Origin: Elusimicrobiaceae bacterium
GTDB lineage: Bacteria > Elusimicrobiota > Elusimicrobia > Elusimicrobiales > Elusimicrobiaceae
Reading direction: 5' to 3'
Assembly: GCA_017525025.1 (NCBI GenBank)
Contig: JAFXUJ010000009.1
Location: 51,948 to 115,947, forward strand
Length of the DNA stretch: 64,000 nt
Part shown: piece by piece, positions 1 to 64,000 of the stretch
How positions within the stretch are numbered: the first letter of the stretch is position 1
Layout: every line of letters begins with the position of its first letter
The notes under the pieces: generated by a model
What the model saw: only the letters and a program-made list of their open reading frames with translations
Database searches by the model: none
Told to the model about the DNA's origin: nothing
Program-made: the position numbers and the translations under genes

Positions 1-1
1 C

Positions 2-373
2 GTATATGTGGGCGGATGTGTAGCCCCGGGGCAAACGGCCGGGAATAAAATGTTTGGAGTAAACCTTTCTCAAACGATTCCTCAGCTATTGGATTTCCAT
101 TTTAACCAAAGCCCTTTGCCTTCCCGCGGTTTGTATTTTAGAGGGTGGCCGGTAGATCGTTTGGAATGGACGGAGTTTCTCAATATCGTACAAGTGTGGC
201 GTGGCGAAACGAAAGTATTTGAAGAAAATTTACAGTATTATCCCGGCCCGTATTCCGATGATCGTTCTGAACTTGCTTTACAAGATTTTGATCTTCAACC
301 CGGCGATATAATCCATTATATTATTCGCGTGAATCATGATAAAACACGTTCCGTGAATTTTATTGTGCCATAA
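2..373 (+). CDS. Hypothetical protein, 5'-partial (frame open from the window edge)
   Basis: Open frame from position 2 to TAA at 373; no recognisable motif. Confidence 0.55.
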   Translation, partial: VYVGGCVAPGQTAGNKMFGVNLSQTIPQLLDFHFNQSPLPSRGLYFRGWPVDRLEWTEFLNIVQVWRGETKVFEENLQYYPGPYSDDRSELALQDFDLQPGDIIHYIIRVNHDKTRSVNFIVP

Positions 374-438
374 CTATTTCTTGCGTTGATTCCACATTAT
401 CATAAAATTATATAATGGTATCAAAGAAGGGGGATATT

Positions 439-1422
439 ATGGCAGACTACAAAGATTACTACAAAATTTTAGGCGTCAATAAAACCGCTTCCGACGCAGA
501 AATTAAAAAAGCATTTAAAACGCAAGCGCGCAAATGTCACCCGGATATGCACCCGGAAAGCGAAAAGGCTACCTGGACGGAGAAATTTAAAGATTTAAAC
601 GAAGCATATACCGTCTTATCCGATAAGCAAAAACGCACGATTTACGACCAAGTCGGTCAGGAGGGATACCAAAATTTCTCGCGTGGCGGCGGAGCCTCGC
701 GTCCGCGCGGGGGGGCAAGCAGCGGGAACCCGTATCAAAATTACCAACAATATACGTATAACGGTGGACAAGGCTTTAGCGGTTTTGGCGGGGGAAATAC
801 GCGCTTTTCCGGCGGATTTAGCGGGGGAGATTTTAGTGATTTCTTCCAAAGTATTTTTGGCGGCATGGGGGGCTTTTCAGGCGGAGGATTTGATGGATTT
901 GGTCAAAATTTCGGCCGTAATGCGGGCGCCGGCCAAGCCGCGGGAGACGTAGAGGCGGAGTTGGCGTTAAATTTGGAAGATGCCCACCGCGGCGGCAATA
1001 TGCAACTTACCCTGCCCAACGGGCGCACCGTAACGGTTAAATTGCCTGCCGGTGTTGGCGAAGGAAAGAAAATTAAATTAAAAGGGATGGGAAATCCCGT
1101 CCGCGGCGGAAACGGAGATTTGTATCTCATTGTTAAAATCCGCCCGCATGCCATGTACCGTTTGGAAGGGGACGATTTGTATATTCCTGTTACGATCATG
1201 CCCTGGACGGCTGCTTTGGGCGGTACGATTTTTGTGCCCACGTTAGACGGGCCCATTAAAGTAAAAGTACCCGCCGGAACGCATAACGGTAAAAAACTTA
1301 AATTAAGCGGCAAAGGATTGAGTGCCAAGGGAAGTCTATATGTTACGCTTAATATTGACGTGCCCCGCACGTTGACTAAAGAACAAAAAGAATTATTTAT
1401 GCGCCTTGCCCAAACAGAATAA
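439..1422 (+). CDS. DnaJ-class (type II, CbpA-like) chaperone
   Basis: J-domain (DYYKILGV...HPD...F.DLNEAY.VLSD..KR.IYD), G/F-rich linker, C-terminal DnaJ domain, no Zn finger; ATG 439 follows AAGGGG. Confidence 0.93.
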   Translation: MADYKDYYKILGVNKTASDAEIKKAFKTQARKCHPDMHPESEKATWTEKFKDLNEAYTVLSDKQKRTIYDQVGQEGYQNFSRGGGASRPRGGASSGNPYQNYQQYTYNGGQGFSGFGGGNTRFSGGFSGGDFSDFFQSIFGGMGGFSGGGFDGFGQNFGRNAGAGQAAGDVEAELALNLEDAHRGGNMQLTLPNGRTVTVKLPAGVGEGKKIKLKGMGNPVRGGNGDLYLIVKIRPHAMYRLEGDDLYIPVTIMPWTAALGGTIFVPTLDGPIKVKVPAGTHNGKKLKLSGKGLSAKGSLYVTLNIDVPRTLTKEQKELFMRLAQTE

Positions 1423-1483
1423 TTAAAAAAAGAACTCCCGCGGTTTTAAGAAAACTGGTACGATTTTGGCACAGGAGGAAACT

Positions 1484-1870
1484 ATGGCTGAAATTAAGCT
1501 TAAATTAGCAGAAAATTTGACCACTTACGGCCGTTTGGAAGGCAAACCGGCCCTCATCAAAACGGCCTTTAATGAACCGCGCCAGGAAATGAATCCGGGG
1601 GAACTTTTAGCCAATGCGTTGGGAGCGTGTATGTTAACCATGATTGGCTTTTTAGCTGCTCGCCGTGGGGAAAACGTGGAAGGGACGGAGCTGACGGTTG
1701 CGCCGGGTTTTGATGAAAAACACACGCGCGTTATCTCGTTTGTACTGACGTTCCAATTCCCGGCAACCCTTACGCAGGTACAAAAAGATTTTTATGCCAA
1801 GGCAGCGGAAATATGCCCGGTGCATAATACGCTCAAAGAAGATATTACGTATAAGATAACAGTAAAATAA
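1484..1870 (+). CDS. OsmC/Ohr family protein
   Basis: MNPGELLANALGAC and ICPVHNTL carry the two conserved Cys; SD AGGAGG before ATG 1484. Confidence 0.88.
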   Translation: MAEIKLKLAENLTTYGRLEGKPALIKTAFNEPRQEMNPGELLANALGACMLTMIGFLAARRGENVEGTELTVAPGFDEKHTRVISFVLTFQFPATLTQVQKDFYAKAAEICPVHNTLKEDITYKITVK

Positions 1871-1881
1871 AGACTTATATA

Positions 1882-1919
1882 TAAAAACCCCCGCTCATAA
1901 AAGCGGGGGTTTTATTTTT
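1882..1919. terminator. Bidirectional intrinsic terminator
   Basis: AAAACCCCCGCT / AGCGGGGGTTTT inverted repeat with A and T tracts between convergent genes. Confidence 0.85.
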
Positions 1920-1932
1920 GGATTTGTTAAAC

Positions 1933-2946
1933 TTATTTGCTTTGAGTAGCCGCGACTCCGCCGGTTAAGTCTTTAATGGCGGCTACGGCGCCGAGCACGT
2001 TGCTGGCTTCGTAAGGCATATAGATAATTTTATTATCTTTTCCTTCCGTCATGGCTTGCAACGCTTCAATGTATTTAAGCGAAATCATGTAGCTGGCCGG
2101 ATTGGACGATTGCGCCACCGTGTTGGCTACAATTTTCACGGATTCGGCTTCCGCTTGGGCTACTTTAATTTTGGCTTCGGCTTGACCTTCGGCCTCCAAA
2201 ACAGCAGCTTGTTTCATACCTTCCGCTTTTTTAATTTCTGATTCTCTAACGGCCTCAGCTTTTAAAATTTGGGCCGTCTTGGTACCTTCGGCTTCGGTTA
2301 CCATAGCACGGCGGTCGCGTTCGGCTTTCATCTGTTTTTCCATGGCTTCGCGAATAGCGGCGGGGGGAATAATGTCTTGAAGTTCCACACGGTTTACTTT
2401 TACACCCCATTTATTAGACGCATCATCCAAAATCACTTGCAATTTGCTGTTGATAATTTCGCGAGAGGTCAGGGTTTGGTCCAAATCCATTTCGCCGATG
2501 ATGTTACGTAGCGTGGTTTGCGTTAATTTTTCAATAGCTACGGGTAAAGATTCCACTTTATACGCGGCTTTGAGCGGGTCCGTGATTTGGAAATATAACA
2601 AAGCGTTAATTTCAATGCCCACGTTATCTTTGGTAATTACGTTTTGGCGCGGGAAATCGTACACGGTTTCGCGCATATCAACAGTATCACGCATTTCCAT
2701 ATAAGGCACGACGCGGGTGCGACCGGAACCGTCCACATATTCACGGCTGTTGCGCCATTCCATTTCGTGCGCTTTTTCCATAATGGGGATAATGATGTTC
2801 AGCCCCGGATTAAGCACGCGGGAAAATTTCCCGAAGTTTTCAATAATCATTACTTGCGCTTGTTTAACAACTACCAACCCTTTGGCGACCAAGATAATGA
2901 AAAATAAAACAATTCCTGATATGACAACAATTCCTAATTCATTCAT
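1933..2946 (-). CDS. SPFH/band 7 (stomatin/QmcA-like) membrane protein
   Basis: N-terminal TM, VITKDNV, TTLRNIIGEMDLDQTLTSR, WGVKVNRVE, AMEKQMKAER motifs. Confidence 0.93.
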   Translation of the reverse strand: MNELGIVVISGIVLFFIILVAKGLVVVKQAQVMIIENFGKFSRVLNPGLNIIIPIMEKAHEMEWRNSREYVDGSGRTRVVPYMEMRDTVDMRETVYDFPRQNVITKDNVGIEINALLYFQITDPLKAAYKVESLPVAIEKLTQTTLRNIIGEMDLDQTLTSREIINSKLQVILDDASNKWGVKVNRVELQDIIPPAAIREAMEKQMKAERDRRAMVTEAEGTKTAQILKAEAVRESEIKKAEGMKQAAVLEAEGQAEAKIKVAQAEAESVKIVANTVAQSSNPASYMISLKYIEALQAMTEGKDNKIIYMPYEASNVLGAVAAIKDLTGGVAATQSK

Positions 2947-2958
2947 ACTGGCTCCTTT

Positions 2959-3384
2959 TTATTTAGCGCGGACGGTTAACGTAACGCCGTCCAATTTTTC
3001 TACTACACACTTCGTTCCGACGGCTAGCGGCCCGGCGGCCGTAGCCTTCCAACTCTCACCCAATACTTTTACGCGGCCGGTTTGTTTGGCCGGATCAATA
3101 GCAATTTCTACGATGGCTTCTTTGCCGATTACATCTTCGGCCGGTGTGTTGACGTGTTTGGTAAATTTATCTATAAAACGTAGCAAGAAAGGACGCACGC
3201 CCAGCCAACAAACAGAAGCTACTACGGCAAATACACCCGCTTGCCACCATTTTCCAAATCCCAACCACGAGGTAATACCGGCCCCAATGGCCCCGATACC
3301 TAGACACGTAAGCGAAAATTCCATCGTGAATAATTCCCCGATAAAACAACCTACGGCCAAAATGTAATATATATAGTGTGACAC
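2959..3384 (-). CDS. NfeD family protein (YbbJ-like), partner of the SPFH gene
   Basis: Hydrophobic N-terminal half, GRVKVLGESWKA OB-fold motif, directly upstream of SPFH gene. Confidence 0.88.
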   Translation of the reverse strand: MSHYIYYILAVGCFIGELFTMEFSLTCLGIGAIGAGITSWLGFGKWWQAGVFAVVASVCWLGVRPFLLRFIDKFTKHVNTPAEDVIGKEAIVEIAIDPAKQTGRVKVLGESWKATAAGPLAVGTKCVVEKLDGVTLTVRAK

Positions 3385-3395
3385 GCTCCCTCCTT

Positions 3396-4232
3396 TTAAC
3401 TTCTCATAATTTCCAAGTAATTACGCAAATACGATAAGCGACGTTCGTCGCGCACCTTATTCAATACAAAAATCATGTTGGCAATAAACCGCCGCACGAT
3501 TTGCCTGGAAGAAAGCGGCGTTAAAAAGTCATTACTCCAGGAAAGTTGGCGCGAATCAATATACGCTTGGCAATCTTGTAAAGATAAGATTTTTCCGTTA
3601 TCCAACGGATCAATAAATAAAGATTGGGTTTTTTCGGTGTCTTGTAAATGAACCAGAATGCGCCCTGCTACATCAATTAAGTTGATATCTAAGCCGTATC
3701 GCTCTCCCACTAATATATATAAACACGCGATACATAAACTGGAACCGCGGTGTTTATGCAAAAAACGGACGAAAGAAATTTCTTGAATATCCCAATTAGC
3801 GGGCAAGGTTTGTATCTCTAAGGTTTTGAAAAAATAGTGCGCGAAGGCTTGGGCAATTTCGGCATAGTCTTTGGCATTAAGAAGGGCCGGGCGCAAGGCC
3901 ATGGCAATTTCGTCAGTAGGAATAGCAATATGTTTACGCGTGGTTGCCGGTACGTTGAATTTAGCCAGTAGAGTCAGGCCTTCTTCTAAATCGGGGTTAA
4001 TCTTGGCGGCAAACTGTACCAGGGCGCGTGTTAAATCGTCCCAGGCTATTTCTTCTAAAATGTTTATTACGCAAAGAGGTGTATGCTGCGGAAATTCTTT
4101 TTCTAAAGCGGTTTGTACACCGACCGGATCGGTTTTGATGGCATCGGCAATTTCCCGCCGAAGAACGGATGAATGGGAGCCCGGTTCGCTACCTAATAAT
4201 TTAAATAAAGCTCTAAGACGTTCGTTTGCCAT
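3396..4232 (-). CDS. Transglutaminase-like SirB1/UPF0162 family protein
   Basis: RG..LCIAC.YIL...R.GL......G.ILV....FIDP...G..L and R...N pattern. Confidence 0.7.
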   Translation of the reverse strand: MANERLRALFKLLGSEPGSHSSVLRREIADAIKTDPVGVQTALEKEFPQHTPLCVINILEEIAWDDLTRALVQFAAKINPDLEEGLTLLAKFNVPATTRKHIAIPTDEIAMALRPALLNAKDYAEIAQAFAHYFFKTLEIQTLPANWDIQEISFVRFLHKHRGSSLCIACLYILVGERYGLDINLIDVAGRILVHLQDTEKTQSLFIDPLDNGKILSLQDCQAYIDSRQLSWSNDFLTPLSSRQIVRRFIANMIFVLNKVRDERRLSYLRNYLEIMRS

Positions 4233-4293
4233 ATTTGTATCATAGCATATTTATATTTGTTTTTTGCTATTTTTTGAGAAAATTTTTCCGACG

Positions 4294-4325
4294 AAAAAAG
4301 CCGGAGCATATACGCTCCGGCTTTT
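4294..4325 (-). terminator. Intrinsic terminator after OmpA-family gene
   Basis: Perfect 12-bp AAAAGCCGGAGC / GCTCCGGCTTTT hairpin with T-tract on the minus strand. Confidence 0.85.
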
Positions 4326-4343
4326 AAACCGTATCCGGAAAGA

Positions 4344-4979
4344 TTATTGTAAATCTTTTTCGTTAGCGGTGATAGCCAATACGACGCGGCGGTTAGCAGC
4401 GCGGCCTTCGGCTGTATCGTTGCTGGCTACCGGGTTGGCCGGGCCATACCCTACATAGTTGATGCTCAACGTTTTTAAACCGGTGCCGAGCAAGTAATCG
4501 TATACAGCTTTAGCACGGGCCGTAGAGAGTTTTTGGTTGACGGCATCGGAACCGGTAGAATCGGTGTATCCTTGTACCACAATGCGGTTTTTCGGATATT
4601 TCTTAAGTACGCGGTTCAAATCCGTCAAGGTCTGTAAGGAAGCGGCGGATAATTCCGAGCTACCTACGGAGAACAAAATATCGTTTTTCAAGTAAACTTG
4701 AATACCGTTTTCCGTTTTAACCACATCTGCAATGGCAGCGAGTTCTTTGGCTTGTTTGTCGTAGTAGTTCCCCAACAAACCACCGGCGCTGGCACCGGCT
4801 AAGGCGCCTACGATAGCACCCGTACCGCTTTTACCACCCGTGTTGTGGGAGATGACAGCTCCGGCTACGGCTCCAACGGCCGCACCACCGGCGGCACCCC
4901 AGGCAGTCCGTTTGCCGGGAGTAGTACAAGCGGTAGCCAATAAAGAAACTGCCGCCGTGAGCAAAATAACTTTTTTCAT
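4344..4979 (-). CDS. OmpA family lipoprotein with glycine zipper (YiaD-like)
   Basis: Lipobox LATAC, Gly-zipper GAAGGAAVGAVAG, OmpA C-terminal motifs GYTDSTG, N.KLS..RA, NRRV. Confidence 0.92.
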   Translation of the reverse strand: MKKVILLTAAVSLLATACTTPGKRTAWGAAGGAAVGAVAGAVISHNTGGKSGTGAIVGALAGASAGGLLGNYYDKQAKELAAIADVVKTENGIQVYLKNDILFSVGSSELSAASLQTLTDLNRVLKKYPKNRIVVQGYTDSTGSDAVNQKLSTARAKAVYDYLLGTGLKTLSINYVGYGPANPVASNDTAEGRAANRRVVLAITANEKDLQ

Positions 4980-5076
4980 TTGCTAATTCTCCTTAATATA
5001 AGATAACAGGTACCTATATTTTACATTTTTCTGGGAAAAATAAAATAAATTTTATTTAAAGGCCGAAATTTCCAAT

Positions 5077-5290
5077 AAAATAGCCTCCGGTTTGGAGGCT
5101 ATTTGAAACGAAATAATTGTTCGCAACCGATTATTTATTGGTTACTTCCAATTCCATTTTGTTGTTTAACAAAAGATTCCCTGCGGGAACTTTTGAAACC
5201 GCCGCGAACAAAAATAGCCTCCGGTTTGGAGGCTATTTGAAACGAAATAATTGTTCGCAACCGATTATTTATTGGTTACTTCCAATTCCA
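5077..5290. repeat. 80-bp perfect direct repeat (5077-5156 and 5211-5290) separated by 54 bp
   Basis: Base-by-base identical; duplicates the last 8 codons, stop and terminator (AAATAGCCTCC/GGAGGCTATTT) of the 5265-5861 gene. Confidence 0.95.
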
Positions 5291-5861
5291 CGCGGCGGTT
5301 TTGAGCGCGGCCGGCGCGGGTTTTGTTCGTGGCGATCGGTTTGGTGGCACCGTATCCGACGAAAGATACTTTGTCAGCAGCGACACCTTCGTCCACTAAA
5401 GCCATAGCAACAGCTTTGGCGCGGCGTTGAGAAAGATCCACGTTGTAATCCGGGTTGCCGGTAGAATCGGTGTGACCGACTACGCGGATGGAATTATCGG
5501 GATAATTCTTGAGTGCAGTGGCTACTTGTTTGATTCTCTTGGTAGAATCAGCATCCAATTCATCGCTGTTGGTGGCGAAATTGATCGGTTCTTTAAAAGA
5601 CAAAACGGTCAAGTTTTCGGATTTTTTATTGACAGCTACCACATCTTGGAGAGATTTATCTTCGGTAACAATCATGGCCTTCGGTTGCGGTTTGGCAGCG
5701 ACGGCTTTTTTGGGGCAAACACAACCGGTTTTGTGGCTGTATTTGCATTTGCAAGCTACTTTCGCGCAGGTGTTGGAGCGATTGGGCTTGGTGGTGCATT
5801 TGGCACAGTGGCAGGCACCTAACAAAAGGGCAGCTGCCAAAATAGTGAATACTTTTTTCAT
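5265..5861 (-). CDS. OmpA family lipoprotein with Cys-rich N-terminal arm
   Basis: Lipobox LLGAC, 8 Cys in residues 17-49, OmpA domain (GHTDSTG, LSQRRA.AV, NRRVE). Confidence 0.9.
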   Translation of the reverse strand: MKKVFTILAAALLLGACHCAKCTTKPNRSNTCAKVACKCKYSHKTGCVCPKKAVAAKPQPKAMIVTEDKSLQDVVAVNKKSENLTVLSFKEPINFATNSDELDADSTKRIKQVATALKNYPDNSIRVVGHTDSTGNPDYNVDLSQRRAKAVAMALVDEGVAADKVSFVGYGATKPIATNKTRAGRAQNRRVELEVTNK

Positions 5862-5905
5862 GAAGTCTCCTTTGTTGGTTTGAGTTTATATCTTACCTTT
5901 TTATT

Positions 5906-6403
5906 TTACAATATCTTGCATGAAGGTGTGCCTTTTTTTTTCATAAGTTCGCGGTATAGCTGGTAAACGGGTTTGTGAAATTTAGGGTGTACATAGTCGG
6001 GCAAAATATAGGAAAGGGGTTTTAATACGAATTCCCGTTCATGTAGGCGCGGATGAGGGATAAAAAGGGGGGTTTGGTCATCGTCTTCAAAAAGGGCTTT
6101 GTCATCATAAAATAAGATGTCTAAATCAATCACGCGGGGGCCGTTGGGAAACGTCGGGGTACGGCCCAATTGGGTTTCCAACGCTTTGAGCTTTTTTAAT
6201 AAAGGCATAGGCTCATAAGGTGTGCTCAAAATAAGGACGGTGTTGATAAAATCTTCCTGCGCGGAAAATCCCTCCGGCTTGGAGATAATATAAGGGGCTA
6301 TTTCCTTAATAGCGCCCAATTCTTTTAGGGCGGTTACGGCGCGGTCTATATTTTCTTTGGCGGGAGCAATATTGCTGCCCAAGGCCAATACGGCTTGCGG
6401 CAT
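5906..6403 (-). CDS. folK: 2-amino-4-hydroxy-6-hydroxymethyldihydropteridine diphosphokinase
   Basis: LALGSNI, Q.DFINTV, GPRVIDLDILFY, IPHPRLHEREFVL.PL. Confidence 0.95.
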   Translation of the reverse strand: MPQAVLALGSNIAPAKENIDRAVTALKELGAIKEIAPYIISKPEGFSAQEDFINTVLILSTPYEPMPLLKKLKALETQLGRTPTFPNGPRVIDLDILFYDDKALFEDDDQTPLFIPHPRLHEREFVLKPLSYILPDYVHPKFHKPVYQLYRELMKKKGTPSCKIL

Positions 6404-6404
6404 A

Positions 6405-6755
6405 TTAGTTTCCTCCTTTATATTCTACCCAACGGTCTGCTTCCTCGGCTACGCGCACGCTATAAATTTGCGGAAAGAGAGGGAGTATTTGCTCAAAAAT
6501 CCAAATGGCGATCATTTCCGTGGTAGGGTGGGTGAAAATTTGGTTTAAATCCGCCCCGTCTAGGAAGGGATTGATTTTATTTTTTAAAAAATCTTGCACC
6601 GCGCGGAAGTCAATTAAAAATCCCTCCTCATTGATGGGCCCGAAGAACGTAACTTGGTAAGAAAAATGATGTGAGTGGCTTTCCTCGGCCAGTTGACCGC
6701 CGTGGCCGTGGCAAGCCGTAAAGTCGGAACATTGGGTTAAGTATATTTTCTTCAT
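6405..6755 (-). CDS. 6-pyruvoyl-tetrahydropterin synthase family protein, probably PTPS-III type (folB bypass)
   Basis: T-fold motifs FTACH, IDF, LN.IF..PTTE.IA.WI; E-x-x-H-S-H where QueD has C-x3-H-G-H; sits between folP and folK. Confidence 0.75.
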   Translation of the reverse strand: MKKIYLTQCSDFTACHGHGGQLAEESHSHHFSYQVTFFGPINEEGFLIDFRAVQDFLKNKINPFLDGADLNQIFTHPTTEMIAIWIFEQILPLFPQIYSVRVAEEADRWVEYKGGN

Positions 6756-7537
6756 TTTTGGGCCTCCTTATAGAAGGTAAGCAATTGACGTGTCTCTTTT
6801 ACGTCATGCACGCGCAAAATATCGGCACCTTGTTGCAAGGCCATTAAATGTGCGGCAAGTGTTTGCGGTAGGCGATCCTGTGGGGAATCGCCACCTTGGC
6901 TTAAAAAACTCTTGCGCGAAAGCGCCACCAGTAGCCGTACGCCTAAATTTTTAAAAAGAGATAGGTTTTTTAATAGTTCGTAGTTTTGTTCGCGTGTTTT
7001 GGCAAATCCAAAACCGACGTCAATAATCAGTTGTTCTTTGGCAAGGCCGTCCGCCTGAGCTTGCGAAATTTTTTGAGCCAGAAAATCTTTTACCTCGCTT
7101 AGTAAATCGGTATAATCGGTTTGTGCTTGCATGGTTTGTGGCGTGCCGCGCGAGTGCATTAAAACAAGTTGCGCGTTATGTTTTTTTATCAGTAAAAAAA
7201 GTTCTTTAGACGGTTGTCCGCTGACGTCGTTTATAACGGAAACCCCATTTGCCAGCCCGGCCGCGGCCACAGATACGTGCCGCGTGTCCAACGAAAGCGG
7301 TAACCGGGGATACCGGGGGTGCAAGGCCTTAATAAGGGGCAATACGCGGGTTTGTTCTTCCTGTTCGGTAACGGGAAAGGCCCCGGGGCGGGTGGATTCT
7401 CCACCAATATCCAATGCGTCTGCACCGTTTTGCACGTGCGTGCTTGCTCGCGCCAGCAGCGTGTCTAAACTACTGTCCGGATTTCCGTCATAAAATGAGT
7501 CCGGCGTAGCGTTCATAATTCCCCAAAGTTGTGGCAT
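6752..7537 (-). CDS. folP: Dihydropteroate synthase
   Basis: GIMNATPDSFYDG, DIGGESTRPGA, SLDT, NDVSG, LMHSRG.P.TM, D.GFGFAK, SRKSF, LRVHDV. Confidence 0.96.
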   Translation of the reverse strand: MPQLWGIMNATPDSFYDGNPDSSLDTLLARASTHVQNGADALDIGGESTRPGAFPVTEQEEQTRVLPLIKALHPRYPRLPLSLDTRHVSVAAAGLANGVSVINDVSGQPSKELFLLIKKHNAQLVLMHSRGTPQTMQAQTDYTDLLSEVKDFLAQKISQAQADGLAKEQLIIDVGFGFAKTREQNYELLKNLSLFKNLGVRLLVALSRKSFLSQGGDSPQDRLPQTLAAHLMALQQGADILRVHDVKETRQLLTFYKEAQK

Positions 7538-7546
7538 AGTGTGAGT

Positions 7547-8449
7547 TTATTTTTTTGCTCCGGCTGCTTTTAAAAGTTTTACAATTTCCGTATTGTTATC
7601 TTCGGTCGCTACCCGCAAAGGAGTATAGCCGGCTACGTTGGCCAAATGAACGTCTGCCTTATGTTCCAGTAATAATTTGACAATTTCCTTTTTGTTTCTG
7701 GCGGTGGCCAACAGCAAGGCCGTTACGCCGTCTTCACTTTGCAAGTTAATTTTAGCCCCATTATCAAGTAACAGTTTTACCATATCGGTTAATCCGTAGG
7801 CGCTGGCAATCATTAAAGGGGTTTCTTGCCAAGCGTTTAGGTTGTTGACGTCGGCTCCTTTCGCCAGAAGCAGTTTAACTGCCTCCATATTATTGCCTTC
7901 GGCGGCAAGGGCCAACGGGGAGAAGCCTTCTTGGTTCTGGGTATTTACGGCTGCGTGGTTACCAAGTAATAATTTGACAATTTCTGTATTATCTTTTTTG
8001 GTGGCTATGATAAGAGCGGTATCTCCGTTATCTAACGCCTTGATTTCCGGATTGGCTCCTTTGGACAGTAAGATTTTTACCGCGTCGGTGTTTCCGCGGT
8101 CGCAAGCCCACATAAGGGCGGTCCAGGGTTTGTTTAATTCTTCCCCCGAATAGCGAAAAATACCTTCCCCGTTGGGGCCTGTTTCTATACTATAATCCGT
8201 AACTTTTATTCTGCTGCCGGCATTTTGGCTAATGAAATTTACATCCGCTCCACGCCGAAGAGCATCTTCTATTTTTGTCAAATCATTTAGTTGGGCGACG
8301 GTGATTAAATCGTTGGATGCTTGCTGAAGGGCGGCGGTTTGTTGGTCAGCCTCGGGGGACGCCGGAGGTAACGGTTTACGTGGAGCAGACGATTCTTGAT
8401 TGCAGGCAAATAGACCCAATATCACAACTGCCCAAATACATTTTTTCAT
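7547..8449 (-). CDS. Ankyrin-repeat lipoprotein
   Basis: Lipobox LFAC; six clear ankyrin repeats (TAL/TPL...G...VKLLL..GA.VN) plus one degenerate repeat. Confidence 0.9.
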   Translation of the reverse strand: MKKCIWAVVILGLFACNQESSAPRKPLPPASPEADQQTAALQQASNDLITVAQLNDLTKIEDALRRGADVNFISQNAGSRIKVTDYSIETGPNGEGIFRYSGEELNKPWTALMWACDRGNTDAVKILLSKGANPEIKALDNGDTALIIATKKDNTEIVKLLLGNHAAVNTQNQEGFSPLALAAEGNNMEAVKLLLAKGADVNNLNAWQETPLMIASAYGLTDMVKLLLDNGAKINLQSEDGVTALLLATARNKKEIVKLLLEHKADVHLANVAGYTPLRVATEDNNTEIVKLLKAAGAKK

Positions 8450-8461
8450 CTTTTATTTCCC

Positions 8462-9082
8462 CTATTTAATCATTTCCAAAAATTCGCTGCGTACTTCCAA
8501 TTTTTTAAATGCTCCGCGGATAGCACTGGTTACCATGACGGCGTTGTGTTTTTCAATGCCGCGCGAACTGATGCACATATGCTTGGCTTTGCATACCACC
8601 ATGACGCCGTGCGGGTGCAAGGTTTCCATTAAACTATCGGCAATTTGGGCGACCAACTTTTCCTGGATTTGTAAACGGCGCGCAAAGACTTCCACCAGTC
8701 GCGCTAATTTGGAAATTCCCAACACACGCCCGTTGGGCAAGTAGCCAATGCTAATGGTGCCGAAAAACGGTTGCAAGTGGTGCTCACAGGTAGAATAAAA
8801 TTCAATATCTTTGAGTACCACCATCTCTTCGCACGAGCCTTCCACAAATGTTTTTAATACATCTTGCGGTTTTTGTTGGTAGCCGCCGAAAAGTTTTTTC
8901 CAGCTTTTCACAATGCGGTGCGGTGTTTCTAAAAGACCTTCACGCGACGGATCATCACCAATGTAGGCCAACATTTCGCGGATATTTTGCAAAATTTTTT
9001 CTTCACTTACTTTATGTTTATGAGCTTGTGCAGTTGTACGCTTAGTCGTAGAGATGGATGTTCTTTTACCAGTTTTACGCAT
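8462..9082 (-). CDS. folE: GTP cyclohydrolase I (type 1)
   Basis: REGLLETP.R, FYSTCEHHL.PF.G, GISKLARLV...ARRLQIQE, HMCISSRG. Confidence 0.96.
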   Translation of the reverse strand: MRKTGKRTSISTTKRTTAQAHKHKVSEEKILQNIREMLAYIGDDPSREGLLETPHRIVKSWKKLFGGYQQKPQDVLKTFVEGSCEEMVVLKDIEFYSTCEHHLQPFFGTISIGYLPNGRVLGISKLARLVEVFARRLQIQEKLVAQIADSLMETLHPHGVMVVCKAKHMCISSRGIEKHNAVMVTSAIRGAFKKLEVRSEFLEMIK

Positions 9083-9600
9083 AGGTTTATATTCTCCTGT
9101 TTGTTGCTTTCGGGTTGCAAATAAATAGTTGTTTTTTCGTTTTCGTATTGATAGTATTTTTGTAAATCTTCCAAATCAGTTTGGGTATTAACCACCAGTT
9201 TGATTACATCCGCCTTTTTTAGCATTTCTTGAGCTACATATTTTTTAGGGGAAACACATACAAAATCCGCGCGGCTGACATCGCAGTTGTGTGCCCCGTT
9301 CGTTTCAATGTGTACGGTATGCCCGGCCGATTTTAATAAAGCGATAAGCGTAGGTAAGTCTTGCTCGGCAGGTTCTCCGCCCGTTATCACGACCGTCTTA
9401 CACGGATAGTGCGACAGTTCCACCAGCACTTCCAAATTATTCATTTCTTTCCCGGCGGTTAGAGCGTATTTGGTGTCACACCATTCGCATCCCATGGTGC
9501 ACCCGGCCAGGCGTAAAAATACCGCGGGCATACCGCTGTGGCGGCCTTCGCCTTGAATGGAATAAAAGATTTCGCTAACCTTCCACAACGGCGGCTGCAT
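9007..9600 (-). CDS. queE: 7-carboxy-7-deazaguanine synthase (radical SAM)
   Basis: EIFYSIQGEG, FLRLAGC, CxxxCxxCDT, ITGGEP, IETNG, RLSVQLHK. Confidence 0.93.
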   Translation of the reverse strand: MQPPLWKVSEIFYSIQGEGRHSGMPAVFLRLAGCTMGCEWCDTKYALTAGKEMNNLEVLVELSHYPCKTVVITGGEPAEQDLPTLIALLKSAGHTVHIETNGAHNCDVSRADFVCVSPKKYVAQEMLKKADVIKLVVNTQTDLEDLQKYYQYENEKTTIYLQPESNKQENINLCVKLVKEHPSLRLSVQLHKLINIK

Positions 9601-9919
9601 TATCGCTCTCCCAAATTTCCACGGTTTTTAGAGCCAGCCCATGCGAGGTCAAGACCATGCTTGTTTTATCAAAAAGATATTGGGCCAGATTTTCAGCCGT
9701 TGGATTAGGCACTAAATCGTTTAAAAATTGATGATCGGGCAGTTGCTCATCCAATAATTTTTTAACAAATTTAAAATCGCAAACCATTCCGTCTTCTTTA
9801 ACGGGGCCTTCCAACACAAAAACGGCTTTCCATGTGTGCCCGTGCAAATCGTGACAGGGGCCTTGGTAATTAGGCAGACGGTGGGCCGCACTAAACGAGC
9901 GGATGAGTTTTATACGCAT
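9575..9919 (-). CDS. queD: 6-carboxy-5,6,7,8-tetrahydropterin synthase
   Basis: FSAAHRL...CHDLHGH (C-x3-HGH), DH..LND...NPTAENLA, WES; adjacent to queE. Confidence 0.92.
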   Translation of the reverse strand: MRIKLIRSFSAAHRLPNYQGPCHDLHGHTWKAVFVLEGPVKEDGMVCDFKFVKKLLDEQLPDHQFLNDLVPNPTAENLAQYLFDKTSMVLTSHGLALKTVEIWESDNAAAVVEG

Positions 9920-10659
9920 GCATTTTTCTCCGGGAGTAAATTAAAAATTTGCTGTATATAAATAATACATAAAATAAATTGAGCCAATGTAAAGAGGGGA
10001 ATGGGGTGCCACAGTTTTATGTACCACAACATGCTTAGCGGGCCTAAAAGAAAGAGCGCCCAACGTAGCAAAATCGGGTAAGGTACGTGACGATTGGTCA
10101 TAAAGTTAAACGAAATCCCTACTACCGCTGCGGTGCAGAAACTAAAAAATAGTGTCATGGGTATCAAAAAGAGGGAAGCTGCCAACGCCGTCAGGCCCAG
10201 GCCACCCGCGATAAGCTCCCGGTGAGCATTCAAAAAATCTTGCGTGGTGGTAACGGATAGAGTAGGGGGCAGTGTGCGGCTTTGTACTCCGGTAGAACCG
10301 GGCATATAAACAGTATTTCCGGCAACGAGGGCCAGAATATGTTTTTCTACTAACTCTTGATTAGAAGGAGGCGTTTTGCGCGGGGCGTCAAATGCAATTT
10401 TAAAGGGGGAATCCGGCAATCCTGCAAATACTGCTTGTTGCGGAGCTTGTAAAACGCCTTTTTCAAAAGTAACTTGGGGGAAGTTTTTTAAAAATAAAGG
10501 TAAATTGCGGCGGATATAACTGCTGGAAAAAGCATAAAATACCAGCAAAGACAAAATACACAAATATACAACAAACCCTATACACTGTAACCGGGTGGCC
10601 AGTGCCAAACGGTGGTAAGCGCGAAAGGAAAAAATAGTTTGTAAATGGGCTCCAATCAT
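9910..10659 (-). CDS. Membrane protein, DUF1189-like
   Basis: N-terminal TM, soluble loop (P..TFEKG.L), three C-terminal hydrophobic helices; family assignment from recall only. Confidence 0.5.
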   Translation of the reverse strand: MIGAHLQTIFSFRAYHRLALATRLQCIGFVVYLCILSLLVFYAFSSSYIRRNLPLFLKNFPQVTFEKGVLQAPQQAVFAGLPDSPFKIAFDAPRKTPPSNQELVEKHILALVAGNTVYMPGSTGVQSRTLPPTLSVTTTQDFLNAHRELIAGGLGLTALAASLFLIPMTLFFSFCTAAVVGISFNFMTNRHVPYPILLRWALFLLGPLSMLWYIKLWHPIPLFTLAQFILCIIYIQQIFNLLPEKNACV

Positions 10660-10691
10660 ATATGTATTATAGCAATTTGCCCGCTTGGATT

Positions 10692-11252
10692 CTATTTGGC
10701 AGAGGCGGTTTTTTTATCTTGGCAAGATACTTGGGCACCTAAAAAGAAAGTCTGGTTCTTTTTAAATACGCAAGAGAGTTTTTGGGCCTGCGGGGTGCCG
10801 TCCGGCAAAGCGGGGAGCGGGCGTAAACAGGCAATACGGGTGCAAGAATAGGTTTCTCCGCATTGCGGAAACGAAGAGGACGGAAAGTTGCTGATAAACC
10901 AAGAAAAATCTAAGTTGTATTTAAGGGAAGATAAGAAGTTTTCACACGTTAACTCCTCAAACGGGCATAAAGGTTCGGCGGAAGACGCTTCTACGCTGAT
11001 GGTTTGATCCAGTTGGGTATAGCGTTCGTTAGGGATGGGATCACCCTGAACGCGATAAACGTCAAAACAGGTATATCCGGACGGAGTGGCGGCGGAACAA
11101 GAAAACGGTTGGAAAATATCTTGCCCCGGGCACGTATCTTCTACCTTGGACGCATCGGTAGACAAGTACTGCGCTTGTTGCCGTAAGGTAACGGGTTTGT
11201 AAGCGGCGGCTAAACAAGCGGCGGATAATAATATTAAAAAAAATCGTTTCAT
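10692..11252 (-). CDS. Hypothetical exported Cys-rich protein
   Basis: Signal peptide MKRFFLILLSAACLA; 10 Cys in the mature part. Confidence 0.65.
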   Translation of the reverse strand: MKRFFLILLSAACLAAAYKPVTLRQQAQYLSTDASKVEDTCPGQDIFQPFSCSAATPSGYTCFDVYRVQGDPIPNERYTQLDQTISVEASSAEPLCPFEELTCENFLSSLKYNLDFSWFISNFPSSSFPQCGETYSCTRIACLRPLPALPDGTPQAQKLSCVFKKNQTFFLGAQVSCQDKKTASAK

Positions 11253-11353
11253 ATGTTAGATGAATTATATGCTAGCAAATTTTAAAAAAAGAAGTCTCAA
11301 ACAATCGGATTAGAGCGGAATCGTTTGATTACGCGCGCGTTCCTTTGAGTGTC

Positions 11354-11382
11354 TTGCAACAAACGGTGTAATTTATTAAGAT
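11354..11382 (+). promoter_or_regulatory. Probable sigma70 promoter of the PAS gene
   Basis: TTGCAA - 17 bp - TAAGAT, 38 bp upstream of ATG 11421. Confidence 0.55.
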
Positions 11383-11420
11383 ATACGTAGCCAAACCAAT
11401 TCCTGCGCGCAGAGGATTTT

Positions 11421-14400
11421 ATGTTTAAAAATTTATTTTCGTTTTCTTCCAAAGAGCCGGAAAAATCGACGGGTTTAAAAACGCTTACACCGGAAATGTT
11501 CACCTTGCTTACGCATTTGCCGACGGCTGCGTTATTGGTAGATGAATCGGGGAAAATCACTTTCGCTAACGAGGCGGCGGCCTTGTTGTTGCAACGCAAA
11601 GTAGACAAATTGGTGGGGCTTAATATAAGCAAGGTGGGTATCTCTGCGGCCCGATTGCAAGAATTGCAAGCGGGAGAAACTCATGCTAAACAAGTCATAG
11701 AGATTGTAGACTTACAGGTAAACTCAAAGCCTGTAAACGTAGGAGCCCAACGATTGGGGGAGACTCCTTTTACGGTGATTACGTTGGAAGAAAGCCCTCA
11801 GATGCACCGGCTGGAAGAAGAAAAATCGTTTTTTGAATCTATTTTAAATGCTTACACTGCTGCCATCACGGTGCAAGATTTGGCAGGTAACTACGTCTTC
11901 GGTAACAAGCGGGCTCAACAGTTTTTTGGTTTTACGGTAGAACCGGGAGAAGGCGTTTCCATTTATCAATTACTTCCCAAGGCATTATCCGCTTCGCTGA
12001 ATCGTTTGGACGATGAAGTCCGCTCCGGTAAGGCGCAAGGAGATGCCGTCCGGTTGGAATATCAATCGGCCGACGGTGCGGCGCATATGCTATCTGTCTC
12101 TAAAACGATTTTGATAGGGGAGGACCGCAGTCCGCGTTTTATTCTTACCGTTTACGAAGAAACTACCCAACGTTACGAATGGGAACAGGATTTGCAACGC
12201 AGCAAAAAATTGTTAGAAGCTATTTTGAATAACATTCCCTTGGGCGTTTACACGCGCGATTGCGACGCCAAGGTTACGTTTATTAACCAACAAGGCTTGC
12301 AAATCTTAGGTGAAAAACCGAGTACGCTTGAACAAAAACATGAACGTCAAACCCAAGAAGAATCAGATTCGTATATCCAACGGGAACAGCAGATTTTAAA
12401 AGACGGTAAAACGTATGATTGCCCGCAAGAGGAATATGTGGACTCTTCCGGCAAAAAGCGTATTTTGCATACGATTAAAGTGCCCTTAATGGAAGCCGGA
12501 CCTAAGCCTTTGGTGCTGACTATTATTGAGGATGTTACCAAACGCTTGCAACAAGAAAAAGAAATTAACCGGGTGAATAGCTTTTTGTCTGCCATCGTGC
12601 AACATGCACCTATTGCGTTGTATGCCCGGGCGGAATCGGGGCGGATGCTCCTGCGTAATGCTAAATGTAATATGTTGTTCGGCGAGGCTAAAGATGAAGA
12701 TTTTGACGAACGCAGCGGTTTGCCGCATGAAACCGAAGAACAGGTTACCCAATATCTAAACCGGGAACATGACATCCTGGTTAAAGGGGAAACCCTGGAT
12801 ATCCCGGAAGAAGAATACACAACACCCGCCGGCGAAACTAAACTGCTTCACATGGTAAAGGCTCCCGTATTAGGGGATACGCCGGATACCCGATGCGTCA
12901 TTACGTTGGTGGAAGATATTACCGCTAAAAAGGCGCAAGAACGGGCTCTTGTTGAATCTAAAAACTTTTTACAGACGGTCATTGACCAGCTGCCGGTTTC
13001 TCTTTCCGTTAAAGATTATGACGGCAAGTATATCTTGTGGAATAAAAAGAGTGAAGAATTATTCGGGGCGGCTGCGCAAGACGTAATAGGAAAGACCGAT
13101 TATCGCTCTGACTTAAATAGAGAGCAAACAGAATTTGTGCGAGAAACCGATTTGCGTGTTTTTGAAAGCCGCCGAGAACAAAATATCCCGCAAGAACTTA
13201 TTTCTTCCGCGAGTGAAGGCATTAAGATCATGCATACGGTCAAAACCCCGGTGTTTAACCCAGATGGCACCCCGCATTGTTTGCTGGTAGTATCCGAAGA
13301 TATTACCGCCAAAACCAAAATGGAAAAACAGATTTTGGAAGCCCGAGACAAAAACACCTTGTTGGTTGAAAATGCCCGGGAAGGGGTGGTCATCTTAGAG
13401 GATGACAAAATCATTTATGCCAACCATGCTTTCTGCGCGTTATTAGGTTTTGAAACATTGGAAGATGTGTTGGGGAAGAAATTGCTGGATCTCTCAACGG
13501 AAAATCACCTCCTGTTCCTCAAAGAAAAGTACGACGCCGTTTTGGCCGGAACCGATCACCCCGAAGAATCTATTGAGGCCCATTTTGTTAAAGCAGACGG
13601 TTCCACCGTGGAGACGCGTTTCTCTGCCGTGCTGGCCAAATACTTGGGCCGGCGTATTGTGCTTGGGTTCGTCAGCGACGCGACAGCCGACAACCGTACC
13701 TTGCGCGAATTAAAAAATGAACGGGACCATTTCCGCCAAGCGTTTGAGAAGAGCACTGTTCCGGCTTTTATCCTTTCTTCCAAAGGATATATTACCGTGA
13801 TGAACGAGGCTTGCCGTCAATTGTTAGGGTTCACGGAGGGAGATAGAAACTTTTACCGTAATGTTTACATCCGGCCCAGTATCCCCTTGTCGGTACGTCG
13901 TTTGATGCGCGAAGGACAACCGGCGAAAATGGATTATGTGTTGGATTTTGATAAAGCGGCTGCCAAGTTCCCTCAATGGATGCATACGTCCGGAAAGTTG
14001 GAATTAGCGGTTTCTTTGGCACCGGTTTCCAAACGGGATACAAAAGAAGGATTGGTGGAGGCCGATTATTTGGTTTCTTTGCAACCCAAACCCCAATCGG
14101 TTAAGCCGCAACCGCCGGATATGGAAGGTGCTTCTTCCCCAACGTCAAAAGGAGATGGCCCTATGGCGTCTTTGCCACCGTTGCCTCCGTTCTTATCACC
14201 TAATTACCGTCAACAACGCACGGGCCAACCGATGTGGCTTTTGCCTAATAGCGAACCGTATGCGGTGTGCGATGAGAATTTTAACATTGTGGAGTGTAAC
14301 GAATTATTATGCACGCTGTGCGAATTGAAGGCGGACGAATTGAAAGGGCAGGATATCCGCCGGATTTTCCACCAAGACGATCAGCCGCTGGTAGCGCAAG

Positions 14401-16181
14401 ATTTTGAGCTGCTCAAGCGGGAGGGGAAACTCTCTAACCGGGAATATACCATCAATTTGGGTAGCAGTTTAGAGACGTGCCAGATCCGTTTAACGGCTGT
14501 CAAAGAAGAAAGTGGGGATTTCCTGTTTGTGTTGCATAGTTTGGCTTTCCACTTGCAGATCATGAAGATTTTGGAAGAACGTTCCGCACAACTCAGCGCG
14601 TTGCGTTATGCCATTGACGGAGCTGTTTTACAGATAGAGTTAGATAATTATAAATTAAGCCATTTTACACAGTTGAACAACTGGCTTTCTGCCAAAACGG
14701 GTTATGCTCATGAAGAACTGGCTCAAATGGTATTTAGTGAGTTGTTTTTACAGCCGTCCCAGGAAGATGTATCTGCGGAGAGATTGCTTGCGCAAGCTGA
14801 AACGCAAGTGTTGCAACAGGGAAAGGCTACCTTCCGTTTACCGTTACGTAAAAAGGATGGGTCTTCCTTAGATGCCCAAGTGATTTTGGCTTCGTTAGAT
14901 ATTCCCAAGAAACAAGGTTTGTTGGCGATTGTGTGTGATTTAACCGCCCAACAGGATGATTGGTCTAAGGACTCCAAGGAAGCACAAGAACTGGCCGGTT
15001 TGCGTCAAACCTTACCGGGATTGTATTTAAAGATGGATAGTAAAGGCAAAGTATTAGAGGTATTTTCCAACTTGCCTTATCTGGAAAATGCCCCGGCTCA
15101 AAAGTTGTTCTTGGGTAAGACGCCGGAGGCTTTTTGGCCGGAAGATGCCACCGCTTCCGCTCTGGCTACCATCCGGGAAGCGCTGGCGGTACGGGTCAGT
15201 TCCCGCTTTGAATTTGAATGGAAATATCAGGATGAGCCCCGCTATTATGAAGCGGCTGTATTCCCGCTTAAAAAACGTCGGGAAGTAGTCTTGTGGGTAA
15301 AAGATTCTTCCGAACGGCGTGTATACGATAGCCAGGTGCATGAGTTGTACCGTCTATCCCAAGAGGTTAAGTTAGATTTGACGCAAACGGTAGAGAAGTT
15401 GTTGGCCTTGGGAAAACGGATTTTCCAAGCGGATATTGGGTTTGTGTTGCGTTTTGAACGGAACCAGGAACAAGTAGACAGTTCTGTGCTATACACGACG
15501 CCCAACTATTTCCGTTTGGAACGGCACATGGAATATCCTGTAGAGGAATGCTTGCGGGATGTTGTTTATGGCAGTATGGTGTTAACGGCCGATCTGTCTG
15601 CGCAATCGTGTACACAGTGTATCCATAAAGTTAAAAAATTCGGTTCTATGATAGCAGCTCCGCTCTTTATAGAAGGCAGAGTGCAAGGGGCCTTATGTTT
15701 TGCTTCCGGCGCTACGCGTCGGGGTTTTCCACCCGGTACGGAGGAAATTTTGGGCCTGATGGCGCGGATATTGGGGCTTCGTATTGAACTGCGCGAAACG
15801 GATAAATTATTAGGGGATACGACGCGCTTATTTACCCGTACCTTGGAGCATGTACGCTTGCCGTCGGTTGTTATTGACCCGGATTTCCAAATTACAGCCG
15901 TTAACGAAGCTTTCCTGCAACTTACGGATCAGCGCAAAGGAAATGTATTGGGGAAAGACTTATTTGCGGAATTTGTGCGTCGCAGTGAAATCTCTAAGCA
16001 AGAGTTTCAACATGCGATGAGCCGTTCGTTCTCGGACATCTCTTTCCGGGTAAAATTGGATGTGTTCCAGACCAGTGGCGTTTGCCAACGGATTATTTGG
16101 GAAGTGTTCATTTGTAAGAACGCCGAAGGAAAAGTGGAAGGCTATGCCCTGATGGGCCAAACCGAACATTCGGCAATTTAG
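11421..16181 (+). CDS. Multi-PAS/PAC plus GAF domain protein with no recognisable output domain
   Basis: About 11 PAS N-terminal signatures (e.g. ILNNIPLGVYTRD...FIN, VIDQLPVSLSVKDYDGKYILWN, LVENAREGVVILEDDKIIYAN), one GAF-like segment near the C-terminus (LGKRIFQADIGFV...APLFIEGRVQGALCF), ends in a PAS; no TM, H-box, GGDEF or EAL seen. Confidence 0.85.
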   Translation: MFKNLFSFSSKEPEKSTGLKTLTPEMFTLLTHLPTAALLVDESGKITFANEAAALLLQRKVDKLVGLNISKVGISAARLQELQAGETHAKQVIEIVDLQVNSKPVNVGAQRLGETPFTVITLEESPQMHRLEEEKSFFESILNAYTAAITVQDLAGNYVFGNKRAQQFFGFTVEPGEGVSIYQLLPKALSASLNRLDDEVRSGKAQGDAVRLEYQSADGAAHMLSVSKTILIGEDRSPRFILTVYEETTQRYEWEQDLQRSKKLLEAILNNIPLGVYTRDCDAKVTFINQQGLQILGEKPSTLEQKHERQTQEESDSYIQREQQILKDGKTYDCPQEEYVDSSGKKRILHTIKVPLMEAGPKPLVLTIIEDVTKRLQQEKEINRVNSFLSAIVQHAPIALYARAESGRMLLRNAKCNMLFGEAKDEDFDERSGLPHETEEQVTQYLNREHDILVKGETLDIPEEEYTTPAGETKLLHMVKAPVLGDTPDTRCVITLVEDITAKKAQERALVESKNFLQTVIDQLPVSLSVKDYDGKYILWNKKSEELFGAAAQDVIGKTDYRSDLNREQTEFVRETDLRVFESRREQNIPQELISSASEGIKIMHTVKTPVFNPDGTPHCLLVVSEDITAKTKMEKQILEARDKNTLLVENAREGVVILEDDKIIYANHAFCALLGFETLEDVLGKKLLDLSTENHLLFLKEKYDAVLAGTDHPEESIEAHFVKADGSTVETRFSAVLAKYLGRRIVLGFVSDATADNRTLRELKNERDHFRQAFEKSTVPAFILSSKGYITVMNEACRQLLGFTEGDRNFYRNVYIRPSIPLSVRRLMREGQPAKMDYVLDFDKAAAKFPQWMHTSGKLELAVSLAPVSKRDTKEGLVEADYLVSLQPKPQSVKPQPPDMEGASSPTSKGDGPMASLPPLPPFLSPNYRQQRTGQPMWLLPNSEPYAVCDENFNIVECNELLCTLCELKADELKGQDIRRIFHQDDQPLVAQDFELLKREGKLSNREYTINLGSSLETCQIRLTAVKEESGDFLFVLHSLAFHLQIMKILEERSAQLSALRYAIDGAVLQIELDNYKLSHFTQLNNWLSAKTGYAHEELAQMVFSELFLQPSQEDVSAERLLAQAETQVLQQGKATFRLPLRKKDGSSLDAQVILASLDIPKKQGLLAIVCDLTAQQDDWSKDSKEAQELAGLRQTLPGLYLKMDSKGKVLEVFSNLPYLENAPAQKLFLGKTPEAFWPEDATASALATIREALAVRVSSRFEFEWKYQDEPRYYEAAVFPLKKRREVVLWVKDSSERRVYDSQVHELYRLSQEVKLDLTQTVEKLLALGKRIFQADIGFVLRFERNQEQVDSSVLYTTPNYFRLERHMEYPVEECLRDVVYGSMVLTADLSAQSCTQCIHKVKKFGSMIAAPLFIEGRVQGALCFASGATRRGFPPGTEEILGLMARILGLRIELRETDKLLGDTTRLFTRTLEHVRLPSVVIDPDFQITAVNEAFLQLTDQRKGNVLGKDLFAEFVRRSEISKQEFQHAMSRSFSDISFRVKLDVFQTSGVCQRIIWEVFICKNAEGKVEGYALMGQTEHSAI

Positions 16182-16253
16182 CTATTGAAAATTACAGAAA
16201 CTTATGTTAAGCTAATAGGTAAGGACTTTCGTGTGTATAATTACGGAGGAAAT

Positions 16254-16952
16254 ATGATGCGAAAAATTTTGCTTTTAGCCTTGGTATCGGCTACATTGCC
16301 CCTTTACGGGTTAGAAGAAATGCAGTTTATTACTCACTTGGGAATGGACACGACAACCACGGCCCCTGGTGGAGCGTTCGGGATACTCGAGCAAGTGGAT
16401 CCTCTTGATGTACAGGGGAACGTTTCTCAGCTGCAGGTTTGCCATTTGTCATTCGGAGAACTGCAGAATTCTTCCTTTTTCCGAGATCAAAAAGGAACGA
16501 TTACTGTGCAGGGGGCAGAATCACCTCTTATAAGCACACTTAATTTGAGCGATTGGACGGTTTTATGGAGTCAGGATGAGGGGGAGTATAAGGTGGGAAA
16601 TATTCAATTGTATAGAGGCGGTATTTTGGAAGGCAAAGCTTTATATGCTACAAAGATCTCTTTCCCGCGGTATCAAACTGATGAGAACATATATAATGTT
16701 TTGCCTAAAACGAAGGTGCACTTGATGGGTAGCAAAGTTCAGGTGGATGATACATTAACCATCAATGTTGGACCTGCCGGGGGTAGTGGTACATATGCTC
16801 TGCAGGTAAGTGGTGTCATGGCAAACGGTTTGCGTTACGGGACCGGCCCGGAGGATGAACGATCTTATTTTGACTCCCCAGCTTCTTCTGGACAGGCACA
16901 TTGGAGATCTAATAACACTACTAACGCGACAAGGTGGTACTTGGTGAAGTAG
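16254..16952 (+). CDS. Hypothetical exported protein
   Basis: SD GGAGG before ATG 16254; signal peptide MMRKILLLALVSATLPLYG; beta-rich composition. Confidence 0.65.
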   Translation: MMRKILLLALVSATLPLYGLEEMQFITHLGMDTTTTAPGGAFGILEQVDPLDVQGNVSQLQVCHLSFGELQNSSFFRDQKGTITVQGAESPLISTLNLSDWTVLWSQDEGEYKVGNIQLYRGGILEGKALYATKISFPRYQTDENIYNVLPKTKVHLMGSKVQVDDTLTINVGPAGGSGTYALQVSGVMANGLRYGTGPEDERSYFDSPASSGQAHWRSNNTTNATRWYLVK

Positions 16953-16968
16953 CTGTAGAATTTCTGTG

Positions 16969-17001
16969 AAAAAAGGCGGGAAAATAAAAAATCCCGCCTT
17001 T
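16969..17001 (+). terminator. Intrinsic terminator
   Basis: AAAGGCGGGA / TCCCGCCTTT hairpin just after the 16952 stop. Confidence 0.75.
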
Positions 17002-17061
17002 GTTATGCCTAAAATCGCGAAAAGCGTATCTTTTTATTCTAAAATCTATTACAATATACGT

Positions 17062-17733
17062 ATGAATAATTTTCCAAATCCGTGGGATCCGTATAAGCAA
17101 GGCCCCTGGTACTTTAAATGGGGAACCTGGAGTTTGCTTTTTGTATTGGGCATGTGGGCGTTTTTGTGTGCCCATTGGAACAGTGAAGGCGTGGAATTGG
17201 TATACGGATACCGTAATATGCTGCTCTATACTCCTAATTACTTAATTCATGAAATGTTAGGGCATAATACAATAGGGCGGTTGGGCTTTATGTTGTGCTA
17301 TAATTCGTGTCCGGGGCTAGGACACTGGTGGATTGCTGCCATGGGTAACGGCGTAGAAACGGCCGTTCCGTTGGGGCTGTTAATTATATCTTTACGTATG
17401 AGCGGGGGCCGTTATTTGCTTCCGATCCTATGGCTTTGGTTGGGGGATACTTTATATGAAGCGGGCATTTATTGTTCGGATGCCCGGGCTATGAAGTTGC
17501 CCCTGACGTCTTCGGATATGATATCCAGTTTTAAACCGGGGGAAGTCTTAGGAGATTGGCACCATATTTTGGAGCCGCTTGGACTGCTGAATTATGATAT
17601 TATTATCGGGCGTATGCTTGTTTTTATAGGTCTTCTTTGCTTGGTGATTGCGCTATATAGTGTATACTATTATTGGACGCACATGGACGATTATTTATAC
17701 GGGAATCGCTATAATCAATATACGGAACATTAA
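17062..17733 (+). CDS. Polytopic membrane protein, M50-like putative Zn metallopeptidase
   Basis: IHEMLGH in TM context, later Y..DARA..LPL and DW..IL...GLL..D pattern of an uncharacterised M50-like family (recall). Confidence 0.55.
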   Translation: MNNFPNPWDPYKQGPWYFKWGTWSLLFVLGMWAFLCAHWNSEGVELVYGYRNMLLYTPNYLIHEMLGHNTIGRLGFMLCYNSCPGLGHWWIAAMGNGVETAVPLGLLIISLRMSGGRYLLPILWLWLGDTLYEAGIYCSDARAMKLPLTSSDMISSFKPGEVLGDWHHILEPLGLLNYDIIIGRMLVFIGLLCLVIALYSVYYYWTHMDDYLYGNRYNQYTEH

Positions 17734-17752
17734 AGACAACCAAAAAATATTA

Positions 17753-17786
17753 AAATCCCCGTTTCTATACAAGGAAACGGGGATTT
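17753..17786 (+). terminator. Intrinsic terminator hairpin
   Basis: AAATCCCCGTTTC / GAAACGGGGATTT perfect 13-bp stem. Confidence 0.8.
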
Positions 17787-17828
17787 GTTATGTTTTATTT
17801 CTTGTTTTTAATGGCTTTTGGAACATTA

Positions 17829-17861
17829 AAAACCCCCGGTACAAAAAGTGCCGGGGGTTTT
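17829..17861 (-). terminator. Intrinsic terminator after PFOR
   Basis: AAAACCCCCGGTAC / GTGCCGGGGGTTTT stem 15 bp past the PFOR stop. Confidence 0.8.
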
Positions 17862-17876
17862 CTTTAGTAAGTAAAC

Positions 17877-20800
17877 TTACTTTTCTACTTTTTCAGCCGG
17901 TTGGATTGCCGCGAGTTGTTTGTACAAATCGCGTCTCCACGCATACTCGCTTTCGGCTTGTTTAATGAGTTTCTTCGCGAGTTCCGGATTATCGCGCATG
18001 AGCCCTTTGAAGCGGTTTTCGCCACTCATATAGTCGGCCAGCGGCAAGGTGGGCGCGCCGAGTGGGCTGTCCACATGCAAGGGGTTCTTGCCTTCGTAGC
18101 GGGCTTCGGGGTTGAAGCGGTAGAGGATCCAGCGGCCGGCTTGTACGGCACGTTTGGCTTCGCCCATACCTTTGGACATATCAATCCCGTGAGCAATACA
18201 GTGAGAGTACGCAATGACCAAGGCCGGACCGTCGTAAGCATCGGCTTCGGCAATCGCTTGGATGGCTTGGTTCATATTGGCTCCCATCGCGATTTGCGCG
18301 ACGTAGATGTTACCGTAGGTCATGGCAATCATACCAAGATCTTTCTTCGGCATGGTTTTACCGCCCGCGGCGAATAAGGCTTTGGCGCCTAACGGCGTGG
18401 CTTTAGACATTTGACCGCCGGTGTTGGAATAGACTTCCGTATCCAGTACCAAGATTTTGATGTTCTTGCCGCTGGCGAGTACGTGATCTAAACCGCCGTA
18501 GCCGATATCGTAGGCCCAACCGTCACCGCCCAAGATCCACACCGATTTGCGGATGAGGTAGTCGGTCAAACTTAACAGGCGTTTGCAGGTTTCGCAACCT
18601 TTTTTCGCGCCGCCTTCTAAAATACCTTTGAGTTCGGCCACACGTTTGCGTTGTTCTTCTACGCCCGCGTCGGTCGTTTGATCGGCGTTCAAAATGGCGT
18701 CAATCAAAGTGGTGTGAGCTTTGAAGTTTTCGTCTTGTTTGGCTTGTTCCAAAAGGGCTTTGGCGTCGTGGTTAAGTTGGTCAAACGCTAAGCGCATACC
18801 CAAACCGAATTCGGCGTTGTCTTCAAACAAGGAATTCGCCCAAGCCGGTCCTTTGCCGTCTTCACGTTGGCAATAAGGTGTGGTGGGCAAGTTGCCGCCG
18901 TAAATGGAGGAACAACCCGTGGCGTTAGCAACGGCCAAGCGGTCCCCGAACAATTGCGTTAAGAGTTTTACATACGGAGTTTCACCGCAACCCGCGCACG
19001 CGCCGGAGAATTCAAATAAGGGTTTTCTCATTTGAGAACCTTTCACCGTTTCTTTCTTTGTATTTACGGCCGCTTGTTTGAGGCCCAAGAAGAAAGCATA
19101 ATTGTCAATTTCGTTCCCACGTACGGAAAGTTGGTGCACCATGTTAATGGCTTTCTTTTCCGGATTTTCCTTATTTTTCGCCGGGCAGTTAAACACACAG
19201 GCGCCGCAACCGGTGCAGTCTTCTACCGCTACTTGTACGGTGAATTTCTTGCCGGCGAGGTCCGCTTTGCCATCGGCAGATTTGAAAGTCTTAGGAGCAT
19301 TTTTCAAAGCATCTGCGTCGTAGGCTTTAATGCGGATGGCCGCATGCGGGCAAACTAACGAGCAGAAACCGCATTGGATGCAGGTGTTTGGATCCCAAGC
19401 AGGTACCATGAGGGCAATATTGCGTTTTTCGTATTGGGTGGTACCGGTGGGATAAACGCCGCCTTCCGGCATGGCTGAAGTCGGCAAGGCATCCCCGCGG
19501 CCGGCAATCATTTCACCCAAGACATCTTTTACAAACGCCGGTGCATCAGCCGGAACGGGAGCCTTGGTATGCAGTTTGGAAGAAACTTTAGACGGATATT
19601 TTACTTCGTGTAAACCTGCCAAAGCAGCGTCTACGGCTTTGTAGTTCTTCTGTACGACTTCTTCACCTTTTTTGGAATAGGTCTTTTCAATAGCGTGTTT
19701 GATATCCGCAATGGCTTTTTCCGATGGGATTACGCCCGCGATACCGAAGAATGCGGTTTGCATAATCGTATTGGTGCGGCTTCCCATACCGGTCTTTAAA
19801 GCGATTTCGGATGCGTCAATCACATAAACTTTTAATTGGCGGTCAATAATGATTTGTTGTACTTCGGCGGTTAAGTGGTTCCATACTTCTTCGGCAGAGT
19901 AGGGGGCGTTAATTAAAACCGTGGCCCCTTTCTTGGCTTTACCGAGAACGTCGTATTTATCCAAGAAGTCAAACATGTGTACGCCGATAAAGTCAGCCGA
20001 TTGAATTAAATACGGAGCGCGGATGTAATTCTTACCGAAGCGAATGTGGGAGGTCGTCATAGATCCGGATTTTTTGGAATCGTAGACGAAGTACCCTTGG
20101 GCAAAGAAACCGTTGGCGGAAATAATTTTCATCGTGTTTTTATTCGCACCGACGGTACCGTCAGAACCCAATCCGTAGAACAAAGCGGCGAATATGTCGC
20201 TGTTTGCCTTGCTTTCCAGTTTGGCGGCGGGTAAAGATTTGTGGGTTAAATCGTCCGTAATGCCGACTACGAAGTCGCGAATCGGAGATTTGGCAGCCAA
20301 GTTATCAAACACGGCTTTGATATCGCTGGGGGTAAAGTCTTTAGAGCCGATACCATAGCGTCCGCCAATGATAAGCGGAGTGGTTTTGAATTTGGCTTTA
20401 GCTTCGTCGGTTAAGAAAGCTGCACACACATCTTGGAACAACGGTTCGCCTAAAGAGCCGGGTTCTTTGGTGCGGTCTAATACGGCTACTTTCTTAACGG
20501 TATTAGGAATTACGCGGATGAAGTCGGCAATGGAGAAGGGGCGGAACAATTTTACTTTGAGCACACCCACTTTTTCGCCTTGCATGGCTTCCACGGCATT
20601 TTGCGCCACATCAGCACCGGAGCCCATTACCACGATTAAGCGTTCGGCATTTTTATCGCCGAAGTATTGGAATAAATCATAATGGCGCCCCGTCATTTTG
20701 CCCAGTTTGGCCATTTCTTCTTTCACGATGCCGGGCACGGCATTATAGAATTTGTTAACGGCTTCGCGTTCTTGGAAGTAAACATCCGGGTTGGCGGCGG

Positions 20801-21449
20801 TACCGCGCACGGTCGGGTGTTCCGGGTTTAAGCCGCGGGATTTATGAGCGGCTACCAACTCGTCGTTGATCATTTCCTTCATTTGTTCCTTGGTTAACGG
20901 TTCTACCATGTTAAGCTCGTGGCTGGTGCGGAATCCGTCAAAGAAGTGTACAAAAGGTACGCGGGCGCGCAGGGTGGCTGCTTGGGCGACGAGCGCCATA
21001 TCCATAGCTTCTTGCGGGTTATCCGAACAGAGCATGGCCCAACCGGTTTGGCGTACGGCCATAACGTCGGAATGATCGCCGAAAATAGACAAAGCGGTGG
21101 TGGCAATAGCGCGGGCCGAAACGTGGAAAACCGTCGGTGTTAATTCGCCGGCGATTTTGTACATATTCGGAATCATCAAAAGTAAACCTTGGGAAGCGGT
21201 AAAAGTAGTGGTAAGCGCGCCGGCTACTAAGGAACCGTGCACCGCACCGGAGGCACCGCCTTCGGATTGCAGTTCGCTTACAGAGGGTACATTGCCCCAG
21301 ATGTTGGTTTCGCCTTTGGCGCTTTTCGCGTCGCAGATTTCGCCCATAGTAGAGGAGGGCGTAATCGGGTAAATAGCAATTACTTCGTTGGTAGCATGAG
21401 CGACATGGGATACTGCTCCGTTGCCGTCCATAGCGACTAATTTAGCCAT
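17877..21449 (-). CDS. nifJ: Pyruvate:ferredoxin (flavodoxin) oxidoreductase, single-chain
   Basis: DGN.A, YPITPSS, QSEGGA.G, GLGSDGTVGANKN, two CxxCxxCxxxCP clusters, GACAGCGET, GGDGWAYDIG. Confidence 0.97.
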   Translation of the reverse strand: MAKLVAMDGNGAVSHVAHATNEVIAIYPITPSSTMGEICDAKSAKGETNIWGNVPSVSELQSEGGASGAVHGSLVAGALTTTFTASQGLLLMIPNMYKIAGELTPTVFHVSARAIATTALSIFGDHSDVMAVRQTGWAMLCSDNPQEAMDMALVAQAATLRARVPFVHFFDGFRTSHELNMVEPLTKEQMKEMINDELVAAHKSRGLNPEHPTVRGTAANPDVYFQEREAVNKFYNAVPGIVKEEMAKLGKMTGRHYDLFQYFGDKNAERLIVVMGSGADVAQNAVEAMQGEKVGVLKVKLFRPFSIADFIRVIPNTVKKVAVLDRTKEPGSLGEPLFQDVCAAFLTDEAKAKFKTTPLIIGGRYGIGSKDFTPSDIKAVFDNLAAKSPIRDFVVGITDDLTHKSLPAAKLESKANSDIFAALFYGLGSDGTVGANKNTMKIISANGFFAQGYFVYDSKKSGSMTTSHIRFGKNYIRAPYLIQSADFIGVHMFDFLDKYDVLGKAKKGATVLINAPYSAEEVWNHLTAEVQQIIIDRQLKVYVIDASEIALKTGMGSRTNTIMQTAFFGIAGVIPSEKAIADIKHAIEKTYSKKGEEVVQKNYKAVDAALAGLHEVKYPSKVSSKLHTKAPVPADAPAFVKDVLGEMIAGRGDALPTSAMPEGGVYPTGTTQYEKRNIALMVPAWDPNTCIQCGFCSLVCPHAAIRIKAYDADALKNAPKTFKSADGKADLAGKKFTVQVAVEDCTGCGACVFNCPAKNKENPEKKAINMVHQLSVRGNEIDNYAFFLGLKQAAVNTKKETVKGSQMRKPLFEFSGACAGCGETPYVKLLTQLFGDRLAVANATGCSSIYGGNLPTTPYCQREDGKGPAWANSLFEDNAEFGLGMRLAFDQLNHDAKALLEQAKQDENFKAHTTLIDAILNADQTTDAGVEEQRKRVAELKGILEGGAKKGCETCKRLLSLTDYLIRKSVWILGGDGWAYDIGYGGLDHVLASGKNIKILVLDTEVYSNTGGQMSKATPLGAKALFAAGGKTMPKKDLGMIAMTYGNIYVAQIAMGANMNQAIQAIAEADAYDGPALVIAYSHCIAHGIDMSKGMGEAKRAVQAGRWILYRFNPEARYEGKNPLHVDSPLGAPTLPLADYMSGENRFKGLMRDNPELAKKLIKQAESEYAWRRDLYKQLAAIQPAEKVEK

Positions 21450-21604
21450 ACTAGAAAGTCTCCTTTTTTGAATTAAAACGGTTGTCGGGCCGTACTAAAA
21501 ACCGGCTTATCCTTATTATAGAATTTTGGGGGGAACGTGTGCAAATATCCGGCCCGGGCGGCCCGATACGCGGGAAAATGCTACAATAGGGGCAAGGAGT
21601 TTCT

Positions 21605-22837
21605 ATGAAAGCAGCTATTATTACAATCGGAGACGAGATTTTACTTGGACAAATTTTAGATACGAATTCACGTTTTATTGCGCGGGAATTAACCCGGCTG
21701 GGGGCAGAAACGGTAGAGATGCGTTCGGTGGGGGATGAGCGCAGTGAAATTTTGCAGGCACTTGCGGATACTTTCGGCAAGGCGGACGTCGTCATTGTAA
21801 CGGGGGGGCTCGGGCCGACAAAAGATGATATTACCAAAGGCGCGTTGGCGGAATTTTTTCACACCTCGCTTGAATTTAATCCGCAAGTATATCGTTGGCT
21901 GGAAGAACTGTTTGCAGCTAATCCCGAGCGCCTAAATGCGTATAATAAAACGCAAGCGGAGTTGCCTAAAAACTGTTTACCGCTTCGCAATAGAAAAGGA
22001 ACGGCCTGTGGCATGTGGTTTGAACAAGGTGGAAAGGTGGTTGTTTCTTTGCCGGGGGTGCCGTTTGAAACGGAATATTTATTGCCGGAAGAAGTGTTGC
22101 CGCGGCTAAAAGAAAAATTTACCGATTTGAACCTTTCATATCATTTATTTACCGTCTTTAATATCCCGGAAGCGGAACTGGCGATGCGGCTAGCGGATTT
22201 TGAAAAAAGTTTGCCACCGGACGTAAAATTGGCTTATTTACCTTCCCCGGGCCATGTGCGTTTGCGTTTAACGGCCCGACAGGGAAATTTGGATACAGCT
22301 GTTAGAGACCTTCGCACCGCATTAGGGAGCTTACACTTTCATGAGGGCGAACAAACCCCCGATGAAAAGGTGGCTCAACAACTGCGTAAGTTGGGTAAAA
22401 CGGTGGCCTGTGCGGAAAGCTGCACGGGAGGGAATATCGCCCATTTGATTACAACTGTGCCCGGAGCTTCGGCCTATTTTTTGGGCGGCGTTGTATCTTA
22501 TTCCAACGAAGTTAAAAAGAACGTGTTGGGTGTAAAAGTTGCCGATTTGGAAAAATATGGAGCCGTTAGTGAAGCGGTTGCCTTGCAAATGGCGCAAGGA
22601 GCGCGGCGCGTAACCGGGGCCGATTATGCGGTAGCTACTACCGGAGTAGCCGGGCCGGATGGCGGCACGCCGGAAAAACCCGTCGGTACGGTGTGGATTG
22701 CCGTAGCGGGCCCTAAGGGTACCCAAGCCAAAAAATTTTTATTCTCTCATACGCGTGAGCGCAATATCGGCAAGGCTTCTGCCACGGCCCTCTTATGGTT
22801 AGTTGAAGTAATTCAACAGGATTCTCTATCTATTTAG
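21605..22837 (+). CDS. cinA: CinA family protein (MoCF-biosynthesis-like domain plus NMN deamidase PncC)
   Basis: IGDEILLGQI.DTN, TGGLGPT.DD.T, LPGVP.E, AESCTGG, GAVS..VA..MA.G, TGVAGP.GG...KPVGTV. Confidence 0.93.
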   Translation: MKAAIITIGDEILLGQILDTNSRFIARELTRLGAETVEMRSVGDERSEILQALADTFGKADVVIVTGGLGPTKDDITKGALAEFFHTSLEFNPQVYRWLEELFAANPERLNAYNKTQAELPKNCLPLRNRKGTACGMWFEQGGKVVVSLPGVPFETEYLLPEEVLPRLKEKFTDLNLSYHLFTVFNIPEAELAMRLADFEKSLPPDVKLAYLPSPGHVRLRLTARQGNLDTAVRDLRTALGSLHFHEGEQTPDEKVAQQLRKLGKTVACAESCTGGNIAHLITTVPGASAYFLGGVVSYSNEVKKNVLGVKVADLEKYGAVSEAVALQMAQGARRVTGADYAVATTGVAGPDGGTPEKPVGTVWIAVAGPKGTQAKKFLFSHTRERNIGKASATALLWLVEVIQQDSLSI

Positions 22838-22901
22838 GCCTAGTTCATTTCTGGGTCTTTTGACCCTTGCAAATATACGTAAAAAGAATCATACTAAGGG
22901 T

Positions 22902-24095
22902 ATGAACATCAAACATTTCGTCACTACGGTTTTCTTCTTTTTAACGGTTACTACGCCTCTTTGCGCGCAAGAGCAGGCAGTCTTTAAAGTGGGCAAGAAT
23001 GCTGCCGAGATATTGCTGAAAATGGAAAGACAAACTGCCCGTGGTCTAATGGTACGCCCGCCGTACAAGCCGGAACCCGTACCACTCATTGAATTAAAGC
23101 GTTCTTTATCCGGTAAAGTGTCTTTACAATCTATATCGGTGCCCCCCGTGGTTACGCCTTCGCAAGTTGCGCATCTTGTTTCATCTGCGCAGATCCCAAA
23201 ATCAAGGGAATACCACTCTCCTGAGGCAAATCTTATGGAGATTGGGGTGCCGGATGTACTTCCCGGGCATTATGTAAGCCCATATAGGCAGTTTTTACAA
23301 GAAGATTGGGAGTGGGAAAGCCCGAGATTGCAAGAACGTTCTTGTGAAATATCCGGCGGGTTGCAGACTTGTCAGCAAGATATTATTGCGACGCGTTTGG
23401 CGGCGCTTGATTTGGGAATGCCACCGGGGACTTCCATGGAAGAGATGGAAATGCGTGCCCGGGCTGTAGGAATACCGACTCAAACAATTCAAACGTCCAG
23501 CGTGCCGGAGTTGTGGTTGCTGGTCCATTATTATGAAACGATGTCAAACGGGGCAAAAATCCCCTCTTTATTTGATGCGTTTGCGGAAAAGGAGCATATA
23601 GAAAAAGGAGAAGCCGCCCGGGACAAGTGGGCCCAAGACCAACCCAATTTTGTAGAAGAAAATTATGGAGTTACTGACTACCAACAGCCCTTTCGCTCCT
23701 CGGTTAAAGATTTACGCATATTGCTGATTAATGATGAGCAAAAGGTTATTGATTCTTTTGTGAAATTATCGGCTTCGGATTCGCGAATTTCCGTTATGTC
23801 CGTTAATGATGTGGCATCGGCTCTTCGTCTGTTACGCAGAAGCCCGACCTATTATGATGTGATACTAACCGATTATGTAACCCGCGCGGGTAGTGCCCCG
23901 GAATTAGGCATGTGGTCGCACGAACATGGAATGTTAGTTCCTATTGTATTCTTTTCCAAAGCGGGGGGAACAGCCAGTTGGTTATATTCCTATAATATGG
24001 CAGGTTCTATCAGCCCGTCTGAACCGGTACAAAATGTGGTCAATTATTTAAGCAATTTAGTCGCCACGGGCCGGGCGTACCCAAACGGTAAATAA
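22902..24095 (+). CDS. Signal-peptide protein with C-terminal atypical receiver (REC) domain
   Basis: Signal-like N-terminus ending PLCA-Q; C-terminal LRILLINDE...YDVILTDY...VPIVFFS; conserved REC Lys not evident. Confidence 0.7.
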   Translation: MNIKHFVTTVFFFLTVTTPLCAQEQAVFKVGKNAAEILLKMERQTARGLMVRPPYKPEPVPLIELKRSLSGKVSLQSISVPPVVTPSQVAHLVSSAQIPKSREYHSPEANLMEIGVPDVLPGHYVSPYRQFLQEDWEWESPRLQERSCEISGGLQTCQQDIIATRLAALDLGMPPGTSMEEMEMRARAVGIPTQTIQTSSVPELWLLVHYYETMSNGAKIPSLFDAFAEKEHIEKGEAARDKWAQDQPNFVEENYGVTDYQQPFRSSVKDLRILLINDEQKVIDSFVKLSASDSRISVMSVNDVASALRLLRRSPTYYDVILTDYVTRAGSAPELGMWSHEHGMLVPIVFFSKAGGTASWLYSYNMAGSISPSEPVQNVVNYLSNLVATGRAYPNGK

Positions 24096-24098
24096 AAT

Positions 24099-25163
24099 AT
24101 GAAAGTAATTCGTGTCGGTTTGGCTATACTTACGGGGTCCGTTTGTGTTTCTTCCTTGTATGCTCAAAAGGAAGCGCAAGCGGTTATTCAAGCACCGCGG
24201 GTTGTGGCTTGGGTGGAACGCCAAGCGGTCCGCGGCGTAGGAGCCTCGGTACGCCCGCCGTACAAGCCGGAACCCGTAACGAGCGAAATGCTCCACGGAG
24301 AAATTATGTTTCACGCCGAGTTGGCCCCTGCTGTGTCAAATTATTCCCGCCCCCAAGCAGCCATCCGCCCCGTACGCAAAAACCCCTTATATGTAAGCCC
24401 TTTTCGGGACTTTTTGCGGGAAGAGTGGGAATTACCGGCCAATCCGCAAAAGGAACCTATTTCCTCCGCGTCCATTCCCCGCGGGTATTCAGGCCGGTCC
24501 TTGGAATCGTTGCGGATGGAATGTAGGAGCTTGGGGATTCCTGCTCAACAATGTGAAACACTCTCCCGCGAGGAATTAGCAAATTTTCTGCTTCACTATA
24601 AATCACGCTTGGAGAGTACGCAAGCGGCCTCTCTTTTGGATAAGGGGGCACGTACTTCCCCCAAAAAGCATACGGAATTAGATGTAAAAACATGGGCTCA
24701 GGCGCAACCGGATTTTATAGTGTCCAATTATTTAGATCACGGAGAAGAATATACCGAACCCTTTACCGGGCCGGTAACCCCTTTACGCATATTGGTGGTA
24801 AACGACGAGTGGGAAGAGGTTGAATTATTCCGTGCGGCGGCGTGGAAAGATGGAAACGTTCGGATTGACTACGCCGAAAGCGTACAAAAAGCCATGTATA
24901 AGTTGGAAAATCGTCTGGACGGGTATGATATTGTGTTATTGGACCATGATATGTATGGGGGGAACGGATCTATTCTTTCTATGTGGATGCACGAGAAAAA
25001 CATTTCCATTCCCGCGATTCTTTTTTCAAGGGAATATATTGCGCCGGAGTGGTTGTATAAATTTAACATCAAAGGCCGTATTTACGTGGATGAAGACCCG
25101 CAAGCTGTGCTTAACTTCGCCCGCAATATCGTAACTACGGGAAAAGCCTATCCTGCTAAATAA
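24099..25163 (+). CDS. Paralog: signal-peptide protein with C-terminal atypical receiver domain
   Basis: Signal-like N-terminus ending SLYA-Q; shares VRPPYKPEPV and YVSP.R.FL.E.WE with the upstream gene; LRILVVNDE...YDIVLLDHD...IPAILFS. Confidence 0.7.
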   Translation: MKVIRVGLAILTGSVCVSSLYAQKEAQAVIQAPRVVAWVERQAVRGVGASVRPPYKPEPVTSEMLHGEIMFHAELAPAVSNYSRPQAAIRPVRKNPLYVSPFRDFLREEWELPANPQKEPISSASIPRGYSGRSLESLRMECRSLGIPAQQCETLSREELANFLLHYKSRLESTQAASLLDKGARTSPKKHTELDVKTWAQAQPDFIVSNYLDHGEEYTEPFTGPVTPLRILVVNDEWEEVELFRAAAWKDGNVRIDYAESVQKAMYKLENRLDGYDIVLLDHDMYGGNGSILSMWMHEKNISIPAILFSREYIAPEWLYKFNIKGRIYVDEDPQAVLNFARNIVTTGKAYPAK

Positions 25164-25164
25164 G

Positions 25165-26082
25165 TTATTCAAATAACGCGGTGGATAAATAGCGCTCGCC
25201 GCCGTCGGGAAATAAGACCACTATATTTTTGTTTTTATTTTCGGGGCGTTTGGCCAGTCGGGTGGCGGCCCACAAGGCCGCGCCGGACGAAATACCGATT
25301 AAAATTCCTTCCGTGTGAGCAAATAAGCGCGCCGATTTGAAGGCGTCTTCATTTTGCACGGTCACAATTTCATCGTAAATTTTAGTATTAAGCGTTTGAG
25401 GGATAAACCCCGCTCCGATTCCTTGCAAGCCATGCGGGCCCGGTTTGCCACCGGATAAAACGGGAGAATTGGCCGGTTCCACGGCTACTACGCGAATGTT
25501 GGGGTTTTGTTCTTTTAAATACTTTCCCACACCGGAAATAGTGCCGCCGGTTCCTACACCGGCTACAAAAATATCTACTTTCCCATTGGTTTGTTGCCAA
25601 ATTTCCGGCCCGGTAGTGCGGTAGTGTACGGCAGGATTAGCCGGGTTTTCAAATTGGTTGGGAATAAAACTGTTTGGTGTTTGGGCGGACAACTCATGTG
25701 CTTTTTCAATAGCGCCTTTCATGCCTTTTGTGCCATCGGTAAGTACAACTTGCGCCCCGTATGCTTTTAACAATTTTTGCCGCTCTACGCTCATCGTGTC
25801 GGGCATGGTTAAAATAACTTGATACCCGCGTGCAGTGCCTAGAGCCGCCAGAGCAATGCCTGTATTGCCGCTTGTCGGTTCAATAATGACTGCACCGGGC
25901 TTTAAAAGGCCCTTTTTTTCGCCATCTTCTATTAAGGATAGGGCGGTGCGGTCTTTCACGCTGCCGGCCGGGTTAAAAAACTCTAGCTTGGCATACAGTT
26001 GTGCCTCACACGCTTGATGTTGCGCGTAGCCGGAAAGTTGGAATAGGGGTGTATTACCTACTAAATTTGAAATGGATTTCAT
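25165..26082 (-). CDS. cysK: Cysteine synthase A
   Basis: [58 protein letters not shown]. Confidence 0.96.
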
Positions 26083-26208
26083 ATGCCACATTGTAGCAAA
26101 TATAAAATTTAGGCGCAGCGCATATAAAAAACTCCGGGAATATAGCGTTTTAAAGTTTGCTTTTTTAAAAAAACCGATTATACTAACCAATATAGACGAG
26201 GTCTACTT

Positions 26209-27171
26209 ATGTTCCCAGCCCGGATTGGAAAATTTTTATCGGTATCAGCATTCCTTTTAAGTATAGGGGGTTGCTTGCCGCTTTTTGGGCAGGTAATGTA
26301 CCAGCAAAATGAATTACAACTGATAGATGCTCAGGGGGATGCCGTCTTGCAAGCTCTTTTTTTAGAGACGTGTGAAACGGGTTTGCAAAAATGTATTCAG
26401 CGTGAAAATATAGCGCCGCAGGAATCCCAGTTGCGTTCGCCCCGTTTTGCCCAAGAAAATCCAATTTTGCCTGCCGTAGGGGAACGTACCGTGGATAATT
26501 CCCAAGCGCAAGCCGCTTTTGACGAAGTCGCCACGCGGAATAATTTGTTTGCCATTATCCGCGAAGAATCACGACGAGGTGCGGATGTTTCGTTAGGGCA
26601 GATTCACGTGTGGGATAAATCAAAGCATTTTGCGTTATCCAAAATTATCGTAGCACTTGCTACAGCTACTTCGGCACGGTTTATGTATGTAGGGCAGGAA
26701 GTAGCACTCATTGATTGGATCAAAGCGCAACCGGATGATTCTGTAACCATAGAAAAATTATTCCGTAAAAGCTATGTGCTTACCCGCGGGAACGTGTATT
26801 TGACGATTTTAACTATAGAAAACGTCCTTTCCGACGCTACCTTTGAAGCCGAACGGGAAAATACACTTGTCAACCGTAAATTAACCGATTTATATGTGCA
26901 TAGCCCTAATAAATTTGGAGATTGGTACCATTTCTTTGGTACCATGCTTGCCGGATATGCCCAAGAGCCGGCACCTATGATCGCCGATTTATACAGTTTC
27001 TATAGAAAAATCAGCCGCGGTAAAGATGCCGAAAAAGCAACTATGGCCGCTGATAAGGCGGGGGCAGATATGGGTGTTAAGCTGCGGGTTTTCGTAGAGA
27101 AAGAAACGCATAACCGTTGGAGAAGTTTTATTAAAAGTTTGCGGGTTTCCGTCCGGCGTAAACACCTGTAA
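26209..27171 (+). CDS. Hypothetical exported protein
   Basis: 320-aa ORF, hydrophobic N-terminus, helical C-terminal half with KFGDWYHFFG. Confidence 0.6.
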   Translation: MFPARIGKFLSVSAFLLSIGGCLPLFGQVMYQQNELQLIDAQGDAVLQALFLETCETGLQKCIQRENIAPQESQLRSPRFAQENPILPAVGERTVDNSQAQAAFDEVATRNNLFAIIREESRRGADVSLGQIHVWDKSKHFALSKIIVALATATSARFMYVGQEVALIDWIKAQPDDSVTIEKLFRKSYVLTRGNVYLTILTIENVLSDATFEAERENTLVNRKLTDLYVHSPNKFGDWYHFFGTMLAGYAQEPAPMIADLYSFYRKISRGKDAEKATMAADKAGADMGVKLRVFVEKETHNRWRSFIKSLRVSVRRKHL

Positions 27172-27228
27172 ATTATTTGCCGGATGAACCGGATGTAGAG
27201 ACGGCCTTTAATGTAGTAAAATGTATGT

Positions 27229-28353
27229 ATGAATAGAGAAGACGCCGCTGTTATCCGTGAAAAAGCGATTATTAAAGTCAGCCTGATCGGTATTGTAACC
27301 AACGTCTTGTTGGCTGCTTTTAAGGCCGCCGTTGGGTTGCTGGCTAGTTCTATCGCGCTTGTCTTAGATGCTGTAAATAACCTTTCGGATGCGCTTTCTT
27401 CCGTCATTACCATTATCGGTGCCAAACTGGCAAACAAAGCCCCCGATAAAGAACATCCCCTTGGCCACGGACGTATAGAGTATATTAGCTCCATGGTAGT
27501 ATCGGGTATTGTGCTTTATGCAGGGGTAACGGCGTTGATAGAATCTATAAAAAAAATCTTTCATCCGCAAACACCGACCTATTCCGTTACATTTTTAGTG
27601 GTAGTAGTTGTGGCGGTAGCCGTTAAACTGGGGTTAGGACGTTATGTAAAGGCACAAGGAAAAAAGATAAATTCCGGCGCGTTGGTGGCTTCCGGCTCGG
27701 ACGCTTTTTTTGATGCGGTACTGTCGGCCTCTATATTGGCTTGTGCGGTGTTTTATTTGTTGGTTCATGTTTCGTTGGAAGCTTATATGGGGGTGGTTAT
27801 TTCCTTTGCCATTATCAAGGCCGGTATAGGTATGTTACAAGAAACGCTCCACGATATTTTAGGCAAACGTGCCGACGTGAACATGAGCCGGCAAATTAAA
27901 GCTATTTTAAGTGAAGAACCGCAAATCCGCGGTGTGTATGATTTGTTCATTAACAACTACGGTCCCAATAAAAATTATGCTTCTTTGCATGTAGAGCTAC
28001 CCGATACCATGTGTGTGGAAGAAGTAGACCAACTAACCCGCAGAATAGAAGAAAAAGTCTATCATAAAACGGGCGTGATTTTAACGGGGGTAGGGGTGTA
28101 TTCTTACAATACCCGCGGAGGGGAGGCCGCCCAAATCCGCAACGATATCCAGCAAAAAGTATTAGCACATGATTGGGCGTTACAACTGCATGGTTTCTAT
28201 GTTAATTTGAAAGAAAAAAAATTACGTTTTGATGTGGTGCTCAGTTTTGACATCGCCCCACAAAAAGCTTTAGAGATTTTATTGGACGAAATGCAGAAAT
28301 CCTATCCGCAATATAAAGTGCAAATTACCCCGGACGTGGATATTGCCGATTAA
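27229..28353 (+). CDS. Cation diffusion facilitator (CDF) transporter
   Basis: S.AL..DA.NNLSD, K.PD.EHP.GHGR.EY, C-terminal dimerisation domain. Confidence 0.92.
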   Translation: MNREDAAVIREKAIIKVSLIGIVTNVLLAAFKAAVGLLASSIALVLDAVNNLSDALSSVITIIGAKLANKAPDKEHPLGHGRIEYISSMVVSGIVLYAGVTALIESIKKIFHPQTPTYSVTFLVVVVVAVAVKLGLGRYVKAQGKKINSGALVASGSDAFFDAVLSASILACAVFYLLVHVSLEAYMGVVISFAIIKAGIGMLQETLHDILGKRADVNMSRQIKAILSEEPQIRGVYDLFINNYGPNKNYASLHVELPDTMCVEEVDQLTRRIEEKVYHKTGVILTGVGVYSYNTRGGEAAQIRNDIQQKVLAHDWALQLHGFYVNLKEKKLRFDVVLSFDIAPQKALEILLDEMQKSYPQYKVQITPDVDIAD

Positions 28354-28365
28354 TTAGAGGCTACC

Positions 28366-29610
28366 ATGCAACTCCCGCAAGAATTTACATCCTATGCATC
28401 CGCCCTGTTTGGCGCGGAGCGTTGGCAACGTTTTTTGCAATCGTTGGATGAGCCGGCTGCTGTAAGCGTGCGCTTTAACCCGTGGAAATTGCCCCCAAAA
28501 TCGGTTTTTTCGCAAATGACGCCCGTTCCCTGGTGCCGGGAAGGGTATTGGCTTTCCGCGCGCCCGAATTTTACATTAGATCCCCTCTTTCACGCGGGCG
28601 TTTACTACGTGCAAGAGGCGGGTTCTATGTTCTTGGACCGCGTTTTGCGCCAGTATGTTACTTCACCCGTGTTGGCCCTTGATTTATGCGCGGCCCCGGG
28701 GGGAAAATCAACCTTGATGCGCGCGGCTTTACCGGAAGGGTCTATGCTGGTCAGCAACGAGCCGGACCGCCGCCGGGCCAATGTTTTACTGGAAAATATG
28801 CTTAAACAAGGCCACCCGGACGTGCTGATTACGCATAATTACGCGCAAGATTTTGCAAAAACGAACTGGACGTTTGATGTAATCTTGGCCGATGTGCCGT
28901 GCTCCGGGGAGGGGCTTTTCCGCCGGGACGAAGGTGCTGTTGGGGAATGGAGTTTGCAAAATGTACATTTTTGCCAAAAACGCCAACGTCAAATTTTGCA
29001 AGATATTTGGCCGTGCTTGCGTAGCGGGGGAGTGCTTATTTACAGCACTTGTACATTTAACGTCCATGAAGATGAAGAAAACGTACGTTTTATAGCGGAA
29101 GAATTGGGTGCAGAAATTTTGCCCGTTTCGCTTCGTCCCGAATGGCAGATTACCGGTTCCTTGCTGGAAGGATGGGAACAACCTGTCTATCGTTTTATTC
29201 CGGGAATTACGCAAAGTGAAGGATTCTTTATTGCCGTACTTCGTAAAAAAGGCACGCCTACCGCACCGGGTATGTTGCCCGGTTCGGCCCGCCGACACGC
29301 ACAAGCGCATCGTTTAATTCACTTGTTATCAGACGGAATACCTACCCCCGAAATGAAAGGAAAGGAGCCAATTCCTTCTGCCGCGGAGGCCCTTTCGCTT
29401 CGTTTTTCACTTGCGGATTATCCACGGGTGGAATTATCTTTACAACAAGCCCAGCAGTATTTACACCGGGAGAGTTTATCTCTCCCGTCCGGAACTCCAA
29501 AAGGGTTTGTACTTGTAACTTACCAAAACTATCCGTTGGGGTTTGTAAAAAACCTGGCGGACCGTGCCAATAACCTCTATCCCAAAAACTGGGCCATCCG
29601 CCACTTATAA
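28366..29610 (+). CDS. rsmF: RsmB/RsmF/NOP family rRNA cytosine-C5 methyltransferase
   Basis: YYVQEAGSM, LDLCAAPGGKST, DVPCSGEGLFR, YSTCTFN..E.EE, GFF.A, C-terminal PUA-like GF.K...RANNLYP. Confidence 0.88.
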   Translation: MQLPQEFTSYASALFGAERWQRFLQSLDEPAAVSVRFNPWKLPPKSVFSQMTPVPWCREGYWLSARPNFTLDPLFHAGVYYVQEAGSMFLDRVLRQYVTSPVLALDLCAAPGGKSTLMRAALPEGSMLVSNEPDRRRANVLLENMLKQGHPDVLITHNYAQDFAKTNWTFDVILADVPCSGEGLFRRDEGAVGEWSLQNVHFCQKRQRQILQDIWPCLRSGGVLIYSTCTFNVHEDEENVRFIAEELGAEILPVSLRPEWQITGSLLEGWEQPVYRFIPGITQSEGFFIAVLRKKGTPTAPGMLPGSARRHAQAHRLIHLLSDGIPTPEMKGKEPIPSAAEALSLRFSLADYPRVELSLQQAQQYLHRESLSLPSGTPKGFVLVTYQNYPLGFVKNLADRANNLYPKNWAIRHL

Positions 29611-29673
29611 CCGTAAGAATTAGGGCGCGTATTTTATACAATATAAGGGAGCGCTTGGTAACCCGGAGTATTT

Positions 29674-30489
29674 GTGGAACAAAAATTTTCTGTATTACTT
29701 AGTGTCTACGCGAAAGACCGACCGGCTTGGTTGAAACAATCGTTGCAAAGTATTTTATCCAATACCGTTCAACCGACCGAAGTGGTTGTCATGGTAGATG
29801 GACCTATCGGTGAGGATATTCAAAAGGTCTTGGCAGAGATCGCCCAAAATCCAACCGTTCGCGTTTTGTCGCTTCCCGTTAATGGCGGGCGCGGGACGGC
29901 CTTGGCTTACGCCGTGCCGAAGTGTGCGTATGATTTAATTGCACTCATGGACGCAGATGATGTCTGCCGTCCGGAGCGTTTTGAAAAACAATTGGCCGCC
30001 TTTGAGACTTGCCCGGATTTGGCCGTGGTCGGGGGGCAAGTGCAAGAGGTGGAGGCAGATAGTTTGGTTCCGCTGGGGAAACGGTGCGTACCGTTAACCC
30101 ATAGCGAAATTTGCCAACGTCTCAAAACCCGCATGCCGTTTAACAACCAAACGGTCATGTTTAAAAAAGCTGCGGTTCTGGATAGCGGAAATTTCAAGCC
30201 GCTGGATTTACTGGAAGATTATTATATGTGGGCCCGGGTAATCGCCCGGGGATACCAAACGGCGAATGTGCCGGCTGTTTTGGCGGATATGCGTGTGGAT
30301 TCGGACCTGTACGGTCGGCGGGGCGGGTGGCGGTATTTTTGTATGAATAAAGCCCTGTTTGACCAAATGCGGCGGTTGCGTTTGCTTAATATGTGGGAAT
30401 ATGGGTATACGCTCGCTATTCGGTTTGTGGTGCAAGTTTTACTTCCTAACTCCGTACGGAGTTGGTTTTATAGAACGATTTTGCGCTGA
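29674..30489 (+). CDS. Glycosyltransferase family 2 (AmsE-like)
   Basis: FSVLLSVY.KD, MDADD...P.RFEKQL, EDY..W.R; GTG start after GGAG. Confidence 0.9.
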   Translation: MEQKFSVLLSVYAKDRPAWLKQSLQSILSNTVQPTEVVVMVDGPIGEDIQKVLAEIAQNPTVRVLSLPVNGGRGTALAYAVPKCAYDLIALMDADDVCRPERFEKQLAAFETCPDLAVVGGQVQEVEADSLVPLGKRCVPLTHSEICQRLKTRMPFNNQTVMFKKAAVLDSGNFKPLDLLEDYYMWARVIARGYQTANVPAVLADMRVDSDLYGRRGGWRYFCMNKALFDQMRRLRLLNMWEYGYTLAIRFVVQVLLPNSVRSWFYRTILR

Positions 30490-30491
30490 TT

Positions 30492-31556
30492 ATGAAAATG
30501 CTGGTACAAAAAGGGTTAAATTTTTTATATCGTTTCCGCTCTGAGCAGCCCGGACCGGTACAGCGCGTGTTGTTGCTGTTTCCCAGCGGGGCCGTAGGCG
30601 ATACGGTAATAGAAACCTTTTTCATACACGAAATTAAAAAATTATATCCGCAGGCACAATTAGAAGTGGCCATGTTGGCCCCTTATGCCCTATTGCTAAA
30701 AGACAACCCCGATGTCAGCCGTATTTATAAAATGCCGGTTTTTCCTCTTAAAAAATTGATTTGGTTAACTTGGAAAGTGTTTTTCTTCCGGACCCGGCAT
30801 TACGATTTGCTCTTGGATTTGCCGCATAACGGGTATGCACCGTTTCGCCAGCTTTGGTTGTATTTTATAAGAGCCGCTAAGACGTTAAGTTGTAATGCAA
30901 TCGGATATGATTTTATTACTTATCCGCTTTCCTGGACGGAAGGAGTGCCAAGGCACATTACACAGGAAGTGTATGTAAAAGCGCTCAAATTGCTGGGTGC
31001 GGCAGGTCCGTTTGATGTGAAATATTATTTATCTTTGCCGCAAACCGCGGTTGAAGTGGCTAAAAAATTCTTGGCGGACACGTATCCTGCTTCTTCAAAA
31101 ATACTTTTACTAAATCCCGAAGGATCCCAACAACCCCGCACTTTAACTGTTCAGCGTACGCGCGAGCTCGCGCAGCTGCTTGTGCAACAAACCATTTATA
31201 AAGTGGTGGTACTTTCTCATAAACAAACATATACCGCTTTGCCCCAAAGAGTGCATGTTTTTCGCTCGGCTGATTTGTTGGAAACGGCGGCGCTCGTTTC
31301 GTTAGTTGATTATGTGGTAACCGTGGATACCGGCATTTTACATATAGCAGATGCCTTTAATAAACCCATGACGGCATTGTTTTCGGAAGCTAATAGAGAC
31401 GATTCGCCCCGCCCGTATGTGGAATATGTATGGGGGAGCAAAAATCCGCAGACGCGTTGTTTTAAGGCGCGTTATAGTGTTAATGATATTAAACCGGCTG
31501 CCATAACGTCTATTTTAAAAGACAGGGAGGAAACATGTTTACCCGCAATGCGTTGA
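30492..31556 (+). CDS. Glycosyltransferase family 9 (heptosyltransferase-like)
   Basis: GAVGDTV, L.LNPEGS...R, DYVVTVDTGILHIA.AF.KP. Confidence 0.85.
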   Translation: MKMLVQKGLNFLYRFRSEQPGPVQRVLLLFPSGAVGDTVIETFFIHEIKKLYPQAQLEVAMLAPYALLLKDNPDVSRIYKMPVFPLKKLIWLTWKVFFFRTRHYDLLLDLPHNGYAPFRQLWLYFIRAAKTLSCNAIGYDFITYPLSWTEGVPRHITQEVYVKALKLLGAAGPFDVKYYLSLPQTAVEVAKKFLADTYPASSKILLLNPEGSQQPRTLTVQRTRELAQLLVQQTIYKVVVLSHKQTYTALPQRVHVFRSADLLETAALVSLVDYVVTVDTGILHIADAFNKPMTALFSEANRDDSPRPYVEYVWGSKNPQTRCFKARYSVNDIKPAAITSILKDREETCLPAMR

Positions 31557-32689
31557 CAATGTTTGCCCTTTCTGTGATGTTTATATTTAGCACGGCGGTA
31601 ATTTCTTTTTATTCGGCACACGAGGTGTTGATTCGGGCGCTAAGCTTAATTTTGCTGGCGATGAACGTGCTTCTTTTTATAGTTAATTACCGGGAGATTC
31701 AGAAACATAAAATTTTATTTTTATTGATGTTAGTGGCCTGTTTCTTCCCGTTTGCAACCGTCGCTGCGGGGTTTTATGAAAGTCAGCGATTTATAGACAA
31801 TATGGCCTCTGCCATTCACATGTATAATGTCATTCTTTTTATCGGGATATCACCCGCTATTTATTTATCGGACAGACAAATCAAATTTCTTTTGCTGATT
31901 CCGGTGATTGGTTTAATTTGGCTGGTCGCTTACTACCATACATTTGAATTTGCTTTTTTACCGTTTTTTTGGCCGCCGAATGATCTGGCTAAGGCTTACT
32001 TTTATATGTTTATGTGTTTGATTTTATGGCATTATCTCCGGGGATCTAACAGGGGATGGATGTTCTTGTGGTTTACTGTCTCGTTTATATTATCTTATAA
32101 GATAGAGTGCCGTTCTACCTTGATGGCCGGTATCTTTTTTGCCTTGTTATGTTGTTGTGACCGTTGGTTCAAACGGCCTTTATTGTATAAAAGTTTAATG
32201 AACGGTTTATTGGTAGGCGGGATTGTATTTGCGGCTATGTATGTTTATTTATATTTGAGCTTTTTTCGTATGGATTTGTCCTGGGCGTTTCACCAAGCCG
32301 GGAAAGGGGTGTTTTCCGGCCGGGAAACGATTTGGTTGGAATTATTTAGAGGGTTGCAACAGCATCCTTTTTTAGGCTTGGGGAGAGAAGCTTTGGCGTG
32401 GAGCGTTACCTGGAATACAGGAGATACGCACAATAGTTCCATGTACGTGCTTTGCTTGTTTGGCATTCCTGTTTTTGTTATTTGTTTGTTTTTATTCAAC
32501 AAAGCTTTTTCCTGTTTTCAAGAAGTGATAGAGAAAGATATCGTTTCCCGTCGGGCTTTTGATGCTTTTTTGTCCATGTTGTTGTTGGGGTTTTTTGAAA
32601 GCAACGTGGTAACTACTCCGTTTATGGTTTTTACCTTTTTCATGTTTTTTATCATTAATTCCCGTTACAAAAGCAGGAGTAAAGTATGA
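31535..32689 (+). CDS. O-antigen polymerase/ligase family (Wzy/WaaL-like) membrane protein
   Basis: About 10 TM segments, SGRETIW...F..HPFLGLG, HNS motif. Confidence 0.8.
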   Translation: MFTRNALTMFALSVMFIFSTAVISFYSAHEVLIRALSLILLAMNVLLFIVNYREIQKHKILFLLMLVACFFPFATVAAGFYESQRFIDNMASAIHMYNVILFIGISPAIYLSDRQIKFLLLIPVIGLIWLVAYYHTFEFAFLPFFWPPNDLAKAYFYMFMCLILWHYLRGSNRGWMFLWFTVSFILSYKIECRSTLMAGIFFALLCCCDRWFKRPLLYKSLMNGLLVGGIVFAAMYVYLYLSFFRMDLSWAFHQAGKGVFSGRETIWLELFRGLQQHPFLGLGREALAWSVTWNTGDTHNSSMYVLCLFGIPVFVICLFLFNKAFSCFQEVIEKDIVSRRAFDAFLSMLLLGFFESNVVTTPFMVFTFFMFFIINSRYKSRSKV

Positions 32690-33702
32690 ACGATCCTCTC
32701 ATTTCCGTTATTATCCCTGTTTACCGGGTGGAAGCCTACTTAAAACGTTGTGTGGATAGTGTGTTGGCACAAACTTATCCCCGGTTGCAAGTGATTTTGG
32801 TGGATGACGGTTCTGCGGATAATTGCCCCAACATTTGTGATAAATATGCGGCCATGGACGGGCGCGTTGAAGTCATCCATCAAGCTAATGCGGGCGTATC
32901 TAATGCCCGCAATAAAGGGTTAAAAATGGCCAAGGGAGAGTATATATTGTTTATTGATTCGGACGATTATATAGCCCCTGATATGTGTGAAAAATTGCTA
33001 GCCCTCATTAAACAAGAACAAGCGGATATGGCCGTCTGTAATATTACCTATACATATCCTCATAAATCCGATTTTACACCGAGCCCGGTTTTTAAAACCC
33101 CCGGCACCCGGATTTCTTCTGAGCAGGCCCTCGTTCTGGCAATTACCGAACATTCGTTCGGGGATACCGGCATATGGAATAAATTATTTGCTCGGGAACT
33201 GCTAACGGATTTTTCTTTTAAAGAGGGGATGCGCTCGGAAGATTTTTGGGCGTTATGCGATTTGTTCCCCAAGGCTCCTAAGATTGTTTATACGCCCCAA
33301 TCGTTTTATTATTATTTCCAAAATCCGGCCGGAGTTACGGCCAGCCGCAATTTACGGGCCCGTATAGATTCGTATCAGGCGGTTAAACACTTTATAGAAG
33401 TGTGCCGTCGGCAGGATTATCAGGCGGCGCTTAAGGCCGTGGAGTACCGATATCTTGACGCAGCCGTCGTGGCGGCTTTTTTGATTTTACTTTGCGACAA
33501 AAAAGAAAATTATAAGGATGTTTTCAATGAAATCGTAGAATTGGGTAAAATGAGTAAAGAAAAGATAAAGCGTTCTAAATTATCTTATTCTAAAAAATGG
33601 TTTTTTAAGTTAGTGTTATTATGCCCGGGACTAACGAAAGCGATCTTGCGCTTTCCCATTATTCATTGGGGGCTAACAAAATTATGGCGGGCCGAAGCGT
33701 AA
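32686..33702 (+). CDS. Glycosyltransferase family 2
   Basis: ISVIIPVY.VE.YL.RC.DS, LVDDGS.D, G.S.ARN.GL, FIDSDD. Confidence 0.93.
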   Translation: MNDPLISVIIPVYRVEAYLKRCVDSVLAQTYPRLQVILVDDGSADNCPNICDKYAAMDGRVEVIHQANAGVSNARNKGLKMAKGEYILFIDSDDYIAPDMCEKLLALIKQEQADMAVCNITYTYPHKSDFTPSPVFKTPGTRISSEQALVLAITEHSFGDTGIWNKLFARELLTDFSFKEGMRSEDFWALCDLFPKAPKIVYTPQSFYYYFQNPAGVTASRNLRARIDSYQAVKHFIEVCRRQDYQAALKAVEYRYLDAAVVAAFLILLCDKKENYKDVFNEIVELGKMSKEKIKRSKLSYSKKWFFKLVLLCPGLTKAILRFPIIHWGLTKLWRAEA

Positions 33703-33707
33703 ACAAA

Positions 33708-34805
33708 ATGAAAGTTCTACATATTTTAGAGGGATTATTTGCCGGTGGAACGGAGAATGTGGTGATGAATTGGAATCGCCACATGGAGCACCCTTTGTTT
33801 CAGTTTGATTTCTTGGTCAATAATACGCAGCCCATTTATTACGAGGAAGAAATAAAAAAACTGGGGGGGAAAATTCTGGCAGTTCCCCAACGCAAGGCGG
33901 GCATAAAATCCATTTTAAGCTATACGCATGCGGTGTACCGGACTTTGAAGAAAAACCATTATGATGCTGTAGTGTCTCACATGGGGTATATTGCGGGATT
34001 TGAATTGCTAGCCGCCCGGTTGGCGGGAGTACGTAGACGTATTGCGGTAGCACACATGGGGTATTACTATGACACCAACCGAATAAAAATTGGGCTCTAT
34101 AAATTTCTTATTTGGTTATTCGCTACGGATAACTGGGCGGTTTCACAAGCGGCCGGAAAGATGCTGTTTTGGTCCCGGTTTACGGTCATTAAAAACGGTA
34201 TTGATTTAAATAGATTTTCATTTAAAGAGGATACCCGGCGGAAAATACGGGCACAACTCGGTTGGCAAGACGCTTGGATTATCGGAATGGTGGGACGTTT
34301 GGCAGAAGAAAAAAATCATTTATTTTTGTTAAATGTTTTTAAATCTCTCTCAACCGATTTTCCAACGATGCGGTTACTTATTATCGGTTCGGGGCGTTTG
34401 CAAAATATGATTGAGAAACAAATTAAGAACTTGCATCTTGAGGAGAAGGTCAAAATGGCGGGGACTGTTTCTCATGTAGAAGATTTTTACGCTGCCATGG
34501 ATTGCTTGGTCTTGCCTTCTAAGTATGAGGGGGCCCCGTTAACGCCCGTGGAGGCCCAAGCGGAGGGTTTGCCGGTATTGATATCCGAAGCAGTTCCCGG
34601 TGAGGTTAAAATCATTAACACGCAACAATTGCCGCTAGAAGATGCTTCTTTGTGGGAAAAATCGTTGGCAAATCTTTTTCAGGCAGCACCAGAACGCAAC
34701 TTTTCTCACGCACAAGAAGCACTCCGCCAAGCTGGTTTTGACATTTGCGTAGAAGTGAAACGAATTGAGAAATTGTTGCAGGAATTTGAAGATGCAAATA
34801 AATAA
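33708..34805 (+). CDS. Glycosyltransferase family 4 (EpsF-like)
   Basis: GGTE.VVMN, I.NGID...F.F, G.VGRL..EKNH, LVLPS.YEG.P...VEAQA.GLP. Confidence 0.9.
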   Translation: MKVLHILEGLFAGGTENVVMNWNRHMEHPLFQFDFLVNNTQPIYYEEEIKKLGGKILAVPQRKAGIKSILSYTHAVYRTLKKNHYDAVVSHMGYIAGFELLAARLAGVRRRIAVAHMGYYYDTNRIKIGLYKFLIWLFATDNWAVSQAAGKMLFWSRFTVIKNGIDLNRFSFKEDTRRKIRAQLGWQDAWIIGMVGRLAEEKNHLFLLNVFKSLSTDFPTMRLLIIGSGRLQNMIEKQIKNLHLEEKVKMAGTVSHVEDFYAAMDCLVLPSKYEGAPLTPVEAQAEGLPVLISEAVPGEVKIINTQQLPLEDASLWEKSLANLFQAAPERNFSHAQEALRQAGFDICVEVKRIEKLLQEFEDANK

Positions 34806-36030
34806 TAAGCAAAGTAAATTTATCAAAAACACATGCATGCTCTACTTGCTGAGCGCGGCAAAAATGTTGTTTCCGTTTTTGACATTTCCGTACTTGACGC
34901 GGGTATTGTCGGTAGATGGGTATGCGTTACTTGCTTATGTAAAGGCCGCCATGTCGTATATGCAAATGTGGGTAGATTTTGGCTTTATGCTCTCGGCTAC
35001 CAAAGACATTGCCCGAGCGGGACGTAATATCCCGCTGATTAACCAAATTGTTACCAATACCATACTGGCCCGTGTTTTGCTGGGCGTAACGGGAGCAGCG
35101 GCGTTGGCGTTTTTAAGTGCGCTTATTCCTCTTTTAAGGCAGAATTTACTGTTTGTGTGGCTTTCTTACGTGGCGATATTTTTGTCATGTTTTATGACAG
35201 ATTATTTATTCCGCGGAATCGAGCAAATGCACGAAATTACCATTCGTTTCGTAACCATGAAAGGCATTTCTACCGCGCTTACGTTTGTGGTGGTTCACTC
35301 GGATGCGGATTTGTTATATATCCCGATTTTGGATATTGTAAGCTCCGCCGTGGCGCTGATTTTAATTTATTTCCAATTTGGCAAATACAACGTGCGTTTA
35401 ATAAAGCCCTCTCTTAGGCGTGCCTGGGAATATTTAAAAGAGTCGGCGGAATATTTTATGTCCCACGTGGCTACGACGGCATTTGGGGCCCTAAATACGC
35501 TTTTAATCGGCATTTTCTTGCCGGAAGCGGACATTGCCATGTGGTCTGTTGCGTTGCAACTGATTTTGGTTATTCAAATGTGTTACGGACCGATTTTAGA
35601 CGTCATTTATCCTGAAATGATGCTTCACAAAAGCTTGGGGCTTATTAAAAAACTATTCCTCATTTTTATGCCGCTTGTAGGAGCGGGTTGTGTTATTTGC
35701 TACTGGGGCGCCCCTTTGCTGATAACCATAGCCGCGGGAGATAAATATATGGCAGCTGTGCCTATTTTCCGTTTGCTGCTTCCGGTGTTGTTTTTGGGGT
35801 TCCCGGCCATGCTTTGCGGGTGGTCTACCTTGGGAGCGATCGGCAAAATCCGGCAGACGACCTTAACGACGGTCATTTCAGCCTGTACGCAATGTGCCGG
35901 GCTTGGAATTTTGATTTTAGGTGGTATGTTTACCGTGCCGATGGTGGCGGTGGTGCGCGATATAACAGAAAGCGTCTTGCTTGGCACGCGGGTTAGTTTG
36001 GTTATTAAATACCGCAAAGAATTCTCTTAG
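34792..36030 (+). CDS. wzx: Oligosaccharide flippase
   Basis: FPFLTFPYLTRVL, DFGF...AT..IA, DYLFRG.E.M; about 12 TM segments. Confidence 0.88.
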   Translation: MQINNKQSKFIKNTCMLYLLSAAKMLFPFLTFPYLTRVLSVDGYALLAYVKAAMSYMQMWVDFGFMLSATKDIARAGRNIPLINQIVTNTILARVLLGVTGAAALAFLSALIPLLRQNLLFVWLSYVAIFLSCFMTDYLFRGIEQMHEITIRFVTMKGISTALTFVVVHSDADLLYIPILDIVSSAVALILIYFQFGKYNVRLIKPSLRRAWEYLKESAEYFMSHVATTAFGALNTLLIGIFLPEADIAMWSVALQLILVIQMCYGPILDVIYPEMMLHKSLGLIKKLFLIFMPLVGAGCVICYWGAPLLITIAAGDKYMAAVPIFRLLLPVLFLGFPAMLCGWSTLGAIGKIRQTTLTTVISACTQCAGLGILILGGMFTVPMVAVVRDITESVLLGTRVSLVIKYRKEFS

Positions 36031-36039
36031 GAAAATTGT

Positions 36040-36828
36040 ATGGAAATAACGACGGAAACTGTCAAAAAACTTCAACGCATTGAATTGAAAATGCTGGAAA
36101 TTTTTGTTCACATTTGTGAAAAAGAGCATTTACGGTATTATTTGTTGGGGGGCACGTTGTTGGGGGCGGTGCGCCACCGGGGGTTTATTCCGTGGGATGA
36201 CGATGTGGATGTGGGAATGCCACGGGCCGATTACGAACGGTTTTTGAGCTGTGCCTGCGGCTACTTGCCCCACGAATATCTTTTGCAAACGTATAAAACG
36301 GACAAAGATTATCCGTTTCCGTATGCTAAATTGCGTGATACGCGCACGGTTTACCAGGAAAAAGAATTGGTAAATTTAAAAATGAATCACGGGGTGTGGA
36401 TAGATATATTCCCGCTTGATTATATGCCGGCCAATCCTTTTTGGTTTTATATCAAATTTCGCTTTTTTGAGAAACGAACCCGTTGCCGTTTTGTCATCAA
36501 AACCACGCTGAAACAAAAGTTTTATCAACTACTTTCACGCTTCGTTTGCCCGTCTTGGCACCAAGCCGTTAAACGGCTGGACGAATTGATGCATGCCGGG
36601 CGTCAAAATACGGCCTTAACAGCCAATTTCTGCGGCTCTTGGGGGAAAAAAGAAATTACCCCTACGGAATGGTATGGCGAAGGCGCCAGGCTTGAATTTG
36701 AACATCTGAAGGTAAAAGGGCCGATACAATATCATAAGTGGCTTACGCAGGTATACGGCGATTATATGCAATTGCCCCCGGAAGAAAAACGGGGAGTGCG
36801 TCATAACCCGGCGAACGTCAAACTGTAA
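36040..36828 (+). CDS. LicD family phosphotransferase
   Basis: YYL.GGTLLGAVRH.GFIPWDDD.D.GMPR.DY, IDIFPLD, L...YGDYM.LPP. Confidence 0.93.
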   Translation: MEITTETVKKLQRIELKMLEIFVHICEKEHLRYYLLGGTLLGAVRHRGFIPWDDDVDVGMPRADYERFLSCACGYLPHEYLLQTYKTDKDYPFPYAKLRDTRTVYQEKELVNLKMNHGVWIDIFPLDYMPANPFWFYIKFRFFEKRTRCRFVIKTTLKQKFYQLLSRFVCPSWHQAVKRLDELMHAGRQNTALTANFCGSWGKKEITPTEWYGEGARLEFEHLKVKGPIQYHKWLTQVYGDYMQLPPEEKRGVRHNPANVKL

Positions 36829-36837
36829 GGAGTCAAT

Positions 36838-37242
36838 ATGAAACGAGTTATTACCTATGGTACATTTGATTTGCTGCACTACGGACATATTAATTTATTA
36901 AAGCGGGCCAAAGCATTGGGAGATTATTTGATTGTGGCTTTGTCTACCGACGAGTTTAATGCGCTTAAAAATAAAAAATGCTATTTTTCGTACGAGAAGC
37001 GAAAGGCTTTGTTGGAAGCAATCCGATATGTGGATTTGGTTATCGCGGAAACTTCGTGGGAGCAAAAACGTTCGGATATGCATCAGTTTTGTATCAGTAC
37101 TTTTGTGATGGGGGACGATTGGAAAGGAAAATTTGATTTTCTTGAAGAAGAGGGGGTGGAAGTCGTATATTTACCTCGTACCCCGGAAATCAGCACCACG
37201 CGCATCAAGGAAGATTTGGAGTTGCTGAAAAATAAAGAATAA
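36838..37242 (+). CDS. tagD: Glycerol-3-phosphate cytidylyltransferase
   Basis: ITYGTFDLLHYGHINLLKRAK, ALSTDEFN..K.K, WEQK..D, FVMGDDW.GKFDFL, LPRTPEISTT. Confidence 0.95.
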   Translation: MKRVITYGTFDLLHYGHINLLKRAKALGDYLIVALSTDEFNALKNKKCYFSYEKRKALLEAIRYVDLVIAETSWEQKRSDMHQFCISTFVMGDDWKGKFDFLEEEGVEVVYLPRTPEISTTRIKEDLELLKNKE

Positions 37243-37253
37243 AGGAATCTTTT

Positions 37254-38237
37254 ATGTTACAAAATCCTCTGATTTCGGTTATTGTTCCTGTTTATAAAGT
37301 AGAAAAATACTTGTCTTGTTGTCTGGACAGTATTATTGGACAGACGTATTCTAACTTGGAAATTATTTTAGTGGATGACGGATCCCCCGATACTTGTGGC
37401 CAAATTTGTGAGGAATATGCCAGAAAAGATAGTCGTATTCGGGTGATACATCAGGAAAATCAAGGGCTGTCCGGGGCTCGTAACGCCGGATTGCGCGTGG
37501 CCCGGGGCAGTTATATCGGGTTTGTGGACTCCGATGACTATATTGATCCGGATATGTACGAATATCTGTATCAACTGATTTGTAAGGATCAAGCCGATAT
37601 TGCTATGTGTAATATATGTGAAGATAAAGGTTTTCGCTCCGCTCAATCTACGAATGTTCCGTATACGTTGATGAAGTTTGTTGATTTGTTCCAATTGGCA
37701 GATTGGATGTATGTTTGGAACAAGTTGTATAAAAAAGAAATTCTCTCTTCAGTGCAATTTAATACAACCACTTCTTTTGGGGAAGATGAACTGTTTAATT
37801 TTGAAATAGCCAAGCAAGAGCCTACTGTTGCCGTCGGGGGGGAAGCGAAATATCACTATTGTTGCCGTTTCATTGCCGACCGATTAACACGAACGTTCCA
37901 GTCAACGCACTTAAATAAAATTATTTTGGCCGAAGAATGCCTAAAATACGCCCAAGCGCATCATTGGACTGTTTATTGCCGGTACCACCCTGCTCGTGTC
38001 CAATTCAGGCAGGCAAGTAACTTTTTAATACAGTTGGCGCGGACGGCTGATCCCCGGCGGGAGGATGTTTCGTTTTTGACGAATTATTTAAAGCAGCACC
38101 TTGGGCCGTTTTTACAAGCCAAAACCATTACCAAACGTCGTAAAATGTTTGTCCTGGCAGCGTGTGTTAATTTTAATTTGGCCCGCAATATGTTGCGTTT
38201 TGTTGATCATTTAAAAGGGAGTGACGCCGCAAAATAA
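37254..38237 (+). CDS. Glycosyltransferase family 2
   Basis: ISVIVPVYKVEKYL..C.DS, LVDDGSPD, GLSGARN.GL, FVDSDD. Confidence 0.93.
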   Translation: MLQNPLISVIVPVYKVEKYLSCCLDSIIGQTYSNLEIILVDDGSPDTCGQICEEYARKDSRIRVIHQENQGLSGARNAGLRVARGSYIGFVDSDDYIDPDMYEYLYQLICKDQADIAMCNICEDKGFRSAQSTNVPYTLMKFVDLFQLADWMYVWNKLYKKEILSSVQFNTTTSFGEDELFNFEIAKQEPTVAVGGEAKYHYCCRFIADRLTRTFQSTHLNKIILAEECLKYAQAHHWTVYCRYHPARVQFRQASNFLIQLARTADPRREDVSFLTNYLKQHLGPFLQAKTITKRRKMFVLAACVNFNLARNMLRFVDHLKGSDAAK

Positions 38238-38356
38238 GTAGTACCCGCGGGACTCCTGTTATGAAATTAGGTCGCAGGAAATTAAGAATTATATATTTCT
38301 TGCGATTGGGAATGGACACTTACCTATTATCTTAGCAATTCTTTTTGTGACCGGGA

Positions 38357-38386
38357 CAAAAGGCCTATTTGCATATAGGTCTTTTG
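38357..38386 (+). terminator. Probable terminator closing the polysaccharide locus
   Basis: CAAAAGGCCTAT / ATAGGTCTTTTG stem; a second hairpin TCGCAGGAAAT/ATTTCTTGCGA lies at 38272-38305. Confidence 0.6.
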
Positions 38387-38425
38387 ACTCTTGTTTAAGA
38401 CGTCCAGATGCCGTACACTAATAGT

Positions 38426-39571
38426 ATGAGAAAACAGTTGATTTTATTTATTTTAATCTTTGCGTTCGCCGCCGGACCGGCCCGGGCCCAGTGGCAACGG
38501 AGCGGACAAGCTTTGCGGGGGAGTGTGTCTCGCGTTACCTCACTTGCTTCATCCGTGGAAAGGGAAGCCTTACAAACCGCCGGGATAAATGCTTTAACGC
38601 CCACTGTCCCGGCCGGTATATCGCTGGGAAATCCGTTTCTACATGGGATCTTTCAAGCGCGGGAAAATACCATCGGGCCGACAAATCTGTTTTCCGGTAC
38701 GGTATTTCAAACGGAATATAACGGTAGGAAAGAAGTATATATAGCTGTGGCGGCGCATGCTTTAGAATCGGGATCGTATGTGCTTGGCAAAGAGTTTATC
38801 GGGGATGTTTACGTGGGGGATGGGCAATTTAAGCCGGTGCATATGAAAATCGTACAACCTTCCGCGCCGAGTATGCTGGATGTGGCAATTGGAGTGCCGT
38901 TGGAAGGAAGTGAATATTTACGTCCGTTTACCATTAGTAAGAAAAAATTTTCATTGGGGGACGGGGGCATTTCCTATGGGTTTGCCGGGGGAAAAGTAGT
39001 GATTATTCCTCACCGTGATTATGCCTCGCAAACACCGCTTTGTTATCGTACGGCTATGCCTTATCCGCGCGACGATCGTATGGGACTGTGCGGAAGTGCG
39101 CTGCTTAATGAGGAGGGAGAACTGGTGGGTATCCATACGGGTAGTACGCTTAGCGAAATTGAGGAAGAAAAGGATATCGGCCATACGACCAATTCCAAAA
39201 TGTTAAATGTGTTGGTGGACGCTTATCATCATAACGGAGAGGGATTTTTCCCGCTCGTATTGGGTGGACAAAAAGTATTAGATTTGCATGTAACCAGTTA
39301 TATTTCGTTTATTAAGTTGTTTGATTCAAACGGCAAACTGCTGTGGCAACGGGATTTTAAATCTAAATTTGCCTATGACCAAGTAGATCACAAAATAGCC
39401 GTCTTATCTCCGCAATCTATAGAATTTACGGTTCGGCGTGTCCAATGGGATCCGGCCCACCCGGATAAATTGCTTGAAATACGTGGTTCGCGCGATCTTA
39501 CCCGCCGTACCTACCGCTACGATTTCAAAGAGCAGAAAATTGTTTGGGAATCTAGACCAAAAGATAGGTGA
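38426..39571 (+). CDS. Exported chymotrypsin/trypsin-fold peptidase with Cys in place of the catalytic Ser
   Basis: Signal peptide ending ARA-Q; AAH (His 38756), LDVA (Asp 38879), G-L-C-G-S (Cys 39089), VGIH.G (His 39134). Confidence 0.8.
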   Translation: MRKQLILFILIFAFAAGPARAQWQRSGQALRGSVSRVTSLASSVEREALQTAGINALTPTVPAGISLGNPFLHGIFQARENTIGPTNLFSGTVFQTEYNGRKEVYIAVAAHALESGSYVLGKEFIGDVYVGDGQFKPVHMKIVQPSAPSMLDVAIGVPLEGSEYLRPFTISKKKFSLGDGGISYGFAGGKVVIIPHRDYASQTPLCYRTAMPYPRDDRMGLCGSALLNEEGELVGIHTGSTLSEIEEEKDIGHTTNSKMLNVLVDAYHHNGEGFFPLVLGGQKVLDLHVTSYISFIKLFDSNGKLLWQRDFKSKFAYDQVDHKIAVLSPQSIEFTVRRVQWDPAHPDKLLEIRGSRDLTRRTYRYDFKEQKIVWESRPKDR

Positions 39572-39609
39572 GTCATCCTCGTGGGAGCGTTTTTACGGAT
39601 CTGTAAATA

Positions 39610-39640
39610 AAATCCCCCAACCTGAAATTGGGGGATTTAT
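39610..39640. terminator. Bidirectional terminator
   Basis: AAATCCCCCAA / TTGGGGGATTT between convergent genes. Confidence 0.8.
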
Positions 39641-39654
39641 TTATGCTTTACGAA

Positions 39655-40332
39655 CTATTCTACATCAAAGTTAAAATAAGTATCTTTGTACGGCTCATCT
39701 TTTAAAGTAAAGTGCCACCACTCGGAATCAATCCCTTGGAAACCGGCTCTTTCCATCGCGTTGCGTAAAATTTCCCGGTTCTTTTTTTGTTTTTTGGATA
39801 TCTTTTTATAATTGGGGTGGGAAATTTCGGAAAATAAATCAAAGGTTCCTCCCATATCCACAAAAGAACCGTCTTTTTTAATGAGTGTTAAATCTACGGT
39901 GCTTCCCCGCGTATGGCCGGATTTGGCCATAATGTAATTACCGGCGAGTAAGTTGGATTTTTCAAGCGTGGGGTAGAAAGTTTTATCGCCGGGATCGTTG
40001 GGATTATTGATCCACGCTACAAAATCATCTACGGCTTTTTGAGGGCGGTAGGTGTCCCATATAAGTAAGCGGTATCCTTGCCGGCGCAAATCTTCGGCGG
40101 CTTTGGCCAGTGCGCTCAACGCTTTTTTGGTCATATAAGCTTTGGGGGCCTTGTAACCGGCGATGCGGTGCCCCGTGAAATTGTACGAAGAATAATAGCG
40201 GATATCATACACGGCGTCATCAATCACGGTGCTGATTTCGGCAAAATCACTTTTATCGCTGGAAAGGGTATCTGCCCAAACGGGGATGAAACAACTGGCC
40301 AGTACTATATATGCAACAATTATTTTTTTCAT
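39655..40332 (-). CDS. D-alanyl-D-alanine dipeptidase (VanX/DdpX, M15D) with signal peptide
   Basis: DIRYYS..NFTG, WDTYRPQ.AV, SGHTRGSTVDLT, DMG..FD.F, EWWHF. Confidence 0.92.
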   Translation of the reverse strand: MKKIIVAYIVLASCFIPVWADTLSSDKSDFAEISTVIDDAVYDIRYYSSYNFTGHRIAGYKAPKAYMTKKALSALAKAAEDLRRQGYRLLIWDTYRPQKAVDDFVAWINNPNDPGDKTFYPTLEKSNLLAGNYIMAKSGHTRGSTVDLTLIKKDGSFVDMGGTFDLFSEISHPNYKKISKKQKKNREILRNAMERAGFQGIDSEWWHFTLKDEPYKDTYFNFDVE

Positions 40333-40429
40333 GTGATAGGGGCCTCCTGTGAGTATTAATATATCAAAAAAATATCTTGATTACAAACGTAGGACCTAAT
40401 GTGTTAAAATGAAGATAAAAGGAGCCAAT

Positions 40430-41089
40430 ATGAAAAAAATTATCTTTCTGTTTGTTGCGTTGTTTTGCGGCGTGCCGGCCTTTTGTCAAATGGAGCGAGG
40501 ACAACATCTTTTGGGCGGACGTTTGGGCTTGGGGTTTCAATTGGAGAATTCCGGCGTGTCCTATTCTTCGGCCAATAATCGTGTGGATTGGGGCTCGCTC
40601 GGGGCGGAGGGCGGCTTGTCTTATTACTATTTGGTAACGGATAACATCGGTTTGGGGGCGGATGTGTCCTACGGCGATTTTGAAGGCGGTGATTTATTTG
40701 TCTCCAGTGATAAAGTGGATGATAAAACAAAACTTTTTAACGCGATGCTTTCGGCCCGTTTTACGGCTAATCCGACAAATCCGTTCCGGTTGTATATGCC
40801 GGTCGGGATTGGCTTAACGGTGGCCCGGCAAGATATGCGTATTAAAAAAGGCGGAATAGATTTTGCCAAAAAAGCTACGGATACTTCTTTCGCTTGGTTT
40901 ATAGGGGCCGGATTTGAGTTTGACCTGGGCCGAGAAAGCGGTTGGTCCATGGGTTTTGAAACGCGTTATAATACTTTCCGTTACGATACCGAAAAACTTA
41001 CGCGCAATGCCCCCAGCGGCGTGGAAGGGGATGGAAATCGTCGGTTGAGCTATATGTCGTTCCACATGCAGGTTAACAAACGTTTTTGA
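40430..41089 (+). CDS. Outer-membrane beta-barrel protein (OmpW/OmpA-TM-like)
   Basis: Signal peptide, alternating amphipathic strands, C-terminal Phe; SD GGAG before ATG 40430. Confidence 0.82.
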   Translation: MKKIIFLFVALFCGVPAFCQMERGQHLLGGRLGLGFQLENSGVSYSSANNRVDWGSLGAEGGLSYYYLVTDNIGLGADVSYGDFEGGDLFVSSDKVDDKTKLFNAMLSARFTANPTNPFRLYMPVGIGLTVARQDMRIKKGGIDFAKKATDTSFAWFIGAGFEFDLGRESGWSMGFETRYNTFRYDTEKLTRNAPSGVEGDGNRRLSYMSFHMQVNKRF

Positions 41090-41101
41090 TAAACAATTGA
41101 T

Positions 41102-41923
41102 ATGCGGAAAATATTTTTATCATTACTACTTGGCTTGGGGTTTGTTGGTTGTGTAAGTGTACCGGTCGGGCAGAATTTTACTTTGCCGGGAGATCATGGT
41201 AAATTATCTGCGGTATTTCATGTTCCCGCTGACAAAAAAAACTATCCGCTTGTGCTTATTTTGCATGGGTTTAATGCAAATAAAGAAATGGATTTGCTAA
41301 CGGAGCTTTCCCGTCAACTTAACGAGCGCGGTATTGCCACGTTGCTATTTGATTTTAACGGACACGGGGCGAGTGAAGGCTCTTTTTTAGATATGACCAT
41401 TCCCAACGAATTGGAAGACACCCGCCGGGTCTATGCCTATGCGCGCAGATTGCCCGGAGTAACGTCCGTATCTGCCGTGGGGCATTCCCAAGGGGGAGTG
41501 ATCGCGGGGATGTTGGCAGGAGAATTGGGCGAAAAGGGCTTGAAAAGTATTGTGCTCATGTCTCCGGCTCCCGAGTTAAAAGAGGATACGGCTGCCGGCA
41601 ATTTGTTTGGCATTACATACGACCCTAAAAACCCGCCGGAATACATTACGTTATCCAACGGGCTAAAAGTGGGGCGCGCATTCTTGACAACCACCCAGCA
41701 CTTGCCTATTTATGAAGTATCGGCCCGATATACGGGCCCCGTTTTGGTAGTGCACAGCCAAGATGACCAGTTGGTACCTTATCGTTACGGGGTGGAGTAT
41801 AGCCGCGTATTTCCGCAGGCCCGACTTGAAACGGTCCACGGGTTTGACCATAATTTTACCCAAGATATTACGGCAGTGGATAAAATCGTCGCGGAATTTT
41901 TTGACAAGCAATTAAACAAATAG
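41102..41923 (+). CDS. Alpha/beta hydrolase lipoprotein
   Basis: Lipobox FVGC, LHGF, FDFNGHG.S.G, GHSQG nucleophile elbow, D...VP and DH.F. Confidence 0.9.
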   Translation: MRKIFLSLLLGLGFVGCVSVPVGQNFTLPGDHGKLSAVFHVPADKKNYPLVLILHGFNANKEMDLLTELSRQLNERGIATLLFDFNGHGASEGSFLDMTIPNELEDTRRVYAYARRLPGVTSVSAVGHSQGGVIAGMLAGELGEKGLKSIVLMSPAPELKEDTAAGNLFGITYDPKNPPEYITLSNGLKVGRAFLTTTQHLPIYEVSARYTGPVLVVHSQDDQLVPYRYGVEYSRVFPQARLETVHGFDHNFTQDITAVDKIVAEFFDKQLNK

Positions 41924-41940
41924 TGCCCGTTATGAATTGC

Positions 41941-41968
41941 TTGCCAAGCATTGTGATTTATGTATAAT
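41941..41968 (+). promoter_or_regulatory. Sigma70-type promoter for the small ORF
   Basis: TTGCCA - 16 bp - TATAAT. Confidence 0.55.
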
Positions 41969-42006
41969 GGGGTTATGGAGTGCTACTTCAAAATAAGGAG
42001 CGTATT

Positions 42007-42075
42007 ATGAGAACCATTATCTATTGGATTGGGCTGATTGTAGTAGTTGTATTTTTGTGGAGATTCTTTTTCTAA
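42007..42075 (+). CDS. Small hydrophobic peptide, 22 aa (MRTIIYWIGLIVVVVFLWRFFF), absent from the ORF track
   Basis: SD AAGGAG 6 nt upstream of ATG 42007, TAA at 42073-42075, promoter upstream, terminator downstream. Confidence 0.65.
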   Translation: MRTIIYWIGLIVVVVFLWRFFF

Positions 42076-42102
42076 CATGTAAATTCCAAATTTTATGTGT
42101 TG

Positions 42103-42132
42103 AATCCCTCGGGTTAGCCCCGGGGGATTTTT
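42103..42132. terminator. Terminator between the small ORF and the convergent DUF3795 gene
   Basis: AATCCCTCGGG / CCCGGGGGATT stem with one G-U pair, then T-tract. Confidence 0.75.
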
Positions 42133-42170
42133 ATCGGTTGAACGGTGCCAACGAGGGGGGAGACCGTCGG

Positions 42171-42500
42171 CTATTTTAAATTTTTCAGCGCATTTGGGTT
42201 GTGTTTGTGTATTTCCGCCACGGTTGGGCAGGTCGTCAATTGTTCGCATTGTCCGCATGTTTCAACGCCTTTGCGTTGGGCGCATTGGCGGACTTTGCAC
42301 AGGTGGTTGCAAAAAAATGTTTTTATGCCTTTTGTACGGCAACCGGTGCAATTGATCATTTCCGGGGTGATGACGGTGTTATTTAACCGGCTCCATAACT
42401 CGGCGGTTTTCTTTCTTAACGCATTGTCATTATGCAGGGTGGCTCGGTAAGCATCACACGATTCGCAATCTAATCCGCAATAAGCAATTAAGTGTTTCAT
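42171..42500 (-). CDS. DUF3795 family Cys-rich protein
   Basis: [26 protein letters not shown].....C. Confidence 0.85.
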
Positions 42501-43012
42501 ACGGGCTTTTCCAATAATGTCTCATAAATCTTTTTATCTTCCGCACCGAAGCAAACAAAGATAATCTCCTTCACAGTTTTAAGGGATATCTGTTTTACCG
42601 CACGGAGCGCAATTTGCGCCGCTTGCTCCTTAGGGAAGCGGTATACTCCCGTGGAAATACACGGAAACGCCACCGTTTTGCACGCGTGTTCTTCTGCTAA
42701 TTTAAGGGAATTTACATAGCAATTTTTTAAAAGCTCTTTTTCATTATGTGTACCGCCATACCACACAGGGCCTACTGTGTGAATCACGTATGTGCAAGGC
42801 AGGCGGTAAGCGGCCGTTATTTTAGCTTCTCCCGTTTGACAGCCTCCCAACGTGCGGCATTCTGCAAGTAACTCCGGCCCGGCGGCGCGGTGGATGGCTC
42901 CGTCCACGCCTCCGCCGCCCAAAAGCGTGTGATTGGCGGCGTTTACGATAGCGTCTACGTTGAGTCTTGTGATATCGCCTTGTATAATAGTTAATTGGGG
43001 CATGGGTATCAT
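42497..43012 (-). CDS. Macro domain O-acetyl-ADP-ribose deacetylase (YmdB-like)
   Basis: [47 protein letters not shown]. Confidence 0.94.
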
Positions 43013-44265
43013 TAAAGCCGGCCTTTAAATTCAAAGCCCAACGCCTCTACCGCCGATTTGATTTCTTCGTCGGTCGGGTTTCCTTTGACACAGGCAATGC
43101 CTTCACTTAAATTGACGGTTACTTCTTTTACGGATTTGAGATTGCTTATGGCCCGGGTGGCATTGTTTTTGCAGTTATTGCAGCGCATGCCGTTGATTTT
43201 AAAAGAGATGGTTTCTTTATTATTATTTCTGCTTGAAGCCGGCTCTTTTTCGTGTTTTTTAAATAATATAACATTGGCAAAAAGAGCAAGCAAGATACAG
43301 GAACAGACTATTTTGAAATATCCAAAATGGCCGCCGTGGTGCGTGGCAGTGGCGAAGTTGGATACGTCAAACCAACCTGCAGGTAAAAAATTGTCTATAA
43401 TCAGCCCGGCCGATATAGCGCCGATTACCAAGGTGGCCAAATAAAGCGCAAATGTTTTTTTACCCAATACTTTTCCTATGACTAACATGGAAGCGATATT
43501 GGCAGCCGGACCCGCCATCAGTAAAACAAGAGCCGTTCCCGGGCTCATGCCTTTCATCATAAGGGCAATGGCTATAGGGATAGAGCCCGTCGCGCATACG
43601 TACATAGGTATGGCCACTAATAAAACGAGCATCATAGTCAAAAGGGTGTTATTGCCAAACATTGTAAAGAAATTATCCGGTACAAAATAGGCAATTAAGC
43701 CGGCAATCAGTAAACCCAGTAAGAGCATTTTACCGATGTCTTCCATCATCTCCACATAACCGTACTGAAACACTCCTTTTAATTTTTGCACAAAAGAAAG
43801 ATTTTGTTCCGGTTTGTTTTCTGCGTGCCGGGATTTCGTAGAGGGGGTATCTTTTGAAGTAAAAAAGTTGGTTACCAGGCCGGCAAACAGAGCCGTAAGT
43901 AAGGCCACTATCGGGCGGATAACCGCAAACGGCAAGCCCAGTAAGGAATACGTAGCAATAATAGAATCCACACCCGTTTGGGGGGTGGCTATCAAAAAAG
44001 AAATAACGGAACCTTTGGAAGCGCCCTCTTTGTATAGAGCCATGGCTGTGGGAATTACTCCGCAAGAGCACAGCGGTAAGGGAATACCAAATAGCGTGGC
44101 GTAAAAGACCGACAGCCAATTGTTTTTTGATAAATATTTGGAAAATAAGTGTTGCGGTACTAATACGTGCAAAATGCCGGCGAATAAAAAACCCAGTAAT
44201 AAGTAGGGCGACATGACATTAAATATGGCAAAAACAGTAAGAGCTATTTCCTTTATAATATCCAC
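43012..44265 (-). CDS. Permease (DUF318/SO_0444-like) with C-terminal HMA domain; putative heavy-metal efflux
   Basis: [32 protein letters not shown]-terminal GMRCNNC HMA motif. Confidence 0.88.
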
Positions 44266-44280
44266 GGGTAGACCTCCTGA

Positions 44281-45021
44281 TTATGCCCACTGACACTTAA
44301 CGGTACATAATTCTTCTTGCGTTTGAGTATGGAGGAGTGCGTGCAGGGTGGTGTGCTCGTCTAATTTTTGAACTTTACAAGTCAGTTGCTCGCCGCATTT
44401 GATTTCTTTTTTAAACACAATATCTATATTTTTCAGTTTCTTTTCGTGTTTCCACTCGTATGGCAAGGGTTCTAAGGCCCAAACAATATAATTGCCGTTG
44501 TTTGCGTGCATGTTGATATCAATATCATTGTAGCGCACTTTAAAAGTTTCCTCGTAATCCGTTTGCGTCAAAGGAGGAATTTTGCTGAATTTTAAATCTG
44601 TTTCGTTGGGTACAAATTTAATCATGTTGGGATTATCTTTCAGCACGTCGGCCACATGGGCAATATCCAAGGTTTGGCTGTTCACTAAGGCCCATACGCT
44701 GGAGGCCCGACCGCATAATTCCCCGCCGGCATACACTTCAAAATCCCGGTAGGCAAATAACCGGTTGTAGCCGCGGGGCTGGGTTTTAATGGTCAATTGG
44801 TCGGCATGGGTGGGATACTGGGTAAATTCAATACGATATTTTAAAAGTACCCACATCAAATTTTGCGGGTAGATGGTAGAATAACCAAAGCCTAACTGTT
44901 CGGCACTTTCGGCGGCCATATCTTGAAAAAAGTTAAGTAAAGCAAAAGGTTTTAATCGCGCATTACATTCGATATCGGAATAGCGGACGTGAATTTTTCT
45001 CTCTAAGGTTAAATTTTGCAT
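44281..45021 (-). CDS. Acyl-ACP thioesterase
   Basis: VRYSDI, FQD.A, W.L....I....YP, F.VRY.DID.NMH.NN..Y..W. Confidence 0.9.
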   Translation of the reverse strand: MQNLTLERKIHVRYSDIECNARLKPFALLNFFQDMAAESAEQLGFGYSTIYPQNLMWVLLKYRIEFTQYPTHADQLTIKTQPRGYNRLFAYRDFEVYAGGELCGRASSVWALVNSQTLDIAHVADVLKDNPNMIKFVPNETDLKFSKIPPLTQTDYEETFKVRYNDIDINMHANNGNYIVWALEPLPYEWKHEKKLKNIDIVFKKEIKCGEQLTCKVQKLDEHTTLHALLHTQTQEELCTVKCQWA

Positions 45022-45112
45022 AGAATCCTCCCTTATAAATAGTATAGCAAAAAGATCTTTCTAACCACTAGCTACGGAATATGTAAACGAACGCAACTTG
45101 AAAAATTGTTAC

Positions 45113-45143
45113 TTGACTTAGAGTTTACTCCAACTGCTACAAT
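45113..45143 (+). promoter_or_regulatory. MerR-type promoter/operator (copy 1)
   Basis: TTGACT - 19 bp - TACAAT with dyad TTAGAGT-TT-ACTCCAA in the spacer, directly upstream of the merR-family gene. Confidence 0.85.
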
Positions 45144-45160
45144 ATTTTGTAGGAGGAATT

Positions 45161-45538
45161 ATGACTATTTCCCAAGTCAGTAAACGTTGTAACATTTCGC
45201 CCGACACCTTGCGCTATTATGAAAAAGAAGGGCTTCTATCGGGCGTGGGCCGGACCGAGGGCGGCGTGCGTAATTATACCGAGCAAGATTGTAAACAAAT
45301 AGAGTTTATTAAATGCATGCGCGGGGCCGGGTTATCCGTAGCGGTTTTAAAACAGTATTTTGAACTCTTTAAGCGTGGCAAACGTACACTTAAGGCGCGT
45401 CGTGACTTGCTGGCCACAGAGCGGAAATCTTTGCAAGTGCGTTTGACGGAACTGCAAAATACACTTAGCCGTCTGGATTACAAAATTTCCGTCTATGATA
45501 AGGCCCTTAAATCTAAAACAAAAGAACTTAAATTCTAG
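45161..45538 (+). CDS. MerR family transcriptional regulator (AdhR-like)
   Basis: MTISQVS......DTLRYYEK.GL......GG.R.Y......FIKCMR.AGLS. Confidence 0.93.
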   Translation: MTISQVSKRCNISPDTLRYYEKEGLLSGVGRTEGGVRNYTEQDCKQIEFIKCMRGAGLSVAVLKQYFELFKRGKRTLKARRDLLATERKSLQVRLTELQNTLSRLDYKISVYDKALKSKTKELKF

Positions 45539-45546
45539 GAGAGTAT

Positions 45547-46161
45547 ATGGTTAAAAAGATACTGATTTTCTTGCTTGTGTTGGCAGCGATTGGAGGTGTT
45601 TGCGCCCTTGTGCATCAGTTAAAAGTTGCTTATAAGAATAAAAAAGAATTGGCCGCTTTTGCACAGGCGGAAACGTATACCGCCAATTTGGGCAAAGTAC
45701 TTGTTGTTTATTATTCTTGGACGGGACATACGCAAGATATTGCCGAGCAAATCGCGGCCCTTACAAAGGGTGATACATACCGCATCCAAACGCAGGAAGA
45801 ATTCAAATCTTCCCCGGCTTTCTACGCGCGGATCAAAAAAGAATTGGGGAATAAAATATATCCGCCTTTGGAGGGAGCTCTGCCGGACATAAGCCAATAT
45901 GATACCGTTTTCGTGGGCGGACCCGTATGGTGGTACACAATGGCTACCCCGCTCTATTCCTTTTTGGGACAAGTAGATTTTAAGGGGAAAAAGGTAATTC
46001 CGTTCTCTACCCAAGGTAGCAACCCGGGGACTTTCTTGGAGGATTTTACTGCCAGTGCCCAAAATGCGCCAGTGGGTACATATGCCAATTTTAATAACGT
46101 AGGCGAGCAATATAAGCAGGCGGTACACAACAAAATCGTGCATTGGCTGAATAATTTATAA
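45547..46161 (+). CDS. Flavodoxin with N-terminal signal/anchor
   Basis: Hydrophobic N-terminus, YYSWTGHT, GGPVWWY, F.T.GS. Confidence 0.85.
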   Translation: MVKKILIFLLVLAAIGGVCALVHQLKVAYKNKKELAAFAQAETYTANLGKVLVVYYSWTGHTQDIAEQIAALTKGDTYRIQTQEEFKSSPAFYARIKKELGNKIYPPLEGALPDISQYDTVFVGGPVWWYTMATPLYSFLGQVDFKGKKVIPFSTQGSNPGTFLEDFTASAQNAPVGTYANFNNVGEQYKQAVHNKIVHWLNNL

Positions 46162-46173
46162 AGGAGATTAACG

Positions 46174-46650
46174 ATGACAAAAACACTCGTAACTTATTTT
46201 AGTGCCAGCGGGGTAACTGCAGAACTAGCCAAACGCTTGGCAAAGGCAGTAAATGCAGATGTATTTGAGATCCGTCCGCAACAACCTTATACGGATGCGG
46301 ATCTTAACTGGATGGATAAGAATAGCCGCAGTACGTTAGAGATGAAAGATTTGTCTTGCCGCCCTGCTATGGTACTGCCTGTACCCGACATGCAAAAATA
46401 TGACGTAGTTTTTGTGGGGTTCCCAGTGTGGTGGTACAGAGAGCCGAGCATTATTGATACTTTTATGGAAGCGTGTAAATGGAACGGACAAAAAGTGATT
46501 CCTTTTGCTACTTCCGGTACAAGCGGTATTGGGGATTCTGGTAAAAATATGCAAAAACTCGCTCCATCTACTACCGTAGAAGCAGGGAAACGGCTGGATG
46601 CAAATACGTCCGAAAGTGCACTTACTGACTGGGCTCAAAAATATTTATAA
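46174..46650 (+). CDS. Flavodoxin
   Basis: YFSASGVT, PYT.ADLNW....SRS..EM, GFPVWWY, PFATSG.SG.G. Confidence 0.92.
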   Translation: MTKTLVTYFSASGVTAELAKRLAKAVNADVFEIRPQQPYTDADLNWMDKNSRSTLEMKDLSCRPAMVLPVPDMQKYDVVFVGFPVWWYREPSIIDTFMEACKWNGQKVIPFATSGTSGIGDSGKNMQKLAPSTTVEAGKRLDANTSESALTDWAQKYL

Positions 46651-46659
46651 GGAGAGAAT

Positions 46660-47607
46660 ATGAAGAAACTACTCACAGTATTACTGGGTGCTTTGGTACT
46701 AGTTGCTTGCCAAGCCACGCCCAAACAAGAAGTATCCGCCAACAAACCCGTGGTGTATTTTACGCGGGATATCAGCCCCGAGGGGTTAGTGAAAATCTAT
46801 GATAAAATTTCCGCTAATATTGGCGGTAAAGTGGCTATTAAATTCCACACCGGCGAACCGCACGGCCCGAATATTTTGCCTGTGCCTATGGTAAAAGCTT
46901 TGTGGGAACATATCCCCAACAGTACACTTGTGGAAACGAACGTGTTTTATGATTCCCCGCGCCAAACTACCGAAGGCCACCGCGAAACGTTAAAAATAAA
47001 CGGTTGGACGTTTTGTAAAGTAGATATTTTAGATGAAGACGGGGCCGTTATGCTCCCGGTAAAAGGCGGAAAACACTTTAAAGAAATGTCCATGGGGAGC
47101 CATGTATTAAATTACGATTCTCTAGTGGTGCTTACACACTTTAAGGGACATACCATGGGGGGATATGGCGGCAGTATGAAAAATATCGCTATCGGCATGG
47201 CAGATGGAAAAATCGGTAAAAAAATGATCCACCAAAAAGGCGATCAGCAATGGGGTTATACAGGGGCCCGTTTCCAAGAGAATATGGCGGAATCTGCCAA
47301 GGCTACCGTGGACCATTTCGGCAAGAAAATTGTATACATTAACGTGTTGCGCCGGATGTCTGTTGATTGTGATTGCGCGGGCACTTCCGCCGCCGAACCC
47401 AAAGCACACGATATCGGTATTTTGGCCTCTACAGATTTAATGGCCGTAGACCAAGCGTCTTTGGACCAAGTATATTCCTTGCCGGAACACGAAGGGCATG
47501 ACTTAAAAGAACGCATTGAATCACGCGAAGGATTGCGCCAAATTTCCTATATGAAGGAATTAGGTATGGGAACCGGCGAATATACGTTGGTGGATATTGA
47601 TAAATAA
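46660..47607 (+). CDS. DUF362 domain lipoprotein (Fe-S protein family)
   Basis: Lipobox LVAC, KVAIK.HTGE, HFKGH.MGG.GG.MKN..IG, DCDC, D..AVDQA..D. Confidence 0.85.
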   Translation: MKKLLTVLLGALVLVACQATPKQEVSANKPVVYFTRDISPEGLVKIYDKISANIGGKVAIKFHTGEPHGPNILPVPMVKALWEHIPNSTLVETNVFYDSPRQTTEGHRETLKINGWTFCKVDILDEDGAVMLPVKGGKHFKEMSMGSHVLNYDSLVVLTHFKGHTMGGYGGSMKNIAIGMADGKIGKKMIHQKGDQQWGYTGARFQENMAESAKATVDHFGKKIVYINVLRRMSVDCDCAGTSAAEPKAHDIGILASTDLMAVDQASLDQVYSLPEHEGHDLKERIESREGLRQISYMKELGMGTGEYTLVDIDK

Positions 47608-47632
47608 CCCTTTGAATTAAACAGGAGAGATT

Positions 47633-48151
47633 ATGTCCAAAAATTTAATTATTTACTATTCCCGCAAGGGGGAAAATTACTTTAACGGATCTGTTCGCCC
47701 GATAGAAAAAGGAAATACCGAAATTGTAGCAGAGTATATCCAAGGTGCCGTCGGCGGGGATTTGTTTGAAGTGGATACCGTGAGGCCCTATGCCAAAGAT
47801 TATAGTACGTGCATAGAAGAAGCCAAGCAGGAGTTTCATGCCCATGCACGCCCCGAATTAAAAAAATATCTAACCGATATTTCCGGTTATGATAACGTTT
47901 TTGTTTGCGGGCCGTGTTGGTGGGGTACGTATCCCATGGCCGTATTTAGCCAATTGGAAAAATTAAATTTTACCGGTAAAAAAGTGATTGGCCTTATGAC
48001 GCACGAAGGGAGCGGGCTTGGAAATAGCGAGCGTGACCTTAAAAAACAATGCGTGGGGGCGGCTTTTGGCAAAAGTCTGGCCGTACAAGGCGGCAGTGCC
48101 AAAGAAAGTAAGGCGCAAGTGACTGCCTGGGCGCAAGAACAAATTAAATAA
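47633..48151 (+). CDS. Flavodoxin
   Basis: YYSRKGENY, GNTE, ELK......Y, P.WWGT.PM, THEGSG.G. Confidence 0.9.
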   Translation: MSKNLIIYYSRKGENYFNGSVRPIEKGNTEIVAEYIQGAVGGDLFEVDTVRPYAKDYSTCIEEAKQEFHAHARPELKKYLTDISGYDNVFVCGPCWWGTYPMAVFSQLEKLNFTGKKVIGLMTHEGSGLGNSERDLKKQCVGAAFGKSLAVQGGSAKESKAQVTAWAQEQIK

Positions 48152-48164
48152 CTTTATCAAAATA

Positions 48165-48200
48165 AGAGCCCCCTACAGACCGTAGGGGGCTCTCTTTTTT
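48165..48200 (+). terminator. Terminator of the merR-flavodoxin operon
   Basis: Perfect 12-bp AGAGCCCCCTAC / GTAGGGGGCTCT then T-tract. Confidence 0.88.
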
Positions 48201-48294
48201 AAATGATTCATACAGCCCAAACGTATGGTTATACCCCAGGCCAGTTTTTATATAATGTGTTGAAAGCGATACATTGATATTCAGCGAGGAAAAT

Positions 48295-48711
48295 ATGTTT
48301 GCCTATACCAGAAAAGCACAGTACCACGAGACGGACCAAATGGGTATCATTCATCACGCTAACTACGTGAAATGGATGGAGGAAGCCCGCCTGTCGTACC
48401 TGGAGGAATTGGGGTTTGGATATAAGCAAGTAGAAGAAGATAAAATCTTTTCACCTGTGGTTAGCGTGGCGGTGCAGTATAAGTCTCCTGTGGGTTTTGC
48501 CGATGAAATGAAAATTAAAGTGTCTGTAAAAGAGTATACATCCGTTAAGCTGGAGCTTGCTTACGAGTTTTTTAATAAAACAACGAACCAATTATGCGCT
48601 ACGGCATCTTCCGTGCATTGTTTTATTAAAAACGGCAAAATCATTTCTTTAAAAAAAGAATTGCCATCCTTGCACGAAAAACTTTCCGTGCTGGTACTTA
48701 ATAGAGGGTAA
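48295..48711 (+). CDS. Acyl-CoA thioesterase (YbgC/4-HBT hotdog fold)
   Basis: YHETDQMGIIHHANY..W.E.AR, Y.SP..F.D. Confidence 0.9.
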   Translation: MFAYTRKAQYHETDQMGIIHHANYVKWMEEARLSYLEELGFGYKQVEEDKIFSPVVSVAVQYKSPVGFADEMKIKVSVKEYTSVKLELAYEFFNKTTNQLCATASSVHCFIKNGKIISLKKELPSLHEKLSVLVLNRG

Positions 48712-48714
48712 AAT

Positions 48715-49902
48715 ATGAATGCTACATTACATACCAATATTTTAGGAATTGATTTTGAAAATCCGTTTTTGCTCGCTTCCGCCCCGCCGACGGCGCTCAT
48801 TGAAAGCATAGACCAAGCGTTTGAGATGGGATGGGGGGGAGCTGTTCTTAAAACCATTACGCCCGACGATTTGGAAATGAATGAGGCCAGCCCGCGCTAT
48901 GCTGTGCTGACGGATAAAAAGCGTATTATCGGGTTTCAAAACATTGAACTTTTAAGCCATCAAACCGTAAAATACTGGTGCGATGGCATTAAGCAACTAA
49001 AACAAAAATACCCCTCTAAAGTAATCATTGCCAGTATTATGTCGCCGGTGGATAAAGCCGCGTGGCAAAATCTTGTTAAAACCCTCAACAATACGCCGGC
49101 GGATGCATTTGAACTTAATTTTTCCTGCCCGCATGGGATGCCGGAAAAAGGTATTGGAATGGCAATTGGCACGGATGCGGATGTATCCGCGCAAATTACG
49201 GGCTGGGTCAAAGAAGTCTCCCGGAAACCCGTATTTGTAAAACTTTCCCCCAATGTTACGGATATTGCCCAAATCGGCTGCGCCGTGGAAAAGGCCGGGG
49301 CGGATGGGTTAGCCGCCATCAACACCGTACAAGGATTTATGGGATTGGATTTAAATACCTTGCGTCCGTTGTTGGATGTGAAAGGGAAAACTACTTTCGG
49401 CGGTTGTTCCGGCGCGATGGTGCGCCCGATTGGGCTTCGGTGCGTGGCCCAGTTGCGTCAGACCAGTAAGCTGCCTATTTTAGGGCAAGGCGGTATTTCC
49501 TCTTGGGAGGATGCGGCGCAGTATATTGCCGCCGGTTCAAATGCCGTGCAAATCTGTACGGAAGTGATGTTAAACGGTTACAAGATCATCGGTCCCATGT
49601 TAAAAGGATTAAAAACCTACTTGGAAGAAAAAGGATTTGCTGATCTTTCGGCTCTTCAAAACAAAGCGGTGGCGCAGATTACCGCACACGAAGCCCTGCC
49701 CAAAAATCCGCTTACTTATCCGCATATAGATCACGAAAAGTGCGGCCGTTGCAGCAAATGCATTACGATTTGTAGTGAGTCGGAACATCAAGCGCTACGC
49801 TTGGATGACGGCTATATTGTGCTAGATAAAAAGCATTGTGTGGGATGCGGACTTTGCCGTTATGTCTGCCCGGCGGGAGCCATTACTGCCGCTGGGAAGT
49901 AG
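48715..49902 (+). CDS. preA: Dihydropyrimidine dehydrogenase subunit PreA
   Basis: NPF.LASAPP, GWGG.V.KT, ELNFSCPHGM.E.G.G, KL.PNVTDI, C-terminal 2x CxxCxxCxxxC. Confidence 0.9.
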   Translation: MNATLHTNILGIDFENPFLLASAPPTALIESIDQAFEMGWGGAVLKTITPDDLEMNEASPRYAVLTDKKRIIGFQNIELLSHQTVKYWCDGIKQLKQKYPSKVIIASIMSPVDKAAWQNLVKTLNNTPADAFELNFSCPHGMPEKGIGMAIGTDADVSAQITGWVKEVSRKPVFVKLSPNVTDIAQIGCAVEKAGADGLAAINTVQGFMGLDLNTLRPLLDVKGKTTFGGCSGAMVRPIGLRCVAQLRQTSKLPILGQGGISSWEDAAQYIAAGSNAVQICTEVMLNGYKIIGPMLKGLKTYLEEKGFADLSALQNKAVAQITAHEALPKNPLTYPHIDHEKCGRCSKCITICSESEHQALRLDDGYIVLDKKHCVGCGLCRYVCPAGAITAAGK

Positions 49903-49913
49903 AAACTGCGCTT

Positions 49914-50225
49914 ATGCCGTCCAGCAAGGAATATTTGAATTTTATATTGGAGCAACTTTCCTGCGTGCCGGAAGTAACTTGCCGCGCCATGATGGGAGAG
50001 TATGTTGTATATTACCGGGGCAAAGTAATCGGCGGTATTTATGATAATCATTTTCTTGTAAAAGCTGCGAAATCAGCCCTTGCCCTTATGCCGCACGCGG
50101 ATAAAGAACTGCCCTACGAAGGCGCCAAAGAAATGCTGCTGGTGGATAAGGTAGAGGACAAAGAGTTTCTGCGTCGGTTATTAGAAACTATGTACAAAGA
50201 CTTACCCTCGCCTAAAAGGAAATAA
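49914..50225 (+). CDS. TfoX/Sxy N-terminal domain protein
   Basis: M.SSKEYL.FILEQLS......R.MMGEY..YY.GK..GGIYD...LVK. Confidence 0.88.
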   Translation: MPSSKEYLNFILEQLSCVPEVTCRAMMGEYVVYYRGKVIGGIYDNHFLVKAAKSALALMPHADKELPYEGAKEMLLVDKVEDKEFLRRLLETMYKDLPSPKRK

Positions 50226-50226
50226 T

Positions 50227-50781
50227 ATGCGGAAAGGAAAATTAGAAAAAGCATTTACGTATTTTGAATCCGGCGCTGTGTTGTTGGTAACCTCGCACGA
50301 CCGTCAAAAAGATAACGTGATGACTATTTCGTGGCAGATGGTGCTTGATTTTACGCCGAAGATCGCCATTTGCACGGGCCCTTGGAATGATTCTTTTGAT
50401 GCCATTATCCGCAGCAAACAATGCGTCCTGTGTGTGCCCACGGTAGATATGCTGGATAAAGTGGTTGGTATCGGCACGGTACATGCGTCCGAGTGTGATA
50501 AATTCAAGCATTTTGACCTTAAAAAGCAAAAACCCGCCAAAGTAAAGGCCCCGCTGATTGGAGATTGTTTAGCTGCCCTGGAATGTAAAGTGGTGGATTA
50601 TGTGGAAGCGCACGGGATATTGGTTTTAGACGGGGTGCAACTGTGGGAAAACATGCTTAAAAAAGAGCGCCGCGTCCTTCACGCTAACGGAGACGGCACA
50701 TTTTTTGCCGACGGCGAATTTTATAATCGTCGCAAGGAAATGAAATCCCGCCTGCCCGAAGGCGTAAAAAGGTTTAAATAA
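50227..50781 (+). CDS. Flavin reductase-like FMN-binding protein
   Basis: NVMTISW, VGIG......DKF..F.L......V.APLI..C.A.LEC.V. Confidence 0.87.
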
Positions 50782-51406
50782 GAGCCTTAATCTCTTTTTT
50801 TACTTTGGCTAAATTACTACAAGATAAGAGCGGAATAAGCGCATTTATTTCTTCTATGCTTTTATCCCACCATTTTAGTTTAAGTAACAAATTCGTCAAC
50901 TCATCATCAAATCGTTTTTTTGTAACTTTGCACGGATTACCGACCACTATGGTGTATGGTGGGATATCTTTGGCAACAACGGAGTTCGCACCAATAATGG
51001 CCCCATCACCGATATGCACACCGGGAAGTATCGTAACGTTCTGTCCGATCCATACATCATTACCTACTATTGTATCGCCTTTGAGAGGCATATCTTTTGT
51101 GGAAGGAATAGGTTGCTCCCACGTGCCAAAAATATAAAAGGGATACGTGGAAACGCAGTTCATTTGGTGATTGGCACCGTTCATTACAAACTCTACTCCG
51201 GCCGCTATTTGGCAGAATTTACCGATAAATAGTTTATCACCGATAAAATCATAATGGTGTGTAACGTGTTTTTCAAAGTCCGTATCGGCAAAATAGGTGA
51301 AATCGCCTACCACGATGTTCGGGTTTTTAATCGTAGGTTTGATATAGGTTATGGTTTTGATGTTCGGTATCGGGAACACCATATCGGGGTTCGGTATGTT
51401 TTCCAT
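50774..51406 (-). CDS. Vat/CatB-family hexapeptide O-acetyltransferase (streptogramin A acetyltransferase-like)
   Basis: [47 protein letters not shown]. Confidence 0.88.
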
Positions 51407-51432
51407 AATTTCATTATACAATGTTCATAGGA

Positions 51433-51462
51433 TTTTAGTGTCCAAAAGCAGGTAGATTAGCA
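51433..51462 (+). repeat. Boundary repeat, diverged copy
   Basis: TTTTAGTGTCCAAAAGCAGGTAGATTAGCA, similar to the 56655 and 57953 copies. Confidence 0.7.
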
Positions 51463-51612
51463 CTATTTCAAAATGTCAATTTCTTTCTGTAAATTTGCGC
51501 AGGATTTGCCAGCCCATTTTGGGGCTTTTTTTCTTCATAAATCGGTTAGAATATTGTACAATGATGTATAAGTGAGATTTTTGAATAAAGATTTGAATTT
51601 ATCAATAAAAAC

Positions 51613-54600
51613 ATGCGTAAAGATTTTAAACAAATTATAAGCGAAGTGAAAAGGTTATTAGCCCTACTGATAACTGTCCAAATGATTTGTTGGCACAGTG
51701 TGAATATTGCGTGGGGTGCGGAATATGATTCGCTTATAGATGCAATACAAGCAACAACTACCCCGCGGACATATACACTTGATGGAAATGAAACCTCTTC
51801 AACTGCCCTGGGAAATATCGGAGGATGGAATTCTGTTCTTACCATAGATGGCGGAGAGGGGCATTACGGAATAAATAATACTTCAACGGCAACCGATACA
51901 AGACTTTTCGTAGGCAAAAACCAGACGTTTTACTTGCAGAATCTTGGAACTTATACCACAACTACTTCCAGCTCCATTGTTGAAGGAGTGGATATCATTA
52001 CGGAAGTTACCGTAGGAAATTCCATAAATAATTTTGGAAAAACGAGTGACAGAGTGGGATTTCTCAGATCTGCGGGAACTTCACACATTTCTAATTCTGT
52101 CTTTTATAATAACCGCGGTAGATATGGTGTAGTACAAAATAGAGAACAAGGAACCATGTCCATAACAGGTTCTGTTTTTGCTAATAACAATGTGCCACAG
52201 GGTGCTGTTCATAACGATGGCACAAATAGAATGACTGAAATATCGGATTCTATATTTTATAATAATACCGCCGTCACCCAGACTTCCGGGGATACCGACT
52301 TGCGAAATCGCAGCGCCAGTGCTATTTTTAATAAACCAGATAGGACGATAGACATCATATCCGGTTCTCAATTTATCGGTAATACTACCATCTCTACTGC
52401 CGATGGCCAGCAAACCGGAACAATATATAATAATGGCGGAACAATTGGCGAAATATCAAATTCTGTATTTTATAATAATAGTAATCAAAGCGGATCTGTC
52501 ATACATAATGTAAGCAGCACTACAGCCGCAGGTGTATTAAACAACGGTACAATAACAACGATATCCAATTCAGTATTTGTTCAAAATACTTCTGTAGGAT
52601 CCGGTGCCGCAATATCCAATACAAGTGATTCAATCATAGGAGCCATAACCGATTCTCTCTTTATTTCTAATACCGCGACAGCCAACGGCGGTGCAATTTA
52701 TAATGAAGGTGATATTGCTGCATTAGCAGGTACTTTTACATCTAACAGTGCCGACTCGAACGGCGGTGCAATTTATAATACCGGAACGGTAACAATCACA
52801 TCATCCGATGGTGCTAATACAACCTTCACCGGTAATACGGCAAACGGAGTTTCAAATGCTTTGTATAATACCGGAACTGTGAATATGAATGCCGGGACGG
52901 ATAGTTCAATTATTTTTAATGATAAAATAACAGGTTCCGACGGTGTAATTACTCTTGGTGGGGCGGGTGTAGTTGAATTTAACGAAACCGTAGCGGGAAA
53001 TGGCGTTACATTAAATTCGGGCACACTCAAATTAGGCTTGGCGGACAGTTTGCAAGATGCCACGAGCTTTACTGTAAACGGCGGAACATTAGATTTGCGT
53101 AACAACGAAGTCCATACTTATCAATTGGGCCAAAGCACCTCCATCGGCGGTACAGTGGGATTGGCCATAGATGCTGATTTGGCCGGTGCAACTCCGGTAG
53201 CTGATATGATTACAGCGGCCGGTGAAGTTACCGGTTCGGGCAGTTTTGTTTTTTCAGCAGCTAATATCAATGTCATGAGTTATGCCGATGAACAAACTCC
53301 TTTTTGGGTACAGGTAACGGATGAGAATTTACGAAATTATGCCGGCTTAGGTTCAAATGCCAATATACATATAACAGATAACGAACCGGAAGGTTACTTT
53401 ATAACCTATGAAACATCACACGATGGTGTAGACGCCGGTTTCCTTAGATTTGAACATGATACATTAGCTAATGCGATAGCGTCGTCCGTTGAAGAAAAAG
53501 CCTATACCATGGGAACGGATGAGACCTTAATCAATACTCCGGCGCTAGGTGGTGATTCGCTAACTGTAAACGGAAACAGCCAAGGTCATTCAATAACAGG
53601 TAATGGCGGTGCAGGGTTAGCGGTCGGTAATGGTCAAACCTTATCGTTAAATAATATAGGTGTAGATAGTGAAGGCAATGTAACCGGAGCCGGACTTAAC
53701 AATTTTAATACTGCCGTATCAAATGATGCAAACGGAACCGCCAATATCTATCATGCGACGTTTAGTAATAATACTACGGATATTGATAATAATGGCGTAG
53801 CCAATATGTCCGGAACCGTTATATTTGATAATGCCCAAGGAGACGGTACCTTAAATATAGCAAAAGATAGCGACGGAAATTCCTCTGCCGTAACGGTGAA
53901 TAATAGTTTAGAACAAAACAACATCAATGTAGAAAGCGCAAATACGTTGACCAATGATAACGCGACCATTACCGTGAACGCTGCCTTGGATAACGCCGGA
54001 ACGATAGCCGGTACCGGGACGAGTGTGCTTGTAATCAATGGGAATTCCGGCAATAGCGGTACGATTGACCAAGGAATATTGGTAACCGCCGCGAGCGCCA
54101 CATTAACCAATACTGGCGCCCTCACCGTGCAAACTACATTAACAAACAGTGGGACGATTGCAAATAATAACGATTTAACGTTAGCGGGTAGTGATATAAC
54201 TAATGCCGGAACGGTAAACGGCACCGGAACGACTTATGTCACAGGCAATGTAACCAATAAAGGAACCATTTCTCAGAACGGAATACAAATATCTAGCGGT
54301 CAAACGTTAACCAATGATAGTGGCGCTACTATTACTACAACGGATACAGCTGCCGATGCGGGATTCCAAAACAACGGAACCGTATTAAATGATGGCGCTA
54401 TTTCGGTTGCCGGCGGTAGCAATGCGGGCTCCATTACCGGAAACGGTACATTTGCAAACAGCGGAGATTTCACAAATAGTGATTATATTGAGCAGGATAC
54501 TGTTACTAATAGCGGAACAATTACTACCGATTCAGAGAATTTAGTAGCTGCGAACGGAATTACCAATAACGGTACTTTGGTATATAATGCCGGAAGTCAA

Positions 54601-56595
54601 ACCGTTAGTGATATTACGGGTGATGGTAGTGATAACTCCCATATTGAGTTAAGAACAAATGATTCGTTTACCATTGATAATACGATTGCAAACACGTCTA
54701 TTGACTTGTATGATTCAACCTTGACATTCGGTAGCAACGGCAATATTTCGGGAATCACAGCGTTGAATGTCAACGGCGGCGGGCTGAATGTATTAGACGG
54801 AACCATTACCTCTACCGATCTTGGAACCGTTAATTTGAATGATGAGGCCACCTTGGCAATAGATTTTGACTTGAGTACTTTAACTTCTGATTCATTTAAT
54901 GCGGTTGTTAATAATAATGGCGGCCTGTTCAATATAAATCAAGTTAATCTGCTTGGCACAATAACTGCGGATTATGTCAACATCAATCTAGGGGATGCAA
55001 CCGGCTTAGGACAGGAAAATGTAACTTCTGCAACCATTGAGTTGCCCTCCGTTATGACTCCTATTCGCAGAATTAACGGACGCATAGAAGATGGTTGGTT
55101 AACCTACGAAGGGACCGGCACGGATATAGATGATTTCAATCCGGCCGTGTTGGCCACTCCGGTGGTTGCACAAGTCGGCATGCACACCATGCTCAATAAT
55201 ACATTCCACCATGCTTATGAGCATGCGGATTGGTACACCAAATTTTCTGCGCAAGAAAGAGCCGCTATACTGGACGGAAACCGCAATGCAACGAATAATG
55301 TTGCGAATGGCGGCTATCAGGATAAGTCAAATTTGCGCGATTCATATAAAGCCAATGCGGCCATATGGTTTAAATCGTATGCTACTTTTGAGGATATCCC
55401 ATTACGGCCGGGACCGAAAGTGGATGTCAATTCGTACGGGTCCTTGGTAGGAGTTGATTCCGATTTCCAAGATTGGGGGCGCGAATGGTATGGTGTGACC
55501 ACCGGTTATGTCGGATATAACGGCGCGCAGATTGATTATCCGGAGGTTAAAGCCTCTATGGATGGGGGATTGGTTGGTGTAACCCAAACCTTCTACAAAA
55601 ACAATTTTTGGACAGGAGTTACCGCCAATGTGGGGGCCGATTTTGTAAACACACGAACCATGTACGGGCGTGAAAATTCCTCCCTATTTTCAACGGGGTT
55701 AGGTACTCAAACCGGTTATAATATTGAGTTGGGTGCCGGCAACTTTATCCTTCAGCCTATTTGGTTCATGAACTATGGTATGATCAAGACGTTTGATTAT
55801 ACGAATGCTGCCGGGGTTAAAATTGATCCCAAGCCGTTACATACCATCCAATTGAATCCAACCTTGAGACTCGTAGGGAATGTAAAGGGCTGGCAACCGT
55901 ATGCCTCTGTCGGAATGGTTTGGAACTTAATGGATAAGACCGATGTAATGGCAGATTCTGTAAAATTGCCGGAGATAAGCGTTAAACCGTATGTGCGCTA
56001 TGATGTGGGGGTACAAAAAGCCATTGGCAACAGATTTACCGGATTTATACAAGCCGCGGGCTATAATGGCGGAAGAAACGGCATAAATATCGCCGGTGGT
56101 TTGCGTTGGGCTTTTGGCAAAGGCGGTAAAAATACGGAAACGGTTAAAGGGAATAATGGTTCCGGGAGTGCTATAGAAAGTCAAAATAACCTAGAACCGG
56201 AAACCGTAGAACCGGTTGTAGCCGTGCAGACGCCCGATGTAAAACAAGAAACCGGCAAGGCCGAGACACCTGTTGTAAATGTACAAAAAACCGGTAATTC
56301 GCAACCAAATGGTAAAACAGAAGTACCGGCCGTTAATACGCAGGATCTTGCCAAAGAACAAAAAACTGCTCAAACCGAAGGAGCGGTTGCCGAGGTCCAG
56401 CCTATTGATAAAGGCCACATAGATACTCCGGCCGAAGAATCGGTTACAAATGCGCCGAACGTTAAGGATGTTCGGAAAGAGGCGCAATCTGAAAAATCCG
56501 GCGCAAAGACGGAAGAAAATAATAATTTAGCAATGGCTATTGCTATTGGTGCCGTTCTGCTACTTCTTGTATTCTTGCTTACCCGCAAATGGTAA
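51613..56595 (+). CDS. Large autotransporter-like surface protein with Pmp-type GGAI repeats, putative beta-barrel, and C-terminal linker plus TM anchor
   Basis: Signal peptide; Asn/Thr/Gly-rich beta-helix repeats (F..N.....GGAIYN); barrel-like region ending GGLRWAF (56115); then 159 aa ending LAMAIAIGAVLLLLVFLL-TRKW. Confidence 0.8.
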   Translation: MRKDFKQIISEVKRLLALLITVQMICWHSVNIAWGAEYDSLIDAIQATTTPRTYTLDGNETSSTALGNIGGWNSVLTIDGGEGHYGINNTSTATDTRLFVGKNQTFYLQNLGTYTTTTSSSIVEGVDIITEVTVGNSINNFGKTSDRVGFLRSAGTSHISNSVFYNNRGRYGVVQNREQGTMSITGSVFANNNVPQGAVHNDGTNRMTEISDSIFYNNTAVTQTSGDTDLRNRSASAIFNKPDRTIDIISGSQFIGNTTISTADGQQTGTIYNNGGTIGEISNSVFYNNSNQSGSVIHNVSSTTAAGVLNNGTITTISNSVFVQNTSVGSGAAISNTSDSIIGAITDSLFISNTATANGGAIYNEGDIAALAGTFTSNSADSNGGAIYNTGTVTITSSDGANTTFTGNTANGVSNALYNTGTVNMNAGTDSSIIFNDKITGSDGVITLGGAGVVEFNETVAGNGVTLNSGTLKLGLADSLQDATSFTVNGGTLDLRNNEVHTYQLGQSTSIGGTVGLAIDADLAGATPVADMITAAGEVTGSGSFVFSAANINVMSYADEQTPFWVQVTDENLRNYAGLGSNANIHITDNEPEGYFITYETSHDGVDAGFLRFEHDTLANAIASSVEEKAYTMGTDETLINTPALGGDSLTVNGNSQGHSITGNGGAGLAVGNGQTLSLNNIGVDSEGNVTGAGLNNFNTAVSNDANGTANIYHATFSNNTTDIDNNGVANMSGTVIFDNAQGDGTLNIAKDSDGNSSAVTVNNSLEQNNINVESANTLTNDNATITVNAALDNAGTIAGTGTSVLVINGNSGNSGTIDQGILVTAASATLTNTGALTVQTTLTNSGTIANNNDLTLAGSDITNAGTVNGTGTTYVTGNVTNKGTISQNGIQISSGQTLTNDSGATITTTDTAADAGFQNNGTVLNDGAISVAGGSNAGSITGNGTFANSGDFTNSDYIEQDTVTNSGTITTDSENLVAANGITNNGTLVYNAGSQTVSDITGDGSDNSHIELRTNDSFTIDNTIANTSIDLYDSTLTFGSNGNISGITALNVNGGGLNVLDGTITSTDLGTVNLNDEATLAIDFDLSTLTSDSFNAVVNNNGGLFNINQVNLLGTITADYVNINLGDATGLGQENVTSATIELPSVMTPIRRINGRIEDGWLTYEGTGTDIDDFNPAVLATPVVAQVGMHTMLNNTFHHAYEHADWYTKFSAQERAAILDGNRNATNNVANGGYQDKSNLRDSYKANAAIWFKSYATFEDIPLRPGPKVDVNSYGSLVGVDSDFQDWGREWYGVTTGYVGYNGAQIDYPEVKASMDGGLVGVTQTFYKNNFWTGVTANVGADFVNTRTMYGRENSSLFSTGLGTQTGYNIELGAGNFILQPIWFMNYGMIKTFDYTNAAGVKIDPKPLHTIQLNPTLRLVGNVKGWQPYASVGMVWNLMDKTDVMADSVKLPEISVKPYVRYDVGVQKAIGNRFTGFIQAAGYNGGRNGINIAGGLRWAFGKGGKNTETVKGNNGSGSAIESQNNLEPETVEPVVAVQTPDVKQETGKAETPVVNVQKTGNSQPNGKTEVPAVNTQDLAKEQKTAQTEGAVAEVQPIDKGHIDTPAEESVTNAPNVKDVRKEAQSEKSGAKTEENNNLAMAIAIGAVLLLLVFLLTRKW

Positions 56596-56628
56596 AATAA
56601 GTGCGGTAGATATCTATTTGGACGCAAT

Positions 56629-56662
56629 AAAAAGCCCCTTACTTGAGTGTAGGGGGCTTTTT
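56629..56662 (+). terminator. Terminator after the autotransporter-like gene
   Basis: AAAAAGCCCCTTAC / GTAGGGGGCTTTTT; part of a longer imperfect palindrome at 56607-56680. Confidence 0.85.
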
Positions 56663-56691
56663 AGTGTCTAAAAGTATGTAGGTTGGCATAA
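56655..56691 (+). repeat. Boundary repeat copy A (37 bp)
   Basis: GGCTTTTTAGTGTCTAAAAGTATGTAGGTTGGCATAA; 35/37 identical to 57953-57989. Confidence 0.9.
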
Positions 56692-56741
56692 AAAAATGGG
56701 CATTGTATCGTATAATTGCTACAATGGTTCAGGAGGAATAT

Positions 56742-57167
56742 ATGACAGTATCTACGAACTACATAGAACGCAACCTAAAAATTATGAAACAATTTGAGCA
56801 AGTTATCAATACTGCCGACGAAACAAAAGCCGAGCAGTTAATTGCGCCGGACGCCCCGTTTATCACGCCTGCCAGCCCTACGCCTTTGTATGGCGGAAAA
56901 GGATACCTGTCTTTGGTGCATTGGCTACGTAAGTCGTTCCCGGATGTGCAGTGGTACGCATTAGACATGGTAGCACAGGATAACAAGGTGGCCGTTTTGT
57001 GGGAGTGCACAGGCACGCACAAGGGCGACTTTATGGGTATCCCCGCTACACAAAAGAGTTTTAAAACTACGTTTATGAACTTTTATTATTTCAACGAGAA
57101 AGGTCAAATTACCAAAGATATCGCCGGCGTTGGTATGATTGGTATTATCCAAGCCCTAAAAGCATAA
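56742..57167 (+). CDS. SnoaL-like ester cyclase family protein
   Basis: SD AGGAGG; R..FPD.......MVA..NKVAV.W...GTH.G.F.GIPAT. Confidence 0.88.
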   Translation: MTVSTNYIERNLKIMKQFEQVINTADETKAEQLIAPDAPFITPASPTPLYGGKGYLSLVHWLRKSFPDVQWYALDMVAQDNKVAVLWECTGTHKGDFMGIPATQKSFKTTFMNFYYFNEKGQITKDIAGVGMIGIIQALKA

Positions 57168-57188
57168 GCGTGTCTGTTTAGAAACTTT

Positions 57189-57218
57189 AGCCCCTTACAT
57201 ATCGTAAGGGGCTTTTTT
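57189..57218. terminator. Bidirectional terminator
   Basis: AGCCCCTTAC / GTAAGGGGCT perfect stem between convergent genes. Confidence 0.82.
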
Positions 57219-57248
57219 AGTTATTATATTCATATTTTACGGTAGATA

Positions 57249-57890
57249 TTACATTCTTTTTACTAACGCTACTTCCATATCAAACACTTGTTGACAATGC
57301 TTTGGGAAGATATTTTCATGACGCAGTTTCTTCGCTTCCGGATTGAACATAGACCACTCCCAATCCAGTTTGGAATAATCTTTTAATTGTAACGTGTCTC
57401 CGCTTACAAACACTTCCGTAGGCCCCACAAAACGGTTGAATGTTTGTTGATAATTGTGGATAAGGGATGTGTAACTATCATCCGGTGCATTGCTCGTCAT
57501 CAGTAGCAACACGGGAATCACATTTTGATTGCAACAAATATTTTCCGTATTATAGGTTAAATTTTGAAAAATCAAACGCTCATAGAGCGCCCGAAAAGAC
57601 GCCGTTAATTCGCTCAAATAATTAGGAGAACCGATAATAAGCCCATCCGCTTCTCTAATTGCATCAAGTATAGGGGTCAATCCGTCCCGGCAAATACAGT
57701 GGCCTTTATTTTTTTCGCGCTTGCATCCAAAGCAGGAAATACATCCTGTATATTTTTCTAATCGGAATAAATCAAATTTTTCTACATTTGCCCCAGCGGA
57801 CGTGGCGCCTTTAATCGCTTCGTTTATCAGCGTATCCGTATTCCAGCCTTTTCTCGGCCCTGCATTTACCGCTACAATTTTCTTATTCAT
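57249..57890 (-). CDS. Flavodoxin-like / iron-sulfur flavoprotein (NADPH-dependent FMN reductase family)
   Basis: N.GPRKGWNT, GC..CFGCK......C...D, GSPNY. Confidence 0.88.
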   Translation of the reverse strand: MNKKIVAVNAGPRKGWNTDTLINEAIKGATSAGANVEKFDLFRLEKYTGCISCFGCKREKNKGHCICRDGLTPILDAIREADGLIIGSPNYLSELTASFRALYERLIFQNLTYNTENICCNQNVIPVLLLMTSNAPDDSYTSLIHNYQQTFNRFVGPTEVFVSGDTLQLKDYSKLDWEWSMFNPEAKKLRHENIFPKHCQQVFDMEVALVKRM

Positions 57891-57952
57891 TTCTGTTCTC
57901 CTTCGTGATCTATATTTCTATTTTAACAAATATCAGAATAAAGGATTAAAAT

Positions 57953-57989
57953 GGCTTTATAGTGTCCAAAAGTATGTAGGTTGGCATAA
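57953..57989 (+). repeat. Boundary repeat copy B (37 bp)
   Basis: GGCTTTATAGTGTCCAAAAGTATGTAGGTTGGCATAA; partial TTATAGTGTCCAA again at 58035-58047. Confidence 0.9.
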
Positions 57990-58089
57990 TAAAAGCCGCA
58001 AGGATTTTGCAGGACAACAAAGAAAAGCGTAGCGTTATAGTGTCCAAGCTGTGACTCGTAGTAGGAACCCATACTATCATCATAAAAAA

Positions 58090-58275
58090 TGATATAATAC
58101 ATATACAAAACATATGCTGAAAAATAACGCATTCCTTGTTTTGATTCCCAACTTAAAAATCTTATGGGATTGTTCCATAGGGATATGTAGTAGTTCGCGT
58201 CAGCATGATATATTAATTGATAACAATTTATGTAGTATTTGAACGAGCGGGCACCTATTTGGGTGCTCTTTTTTT
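58090..58275 (+). promoter_or_regulatory. Extended -10 promoter plus ~180-nt leader ending in a terminator-like hairpin (candidate attenuator/riboswitch)
   Basis: TGATATAAT at 58090-58098; GGGCACC/GGTGCTC stem (58249-58268) followed by 7 T just before SD GGAG and ATG 58286. Confidence 0.55.
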
Positions 58276-58285
58276 GGAGAAAAAA

Positions 58286-59992
58286 ATGAAAACATTAGTA
58301 TTAACATTTAATTTGCTTGGTGGCCTAGGGGTCTTCCTGCTCGGCATCAAAATGATGAGCGACGGGTTGCAGAAAGCCGCCGGAGACCGTTTGCGACGGA
58401 TTATTGCCCGTGCTACTACCAACCGTTTTACGGCCACGTTATCGGGCATTTTAGCCACCTCTATTATCCAGTCTTCTTCCGCCACTACCGTTATGGTCGT
58501 GGGGTTTGCCAGTGCGGGATTACTTAGTTTATCCCAATCACTCGGCGTTATCTTTGGGGCCAACATTGGTACTACTACGACGGCATGGTTGATTAGTATC
58601 CTTGGCTTTAAAGTCAACATTTCTGTATTTGCCATGCCCATGATCGGTATTGGGTTTTTCTCACAATTTATTAAAAAATGGCCCTTGGCACGCCGTATCG
58701 GTGAATCTATGGTGGGTTTCGGGTTGCTGTTCTTAGGATTATCCCTTATACAAGAATCGTTACCCGATATGCAAAACTCCTCTGCCGTCGTGGAATGGAT
58801 TGTCAAATTTCGGCCCGATACGTTACTCTCTTTATTAGGTGTAATCGGTGTAGGAACGGTACTTACGGTTCTGCTCCAATCCTCCAGCGCGGTCATGGCG
58901 GTTACGCTTACCTGCGCCGCTAAAGGCCTCATTGACTATCCTACTGCTTGTGCTCTTGTGTTGGGCGAAAATATCGGTACCACTATTACCGCCAACATTG
59001 CTGCTATCGGGGCCCCACGTATTGCTAAACGTGCCGCCTTGGGGCATGTGCTTTTCAACGTGCTCGGGGTAGTGTGGGCCATTGCGTTTTTTCATCCATT
59101 TTTAAGACTGCTTGACTGTTTTGTGCCCGGCTCTACCGAAGGCACCAGCTCCGAAGTACTTTTGACTAGCATTCCTTATCATTTAGCGGCGTTTCACACT
59201 ACGTTTAACATTATAAATACAAGTATCATGCTTATGTTTATAAAACCGTTTGAAAAACTGATTCTATTCCTCTTGCCTATCCAACGTAGCGAGCAAAACC
59301 AAACCGAACTGCGCTATTTGAAAGTGGGTGTTACCACCACGCCGGAATTATTCATTGCTGCGGCAAGTAAAGAAATAGATATCATGGCCGGGATGGCCGG
59401 TGCTATTACCTCCAAGTTGCTGCATGCGCTGAAAGCCGATTCCAACGCTTTGTTTGAAGCGGTTGTACAAGACATATACGCTCAAGAAAAAGCCAGCGAT
59501 ACATTAGAATATAAAATCACAGAGTTCTTAAAGAATTTGACACACGAACAACTTTCGCGCGATATGGTAAATGAAATCATGCGTCTGTTAGACCAAACAA
59601 CTTATTTAGAAAAAATAGCCGACCATGGAGAACGGATTGCCAAATTACTAACTAAAGCTCACGATATGAAAGCGTTTAATGCGCAAGATTATGAGCGATT
59701 GGAAACCATTGGACAACAAGTGCGTAAAATTATTAAACACATGCGTTCAACTATTTTACCTACCCTACCATTAGACAAAGCAAAAGTTTTGGAATATGCT
59801 CGCAAACAGGAAAACATATTAAACGATATGCGCCATTCTTTGCGGGAAGAAAAAACTTCTAACGATTTTACCAAGAATCAAATCTCTCCCGCGGGGCTCA
59901 CCCTTTATGTGGATATTCTAACCAGTTTTGAGAAAATGGGCGATTACGCGTTAAATGTCGTGCAATCCAACACAGACCAACCTAAACATTAA
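58286..59992 (+). CDS. Na/Pi cotransporter family protein with C-terminal PhoU-like domain
   Basis: GGLG.FL.G.K.MS.GLQ, IQSSSATTVM.VGF, GANIGTT.TA, LQSSSA, LG.NIGTT.TA, E.IADH, EKMGDYA.N. Confidence 0.92.
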   Translation: MKTLVLTFNLLGGLGVFLLGIKMMSDGLQKAAGDRLRRIIARATTNRFTATLSGILATSIIQSSSATTVMVVGFASAGLLSLSQSLGVIFGANIGTTTTAWLISILGFKVNISVFAMPMIGIGFFSQFIKKWPLARRIGESMVGFGLLFLGLSLIQESLPDMQNSSAVVEWIVKFRPDTLLSLLGVIGVGTVLTVLLQSSSAVMAVTLTCAAKGLIDYPTACALVLGENIGTTITANIAAIGAPRIAKRAALGHVLFNVLGVVWAIAFFHPFLRLLDCFVPGSTEGTSSEVLLTSIPYHLAAFHTTFNIINTSIMLMFIKPFEKLILFLLPIQRSEQNQTELRYLKVGVTTTPELFIAAASKEIDIMAGMAGAITSKLLHALKADSNALFEAVVQDIYAQEKASDTLEYKITEFLKNLTHEQLSRDMVNEIMRLLDQTTYLEKIADHGERIAKLLTKAHDMKAFNAQDYERLETIGQQVRKIIKHMRSTILPTLPLDKAKVLEYARKQENILNDMRHSLREEKTSNDFTKNQISPAGLTLYVDILTSFEKMGDYALNVVQSNTDQPKH

Positions 59993-60004
59993 CGGGTAAA
60001 CCGC

Positions 60005-60565
60005 ATGAAAAAACCGCTGGTCTTTTTTATCCAACTTTTCCTTTTGGGATGTACCGCGTCAAATAACCCTGCTGTGAACATTTCTGCGTCACCGTCGTCT
60101 GATTGGGTAGTTCAACAGGCGCGAGTCAAGGAAGATGCACCGCATAGTACAAAAATCATTACTTTTCCGCTTCTGGTAGCGCGGCATTTACCTAATTATC
60201 AAGACGTTACAGGCATAAGTGCTGTGCGGGCCCCGGTAGTACCTTATGGAATAGCTGTTATTCAAAAACCAAACACACCGGATATGTATGTTGTGTACGT
60301 AAACGAAAATAACGGTTTTCTTGAAGCGGCACGAGCCGAAAACGGGAACAAACTGCCTATCATTTCTATTGATTCGACCGTTGATGATGGCAACGCCTCC
60401 GCCACTATTCCGGGAAACGTTGCAATTCAAATTAACTTGGCCTTTTTAGAAAAGAACAGACACCGGAATCCACAAATCAAAGTTTTTGGCAAACAAGGTC
60501 CCTTTGCCATTTTCCTGCCGGATTACTATATAGACGCTATTCTCAAATACATGTACCAACGCTAA
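60005..60565 (+). CDS. Hypothetical lipoprotein
   Basis: Lipobox LLGC at residue 16; no recognisable domain. Confidence 0.65.
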   Translation: MKKPLVFFIQLFLLGCTASNNPAVNISASPSSDWVVQQARVKEDAPHSTKIITFPLLVARHLPNYQDVTGISAVRAPVVPYGIAVIQKPNTPDMYVVYVNENNGFLEAARAENGNKLPIISIDSTVDDGNASATIPGNVAIQINLAFLEKNRHRNPQIKVFGKQGPFAIFLPDYYIDAILKYMYQR

Positions 60566-60646
60566 AAAACCACGCACTTATATGGGGCTTTTTATAGTGT
60601 CGGCGCCAGGGGAATGCACTATACATCGGGTAATTTAATTTTTAAC

Positions 60647-60677
60647 TTGACTTGGAGTTTACTCCAACTGATACAAT
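60647..60677 (+). promoter_or_regulatory. MerR-type promoter/operator (copy 2)
   Basis: TTGACT - 19 bp - TACAAT with perfect dyad TTGGAGT-TT-ACTCCAA; two differences from 45113-45143. Confidence 0.88.
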
Positions 60678-60704
60678 ATAGTATCTTTTACCAAGGAGCG
60701 TATT

Positions 60705-61871
60705 ATGTTAGGAAACTTTACCTATGCCAACCCTACCAAGCTTTACTTCGGGGATGATTCCCTCAAATACTTAAATGACGAACTGTCCAAGTATGGTAAA
60801 ACCGTACAGCTTATTTACGGCGGCGGTTCCATTAAGAAAAACGGAATTTACGATGCCGTTGTGGCCATTTTAAAGGCCAACGGCAAAACGATTGTAGAAG
60901 ATAGCGGGGTAATGCCCAATCCTACTACCGAAAAATTAAAAGAAGGTATAGAAATCGCCCGCAAGCATAACGTGGATCTTCTCTTGGCGGTAGGCGGCGG
61001 CTCCTGTTGTGATTATGCCAAAGCAGTTTCCGTTTCTGTACATTGCAATGAGGACCCTTGGGAAAAATATTTTATCCGCTTTGAAGAACCCTCTTGCAAG
61101 ATACTCCCCGTCGGGTGTGTGCTGACCATGGTGGGTACAGGCTCGGAAATGAACGGCGGTTCTGTGATTACCAATCACGAAAAACACCTAAAAATTGGAC
61201 ACGTATTTGGCGAAGAAGTAATGCCCAAGTTCGCCATTTTAAACCCCAAATTTACCTTTACGCTTCCTCATAAACAAATGGTGGCCGGCATCTATGATAT
61301 TTTTAATCACATTTGCGAACAATATTTTTCTGGTACCGACGATAACACCAGCGATTATTTAGCCGAAGGCCTCATGCGTTCGGTCATTCACAGTTCTTTA
61401 ATTGCCGTTGAAAATCCACAAGATTACGAAGCACGCTCCAACATTATGTGGTGCGCTACTTGGGCCTTAAATACCTTAATTGCCAAAGGCAAGACCACGG
61501 ACTGGATGGTACACATGTTGGGCCAAGCGGTGGGCGCTTATACGGACGCCACACACGGCCTGACGTTAGCAGCGGTATCCTTGCCCTATTACCGTCATAT
61601 TATGCCCTATGGGTTAGCTAAATTTAGACGATTTGCAATCAATGTATGGGGGGTAAACAGTAACGGAAAAACGGATGAGCAAATAGCCAGTGAAGGGCTT
61701 GCCCAATTAGAAGCGTGGATGAAAAAAATCGGACTAACTTTAAAAATCAGCGAATTGGGAGTCACGCCCGAAATGATAGAAGGTATAGCTGATGCTACGC
61801 TTATTTTAAAAGGCGGTTATAAAGTGCTTGAACGCCCTGAGATTGTACAAATCTTCAAAGAGAGTTTATAG
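60705..61871 (+). CDS. Iron-containing alcohol dehydrogenase (butanol dehydrogenase/YqhD-like)
   Basis: F.Y.NPTKLYFG, YGGGSIK.NG.YD, LLAVGGGS..D.AK, GTGSEMN, HMLG..V.A..DA.HG..LA. Confidence 0.93.
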   Translation: MLGNFTYANPTKLYFGDDSLKYLNDELSKYGKTVQLIYGGGSIKKNGIYDAVVAILKANGKTIVEDSGVMPNPTTEKLKEGIEIARKHNVDLLLAVGGGSCCDYAKAVSVSVHCNEDPWEKYFIRFEEPSCKILPVGCVLTMVGTGSEMNGGSVITNHEKHLKIGHVFGEEVMPKFAILNPKFTFTLPHKQMVAGIYDIFNHICEQYFSGTDDNTSDYLAEGLMRSVIHSSLIAVENPQDYEARSNIMWCATWALNTLIAKGKTTDWMVHMLGQAVGAYTDATHGLTLAAVSLPYYRHIMPYGLAKFRRFAINVWGVNSNGKTDEQIASEGLAQLEAWMKKIGLTLKISELGVTPEMIEGIADATLILKGGYKVLERPEIVQIFKESL

Positions 61872-61880
61872 GAGCAATCC

Positions 61881-62726
61881 ATGAAAAAAGCACTTGTTTG
61901 GATACTGGGAATCAGTATGCTCACCGTCATTTCCTATGCCCAAAAAATACAGGAGAACAAACTTATGACTAACAAAAAAATTGTGCAAACCGCGGGACGC
62001 ACCCAACTGGGCGATTTCGCGCCGGAATTTGCCCACTATAATGATGATGTATTATTTGGAGAAAACTGGAATAATACGGACTTAGACCTTAAAACACGCT
62101 CCCTCTTAACGGTTATTTCACTCATGTCGCAAGGGATAACGGATTCCTCTCTTAAATATCACTTGCAAAATGCCAAAAACCACGGAGTAACAAAGGCAGA
62201 AATCGCCGCCGCCATTACCCATACGGCTTTTTATGCCGGTTGGCCCAAAGCGTGGGCTACTTTTAATTTGGCAAAAGAGGTATGGACGGATAAAGAACCT
62301 GCACTGACGGAAAAAGATAAATATCAAAAAACTATTTTCTTCCCTATCGGCAAACCAAATGATGATTATGCCAAATACTTTGTGGGGCAAAGTTATCTGG
62401 CACCGATCTCCACCAAGCAGGTTACTTTTTATAACGTAACATTTGAGCCCAAATGCCGTAATAACTGGCATATCCACCACGCTACTAAGGGGGGCGGGCA
62501 AATGCTAGTGGCCGTTGGCGGACGTGGCTATTACCAAGAATGGGGCAAAGCGCCCATAGAGATGAAACCGGGCGACGTCATCCATATCCCCGCAAACGTA
62601 AAGCACTGGCACGGAGCCGCGCCGGACAGTTGGTTTTCCCACTTGGCATTTGAGTTAGAGGGGGAAAACACATCTAACGAATGGTTGGAAGCAGTAACAG
62701 ACGAAGAATACGGCAAATTAAAATAG
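61881..62726 (+). CDS. Carboxymuconolactone decarboxylase family plus cupin fusion, with N-terminal signal peptide and second in-frame start at 61965
   Basis: QTAGR.QLG.FAPEFA.YNDDVLFGE, AFYAGWPKAW, NVTFEP.CRNNWH.H, HWHGA....FSH. Confidence 0.88.
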   Translation: MKKALVWILGISMLTVISYAQKIQENKLMTNKKIVQTAGRTQLGDFAPEFAHYNDDVLFGENWNNTDLDLKTRSLLTVISLMSQGITDSSLKYHLQNAKNHGVTKAEIAAAITHTAFYAGWPKAWATFNLAKEVWTDKEPALTEKDKYQKTIFFPIGKPNDDYAKYFVGQSYLAPISTKQVTFYNVTFEPKCRNNWHIHHATKGGGQMLVAVGGRGYYQEWGKAPIEMKPGDVIHIPANVKHWHGAAPDSWFSHLAFELEGENTSNEWLEAVTDEEYGKLK

Positions 62727-62735
62727 GAGCATAAA

Positions 62736-63308
62736 ATGAAAAAAATACTGACACTTTTACTAACTGCTTTATTTGCTACGGCCTGTAATGCCAAACCTAA
62801 GCCACAGGAGACAAAACCTATGAATACAAATAGCAAAATCGCCGTAGTGTATTTTTCTGCCACCGGCACGACCAAACGGGTCGCGCAAAATCTAGCCCAA
62901 GCCATTGGCGCGGACTTGCATGAAATTAAACCGCTTGCCCCTTACAGCAGTGCGGATTTGGATTGGACGAATAAAAGCTCCCGCAGTTCCGTGGAGATGA
63001 ACGATAAATCCTCCCGTCCGGCATTGGCGGCCGGTGATTTTTCTGTCAAAGGATATGACCAAGTGTTTCTCGGCTTTCCAATCTGGTGGGGGACGGCTCC
63101 GAGAGTGGTGCAGACCTTTTTAGAGAGTCAGGATTGTGCGAACAAAACCATTATCCTTTTTGCCACATCCGGCAGTAGCGGTATGGGAAATACAGACAAG
63201 GATTTAAAGCCGAGCGTATCCGCATCCACGAAGATTGTGAAAGGTAAAACGCTAAACGGTAACCCGTCCGTAGAAGAATTAAAAAAATGGGCAGCAACCT
63301 TTCTGTGA
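62736..63308 (+). CDS. Flavodoxin lipoprotein with second in-frame start at 62820
   Basis: Lipobox FATAC; YFSATGTT, PY..ADL.W....SRSS.EM, GFPIWWG, FATSG.SG. Confidence 0.9.
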   Translation: MKKILTLLLTALFATACNAKPKPQETKPMNTNSKIAVVYFSATGTTKRVAQNLAQAIGADLHEIKPLAPYSSADLDWTNKSSRSSVEMNDKSSRPALAAGDFSVKGYDQVFLGFPIWWGTAPRVVQTFLESQDCANKTIILFATSGSSGMGNTDKDLKPSVSASTKIVKGKTLNGNPSVEELKKWAATFL

Positions 63309-63337
63309 CACAAAAATAGTCATCAAGGGTACGTTAT

Positions 63338-63757
63338 ATGATAAAGAAACTATTATTTTTAGTAACAATGCTGATAATTTTATCGGCCTTGTTGCTTAAC
63401 ATAAACAAAACGAAGGAAAAAGATATGAATATAACCGTAAATATTTACTACACCGGAGAAAACGGTAATGCGCGTAAGTTTGTCGAAGAAATGGAACAAA
63501 GTGGTACAGCGGCGGCTATTAGAGCGGAAAAAGGGAACTTAAAATATGAATACTTTTATCCGTTCAACCATAAAGAAACCGTACTTTTGATAGACAGTTG
63601 GGAAAATCAAGCGGCCATAGATCTACATCATCAAACACCCATGATGGAAAAAATTACGGAACTGCGTAACAAATATGACCTGCATATGCGTGTTGAACGC
63701 TATATATCAAACGAGCAAGGGGTGCCCAATAAGGATAAAGCATTTATAAGATCATAA
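63338..63757 (+). CDS. Antibiotic biosynthesis monooxygenase (ABM) family protein with N-terminal anchor and second start at 63425
   Basis: NIYYTG.NG.A.KF.EEM..SG....IRAE.GNL.YEYF.P, LID.W..Q.A.D.HH. Confidence 0.85.
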   Translation: MIKKLLFLVTMLIILSALLLNINKTKEKDMNITVNIYYTGENGNARKFVEEMEQSGTAAAIRAEKGNLKYEYFYPFNHKETVLLIDSWENQAAIDLHHQTPMMEKITELRNKYDLHMRVERYISNEQGVPNKDKAFIRS

Positions 63758-63866
63758 ATCCTGACACAATATATTTATCCTAACTATACGTAAATTGAAG
63801 AAAATGCTACTTAATGATCTGTATAACGAGTTAAGAAATTCTCTTTAATAGCTAGAACTTAACCAC

Positions 63867-63896
63867 GCCTTCTACTTGTTAGGGGGCTTTTATTTT
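63867..63896 (+). terminator. Probable terminator
   Basis: GCCTTCTA / TAGGGGGC stem then TTTTATTTT. Confidence 0.6.
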
Positions 63897-63940
63897 GTCA
63901 TGAAAACTAAAATGATAAAATATAAAAAAGAAGGTTTCTC

Positions 63941-64000
63941 ATGCATAAATACACCAAAACTTACACCGTTATTTTAGATGACATGGACGTACGCAAACAC
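63941..64000 (+). CDS. 3'-partial ORF (MHKYTKTYTVILDDMDVRKH...), possibly a thioesterase
   Basis: AGAAGG before ATG 63941; Y.V..DDMD resembles hotdog thioesterase N-termini; only 20 codons visible. Confidence 0.4.
   Translation, partial: MHKYTKTYTVILDDMDVRKH

Follow-up and report, generated by a model that had tools for sequence, protein, structure and literature searches.

The window analyzed here, a stretch of 64,000 nucleotides from the genome of an Elusimicrobiaceae bacterium, carries a confirmed open reading frame for a trypsin-fold protein with a cysteine at the nucleophile position, P0001. Its gene and the predicted parts of its product are listed in Table 1. A second possible start codon, the ATG at 38408, lies upstream of the one adopted; the start at 38426 is favored because the N-termini of homologs sit at the corresponding MRK/MKK position. 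The N-terminus reads MRKQLILFILIFAFAAGPARA up to the predicted cleavage site and QW after it, an n/h/c pattern typical of a Sec signal peptide. At least 70% of homologs keep the A-Q that closes the hydrophobic stretch, in agreement with an earlier sequence-only reading that had proposed a signal peptide. The linker that follows differs widely in length and sequence between homologs, with coiled-coil-like inserts in some, and residues 12–53 of the AF2 model have a pLDDT below 50.

Table 1. Features of the P0001 locus, with positions counted from the first nucleotide of the window.
Feature	Position	Strand	Basis or remark
Distant paralog, 3' end of the gene (123 aa)	2..373	+	full gene C9:51160-52320; GYCGS lies immediately before window position 1
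Terminator-like hairpin between the upstream glycosyltransferase operon and the protease gene	38357..38386	+	consensus scan only
Whole CDS of the Cys-nucleophile trypsin-fold protease P0001	38426..39571	+	381 aa plus stop; ORF confirmed
Sec-type signal peptide, residues 1-21, predicted cleavage ARA-Q	38426..38488	+	sequence pattern, homolog conservation
Residues 22-65, a variable and disordered linker that may be a pro-region	38489..38620	+	pLDDT, homolog variability
Chymotrypsin-fold (clan PA) protease domain, residues ~66-269	38621..39232	+	AF2, Foldseek, profile matches, Pfam in homologs
His111, motif AVAAHAL, predicted general base	38756..38758	+	motif, conservation, secondary-structure position
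Asp152, motif MLDVAIGV, predicted third triad member	38879..38881	+	conservation, alignment to V8 Asp93
Arg218, candidate S1 or active-site wall residue, 4 residues before the nucleophile	39077..39079	+	conservation; putative role
G220-L-C222-G223, predicted nucleophile and oxyanion-hole motif	39083..39094	+	sequence, conservation, profile alignments
His237 of GIHTGS, predicted S1 specificity His, nucleophile +15	39134..39136	+	aligns with V8 His184
C-terminal beta-rich domain, residues 270-381 (112 aa)	39233..39568	+	AF2; nearly all full-length members aligned have one
Terminator-like hairpin between the protease gene and a convergent M15 dipeptidase gene	39610..39638	+	consensus scan only

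The AF2 model of P0001 reached a pLDDT of 87.1 and a pTM of 0.82, with most of the protease domain above 90, and the fold in this model is a chymotrypsin-type double barrel. Clan PA is defined by two barrels of six beta-strands each, with the catalytic residues where the barrels meet. In Foldseek, over 400 PDB chains of the HtrA/DegP/DegS type matched it with a probability of 1.0 (TM 0.75 to the DegS protease domain), so that the chymotrypsin fold first read from the letters is borne out by structure prediction. Profile comparison gave E-values of 3.4e-6 for bacterial Deg8 and 8e-6 for V8 protease, against 1e-2 for viral nsp4 and 0.12 for a 3C-like protease. No Pfam or NCBIfam threshold is reached by P0001 itself, and Trypsin_2 (PF13365; gathering threshold 27.6 bits) does not match it at E-values up to 10. 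Of its 39 homologs, 33 match this profile with E-values of at most 0.01 (the strongest at 3.9e-9), and the cut-off is passed by four paralogs from this genome. By sequence and structure, P0001 appears to be a divergent bacterial Trypsin_2 (S1B/S1C-like) protein and no relative of family C3.

The predicted catalytic residues follow each other along the sequence as His111, Asp152 and Cys222, the order that clan PA requires. Aligning the family profile with V8 protease placed Asp152 on Asp93, Cys222 on Ser169 and GIH237 on GIH184. Within the genome, Cys222 aligns with the serine of the Ser-type proteins, and Asp152 with the aspartate of the Ser-type Trypsin_2 protein; hhalign against single Ser-type sequences aligned the nucleophile block only. 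The catalytic histidine was assigned by its motif, which resembles the TAAHC known from S1 enzymes, by its conservation and by its position in the model, where a strand is followed by a short helix that begins with this residue. The codon for Cys222 is TGC (39089–39091), embedded in gga ctg tgc gga agt for G-L-C-G-S. The sequence-only reading had placed the His codon at 38756, the Asp codon at 38879 and the TGC at 39089, with spacings of 41 and 70 residues and with LLNEEGELVGIHTGS after G-L-C-G-S, and each of these elements was found exactly there.

Conservation was assessed in 182 aligned family representatives, roughly 180 sequences with a pairwise identity of at most 50%. The nucleophile column holds cysteine in 178 of 180 filled cells and serine in none, while the His111 and Asp152 columns retain His (168/171) and Asp (171/173), and the flanking glycines of G-x-C-G are complete (179/179 and 180/180). 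His, Asp, Cys and the two predicted oxyanion-hole glycines are kept together in ~98% of the sequences. Chance falls far short of accounting for the pattern. Cysteine also occupies the nucleophile position in all 39 close homologs and in 34 of 34 members of two further subfamilies. A sequencing error or a strain-specific TGC is ruled out by this invariance across homologs, paralogs and three subfamilies; serine, which the earlier reading had allowed for in homologs, occurs in none of them. Clearly degenerate members are few (P0128, P0055 and P0174). The rare members that have lost Cys or His are also altered at a second key site (His to Gln and Cys to Trp in P0128; His to Arg and Asp to Gly in P0055), a pattern expected if the triad is functional elsewhere. 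The intact triad with a Ser-to-Cys swap, as originally proposed, is supported.

Cys222 forms the sole conserved cysteine column, and exactly one cysteine is present in 99 of 172 mature regions. No DsbA, DsbB or VKOR was found in the genome, which is 99% complete. Since Cys222 is the only conserved cysteine and this disulfide-forming machinery is missing, it should, judging from the sequences, be a free thiol. A structural disulfide is ruled out by the lack of a second conserved Cys column, the single cysteine of most mature regions and the absence of DsbA, DsbB and VKOR. The absence of disulfide-forming machinery would make a thiol enzyme viable outside the cytoplasm; combined with exported enzymes that have a single Cys, it suggests a reason why thiol catalysts are affordable for anaerobes even after export.

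Around the putative active site, arginine is found at the Arg218 column in 161 of 179 members (90%), and histidine at the His237 column in 161 of 181, with Tyr, Phe or Ile in some paralogs. Five positions ahead of the nucleophile, where V8 and 3C have Thr, the residue varies across the family. If His237 lines the S1 pocket as in V8- and 3C-type enzymes, Glu, Gln or some other residue of polar or acidic character would be expected at P1; by this analogy, His237 alone suggests a Glu/Gln preference.

The C-terminal extension of ~130 residues lacking a known motif, pointed out in the earlier reading, is real: it spans 110–130 aa, and the isolated domain was modeled by AF2 as beta-rich with a pLDDT of 90.4. 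Neither a PDZ domain nor any other Pfam match was detected in this domain of P0001 and the 39 homologs, and Foldseek returned no PDB match to the isolated domain (best E 0.15, TM <0.3). The RsgI9 S1C-NTF2 structure (7sjy) appears in the Foldseek list for the whole protein; a PDZ or NTF2 identity was rejected, the isolated domain model having no Foldseek match. The domain may represent a new fold.

The 1.55 Mb genome encodes 12 G-x-C-G paralogs versus 3 Ser-type relatives. Five of the 12 lie in one tandem array, and the window copy is the ortholog of a tandem-array member (tree support 100/100). The arrays adjoin nagA-nagB-PTS, an arrangement conserved in two species, and no partner or substrate gene is conserved beside them. 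The paralogs vary at the S1 His position, carrying His, Tyr or Phe. Most family members are stand-alone proteins of ~400 aa with their own signal peptide, and some are the C-terminal part of giant proteins (3374, 1695 and 1371 aa). The family comprises 218 clusters at 50% identity and is distributed almost only within the Elusimicrobiaceae, where several species of the same genus lack it altogether, so it is not essential. The genus Elusimicrobium is among those with members. It is unannotated so far: public records label its proteins “hypothetical” or, wrongly, “serine protease”. A profile search for Ser-bearing sister groups that started from the most distant members recovered more Cys members only, and the closest Ser sequence encountered was the Trypsin_2 protein of this genome (27 bits). 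This protein was the only Ser row in the tree, which therefore does not separate one switch from two. Nucleophile codons of all three kinds occur in this single genome (TGY-Cys, AGY-Ser and TCN-Ser), the three being one-step neighbors.

The sequence-only reading had described the enzyme as resembling viral 3C proteases. This comparison stands for the chemistry on paper and for the G-x-C-G and G-x-H motifs; in sequence and structure the protein sides with bacterial Trypsin_2 proteins. True homology to viral 3C or 3C-like proteases through exchange between an RNA virus and a bacterium could draw on these two motifs, on weak Pfam matches of P0001 to arterivirus S32, on the second domain of P0042, which reaches 24.2 bits for Peptidase_C3 although no single stretch passes, and on picornaviral polyproteins among the viral Foldseek matches. 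Set against this, the Deg8 and V8 E-values beat those of viral nsp4 and the 3C-like protease, Trypsin_2 is found in 33 of 39 members and Peptidase_C3 (PF00548, cut-off 22 bits) in neither P0001 nor any of the 39, and the best viral structural matches come from giant viruses and phages and are HtrA-like. We regard such an exchange as very improbable. A viral or phage origin, or membership in a defense system, was likewise rejected given the lack of PHROG and PADLOC matches, the GC content of the gene, which is typical of the surrounding genome, and the bacterial nearest relatives. With bacterial Ser enzymes as the closest relatives, the cysteine most likely arose independently of viruses. Self-cleavage at I-F-Q-A before the protease domain, in the 3C-style Q/A manner, was also considered and discarded: F76 and A78 are 79% conserved and Q77 only 46% (Arg in 21%), and the AF2 model shows this segment as a confident beta-strand of the fold.

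Overall, we infer, with a probability of roughly two in three, that the gene product is an active, Sec-exported endopeptidase with a modeled chymotrypsin fold and a His111-Asp152-Cys222 triad. The signal peptide would be cleaved off after ARA, leaving a probably disordered linker of about 45 residues ahead of the double-beta-barrel domain. Cys222 would act as a lone thiol activated by His111, itself oriented by Asp152. The oxyanion hole would be built from two backbone NH groups of G-x-C-G, those of Gly220 and Cys222, and the catalytic intermediate would be a thioacyl-enzyme like that of viral 3C/TEV-type proteases. The predicted S1 pocket would contain His237, at the position of V8 His184 (+15) and analogous to the G-x-H histidine of 3C, and Arg218 may also line it. 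The C-terminal beta domain would take the place of the HtrA PDZ and probably binds or gates substrates. Since the 12 paralogs differ at the S1 histidine, they may constitute a battery of exported proteases with diversified specificity, likely used for protein and glycoprotein foraging or for the processing of envelope and host proteins in the anoxic gut. The Sec signal indicates export as far as the periplasm and not secretion; any release farther out is putative. In serine proteases, engineering the nucleophile from Ser to Cys usually cripples amidase activity, so activity here would depend on co-adaptation invisible in sequence. The reverse swap (Cys-to-Ser) in TEV protease caused a 10^4-fold loss of activity.

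Other functions compatible with the fold were weighed against this one. An active Cys-triad protease could serve as a housekeeping envelope enzyme of the HtrA/DegS type that handles regulated proteolysis or quality control in the periplasm and senses through its C-terminal domain. The closest structures are HtrA, DegP and DegS, the architecture combines a protease with a C-terminal accessory domain, and P0001 has no recognizable secretion or sorting motif beyond its Sec signal; however, twelve divergent paralogs, tandem arrays and a diversified S1 site would be unusual for a housekeeping HtrA, a PDZ domain was not detected, and a family absent from several species of the same genus is not essential. 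We consider this role unlikely, though the least so of the alternatives. A pseudoprotease that uses the trypsin fold as a binding module, with the cysteine kept for redox sensing or metal binding, is improbable. Such proteins are common in expanded protease families, and the few degenerate members noted above would fit, but a binding module would not need the His, Asp, Cys and two Gly that are co-conserved at ~98%, and no second Cys or His cluster is conserved in the family alignment that could form a metal site.

The thioacyl-enzyme might also serve mainly for acyl transfer, as a transpeptidase or ligase or as a single-turnover self-processing module, for example in the attachment or release of surface proteins. 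Engineered thiol variants of serine proteases are generally known to favor aminolysis over hydrolysis, and processing is plausible for the members at the C-terminus of the three giant proteins. The predominance of stand-alone members with their own signal peptides, the lack of a conserved partner or substrate gene beside the arrays and the poorly conserved Gln of the candidate self-cleavage motif F-Q-A argue against it, and we give it slightly less credence than a pseudoprotease.

The exported cysteine endopeptidase remains our preferred reading. A literature search for cellular PA-clan cysteine proteases or Elusimicrobia proteases found nothing relevant, and the literature examined assigns a Cys nucleophile on the trypsin fold to virus proteases only, an assignment that a well-conserved and heavily duplicated bacterial Cys family would contradict. 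To our knowledge, no large cellular family of chymotrypsin-fold (clan PA) cysteine endopeptidases has been described. Brenner is said to have proposed in 1988 a Cys intermediate as the link between the two serine codon classes of trypsin-like enzymes; with TGY, AGY and TCN codons all in one genome, the family would exemplify this intermediate. We put at somewhat better than even odds the combined proposal that this is the first large cellular family of clan PA cysteine endopeptidases, that the Ser-to-Cys switch took place inside bacteria independently of RNA viruses, that the Cys type is now the dominant trypsin-fold type in gut Elusimicrobiaceae (12 Cys versus 3 Ser, counted in one genome), that the C-terminal fold is absent from the PDB and that the family is a living example of Brenner's intermediate. 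If so, nucleophile switching occurs and persists in cells, which bears on the origin of viral 3C-type enzymes from HtrA-like ancestors and on the TCN/AGY serine-codon puzzle. Gut-microbiome protease assays that use serine-protease inhibitors could miss the family, among whose members new sequence-specific cysteine proteases or ligases of the TEV type may be found.

Compared with known systems, P0001 resembles the viral PA(C) enzymes, namely picornain 3C (C3), potyvirus NIa/TEV (C4) and the calicivirus (C37) and coronavirus (C30) 3C-like proteases, in its modeled chymotrypsin fold, its predicted Cys-His-acid triad and its G-x-C-G nucleophile and oxyanion motif, and picornain 3C also in the downstream G-x-H histidine that selects Gln or Glu at P1 there. 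No significant sequence relation extends beyond the local motif, and the viral enzymes are parts of polyproteins of positive-strand RNA viruses, whereas P0001 belongs to a chromosomal, signal-peptide-bearing, multi-paralog family. Domain III of coronavirus Mpro is helical, unlike the beta-rich C-terminal domain of P0001. The closer likeness is to HtrA/DegP/DegS/Deg8 (S1C) and the staphylococcal V8/Spl glutamyl endopeptidases (S1B), which share the fold and give the best sequence-profile matches; the S1B enzymes cleave after Glu or Gln. Bacterial Trypsin_2-type enzymes and P0001 also agree in two blocks, xLDxAxxK at the Asp and G-x-X-G-S-P/A at the nucleophile. The family of P0001 differs in having grown to 12 copies in a genome of 1.55 Mb. 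In V8, as in P0001, GIH lies exactly 15 residues past the nucleophile, whereas V8, Spl and the exfoliative toxins read G-x-S-G-S where P0001 reads G-L-C-G-S. Like HtrA, P0001 is predicted to be exported and has an accessory domain C-terminal to the protease; HtrA/DegP carry a Ser nucleophile and one or two PDZ domains, in contrast to the Cys of every active-looking member here and a beta domain without a PDB match.

The plus-strand open reading frame at 38426-39571 is real, and its product, P0001, comprises 381 aa. The product would be six residues longer if translation began at an in-frame ATG at 38408; the homologs start at the MRK/MKK position instead. The sequence-only reading had described a signal peptide, a His, an Asp, a G-L-C-G-S motif, spacings of 41 (His111 to Asp152) and 70 (Asp152 to Cys222) residues, and LLNEEGELVGIHTGS downstream of G-L-C-G-S, and each of these elements was found where it had been placed. 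The N-terminus, MRKQLILFILIFAFAAGPARA/QW, follows a classical Sec signal pattern, and His111 is the predicted catalytic His.

A word-indexed search recovered 39 homologs of P0001, whose named members all belong to Elusimicrobiaceae or Candidatus Avelusimicrobium and whose public labels read "hypothetical protein", with one "serine protease". In their alignment, H111, D152, G220, C222, G223, G235, H237, T238, G239 and S240 were invariant. HMMER, run exhaustively over 1.84 billion cluster representatives, returned 218 proteins at E <= 1e-3 (86 at E <= 1e-30), and the best 150 of the 218 matches were combined with the earlier homologs into an alignment of 182 sequences for column counts. Here the nucleophile was Cys in 178 of 180 sequences, with one Trp, one Glu (in a fragment) and no Ser. 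Position 111 was His in 168/171 sequences and position 152 Asp in 171/173, accompanied by Gly220 (179/179), Gly223 (180/180), Arg218 (161/179, ~90%) and His237 (161/181). Two more distant subfamilies, one with a GACGGP motif and the other with AGHV and a later G-x-C-G-S/A-P, carried a Cys nucleophile in all 34 members combined.

Loss of the triad was seen in individual members: P0128 has both His and Cys altered (to Gln and Trp), P0055 both His and Asp (to Arg and Gly), and P0174, a fragment, has Glu for Cys. These three are likely degenerate members, pseudoproteases within the expansion, and the two triad losses in each of P0128 and P0055 fit a pattern of decaying pseudoenzymes inside an otherwise catalytic family. 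A role for Cys222 as one half of a disulfide was rejected, because it forms the only conserved Cys column outside the signal peptide in the family alignment and 99 of 172 mature regions contain exactly one Cys. DsbA, DsbB and VKOR were not detected in the source genome (99% complete) by searches that were positive in control genomes; its envelope apparently lacks an oxidative folding machinery, and on this gene content an exported thiol should stay reduced. For P0001 itself, the conserved His-Asp-Cys, the G-x-C-G oxyanion motif and the predicted fold lend computational support to the earlier proposal of a cellular 3C-like cysteine protease rather than a dead enzyme, and we put the probability that it is an active exported cysteine endopeptidase at roughly two in three. 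In such an enzyme, Cys222 would be activated by His111 and Asp152 and act through a thioacyl-enzyme, and the V8/3C-type S1 His237, perhaps helped by Arg218, would probably favour Glu, Gln or a different polar or acidic side chain at P1.

The AlphaFold2 model of P0001, built from the 39-sequence alignment, had a mean pLDDT of 87.1 and a pTM of 0.82, with only residues 1-53 (signal peptide and linker) disordered. Foldseek against the PDB gave HtrA-type proteases as the top matches (DegP, Deg8, DegS, DegQ and AlgW; E ~4e-9, probability 1.0), with a TM-score of 0.75 to the DegS protease domain; the chymotrypsin fold named in the sequence-only reading is thus predicted confidently. Among predicted viral structures, the best matches were giant-virus and phage proteins of the HtrA-like type, followed by picornaviral, potyviral, sobemo-like and astroviral proteases with similar scores, which points to a general chymotrypsin fold in the model, without special closeness to 3C.

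In profile comparisons too, bacterial enzymes scored best. Against PDB sequences, the family profile matched Deg8 (E 3.4e-6), V8 glutamyl endopeptidase (8e-6), Spl proteases (~1e-3), arterivirus nsp4 (~1e-2) and a 3C-like protease (0.12). On V8, the family's LD(152)VALVKF aligned with GD(93)LAIVKF, G-L-C(222)-G-S with G-N-S(169)-G-S and G-I-H(237) with G-I-H(184), the nucleophile-to-His distance being 15 residues in both. The family HMM also matches the Asp and nucleophile to those of a Ser-type Trypsin_2 protein from the same genome. P0001 had no match in NCBIfam and, in Pfam, only a local match to arterivirus S32, below threshold. Trypsin_2 was matched by 33 of the 39 homologs versus none for Peptidase_C3, which makes the family a divergent offshoot within the bacterial Trypsin_2 (S1B/S1C-like) radiation, with Ser replaced by Cys.

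The signal peptide is followed by a variable disordered stretch (in some homologs far longer, with coiled-coil character), the protease domain (~66-269) and a beta-rich C-terminal domain (270-381) that goes with the protease domain across the whole family. Modelled alone, the latter reached a pLDDT of 90.4; it had no structural match in the PDB (best Foldseek E 0.15, TM < 0.3) and none in Pfam. P276, W341 and Y365-D366 are conserved in it across the 39 homologs, and its placement, like that of PDZ domains in HtrA, suggests a role in substrate binding or gating. Some members are giant proteins of 3374 (P0043), 1695 (P0148, Elusimicrobium simillimum; module from about residue 1190) and 1371 aa that have the protease module fused in their C-terminal part; the remainder of P0043 and P0148 had no Pfam match, and the giant members may be surface proteins that carry their own protease. 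In P0042 (763 aa, from a Ca. Avelusimicrobium luingense relative) there are two Cys-protease domains, the first with GLCGS and the second with GSCGG. In the GSCGG domain Gln replaces the S1 His, and no other sequence touches the threshold of Pfam Peptidase_C3 (picornain 3C), which this domain does at 24.2 bits (cut-off 22).

The source genome (1.55 Mb, 17 contigs; window at C9:51948-115947) encodes 12 G-x-C-G-S/G proteins of the superfamily and only three Ser-type trypsin-fold proteins. Besides the C9 copies, two paralogs lie on C14, two on C15 and one on C2. The S1 position is His in six of the 12, Tyr in four and Phe in two, which suggests diversified specificity. Together the paralogs would make up a battery of exported endopeptidases with which the bacterium forages on, or processes, proteins or glycoproteins in the anoxic gut. 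The five-gene array adjoins a convergent GlcNAc cluster, and Ca. Avelusimicrobium caledoniensis has a seven-gene array at the same place beside nagA-nagB-PTS, a weak hint of a connection with the use of amino sugars or glycoproteins. Gene six of that array is orthologous to the window gene (support 100/100), so the window copy is a dispersed array member. In a survey of 301 genomes from the phylum, the family proved essentially restricted to the genus of the window (47 genomes), with weaker matches in two more genera of its taxonomic family and in one other taxonomic family; Elusimicrobium simillimum is the source of one named member. Within the window's taxonomic family, 78 of 145 genomes carry it, and copy numbers per genome reach 13 or more.

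The protease gene has unremarkable GC content, terminator-like hairpins on both sides and functionally unrelated neighbours. The upstream operon suggests that a surface glycan is decorated with phosphocholine or a phospho-alcohol-type group; downstream lie genes for an M15 dipeptidase, an OMP and an alpha/beta hydrolase. If exported, the M15 enzyme would be unusual among VanX-like proteins.

Features of the protease gene, its surroundings and its relatives (window coordinates unless a contig is named)
Feature	Location	Strand	Details
His111	codon at 38756	+	motif AVAAHAL
Asp152	codon at 38879	+	motif MLDVAIGV
Cys222	39089-39091	+	TGC, within gga ctg tgc gga agt
Polysaccharide-decoration operon	34765-38237	+	Polysacc_synt flippase, LicD, small cytidylyltransferase, GT2 glycosyltransferase
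M15 (VanX-type) D-Ala-D-Ala dipeptidase	39655-40332	-	convergent to protease gene; N-terminal hydrophobic signal-like sequence
Macro-domain protein, then directly ArsP-type permease	42497-44265	-	permease fused to heavy-metal-associated (HMA) domain
Paralog, 3' end	2-373	+	last 123 codons
Same paralog, full gene	C9:51160-52320	+	very divergent; GYCGS, AYHV, ADISIAEL; Tyr for S1 His; own C-terminal domain
Tandem array of five paralogs	C9:1052-7058	+	
GlcNAc cluster	C9:7060-12949	-	nagA, nagB, PTS-EIIC/EIIB/EIIA-HPr-EI
Giant member (another genome)	G066:C1:981866-982621		ORF 1371 aa

All 12 paralogs encode the nucleophile by TGC or TGT, and the three Ser-type proteins by AGC, TCC and AGC; AGC and TCC are single-step neighbours of TGY. 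Brenner reportedly proposed in 1988 that the two classes of serine codon found in trypsin-like enzymes are connected through a Cys intermediate, and the codon spread within this one genome is relevant to that proposal.

To our knowledge, MEROPS subclan PA(C) holds viral families only. In the literature covered, cellular PA-clan proteases are described as using serine, with Cys limited to viral families (PMC4576821), and no peptidase family is said to mix catalytic types (PMC3207474); a cellular PA-clan Cys family is a gap in the published record. By prediction, P0001 works like viral enzymes of the 3C/TEV type, with the same fold, triad and motifs, but it does not belong to C3, being without a family-model match and outside any polyprotein. 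It is related to the S1B/S1C enzymes without their defining serine, and without the PDZ domains of S1C. Judged by sequence and model, its family is best described as a cellular cysteine version of the bacterial trypsin-fold protease, unannotated in public records.

Follow-up and report, generated by a model that had tools for sequence, protein, structure and literature searches.

Why should one sequence of about 35 bp recur between modules of unrelated genes? The question arises in a genome of the Elusimicrobiaceae (G000), in a window that comprises the whole analysed stretch of 64,000 nucleotides, where an earlier note had read this direct repeat as the possible core sites of a site-specific recombinase that inserts or excises accessory cassettes.

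The B1 box and its copies

The repeat, referred to here as B1, is a 35-bp box of the form TATAGTGTCCAAA-AGTATGTAG-right arm, with three co-oriented copies in the window, at 51434, 56660 and 57958. The motif by which it was initially described, TAGTGTCYAAAAGYANGTAG, matches the window three times, always on the + strand, where shuffled sequence gives an expectation of 0.02; likewise, the two copies reported as nearly identical, A (56655-56691) and B (57953-57989), show 2 mismatches over 37 positions. A genome-wide search, carried out with a position-weight matrix (PWM) derived from copies in relatives, revealed a real, localised repeat: the genome (1.55 Mb) holds four B1 copies, all on the same strand and in a single 18-kb stretch, the fourth being located at C9:121456, outside the window. 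The one additional match was a weak one of 17 bits on C7, and two shuffles of 416 kb gave zero matches. The features of the window are the following:

51434..51468, + strand: B1, diverged (TTTAGTGTCCAAAAGCAGGTAGATTAGCACTATTT), 29.8 bits in the PWM scan, between the 5' end of the vat-like gene (- strand) and the module of the 1660-aa gene
51511..51533, + strand: terminator-like hairpin, between the 51434 B1 and the promoter of the 1660-aa gene
56595..56629, - strand: degenerate B1-like box in inverse orientation, at the 3' end of the 1660-aa gene, 17/22 matches to left arm and centre
56630..56661, + strand: intrinsic terminator hairpin of the 1660-aa gene (inverted repeat)
56660..56694, + strand: B1 copy A, motif match and PWM score of 45.5 bits
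56684..57222, + strand: SnoaL cassette (B1 right arm, promoter, gene, terminator), 89.7% nucleotide identity to G003
56697..56725, + strand: SnoaL promoter TGGGCA-17-TACAAT, directly after copy A
57215..57245, + strand: degenerate sequence (TTTAGTTATTATATTCATATTTTACGG) where the SnoaL and FMN-reductase cassettes meet, with a weak resemblance, seen by eye, to the B2 tail (16/19)
57229..57994, - strand: FMN-reductase cassette (- strand gene, upstream region, copy B), 91.5% nucleotide identity to L050
57958..57992, + strand: B1 copy B, consensus form, motif match and PWM score of 57.3 bits
58036..58055, + strand: B2, ending after about 20 nt, by sequence match to a conserved second box type in relatives
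60593..60623, + strand: diverged B1 (TATAGTGTC-N14-GCACTATA), 5' of the MerR-type promoter
60647..60677, + strand: MerR-type promoter TTGACT-19-TACAAT of the Fe-ADH operon, by sequence

The diverged copy noticed near 51433 corresponds to the B1 at 51434, and two sequences described as partial copies had to be redefined. That at 58035-58047 is a real conserved sequence, but it represents the start of a different box type, B2, cut short; the distance from B1 to B2 is 78 nt in the window versus 79-80 nt in relatives. That at 60584-60601 is related to B1, its actual extent being 60593-60623: the arms TATAGTG...CACTATA are retained around a different centre that is shorter by 4 nt, and the box lies 24 nt before the MerR-type promoter, the same promoter that is preceded by an intact B1 in L024, L048 and L061. 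The 74-bp palindrome proposed at copy A consists of the inverted degenerate B1 (56595-56629, where the 13-mer core was found on the - strand with two mismatches), followed by the terminator hairpin and then by copy A.

The best-conserved positions of B1 are those of the left arm and the centre, and each left-arm variant was found with each right-arm variant, four combinations in all. Right arms are mostly degenerate, with at most 5 of 11 complementary positions in 38 of 58 and with no compensatory change, while the palindromic variants fit a 14-7-14 arrangement (TATAGTGTCCAAAA-GTATGTA-AAATGGACACTATA). A hairpin or attC-like structure was rejected because the complementarity of the arms is not conserved. 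Dispersal as a REP/RAYT or MITE element was also discarded, given the restriction of the copies to one 18-kb stretch plus one box at a tRNA-Met, and a hairpin that is not conserved. Regarding a structured RNA, RNAalifold did not support a fold of the B1-B2 element: it gave -9 kcal/mol over 160 columns, with two covarying pairs that are located in the variable spacer. Rfam detected nothing on the repeats between 51 and 61 kb at a permissive E-value, and at the gathering score it detected only tRNAs and one SAM riboswitch in six related loci.

Module borders and reassorted flanks

Comparison with relatives agrees with the view that the repeats border modules of differing history, with homology breaking at the boxes. 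The homology of the window with G003, L050 and G021/G020 begins or ends at or within B1. In the case of the SnoaL cassette, homology with G003 starts inside B1, and the neighbouring vat and NaPi genes are only 71-73% identical; the homology of the FMN-reductase cassette to L050 (Ca. Avelusimicrobium) stops at the right edge of B1. An identity of approx. 90%, as opposed to 71-73%, shows that these two cassettes are younger than their neighbours. Base composition gives no clear foreign signature (38-49% GC versus 45% in the genome). For the 51434 copy, the box and about 70 nt downstream are homologous to a copy in G044, and the upstream sequence is without homology. Finally, the interval between vat and SnoaL contains a single box in G003, versus a box, the 1660-aa gene and a second box in G000.

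The same behaviour was observed over 75 distinct B1 copies: a given left flank meets different right flanks, and conversely, and homology breaks sharply at the box edges. Multiple partners were found for 8 of 10 left-flank clusters and for all 12 right-flank clusters. Within the species, presence/absence polymorphism was not detected among five assemblies, which are identical in gene order (two proteins with exact matches, on 3 and 6 contigs, have syntenic surroundings in every case); therefore, any exchange must be rare.

These patterns raise the question of whether B1 could itself be a crossover site of the lox/FRT/dif type, with arms of 13-14 bp and an asymmetric centre of 7-9 bp, (A)GTATGTA(G), at which a recombinase acting in trans moves circular cassettes in and out. 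The strong conservation of left arm and centre, the identical centre of copies A and B, the occurrence of the four arm combinations, the breaks of homology at either edge of the box (for the SnoaL cassette, within B1), and the box on each side of the G000 insertion relative to G003 are all in line with this idea; an asymmetric centre would also account for the strict co-orientation of B1. Nevertheless, the right arm is degenerate, arms of 11 bp leave a spacer of 13 bp, longer than known tyrosine recombinases accept, a difficulty that only arms of 13-14 bp would remove, and the centre of the 51434 copy is different (AGCAGGTAG). Moreover, the five assemblies of the species show no excision or empty-site polymorphism, and no dedicated recombinase was identified. 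We find a crossover within B1 doubtful.

Promoters next to the boxes

The B1-promoter-RBS-ATG unit found at SnoaL is also present ahead of many cassettes in relatives. It had been argued that the orientation of the repeats speaks against a promoter element; this argument is weak, since a + strand gene follows every copy in the window, copy A being placed directly before TGGGCA-17-TACAAT. B1 might then be an operator or promoter-proximal element recognised by a regulator of accessory genes for stress and detoxification, found at borders merely because every module brings its own regulated promoter, and shuffled by ordinary recombination. In agreement with this, 16 of 58 copies have a gene in the same direction within 150 nt, many copies show (G)TGGGCA-17-TACAAT or a MerR-type promoter 20-30 nt downstream, and the heptad GTGNCCA recurs in phase, overlapping the -35 element. 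However, 27 of the 58 copies precede B2 and a non-coding module, and another 9 precede an antisense gene, e.g., at the 3' end of vat in G003, G044 and G050. In addition, because the hairpin at 51511..51533 intervenes, the 51434 copy is not the promoter of the gene downstream. An operator would also not be expected to point toward tRNA genes or to be linked to tRNA-end repeats and integrases, as described below, and we regard this explanation as unlikely.

Distribution in the genus

The exact 13-mer core was found in 55 of the 96 genomes of the genus, whereas the reversed control was almost never found. In the 37 contigs with at least two copies (106 copies in total), orientation is uniform within every contig. 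The 21-mer is restricted to Elusimicrobi* records, with the exception of one probable mis-binned contig, and a search for a phage origin did not find it in viral_contigs; the B1 family is confined to gut Elusimicrobiaceae. The box sequence and the 79-80-bp spacing between B1 and B2 are conserved although the sequence of the spacer varies, and the positions of the boxes are invariant across species whose flanks and spacers have diverged to 70-75% identity or are unalignable. It could be thought that B1 has no function today and that its copies are neutral remains of duplications at the locus, in line with the decaying copies at 60593, 56595-56629, 58036 (truncated) and C9:121456; but the invariant positions, the constant B1-B2 spacing and the co-orientation of the 106 copies argue against it, and we consider this idea very improbable.

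Islands at tRNA genes and their integrase

In G020, G050, G056, G072 and G016, arrays of boxes adjoin the tRNA-Arg(GCG) gene and are oriented toward its 3' end. In relatives, an island closes with B1 and, 79-80 bp further on, B2; a module of about 300 nt and a terminator follow, and last come 10-12 nt from the tRNA 3' end. Comparison of G050 with G056 revealed a 3.7-kb restriction-modification island inserted with duplication of GCGCCCAACA, the junction in G056 being uninterrupted; the G050 island carries its own boxes beside its own copy of the tRNA end. Both sides of the tRNA-end core carry boxes, i.e., B1, B2, B3 and B4 on one side, and B5b or box 6 on the other. In G000 the layout of box and tRNA-end remnant seen at tRNA-Arg(GCG) is present at a tRNA-Met; tRNA-Arg(GCG) was not found in the 17 contigs of this assembly, which contains only a 12-nt remnant, outside the window. 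The proposal that the repeats are core sites of a site-specific recombinase holds in part: the module borders are tied to the att regions of tRNA-Arg islands, but the demonstrable crossover is the 3' end of the tRNA (GCGCCCAACA). The boxes might also be thought of as degenerate versions of the tRNA end, since GTGTCCAAAAG matches the tRNA 3' end GCGCCCAACAG at 8 of 11 positions; this match is suggestive but, allowing for offsets, not significant.

In agreement with the earlier note, no recombinase is encoded in the window. A tyrosine integrase is found about 5.9 kb past its end (C9:121873-122949, - strand), located directly after B2, the module and a tRNA-end remnant; it begins 127 nt past this remnant, which lies at C9:121734. 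An integrase is also found beside the tRNA-end remnant in G044, G089, G065 and G083, and the arrays of relatives usually contain a lambda-like tyrosine integrase. In at least 14 genomes, contigs that bear boxes also encode a close homologue of this integrase, and boxes are present in 20 of the 21 genomes that have a homologue with at least 55% identity. In the AlphaFold2 model of the integrase (pLDDT 83), strands at residues 10-14, 17-23 and 29-33 are followed by a helix at 39-59, and Foldseek aligned the model over its full length with full-length lambda integrase (1z1b, 352-360 columns); from this modelling, the protein is predicted to have an N-terminal arm-binding-like domain, a core-binding domain and a catalytic domain. 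Pfam gave nothing significant on the N-terminus, only a weak DUF6538 (E = 0.015). An IntI-type integrase was not recognised, the scores being 71.3 bits for TIGR02249 (cut-off 265) and 39.9 for NF011946 (cut-off 435).

We propose, with a probability of roughly 55%, that B1 is a genus-specific, putative protein-recognition box in the att arms of tRNA-Arg(GCG) islands with lambda-type tyrosine integrases. The box family, which shares the core TATAGTGTCC, would make up the att arms of integrative islands directed at the 3' end of tRNA-Arg(GCG), with at least one other tRNA also serving as a target. Islands would accumulate at the tRNA, with one border formed by B1, B2, the module, the terminator and the tRNA end, and the other by B5b or box 6; solo B1 copies would divide cassettes of one or two genes, within and between islands. 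The window would represent a rearranged and partly decayed stretch of such an array, with cassettes joined at B1, namely the 1660-aa surface protein, SnoaL, the FMN reductase, and a truncated B1-B2 end fused to the NaPi gene. The integrase may bind the boxes through its N-terminal arm-binding domain, and exchange at B1 may be catalysed or helped by the integrase machinery of the islands acting in trans. Several facts count against this explanation: the G000 assembly is without tRNA-Arg(GCG), boxes are still present in 30 of the 65 genomes without a close integrase, and solo B1 copies with sharp right edges are unexplained by simple accretion of islands followed by decay. Furthermore, the crossover of whole islands is demonstrable in the tRNA end, outside B1, and homologous recombination between 35-bp repeats could produce the same patterns.

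A more speculative possibility, about which we are rather sceptical, is that genes are captured at two levels, with islands acquired at tRNA-Arg(GCG) and, inside them, self-promoted cassettes of one or two genes that enter, leave and pass between species through site-specific recombination at the 35-bp B1. If this were true, the system would be an integron-like platform in which a double-stranded, lox-like B1 and lambda-type integrases replace IntI and attC.

Comparison with known systems

Repeated site-specific integration at one tRNA 3' end is known from the tandem accretion of ICESt1/ICESt3 and their CIMEs (PMC5704250, PMC5812530). The arrays described here resemble CIMEs in that older elements are pushed inward, units without an integrase lie between att sites, and att remnants are scattered; they differ in that the conspicuous repeat is a 35-bp att-arm box and not a piece of tRNA, and in that this box is also found alone, with sharp edges, between cassettes of one or two genes. 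The tycheposons of Prochlorococcus, tyrosine-recombinase elements at particular tRNA genes (bioRxiv 10.1101/2020.12.28.424599), similarly show successive integrations, scattered partial tRNAs and degenerated elements, and a cargo of 'plug-in' cassettes. In contrast, a replication module was not seen here, and that work does not describe cassette borders formed by arm boxes.

Small, mostly single-gene modules with short co-recognised sites that are shuffled between replicons or species are also typical of integrons and of the pdif modules of Acinetobacter plasmids. Nevertheless, attC is recognised by structure whereas B1 is defined by sequence and its palindrome is not conserved; the cassettes bring their own promoters and IntI is absent; and the orientation of pdif sites alternates whereas B1 copies are co-oriented. 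As in the attP of lambda, copies of a motif of about 10 bp lie to either side of the core with fixed spacing, but the candidate attP would exceed 500 bp and boxes are also found far from any core site. The lambda arm consensus, (C/A)AGTCACTAT, resembles the right arm of B1 (GGTCACTATA), a lead rather than evidence. As far as the literature was searched, neither the site sequence nor such arrays in this lineage (Elusimicrobiaceae) have been described, and nothing relevant was found on Elusimicrobium islands.

Implications for the gut Elusimicrobiaceae

The system is a local, previously uncharacterised version of a known mode of gene collection. If B1 were the crossover site, it would constitute a compact site for recombination, natural in origin and defined in orientation, that already has a candidate cognate integrase. 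In practical terms, TATAGTGTCCAAA is a sequence tag with which the flexible region can be found in any MAG of this group. For the biology of these bacteria, the system explains how gut Elusimicrobiaceae with small genomes gather and swap accessory genes, the exchanged cargo including detoxification enzymes under MerR-type promoters, restriction-modification systems, acetyltransferase and phosphoethanolamine-transferase-like genes, and surface proteins.

Repeat copies and the box family

The ~35-bp repeat that the earlier note had recognized from the sequence alone is borne out: between copy A (56655-56691) and copy B (57953-57989) there are 2 mismatches in 37 positions, and a claimed diverged copy is confirmed at 51434-51468. 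In the window, the degenerate motif proposed for it matches these three sites only, each time on the + strand, where 0.02 matches were expected. When the whole source assembly G000 (1.55 Mb in 17 contigs, the window being C9:51948-115947) was searched with a 30-mer and with a position-weight matrix (0 matches on shuffled DNA), a single additional copy of this box, B1, was revealed at position 121456 of the same contig (C9:121456), 5.5 kb past the window end. As its copies are not spread around the genome, B1 was rejected as a dispersed genomic repeat.

Region 57953-58056 shows 73-97% identity in other species of the genus, exceeding that of the surrounding genes, and its alignment contains two invariant boxes, B1 and B2, with a variable spacer between them. 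B1 consists of TATAGTGTCCAAA-AGTATGTAG-right arm, the right arm being either GGTCACTATA, which gives a 35-bp palindrome, or GGCATAATAA; B2 is TATAGTGTCCAAACTGTGCCCAGTATATTCATAGTTTTCG. B1 and B2 are spaced 79-80 bp apart in at least 15 genomes, compared with 78 bp in the window. The supposed partial copy at 58036 is B2, cut off after ~20 nt. Of 96 genomes of the genus, 55 contain the exact 13-mer TATAGTGTCCAAA, and its reversed control is almost never present; copies of the 13-mer lie on one strand per contig in all 37 contigs with at least two (106 copies). A 21-mer probe is absent from viral contigs in a database search, and its only carriers are MAGs of Elusimicrobiaceae, Elusimicrobium and Ca. 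Avelusimicrobium, save one contig that is probably mis-binned.

Boxes as module borders

Several lines of evidence identify the boxes as module borders. In the related genome G003, vat (-) and SnoaL (+) adjoin with a single diverged box between them; at the same position in G000 the 1660-aa gene lies between two boxes. Identity to G003 is 89.7% across the SnoaL module (56684-57222), where homology starts inside B1; the FMN-reductase module (57229-57994) matches L050 (Ca. Avelusimicrobium) at 91.5% identity, with homology stopping at the right edge of B1. The vat and NaPi genes beside these modules show 71-73% identity. Genomes G020 and G021 have 1.2 kb in common at 94% identity; this stretch starts with the first B1 base, and the DNA to its left is unrelated. 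In G050 the final ~105 nt of a hydrolase gene of the MBL fold (metallo-beta-lactamase fold) survive together with B1, at 97% identity to G020. The flanks of 75 distinct B1 copies form 45 left and 39 right clusters; 8 of the 10 multi-member left clusters and 12 of the 12 multi-member right clusters have several partners.

The cargo between boxes consists of accessory genes, i.e., ArsR with a permease, nitroreductase, aldo-keto reductases, MBL-fold hydrolase, EptA-like transferase, restriction-modification systems and surface proteins. The 1660-aa protein (51613-56595), earlier called an autotransporter, has no Pfam match and, in NCBIfam, only a weak match to polymorphic-outer-membrane-protein repeats; its C-terminus shows a hydrophobic helix and a basic tail. 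A SAM riboswitch was observed inside a cassette array of G020 (L011 7262-7348), upstream of a 108-aa ORF and beside a Dcm/restriction-enzyme cassette. Two G021 contigs, C1 and C2 (L012, L013), have their ends within 100-270 nt of such an element (B1-B2), with large serine recombinase genes in the vicinity; the repeated module probably breaks assemblies, and arrays would therefore be under-represented in MAGs.

Docking at tRNA genes and the integrase

In relatives, the box arrays adjoin tRNA-Arg(GCG) and are oriented toward its 3' end. Their recurrent unit starts with B1 and B2, continues with a non-coding module of ~300 nt and a terminator, and closes with 10-12 nt from the 3' end of the tRNA. 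The ~300-nt module is conserved across species (e.g., L011 9830-10260, L014 3383-3712 and, in G000, C9:121535-121733) and holds 3-4 copies of (T)CGACGAG(A/G)A, with a strong bidirectional terminator at its end; it has no Rfam match, and could carry further protein-binding sites or encode RNA. Comparison of G050 with G056 revealed a 3.7-kb restriction-modification island in G050; its insertion, precisely at the tRNA end, is accompanied by a duplication of GCGCCCAACA. This island brings its own boxes (B4, B3) beside its own copy of the tRNA end; other boxes, B5b or the palindromic 'box 6', lie on the opposite side of the tRNA-end core, so that the TATAGTGTCC motif is present in both arms of the islands' would-be attP.

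Array features on contig C9 of G000 beyond the window end
C9:117666, B5b, preceded by a degenerate tRNA end
C9:121456, half B1
C9:121535, B2, then a short module with a terminator after it
C9:121734, GTGCGCCCAACA
C9:121873-122949, - strand, tyrosine integrase of 350-358 aa

G000 keeps just the last 12 nt of tRNA-Arg(GCG), at C9:121734. The gene was not found in the whole assembly, though relatives have one, and families F5 and F6, the conserved genes flanking it in relatives, are also missing; this reflects either a gap in the assembly or true loss. About 3.3-4.6 kb past the window end, a 426-aa ORF (C9:119254-120534, equal to L017 4255-5535) is an in-frame chimera of an HlyD-type N-terminus (aa 38-180) and a type I restriction R-subunit C-terminal domain (T1RH-like_C, aa 175-422). 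The ORF has the appearance of a deletion scar joining an ABC-efflux operon to a restriction-modification island; the remaining operon genes are present in G044 and G020 and missing from G000. At C14:160847-161167, G000 has another, tiny att scar of this box system: a B2-like box (TATAGTGACCAAAAAGTGACCACC...CATAGTTTAC) and, after it, 16 nt left over from the 3' end of tRNA-Met, 185 nt upstream of the real tRNA-Met(CAT).

The integrase gene thus lies just outside the window. Homologues (at least 55% identity) share a contig with boxes in at least 14 genomes and often directly adjoin them (G044, G089, G065, G083). Boxes occur in 20 of 21 genomes with such a homologue versus 30 of 65 without any homologue of ~45% identity or more, which is not an independent statistic because the genomes are related. 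In an AlphaFold2 model (48-sequence alignment, pLDDT 83), a three-stranded sheet and a helix at the N-terminus precede the core-binding and catalytic domains, and with Foldseek the whole chain aligns with full-length lambda integrase. A heterobivalent integrase of this kind would predict arm-type sites, for which the boxes are obvious candidates.

The proposal that the repeats are cassette recombination sites is thus partly supported: boxes do border modules, but the sole demonstrable crossover, that of the G050/G056 comparison, lies in the tRNA end. The conserved asymmetric centre of B1 and the co-orientation of its copies would also fit a lox-like crossover site. Same-species assemblies, when compared, showed no polymorphism. 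An attC-like or REP-like hairpin was ruled out since the palindrome is not conserved (at most 5 of 11 complementary positions in 38 of 58 copies); B1 showed no Rfam family match and no covariation.

Relation of B1 to promoters

A conserved promoter, (G)TGGGCA-17-TACAAT, often lies 20-30 nt after B1, followed by a ribosome-binding site and ATG, as seen for copy A before SnoaL (TGGGCA-17-TACAAT). A MerR-type promoter follows other copies, such as the diverged one at 60593-60623, which lies ahead of the Fe-ADH operon. A regulatory role for B1 is therefore possible. A role as promoter element only was ruled out, since B1 is followed by B2 and the non-coding module in 27 of 58 copies, by an antisense gene in 9 of 58, and by a terminator at 51434. 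In other species, a MerR-type promoter (TTGACTTAGAGTTTACTC...TACAAT) was observed directly after B1 in many array cassettes (L024, L038, L048, L061). As this promoter is common to many box-bordered cassettes, and to window positions 60593-60677, members of the MerR regulon travel as cassettes; the window's first MerR promoter (~45113) is not preceded by a box.

Comparison with known systems

Unlike an integron, the Elusimicrobiaceae system has neither IntI nor a structure-based attC, and B1 departs from pdif modules in site orientation, all copies on a contig being co-oriented. It works like the tandem accretion of integrative elements and integrase-less CIMEs at tRNA genes (PMC5704250, PMC5812530), and resembles tycheposon-built islands (10.1101/2020.12.28.424599); in contrast with these systems, the Elusimicrobiaceae arrays have an additional layer of modularity, delimited by an arm-derived 35-bp box.

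Follow-up and report, generated by a model that had tools for sequence, protein, structure and literature searches.

The ORF at 51613..56595 (+) of the window, which is the whole 64,000-nucleotide stretch analysed, encodes a 1660-aa product that is, by predicted fold, a type Va (classical) autotransporter adhesin, and its chain runs on past the β-barrel to end in a predicted membrane helix. We judge the chances about even (roughly 0.5) that this helix stops transfer and anchors the chain in the inner membrane, which would make the protein a tether spanning the envelope. A fuller account falls a little short of an even chance: the mature protein would be an outer-membrane β-barrel and carry an inner-membrane helical anchor at the same time, would be the first autotransporter and, to our knowledge, the first BAM-assembled β-barrel to act as a single-chain tether, and would have been born when an adhesin taken over horizontally from Melainabacteria shed, in its new host, the periplasmic attachment motif native to it and gained the helix. 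We know of no description of one chain fixed in both membranes for the autotransporter secretion family, and literature searches on autotransporters in Elusimicrobium or Melainabacteria returned nothing relevant. The gene and its flanks contain the following features.

51436..51463 (+), core direct repeat of 28 nt, diverged copy (TAGTGTCYAAAAGTATGTAGGTTGGCAT), upstream of the gene; repeat family D2
51613..51717 (+), Sec-type signal peptide, aa 1-35 (MRKDFKQIISEVKR, hydrophobic stretch, AWG|A), read from the translation
51718..55152 (+), passenger, aa 36-1180, Thr/Asn/Gly-rich (repeats, self-comparison, homology)
55153..55215 (+), α-helical linker, aa 1181-1201, predicted in the barrel pore (AlphaFold2 helix, model residues 22-42)
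55360..56115 (+), 12-strand β-barrel translocator, aa 1250-1501, with a β-signal-like GLRWAF end (AlphaFold2 model strands 91-341)
56116..56526 (+), post-barrel linker, aa 1502-1638, 137 aa (alignment, charge count, AlphaFold2)
56527..56580 (+), hydrophobic helix L1639-L1656 (LAMAIAIGAVLLLLVFLL), predicted membrane anchor (Kyte-Doolittle, AlphaFold2)
56581..56595 (+), basic end TRKW and stop codon (translation, orthologue alignment)
56630..56662 (+), intrinsic-terminator-like site, a GC-rich hairpin then a T run (AGCCCCTTAC...GTAGGGGGCTTTTT), from sequence reading; repeat family D8
56662..56689 (+), second copy of the 28-nt direct repeat (repeat search)
57960-57987, third copy of this repeat, on the far side of the two-gene module that follows

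The protein has the layout of a type Va autotransporter

The signal peptide, recognized by reading alone, combines a basic N-region with a hydrophobic core, followed by AWG|A (aa 33-36). In the passenger, F..N motifs are spread over aa 164-405 and GGAIYN occurs twice (aa 359 and 384); together they form a Pmp-type repeat region (aa 164-410). Profile matches to it were weak: PF02415 (Pfam) scored 18.4 bits, under its cut-off of 20.6, and TIGR01376 (POMP_repeat, NCBIfam) scored 19.7 bits against a cut-off of 15. A cap-like module occurs twice in the passenger (aa 36-110 and 615-688); the local score of the pair is 73, compared with 31.8 +/- 6.1 in shuffled sequences, none of which scored as high (0/2000), and self-BLAST at 1e-3 did not detect the duplication. 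The passenger is homologous to those of the Elusimicrobia orthologues (51-77% identity) and in part to members of a Melainabacteria family described below.

AlphaFold2 modeled the barrel with 12 strands (aa 1250-1500, pLDDT about 90); some 48 residues inserted between the pore helix and the first strand were modeled with low confidence. In a Foldseek search against the PDB, the best 18 matches were all type Va β-domains, including AIDA-I, EspP, BrkA, NalP, Hbp, and EstA, with E-values from 3e-15 (AIDA-I) to 1e-10 and TM-scores on the target of 0.64-0.81; EstA and AaaA, the two that are full-length entries, scored 0.37-0.38. The fold with its pore helix matches pre-cleavage EspP and NalP. The Autotransporter β-domain model PF03797 (Pfam) gave no match, even at E <= 10 with the barrel alone, and a sequence-profile search of the PDB was empty; the barrel was identified by fold search only, and the assignment to type Va therefore rests on the fold. 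In the topology of NalP and EspP, an even strand count combined with a pore helix leaves the C-terminus of the barrel in the periplasm, so the 12 strands and pore helix predicted here would place residue F1501 on the periplasmic side.

Much of this architecture had been proposed in a first-pass annotation made from the letters alone, and it has held up: the Pmp-like F..N/GGAIYN repeats were located, the duplicated passenger module proved real by comparison with shuffles, and the region described as barrel-like is modeled as a 12-strand autotransporter barrel whose GLRWAF end (aa 1496-1501) falls, as stated, at nt 56115. Translation likewise bore out a tail of 159 aa with an 18-residue hydrophobic helix and a TRKW end.

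The tail is conserved and under purifying constraint

Past F1501, the tail comprises aa 1502-1660. The first 12 aa of the linker (GKGGKNTETVKG) are similar to Melainabacteria GKEGKPIEKVQG, and the remainder is acidic and built of degenerate repeats of about 19 aa (..EPVVxVQ..K.Q.D..); the tail includes the ...TEVPAVNTQDLAK... region. The net charge of the linker is -5 here and -5 to -20 in orthologues, and AlphaFold2 predicts the linker to be disordered (pLDDT below 40). A semi-conserved motif, EEPxT[EGK]TQxNNx[LW], precedes the helix, which has a mean Kyte-Doolittle value of 3.04 over 17 residues and is predicted at a pLDDT of about 77; the model gives it no position relative to the barrel. 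Pfam and NCBIfam searches found no domain in the tail, whether peptidoglycan-binding (SLH, OmpA, LysM) or other, and AlphaFold predicts disorder throughout save for the terminal helix.

The first-pass annotation had raised the possibility that a stop codon after WAF was lost. The tail is, by comparison of genomes and orthologues, no artefact: the identical ORF is present in three independent assemblies and a 97% relative in four more, at least six orthologues with 53-97% identity keep the frame open and share the tail architecture, and the tail frame is open in seven DNA loci. These orthologues and independent assemblies argue against a lost stop and for a tail that is translated and conserved. 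The terminator-like hairpin lies 35 nt past the autotransporter stop codon, beyond the tail; the gene does not end at WAF. All nine members of the Elusimicrobiaceae clade have a linker, a helix, and a basic end, in tails of 140-178 aa with linkers of at least 112 aa, and the helix is kept in all nine despite changes in its sequence. It consists of 18-19 strongly hydrophobic residues followed by two to five basic ones at the extreme C-terminus, where the orthologues end in RKRK, RRKRR, QRKGK, or RRKVGRK. The dN/dS ratio is below 1 throughout, with values of 0.07-0.2 for the barrel, 0.25-0.5 for the linker, and 0.07-0.4 for the helix; constraint on the linker is moderate and relaxed relative to the barrel.

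Phylogeny points to acquisition from a Melainabacteria family in which tails are the norm

The protein belongs to an unnamed autotransporter family that comprises about 1200 clusters (50% identity), almost all of them from gut Melainabacteria (Gastranaerophilales). The gene is present in six of 145 Elusimicrobiaceae genomes, and the Elusimicrobiaceae copies form one clade (100% support) inside the Melainabacteria radiation (99 and 100% for the enclosing branches). This nesting argues for horizontal transfer and indicates that an ancestor within the Elusimicrobiaceae obtained the gene from gut or rumen Melainabacteria. The resemblance of passenger and barrel to Melainabacteria surface proteins, which the first-pass annotation had offered from recall as a sign of horizontal acquisition, is thus supported.

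Classical autotransporters end at the aromatic residue of the last strand (the β-signal), and the native Elusimicrobia autotransporters follow this rule, with zero tail. Post-barrel tails are the norm in the donor family, with a median of 48 aa and a tail of 3 aa or fewer in just 11 of 253 members. What had been taken as unusual therefore remains so for the acidic linker and the helix, but not for the possession of a tail as such. The two lineages share a barrel that is 41-57% identical, a partly homologous passenger, and the first 12 or so tail residues (GK.GK..E.V.G). They differ in what follows: donor-family tails (2 to 209 aa) are basic (mean +6), Lys-rich, and without a helix, and mostly end in a KQL-type motif ([RK]K[VI][IL]KQL...QNTTRTT....LKQL), as opposed to the acidic linker and helix found here. 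An AlphaFold model of a Melainabacteria member, run to look for docking of the tail on the barrel, showed the tail as disordered. On the tree, the helix arose once, in the Elusimicrobiaceae clade. A search with the tail alone against a set of 5.8 billion proteins matched only the orthologues P0003 and P0004. The EPVVxVQ repeat looks more like an expanded KPIEKVQ / AEPAVQQ element of the donor family. A Gram-positive cell-wall anchor as the donor of the tail was also considered and rejected; the generic layout alone is in its favor.

At the locus, the 28-nt direct repeat has just three copies in the whole genome, all in the autotransporter gene region. The slot between the acetyltransferase and Na/Pi transporter genes varies among relatives, one of which (G235) has a different transporter gene there, and comparison of this slot in relatives found no clean empty site. 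A gene for a SurA-like lipoprotein adjoins the autotransporter gene in four of the six carrier genomes (e.g., the orthologue locus L002:4567-5691). This dedicated gene is absent from the present genome, so biogenesis of the adhesin is perhaps less efficient here.

A possible tether between the two membranes

A strongly hydrophobic C-terminal stretch followed by basic residues is the classical stop-transfer signature, and Sec would let such a segment out laterally into the inner membrane while the chain is still in the translocon. Under the tether model, the chain would be exported by Sec with its N-terminus first, and its last 22 residues (18 hydrophobic ones plus TRKW) would act as a stop-transfer sequence and be kept in the inner membrane, with the basic end, by the positive-inside rule, in the cytoplasm. 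BAM would then put the 12-strand barrel into the outer membrane, and the barrel would export the roughly 1100-aa passenger with its Pmp repeats. The periplasm would be bridged by the 137-aa linker, acidic and disordered, whose contour length is about 45-50 nm, and a single chain would end up in both membranes, tethering one to the other. The KQL-type tail of the donor lineage presumably grips some envelope component of Melainabacteria; in the new host, this element would have been replaced once by a membrane helix, with stability of the adhesin or resistance to extraction from the outer membrane as the likely benefit. The model fits all of the observations, from which we infer the location of the helix, its retention, and its benefit. 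Counting against it, we know of no autotransporter precedent for a C-terminus held in the inner membrane while BAM binds an internal β-signal. The moderate constraint on the linker, the resemblance of motif, helix, and basic end to cleaved sorting signals, and the absence here of the SurA-like lipoprotein gene also weigh against the model.

Partial parallels exist. Type Va autotransporters (AIDA-I, EspP, NalP, Hbp, BrkA, EstA) share the signal peptide, repeat-rich passenger, pore helix, and 12-strand barrel, but end at the last strand, whereas here 159 aa follow and terminate in a predicted membrane helix. Trimeric (type Vc) autotransporters of Terrabacteria have lineage-restricted periplasmic domains after the barrel, which are coiled coils with or without peptidoglycan-binding SLH or OmpA domains and are needed for stability in Veillonella (VtaA and others); the survey that describes them is limited to trimeric autotransporters and does not mention a tail composed of a linker and a membrane helix (10.64898/2026.01.22.700529). 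The tail reported here resembles these domains as extra periplasmic sequence past the barrel, and its 159 aa exceed the >10 residues by which they are defined; it differs in being a disordered linker plus helix, with neither coiled coil nor peptidoglycan-binding domain, on a monomeric type Va barrel.

In topology, there is an analogy to unimolecular spanins of the T1 gp11 type, single chains attached to the outer membrane with a C-terminal helix in the inner membrane and about 100-140 periplasmic residues (PMC6139136). The likeness is confined to this arrangement, since spanins have a lipid anchor in place of a β-barrel, function in membrane fusion at lysis, and have no homology to the adhesin. 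Immediately behind the endolysin gene of a prophage in this genome lies a gene for a lipoprotein that has a C-terminal helix (G000:C1:6280-6864) and is, by its layout, likely a unimolecular spanin; the periplasmic part of this lipoprotein, about 122 aa, is similar in length to the 137-aa linker.

Alternative roles for the helix

The helix could instead be a transient anchor that keeps the newly exported chain at the inner membrane, delaying its release as extended signal peptides do, until BAM engages the barrel. A periplasmic or membrane protease would then remove the helix, and the tail would be left free in the periplasm, like those of the Melainabacteria relatives. We consider this unlikely but not remote. 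In its favor, the tails of the donor family function with no helix, the disorder of the linker leaves it open to proteases, the semi-conserved polar motif lies right before the helix, and long autotransporters often have devices that slow Sec release (10.64898/2026.01.22.700529). However, discarding the helix close to the inner membrane would make the linkers of at least 112 aa in all nine clade members needless, and the basic cytoplasmic end is conserved; no dedicated protease candidate was identified, rhomboid being absent.

It is highly unlikely, in our view, that the helix resides outside the inner membrane, whether at the inner leaflet of the outer membrane, on BAM or the barrel, or in contacts that drive oligomerization of neighboring adhesins. 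Helical outer-membrane anchors are rare, and the run of hydrophobic and then basic residues at the C-terminus carries the stop-transfer signature. This reading takes its encouragement from the AlphaFold model, which leaves the helix unplaced relative to the barrel, and from the trimeric autotransporters, which oligomerize via periplasmic coiled coils (10.64898/2026.01.22.700529).

Scarcely probable is a tail that acts as a cleaved sorting signal, a degenerate version of the LPXTG or CTERM type, by which a transpeptidase would join the tail covalently to peptidoglycan or lipid. The tripartite arrangement of motif, helix, and basic cluster is typical of such signals, and the tail shares with LPXTG signals of Gram-positive surface proteins (TIGR01167) a Pro/Thr/Glu/Lys-rich repeat spacer, a hydrophobic helix, and a basic extreme C-terminus. 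TIGR01167 scored 17.6 bits on the last 38 aa here and 14.6-18.4 bits in five orthologues (six of the nine tails scanned in all), the NPXTG-type model NF033846 scored 20.8 bits in one orthologue, and the orthologue P0007 has EPATG. Yet these model matches start at position 4-12 of 34 and are limited to the helix and basic part, and the LPXTG-type pentapeptide is absent, its place being taken by AKTEE in this protein and EPxT[EGK] in others. The host has two membranes, and its genome (99% complete) contains no match to sortase PF04203 at E <= 0.1, with controls matching, and neither exosortase PF09721 nor rhomboid PF01694. None of the CTERM models matched a tail at its cut-off. No second protein with the same tail was found in this genome or in the 145 genomes of the family, in which the tail is restricted to this one gene; a genome scan for a C-terminal helix with a basic end returned 11 other candidates, namely the spanin-like prophage protein and proteins resembling ordinary polytopic membrane proteins. 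The cleavable CTERM-type signal that the first-pass annotation had offered beside the tether is weakened by the lack of these enzymes, of a known motif, and of a second substrate.

To the last reading, a functionless, tolerated appendage or an annotation or assembly artefact such as a stop lost after WAF, we give almost no weight: the looser constraint on the linker than on the barrel and the 2-to-209-aa spread of donor-family tails would suit it, but it is largely refuted by the open frame and helix shared by the orthologues, dN/dS below 1 in both linker and helix, the same sequence in independent assemblies, and the terminator downstream of the tail.

Implications

Teaching on type V secretion holds that the barrel is the end of the protein, and periplasmic additions have been recognized only recently, on the trimeric autotransporters of Terrabacteria. 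The present data extend this picture to a very large monomeric type Va family in gut Melainabacteria that nearly always carries a conserved post-barrel tail, and to the apparent swap of the end of that tail for a membrane helix after transfer into the Elusimicrobiaceae. Should the helix remain in the inner membrane, it would become testable how BAM treats a substrate tied by its C-terminus to the Sec side, whether load-bearing adhesins need anchoring beneath the outer membrane, and how surface proteins from another lineage are adapted to the envelope that they enter. The protein would also offer a natural design for display scaffolds across both membranes.

A type Va autotransporter with a tail beyond its barrel

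The open reading frame at window 51613-56595 (+) is uninterrupted, and its 1660-aa product is a type Va autotransporter with a predicted membrane-anchored periplasmic tail, which upholds the overall description in the first-pass annotation (open frame, barrel-like region, tail past the barrel). A Sec-type signal peptide, recognized by reading the sequence, is found at the N-terminus; Thr, Asn, and Gly abound in the passenger that follows. Between aa 164 and 405, the passenger has an F..N motif at 25-35-residue spacing and two GGAIYN motifs, and it weakly matches Pmp-repeat models (TIGR01376: 19.7 bits, above cut-off; PF02415: 18.4 bits, just below cut-off). A module previously noticed as duplicated is indeed so: aa 36-110 and aa 615-688 have significant local similarity (score 73; shuffled 31.8 +/- 6.1; 0 of 2000 shuffles as high).

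No Pfam autotransporter model matches the protein, and a sequence-profile search of the PDB gave no match to the barrel. Modeling of aa 1160-1660 together with 30 homologues in AlphaFold2 predicted a helix (aa 1181-1201), 12 strands within aa 1250-1500 (pLDDT ~90), a disordered region (aa 1505-1635, pLDDT <40), and a terminal helix (aa 1637-1659, pLDDT ~77). Foldseek's 18 best-ranked PDB matches are type Va β-domains without exception (AIDA-I, EspP, AaaA, BrkA, EstA, NalP, and Hbp), with TM-scores on the target of 0.64-0.81 (0.37-0.38 for the full-length entries EstA and AaaA). Structure prediction thus bears out the proposed 12-strand fold. In solved type Va barrels the helix runs almost directly into strand 1, so the ~48 residues between the pore helix and strand 1 here (window 55216-55359, aa 1202-1249), which vary in length and are modeled with low confidence, might form an additional loop in the periplasm that characterises this autotransporter family.

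The barrel ends with GLRWAF, the last residue of which is aa 1501 (nt 56115), and is followed by 159 aa that end in ...NNNLAMAIAIGAVLLLLVFLLTRKW. The tail begins in the periplasm, since this is where the established topology of type Va barrels puts the end of the last strand. Several lines of evidence show that it is genuine. Its linker, helix, and basic end are common to nine proteins (total tail length 140-178 aa), and the frame is open past the barrel to a similar end in seven DNA loci. Three independently assembled contigs encode the identical protein, and four other samples have a relative, 97% identical in the barrel-and-tail region, in the same chromosomal slot; a lost stop codon is therefore a very unlikely explanation of the tail. 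By the Nei-Gojobori method, the barrel has a dN/dS of 0.07-0.2, the linker one of 0.25-0.5, and the helix one of 0.07-0.4. The stop codon is followed, at a distance of 35 nt, by a terminator-like hairpin.

Horizontal acquisition and genomic context

Searching 1.84 billion cluster representatives with HMMER identified 1209 barrel relatives. Among named genomes, helix-bearing copies are from Elusimicrobium and Elusimicrobiaceae assemblies, and the other matches are mostly from Melainabacteria/Gastranaerophilales, where one genome often has a dozen paralogues; many other entries carry only the label "uncultured bacterium". The genome studied here falls in one genus or family with genomes whose loci are exact matches to these named Elusimicrobium and Elusimicrobiaceae records. 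In a maximum-likelihood tree of 80 barrels, the Elusimicrobia copies form a single clade (100% support) nested in the Melainabacteria radiation, inside branches of 99 and 100% support, with rumen Melainabacteria as closest neighbours. The passenger is likewise homologous to Melainabacteria passengers. With a GC3 of 0.38, the gene falls between host genes (GC3 0.44-0.50) and the Melainabacteria loci (overall GC 0.37). The gene is present in only six of 145 host-family genomes, and in the genome studied here (1.55 Mb, 45% GC) it occupies a variable slot bracketed by a direct repeat. Horizontal acquisition, at first a guess, is therefore well supported.

The direct repeat has three copies in the whole genome:
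Window 51436-51463, direct repeat (diverged copy of TAGTGTCYAAAAGTATGTAGGTTGGCAT)
Window 56662-56689, direct repeat TAGTGTCYAAAAGTATGTAGGTTGGCAT
Window 57960-57987, direct repeat TAGTGTCYAAAAGTATGTAGGTTGGCAT

A terminator-like hairpin precedes every copy. Between them, the three copies enclose the autotransporter gene and the two-gene module that comes next, which encodes a SnoaL-like protein and an FMN reductase. In a close strain (L106), a different gene stands where the SnoaL-like one is here. The repeat may be a cassette boundary.

Four of the six gene-bearing genomes encode a second SurA-like lipoprotein with SurA_N and rotamase (PPIase) domains directly downstream of the autotransporter:
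L002:4567-5691, second SurA-like lipoprotein
L003:4600-5799, second SurA-like lipoprotein
L005:4627-5748, second SurA-like lipoprotein
L010:4783-5907, second SurA-like lipoprotein

These are 72-100% identical to each other and ~32% identical to the housekeeping copy, which is the sole copy in our genome (G000:C14:84248-85333). A periplasmic chaperone of its own may therefore be of benefit to the acquired adhesin.

Melainabacteria-type autotransporter contigs also occur in assemblies labelled as Muribaculaceae, Methanomethylophilaceae, Acutalibacteraceae, Clostridium, Lachnospiraceae, or Gammaproteobacteria (L017, L026, L029, L043, L047, L054, L058, L068, L069, and L071). The four in the tree (L026, L054, L058, and L068) group among Gastranaerophilales sequences, and these contigs are probably mis-binned or from mislabelled bins.

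Reading of translations from the window revealed LPS-related and OmpA-type genes, and a 1586-aa cytoplasmic protein (11421-16181) with apparently many PAS-like sensory repeats, a GAF-like region near the C-terminus, and no obvious output domain. Two neighbouring genes (22860-24095 and 24099-25163) encode secreted paralogues, 411 and 354 aa long, that have an N-terminal region (..RPPYKPEPV..) in common and a C-terminal part resembling a receiver domain.

Origin of the tail

A post-barrel tail is normal in the donor family (median 48 aa; at most 3 aa in only 11 of 253 members), whereas native Elusimicrobia autotransporters (at most 38% identical) end exactly at the aromatic residue. Donor-family tails are basic, with 16% Lys and a net charge that averages +6, and lack a hydrophobic helix; an AlphaFold model of one family member shows such a tail as disordered. 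They typically start with GKEGKPIEKVQ and end with ...RKVLKQLSxxQKxxLGxKxQNTTRTTxxxxLKQL, or ...KKEIKSL in short tails. Such a basic tail occurs on most of the ~1200 Melainabacteria type Va autotransporter clusters. The tail has no match among Pfam and NCBIfam models, and its conserved end, [RK]K[VI][IL]KQL..Q[KR]..L....QNTTRTT....LKQL (P0010-P0254; loci L006-L081), is perhaps a so far undescribed motif for attachment or recognition in the periplasm. The Elusimicrobia clade retains the first ~12 tail residues, but the remainder is swapped for an acidic linker of degenerate 19-aa repeats (..EPVVxVQ..K.Q.D..), the helix, and the basic end. This gain of the helix was a single event that postdates the transfer.

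A possible tether across the envelope

The 18-19 strongly hydrophobic residues followed by two to five basic residues at the extreme C-terminus are a textbook stop-transfer signature. Sec would leave the helix in the inner membrane, its basic end on the cytoplasmic side, and the 137-aa linker (contour ~45-50 nm) would be long enough for the barrel to reach BAM and the outer membrane. For these reasons we prefer a trans-envelope tether, to which we give a probability of about 0.5. Two features speak against it, namely a semi-conserved motif before the helix (EEPxT[EGK]TQxNNx[LW]; EPATG in one orthologue) and partial LPXTG-anchor model scores (14.6-18.4 bits), and make a cleaved signal or a transient anchor less probable alternatives worth considering. 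The tether is indirectly supported by linkers of at least 112 aa in all nine proteins, by searches of the genome that found no sortase, exosortase, or rhomboid, and by the tail occurring on no other protein in its own genome, host-family genomes, or protein databases.

Further indirect support comes from a protein of similar design encoded by a prophage on contig C1 of this genome:
365-8358, prophage segment (locus L118)
3997-5178, reverse transcriptase (RVT_1), near a 576-aa protein with a weak carbohydrate-binding-module match
5319-5681, small holin-like protein
5705-6283, endolysin (GH108 and PG_binding_3)
6280-6864, lipoprotein with C-terminal helix and KRKF end, overlapping the endolysin gene
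7147-8358 (-), phage integrase

The lipoprotein, directly after the endolysin, looks like a unimolecular spanin, for which this layout is known (PMC6139136), and its periplasmic span (~122 aa) is similar in length to the autotransporter linker. The reverse transcriptase and the 576-aa protein are possibly a diversity-generating retroelement.

A recent survey of Terrabacteria trimeric autotransporters adds to this indirect support, as stabilising periplasmic domains were nearly always present (10.64898/2026.01.22.700529). The donor tail may bind an envelope component that is missing in the new host, where the membrane helix would take over the attachment role; it is plausible that the helix replaces the envelope attachment of the donor tail.

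Follow-up and report, generated by a model that had tools for sequence, protein, structure and literature searches.

Paired start sites around the export signals of three consecutive genes in a gut Elusimicrobiaceae operon

Three adjacent genes in one operon of a gut Elusimicrobiaceae bacterium, encoding a CMD-cupin fusion, a flavodoxin and an ABM protein, each carry an upstream SD and ATG, an export signal or anchor and, past the hydrophobic core of that signal, a second SD and ATG in the same frame (codons 29, 29 and 30). The presence of internal SD and ATG pairs after export signals in three genes is not due to chance. On the comparative evidence, we consider it probable (about 65%) that internal initiation is functional and yields signal-less cytoplasmic isoforms beside the exported ones, as has been proposed for Escherichia coli speA. 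The first-pass annotation had described this arrangement for each of the three genes, and all of its coordinates and motifs were recovered as claimed.

The operon and its six start sites

The features below are numbered from the first letter of the window, that is, the whole 64,000-nucleotide stretch of DNA that was analysed; signals were called by a hydrophobicity and charge heuristic and by eye.

60647..60678, + strand: MerR-type promoter, TTGACT-19 nt (dyad TTGGAGT..ACTCCAA)-TACAAT, upstream of the Fe-ADH and the three genes (direct reading)
60705..61871, + strand: Fe-dependent alcohol dehydrogenase (Fe-ADH, YqhD-like), first gene of the operon, without signal peptide
61870..61883, + strand: gene 1 upstream RBS, AGGAG 61870-61874, 6 nt, ATG 61881
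61881..62726, + strand: gene 1, fusion of CMD (PF02627) and cupin (PF07883), 281 aa in the long form and 253 aa in the short form, which starts at 61965
61881..61940, + strand: gene 1 Sec (SPase I-type) signal peptide MKKALVWILGISMLTVISYA, predicted cut before Q21 (heuristic and by eye)
61950..61967, + strand: gene 1 internal RBS, CAGGAG 61950-61955 (Gln-Glu), 9 nt, ATG 61965
62725..62738, + strand: gene 2 upstream RBS, AGGAG 62725-62729, 6 nt, ATG 62736
62736..63308, + strand: gene 2, Flavodoxin_4 (PF12682) lipoprotein, 190 aa in the long form and 162 aa in the short form
62736..62786, + strand: gene 2 lipoprotein signal MKKILTLLLTALFATA-C, lipobox Cys17 (heuristic and by eye)
62805..62822, + strand: gene 2 internal RBS, CAGGAG 62805-62810, 9 nt, ATG 62820
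63325..63340, + strand: gene 3 upstream RBS, AAGGGT 63325-63330, 7 nt, ATG 63338
63338..63757, + strand: gene 3, ABM (PF03992), 139 aa in the long form and 110 aa in the short form, N-terminus a hydrophobic anchor or uncleaved signal
63413..63427, + strand: gene 3 internal RBS, AAGGA 63413-63417, 7 nt, ATG 63425
63867..63887, + strand: intrinsic-terminator-like hairpin and T-run, end of the operon

The promoter has its -35 and -10 hexamers 19 bp apart, a central dyad and a MerR regulator gene nearby, and a near-identical copy at about 45113 in the window precedes that regulator gene, whose product we call only NmlR-like because its score against the NmlR model (122 bits) falls under the cutoff of 175. 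An NmlR/AdhR-like MerR-type promoter ahead of the operon fits a stress regulon. The stop codon of the Fe-ADH gene (TAG) shares bases with the upstream SD of gene 1. A crude scan for sigma-70 promoters inside the signal-coding regions of the three genes found none, leaving an internal promoter that would give a shorter mRNA unsupported.

The gene 1 product matches CMD (PF02627, 72.5 bits against a Pfam gathering threshold of 23), with the domain beginning at residue 48, shortly past the internal Met, and Cupin_2 (PF07883, 30.5 against 27.2 bits); its scores against the NCBIfam equivalogs for PcaC 4-carboxymuconolactone decarboxylase (64 bits) and (R)-mandelonitrile lyase (107.7 bits) are under the respective cutoffs of 155.7 and 140. 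Its signal consists of MKK, 14 hydrophobic residues and SYA, with the predicted cut ahead of the next Q, and signal character is found in all orthologs, the signal sequences themselves being unrelated. Gene 2 matches Flavodoxin_4 (PF12682) at 203.1 bits against a threshold of 24, and position 2 of the PRK07116 flavodoxin model aligns with its residue 31. Its signal runs from MKK to LFATA, followed by the lipobox Cys (..FATAC, codon 62784-62786), and a lipobox ending in AC is present in 119/119 long homologs. A Sec-exported flavodoxin would need to bind FMN outside the cytoplasm, and the role of the long form of gene 2 is putative; structures of the flavodoxin family are available for comparison (PDB 3KLB, 4J8P and 4ICI). 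Gene 3 begins with MIKK and 16 hydrophobic residues without a clear cleavage site, called as an anchor by the heuristic and by eye, and its ABM domain (PF03992, 39.0 bits against 23.1) begins at residue 32.

The claim that the internal Met marks the start of the enzyme domain and the N-terminus of cytoplasmic homologs was borne out by alignments to homologs and to Pfam and NCBIfam models. Cytoplasmic Firmicutes homologs of all three proteins (for example from Ruminococcus flavefaciens L041), which are 65-76% identical in the mature domains, lack a signal peptide, have a single start and begin at the internal Met (M(A/S/T)EKIVQTAGR for gene 1, MSKKLVAYFSASG for gene 2 and MAITINIYYTG for gene 3), with a GGAGG SD at the position of the internal SD.

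Frequency, accessibility and conservation of the internal sites

In this genome, GGAG or GAGG followed after 5-10 nt by an in-frame ATG has a frequency of 0.026% per codon (0.74% per 28-codon window), and 4/271 signal-like proteins carry such a strict-core site at codons 19-46, genes 1 and 2 among them; looser cores (AGGA or AAGG) raise these figures to 2.3% per window and 8/271, all three genes included. These counts are otherwise near background and rule out a genome-wide habit of placing an SD and ATG after signals. The other exported proteins of the sister operon are without an internal SD and ATG, and as a control, another lipoprotein of that operon writes K-Q-E as AAA CAA GAA. The internal sites of genes 1 and 2, described at first pass as near-identical, are indeed the same at 15/18 positions, and both place their ATG 84 nt into the gene.

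Predicted accessibility is high at all three sites: P(unpaired) over positions -18..+12 is 0.60, 0.65 and 0.72 for genes 1, 2 and 3, compared with 0.41±0.10 for random in-frame sites (99th percentile 0.67) and 0.44 for real starts. The internal spacings (AGGAG-9, AGGAG-9 and AAGGA-7) are within the range of the genome's real starts. An SD with a core of at least 4 nt precedes 741/1265 predicted starts, from which SD use by the host was inferred rather than from the anti-SD, the SSU (16S) rRNA being absent from the assembly.

Conservation is clearest in gene 1. Across 24 Elusimicrobiaceae species genomes, its junction always reads CAG, AAG, GAG or TCG plus GAG (giving GGAG), then 6-9 nt and ATG, and GGAG precedes the start codon in 13/13 lineages that are independent at synonymous sites. 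The residue encoded at the SD varies among Q, K, E and S, and the third-position G's are constant, in a genome where GAG, CAG and AAG have shares of 21.7%, 22.8% and 21.6% within their codon families. The 21 other invariant E/Q/K columns of gene 1 are about 84% A-ending, with 0 columns 100% G-ending. At four-fold third positions, the identity of one lineage to another is 0.33 on average, where full saturation would give 0.25. The internal Met is kept in 112/115 long homologs; the 3 exceptions have Val encoded by GTG with AAG or CAG plus GAG 9 nt upstream, and no other neighbour codon of ATG was seen among them. In other phyla, yet other residues of the long forms encode the SD: KGE AAAGGAGAA, KEV AAGGAGGT, RGG AGAGGAGGA, LEA CTGGAGGCA and GR (GGGAGG). 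Methionine aminopeptidase excises Met before A, S or T. One of these three residues follows Met in many cytoplasmic homologs, from which Met would be excised, and the domain therefore needs no Met residue. Selection at the amino-acid level on Gln-Glu or Met is ruled out, since the residues change while the nucleotides stay and Met would be excised in many cytoplasmic homologs.

In gene 3, the internal Met is present in 116/116 close homologs and different residues encode the SD ahead of the ATG (AAGGAA, GGAGGC or AGGAGG, the last as Gly-Gly within the signal c-region), but the exported ABM of a distant Elusimicrobiota family has neither internal Met nor SD. In gene 2, 82/119 close homologs have the internal Met and 37/119 lack it, and about half of the family orthologs are without the internal ATG (GTC, ACG, ATA or CTG instead) or without the SD, which suggests that its internal site acts in part as a decaying relic. 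The losses in gene 2 and the distant ABM mean that the internal site is dispensable in some lineages. The check named at first pass, conservation of the internal SD at synonymous positions, came out in favour for gene 1 in full, for gene 3 among close clades but not in the distant family, and for gene 2 in about half of the family orthologs but not in the remainder. With the same scope, the second SD and its start codon are under purifying selection at the nucleotide level, clearly so in gene 1.

Origin of the signals and alternative explanations

Long forms are almost confined to diderms, and monoderms have the short forms. Cultivable bacteria with a long form include Phascolarctobacterium and Akkermansia isolates. 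At least five separate signal gains are implied, all upstream of the old RBS. The presence alone of an internal SD and ATG therefore proves nothing, because every fresh graft of a signal peptide starts with such an arrangement. The homology breakpoint coincides with the internal RBS and shows recombination at that point, signal cassettes have been swapped between genes (in one relative, the CMD-cupin gene bears the lipoprotein signal of the flavodoxin), and lineages differ in state, being dual, exported-only or cytoplasmic-only. A scan of metagenome contigs gave relatives only at up to 76% identity, and close relatives were taken from a genome search. The literature held nothing specific on this operon or on signal-peptide grafting upstream of a retained RBS. 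In two relatives, the signal peptides are frameshifted (by a 14-nt duplication and a 2-nt deletion) with the second SD, the ATG and the ORF behind them intact. These frameshifts are possibly MAG assembly errors.

An alternative interpretation is that the internal sites are leftover RBSs of formerly cytoplasmic genes, unused today, so that only the exported form is made and the conservation reflects recent grafts and recombination at the junction. The exact match of the internal Met and its SD to the starts of cytoplasmic homologs, the repeated signal gains upstream of the old RBS, the swapped cassettes with their breakpoint at the junction and the decay in gene 2 and the distant ABM lineage are all consistent with this interpretation, and recombination at the breakpoint could help to homogenise the junction. 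We nevertheless consider it unlikely, because gene 1 keeps GGAG and a start codon in every independent lineage despite near-saturated synonymous sites and a codon preference of only about 22%, its ATG is replaced by GTG only, the internal sites are predicted to lie in unusually unstructured RNA and the genomes with frameshifted signals retain an intact ORF behind the second SD.

Another possibility is that the internal GGAG slows elongating ribosomes past the signal peptide and so aids Sec/SRP targeting, with no initiation there. SD-like pause sites early in the mRNAs of membrane and secreted proteins have been proposed, and a GGAG conserved in its nucleotides and fixed in position behind the signal peptide agrees with such a role. 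We regard this explanation as highly improbable: it accounts neither for the invariant ATG or GTG 6-9 nt downstream nor for the match of the second ATG to the start of cytoplasmic homologs; with strict-core sites in only 4/271 signal-bearing proteins, the SD-like site does not serve targeting in general; a ribosome that has reached codon 29 still has the signal peptide within its tunnel; and SD-mediated pausing has itself been disputed. That the upstream ATG and signal are barely translated, the genes being ordinary cytoplasmic enzymes with mis-extended ORFs, would agree with short-form clusters of 253, 162 and 110 aa among the homolog matches (P0028, P0238 and P0291 for genes 1, 2 and 3) and with the two frameshifted signals, but is scarcely credible given AGGAG 6 nt before the upstream starts of genes 1 and 2, an extension that is open and in frame in 22/24 species although its length varies over 27-34 codons, n-, h- and c-regions or a lipobox that are always kept while the extension sequence turns over, and the near confinement of long forms to diderms and short forms to monoderms.

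Proposed mechanism and relation to known systems

Under functional internal initiation, one mRNA from the MerR-type promoter would carry the Fe-ADH, CMD-cupin, flavodoxin and ABM genes, the last three each with two working translation starts. Initiation at the first would give precursors for export to the periplasmic side, that of gene 1 led by a Sec signal, that of gene 2 by a lipoprotein signal and that of gene 3 by a signal anchor. The second SD, encoded in linker codons within an A-rich, unstructured stretch, would bind ribosomes, and initiation at the ATG 84-87 nt downstream of the first would give a signal-less enzyme kept in the cytoplasm, the same form as that of the Firmicutes homologs. 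For gene 1, the predicted N-termini are QKIQENK (exported, possibly pyroGlu) and (M)TNKKIVQTAGR (cytoplasmic). The second site is the RBS that the cytoplasmic gene brought with it on horizontal transfer, the signal having been grafted upstream in diderm lineages; in this view, selection has since retained the old RBS in gene 1, most of gene 3 and part of gene 2. From these patterns we infer initiation at the second ATG, a ratio between the isoforms, their separate compartments, the coverage of both compartments under stress suggested at first pass, and a role in carbonyl or quinone stress.

A broader and more tentative interpretation, which we think possible but doubtful when its parts are taken together, is that diderm gut bacteria repeatedly turn cytoplasmic detoxification genes acquired from Firmicutes into two-RBS genes by means of an exchangeable signal cassette placed between a new and the native RBS; the conserved flanking RBSs might then tune how each enzyme is divided between periplasm and cytoplasm, and might serve as recombination handles that move signal cassettes, or modules of RBS plus mature ORF, between genes and operons. 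It is suggested by the swap of a lipoprotein signal onto the CMD-cupin, the breakpoint at the internal RBS and the toggling of lineages between states.

The closest known cases are the 5'-proximal internal starts of E. coli speA (SpeA-74/SpeA-70), bamA, ivy and yghG, which Meydan et al. (10.1101/520783) identified by ribosome profiling with retapamulin. They share with the genes described here an in-frame internal start within or just past the signal sequence, which was proposed to hold back a fraction of an otherwise secreted protein in the cytoplasm; there too, conservation at synonymous sites served as support. Unlike those starts, which were detected experimentally, the three Elusimicrobiaceae genes are known from sequence alone; they also differ in that the design recurs in three consecutive genes of one operon, the internal site demonstrably goes back to the RBS of a cytoplasmic gene acquired by horizontal transfer, and its conservation extends over several phyla in which different amino acids spell the SD. 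Other in-frame N-terminal proteoform pairs, such as IF2 alpha/beta, ClpB, CheA L/S and SsaQ/SpaO (PMC13515050), likewise use an internal SD and start codon to make two proteins from a single ORF, but these differ by a functional domain or in complex stoichiometry rather than by an export signal, and a switch of compartment is so far a prediction for a few candidates. Eukaryotic dual targeting by alternative start codons gives mitochondrial and cytosolic isoforms (PMC12718117) in a similar layout: translation from the upstream start includes a targeting peptide, translation from the downstream start leaves the enzyme untargeted, and such pairs are needed where a single gene has to supply two compartments. 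Eukaryotes achieve this by leaky scanning; in the three genes described here, 30S subunits would bind independently to a second SD within the coding region.

Evolutionarily conserved internal starts in bacteria are few, and cases in which they split a protein between compartments rest mainly on profiling in E. coli; the three genes would add to the speA-type 5'-proximal internal starts already known. For annotation, the gene 1 models of 281 aa and 253 aa may both be right. As we read them, the three adjacent genes document how cytoplasmic enzymes became periplasmic after transfer to diderms, by the grafting of a signal upstream of the old RBS.

Paired starts in three neighbouring genes

Three closely packed genes encoding a CMD-cupin (gene 1), a flavodoxin (gene 2) and an ABM protein (gene 3) lie 3′ of an Fe-dependent alcohol dehydrogenase gene, and every SD and start motif that the first-pass annotation had reported for them is present at its coordinate. 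Pfam assignments are above gathering thresholds.

60647–60678, 5′ of the operon: MerR-type promoter, TTGACT-19-TACAAT, with a central dyad
60705–61871, + strand: Fe-dependent alcohol dehydrogenase, the gene ahead of the three studied genes
61881–62726, + strand: gene 1, CMD + Cupin_2, 281 aa; AGGAG-6-ATG 61881, then CAGGAG-9-ATG 61965
62736–63308, + strand: gene 2, Flavodoxin_4, 190 aa; AGGAG-6-ATG 62736, then CAGGAG-9-ATG 62820
63338–63757, + strand: gene 3, ABM, 139 aa; AAGGGT-7-ATG 63338, then AAGGA-7-ATG 63425
63867–63887, operon end: terminator-like hairpin

By heuristic signal prediction and gene calling, the N-terminus of gene 1 resembles a cleavable Sec signal (…ISYA↓Q), that of gene 2 a lipoprotein signal (…FATA↓C) and that of gene 3 an uncleaved hydrophobic anchor. 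Pfam and NCBIfam profile models start directly after the internal Met in all three genes, and the match of this Met to the usual start of cytoplasmic homologs, proposed in the first-pass annotation, was borne out, as the Firmicutes M(A/S/T)EKIVQTAGR, MSKKLVAYFSASG and MAITINIYYTG begin exactly there. We propose that a single MerR-controlled mRNA would offer two independent 30S loading sites in each gene, the first yielding a precursor that would be exported and lipidated or anchored and the second a cytoplasmic enzyme without signal. In this scheme the exported flavodoxin would need to acquire its FMN beyond the cytoplasm. Two independent starts per gene, giving exported and signal-less cytoplasmic products, is the reading that we favour, at a probability of roughly 0.65.

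The operon promoter is almost identical to a site at ~45113 preceding an NmlR-like MerR regulator gene. The twin promoters (45113–45144 and 60647–60678) share TTGACT, a 19-nt spacer, the dyad TTGGAGT/TTAGAGT..ACTCCAA and TACAAT; the NmlR-like regulator and a flavodoxin operon lie downstream of the former and the Fe-dependent alcohol dehydrogenase operon downstream of the latter, and the pair resembles a carbonyl/electrophile-stress regulon split in two. A link of the three genes to carbonyl or quinone stress may be drawn from family names and from the NmlR-like regulator, which scores under its curated cutoff. In a profile search, gene 1 fell below the NCBIfam equivalog cutoffs for PcaC and mandelonitrile lyase. 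The source assembly (Elusimicrobiaceae; 1.55 Mb, 17 contigs, 99% complete by marker estimate) contains no SSU rRNA gene, as is typical of MAGs.

Conservation and decay of the internal sites

Homologs of gene 1 at 74–100% identity carry many unrelated signal peptides and retain ‘…QE(K/N)K.M’. Ortholog DNA was compared across 24 species genomes of Elusimicrobiaceae. All 24 have CAG, AAG, GAG or TCG at the junction, then GAG (giving GGAG), 9 nt (6 nt once) and ATG; the residue preceding Glu varies (Q/K/E/S) and its third-position G is constant. GAG, CAG and AAG each account for only ~22% of their own codon family in the genome of the window, and the 21 other invariant Glu/Gln/Lys columns of gene 1 are ~84% A-ending, none of them uniformly G-ending. 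Four-fold degenerate third positions have a mean between-lineage identity of 0.33 (saturation, 0.25), and clustering at >0.55 reduces the set to 13 lineages whose synonymous sites are effectively independent. Met is present in 112 of 115 long-form homologs; the other three have Val as GTG with AAG/CAG-GAG 9 nt upstream in each, and none of the 115 has the ATG neighbours Ile, Thr, Lys, Arg or Leu. The distance from Met to the conserved KIVQTAGR is variable, and many cytoplasmic homologs have Ala, Ser or Thr as the second residue, a context in which methionine aminopeptidase is expected to remove the Met. These patterns indicate that selection in gene 1 acts on the nucleotides forming the RBS and start codon, not on amino acids, and that Met as a residue is not its target.

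Two gene 1 copies have frameshifted signal regions with the internal SD, ATG and the 253-codon ORF intact. One, in genome G055 (L193), arises through a 14-nt tandem duplication (TGTTGCTTGCGTCG); the other, in G070 (L197), through a 2-nt deletion, which leaves a 22-codon upstream ORF in place of the signal region, with its stop 13 nt before GGAG. Each could be a natural cytoplasmic-only variant or an error of MAG assembly; if real, the enzyme there would be obtainable only via the internal start.

Synonymous-site conservation of the internal SD, which the first-pass annotation had named as a check on dual products, holds only in part: it is found in gene 1 (GGAG 6–9 nt before the start codon in 13/13 lineages) and in close homologs of gene 3, and is lost from gene 3 in a distant family and from gene 2 in many relatives. 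Long ABM homologs at ≥72% identity have Met in 116/116, although the signal peptides ahead of it are of four or more kinds, and the SD is spelled as AAG GAA A(A/G)A GAT ATG in seven genomes of the family, as GCG GAG GCA AAA GAT ATG (GGAGG), or as TTA GGA GGA AAT GCC ATG (AGGAGG as Gly-Gly within the c-region of the signal), with one weak case (GTG GAA ACA). In another Elusimicrobiota family (f16, genus g87), distant orthologs (66–71% identity; L246–L255) carry a Sec signal, ..VSYA↓GEEV.., with neither internal Met nor SD, apparently an exported-only state; in L251 the signal-linker region is interrupted by a stop codon. In the flavodoxin, (C/A)AGGAG-9-ATG is retained in the lineage of the window and several others, but GTC, ACG, ATA, CTG or GTG replaces ATG, or the SD is gone, in about half of 20 family orthologs, and Met is missing in 37 of 119 close homologs; the gene 2 site is thus dispensable in many lineages. 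An alternative interpretation, to which we give a clearly minor share of the probability, is that the internal SD and ATG are an unused relic; this agrees with gene 2 and with ABM in the distant lineage but is at odds with the saturation result for gene 1, where the lack of decay is the more telling because gene 2 displays it.

Chance expectation and accessibility

Among ~1265 genes called crudely across the whole assembly, in-frame GGAG/GAGG lies 5–10 nt ahead of an ATG at 0.026% of internal codons (0.74% per 28-codon window), and 4 of 271 signal-like proteins have this strict site at codons 19–46, genes 1 and 2 being two of the four. With the weaker cores AGGA/AAGG also counted, the rate rises to 2.3% per window and the count to 8 of 271, all three genes included. 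Given these low rates, sites in three adjacent genes are not a background property of the genome. Exported proteins encoded by the sister MerR operon have no internal site, and one of them spells Lys-Gln-Glu with the common codons AAA CAA GAA. That operon (45547–48151) encodes three flavodoxins, one membrane-anchored (204 aa) and two cytoplasmic (158 and 172 aa), together with a 315-aa lipoprotein without an NCBIfam match; an internal SD and ATG after the signal is absent from its flavodoxins and this lipoprotein. Predicted mean probabilities of being unpaired (−18 to +12, 240-nt context) are 0.60, 0.65 and 0.72 at the internal sites of genes 1, 2 and 3, compared with 0.41 ± 0.10 at random in-frame positions (99th percentile 0.67) and 0.44 ± 0.11 at the real starts of the genome.

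We consider it very improbable that the motif is an SD-like pause helping targeting, which would leave the ATG/GTG unexplained and sits poorly with a site that is not general among exported proteins of the genome. That the short form alone is made is hardly credible either, given the strong upstream SD and signal features kept in frame by selection. The remaining probability goes to mixed or unforeseen causes, such as isoform choice via an internal transcript start, of which a simple promoter scan gave no hint.

Origin of the internal start and possible exchange of signals

The CMD-cupin ORF occurs at 65–83% identity in Firmicutes, Bacteroidota, Verrucomicrobiota, Melainabacteria, Desulfovibrionaceae and Elusimicrobiota (L021–L180), which suggests that it has spread widely by horizontal transfer in the gut and rumen, among bacteria of at least six phyla. 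Monoderm copies are short and signal-less with GGAGG 5′ of Met, and diderm copies are mostly long. In a FastTree phylogeny of 170 mature domains (local supports only), long forms fall in five separate positions, namely a well-supported clade of Elusimicrobiaceae, Melainabacteria and Akkermansia, a Bacteroidales clade, and isolated placements of Phascolarctobacterium, L104/105 and L124, which implies at least five signal gains. The old SD persists in SD-using long-form lineages as AAAGGAGAA (K-G-E), AAGGAGGT (K-E-V), AGAGGAGGA (R-G-G), CTGGAGGCA (L-E-A) or GGGAGG (G-R), and is weaker in Akkermansia copies (AAAGAAGAA, CAGGAA). SD-led initiation is not generally used by Bacteroidales, whose long forms (L080, L088, L099, L165, L178, L179) keep Met (…xMA↓QQKIV) without an upstream SD; their short signal is joined straight to the ancestral start (..xMA↓QQKIVQTAGR), with Met at −2 relative to the predicted cleavage site.

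In genome G051, the CMD-cupin gene (L186) bears a flavodoxin-type lipoprotein signal (MKKLLTLLLTALFATACNAKPN..) matching the gene 2 signal of the window at 55 of 62 nt, and looks as though a signal-peptide cassette had been copied between genes with the two RBS regions as its limits. The flavodoxin downstream of it has a matching signal, and this signal type is also found on CMD-cupin clusters P0017, P0021, P0024–26 and P0035. Between close relatives (L181 versus L182/L185/L186), the mature ORF is 90–92% identical in nucleotides and the signal-coding part and both flanks ~60–68%, which places a homology breakpoint at the internal RBS and makes ‘RBS + mature ORF’ look like a module mobile between operons. 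The G051 signal and this breakpoint are evidence that signal cassettes may be exchanged between two RBS flanks.

Compartment-splitting by a 5′-proximal internal start has been proposed from retapamulin profiling for Escherichia coli speA (SpeA-74/70), bamA, ivy and yghG (10.1101/520783) and is taken up in a 2026 review on N-terminal proteoforms of bacteria (PMC13515050); alternative-start dual targeting is the eukaryotic analogue (PMC12718117). The three genes have the sequence-level hallmarks of the E. coli cases and by analogy may work like these and the eukaryotic examples. What would set them apart is a design common to three consecutive genes, an internal site traceable to an ancestral RBS and conserved across phyla, and the evidence of signal cassette exchange between RBS flanks.
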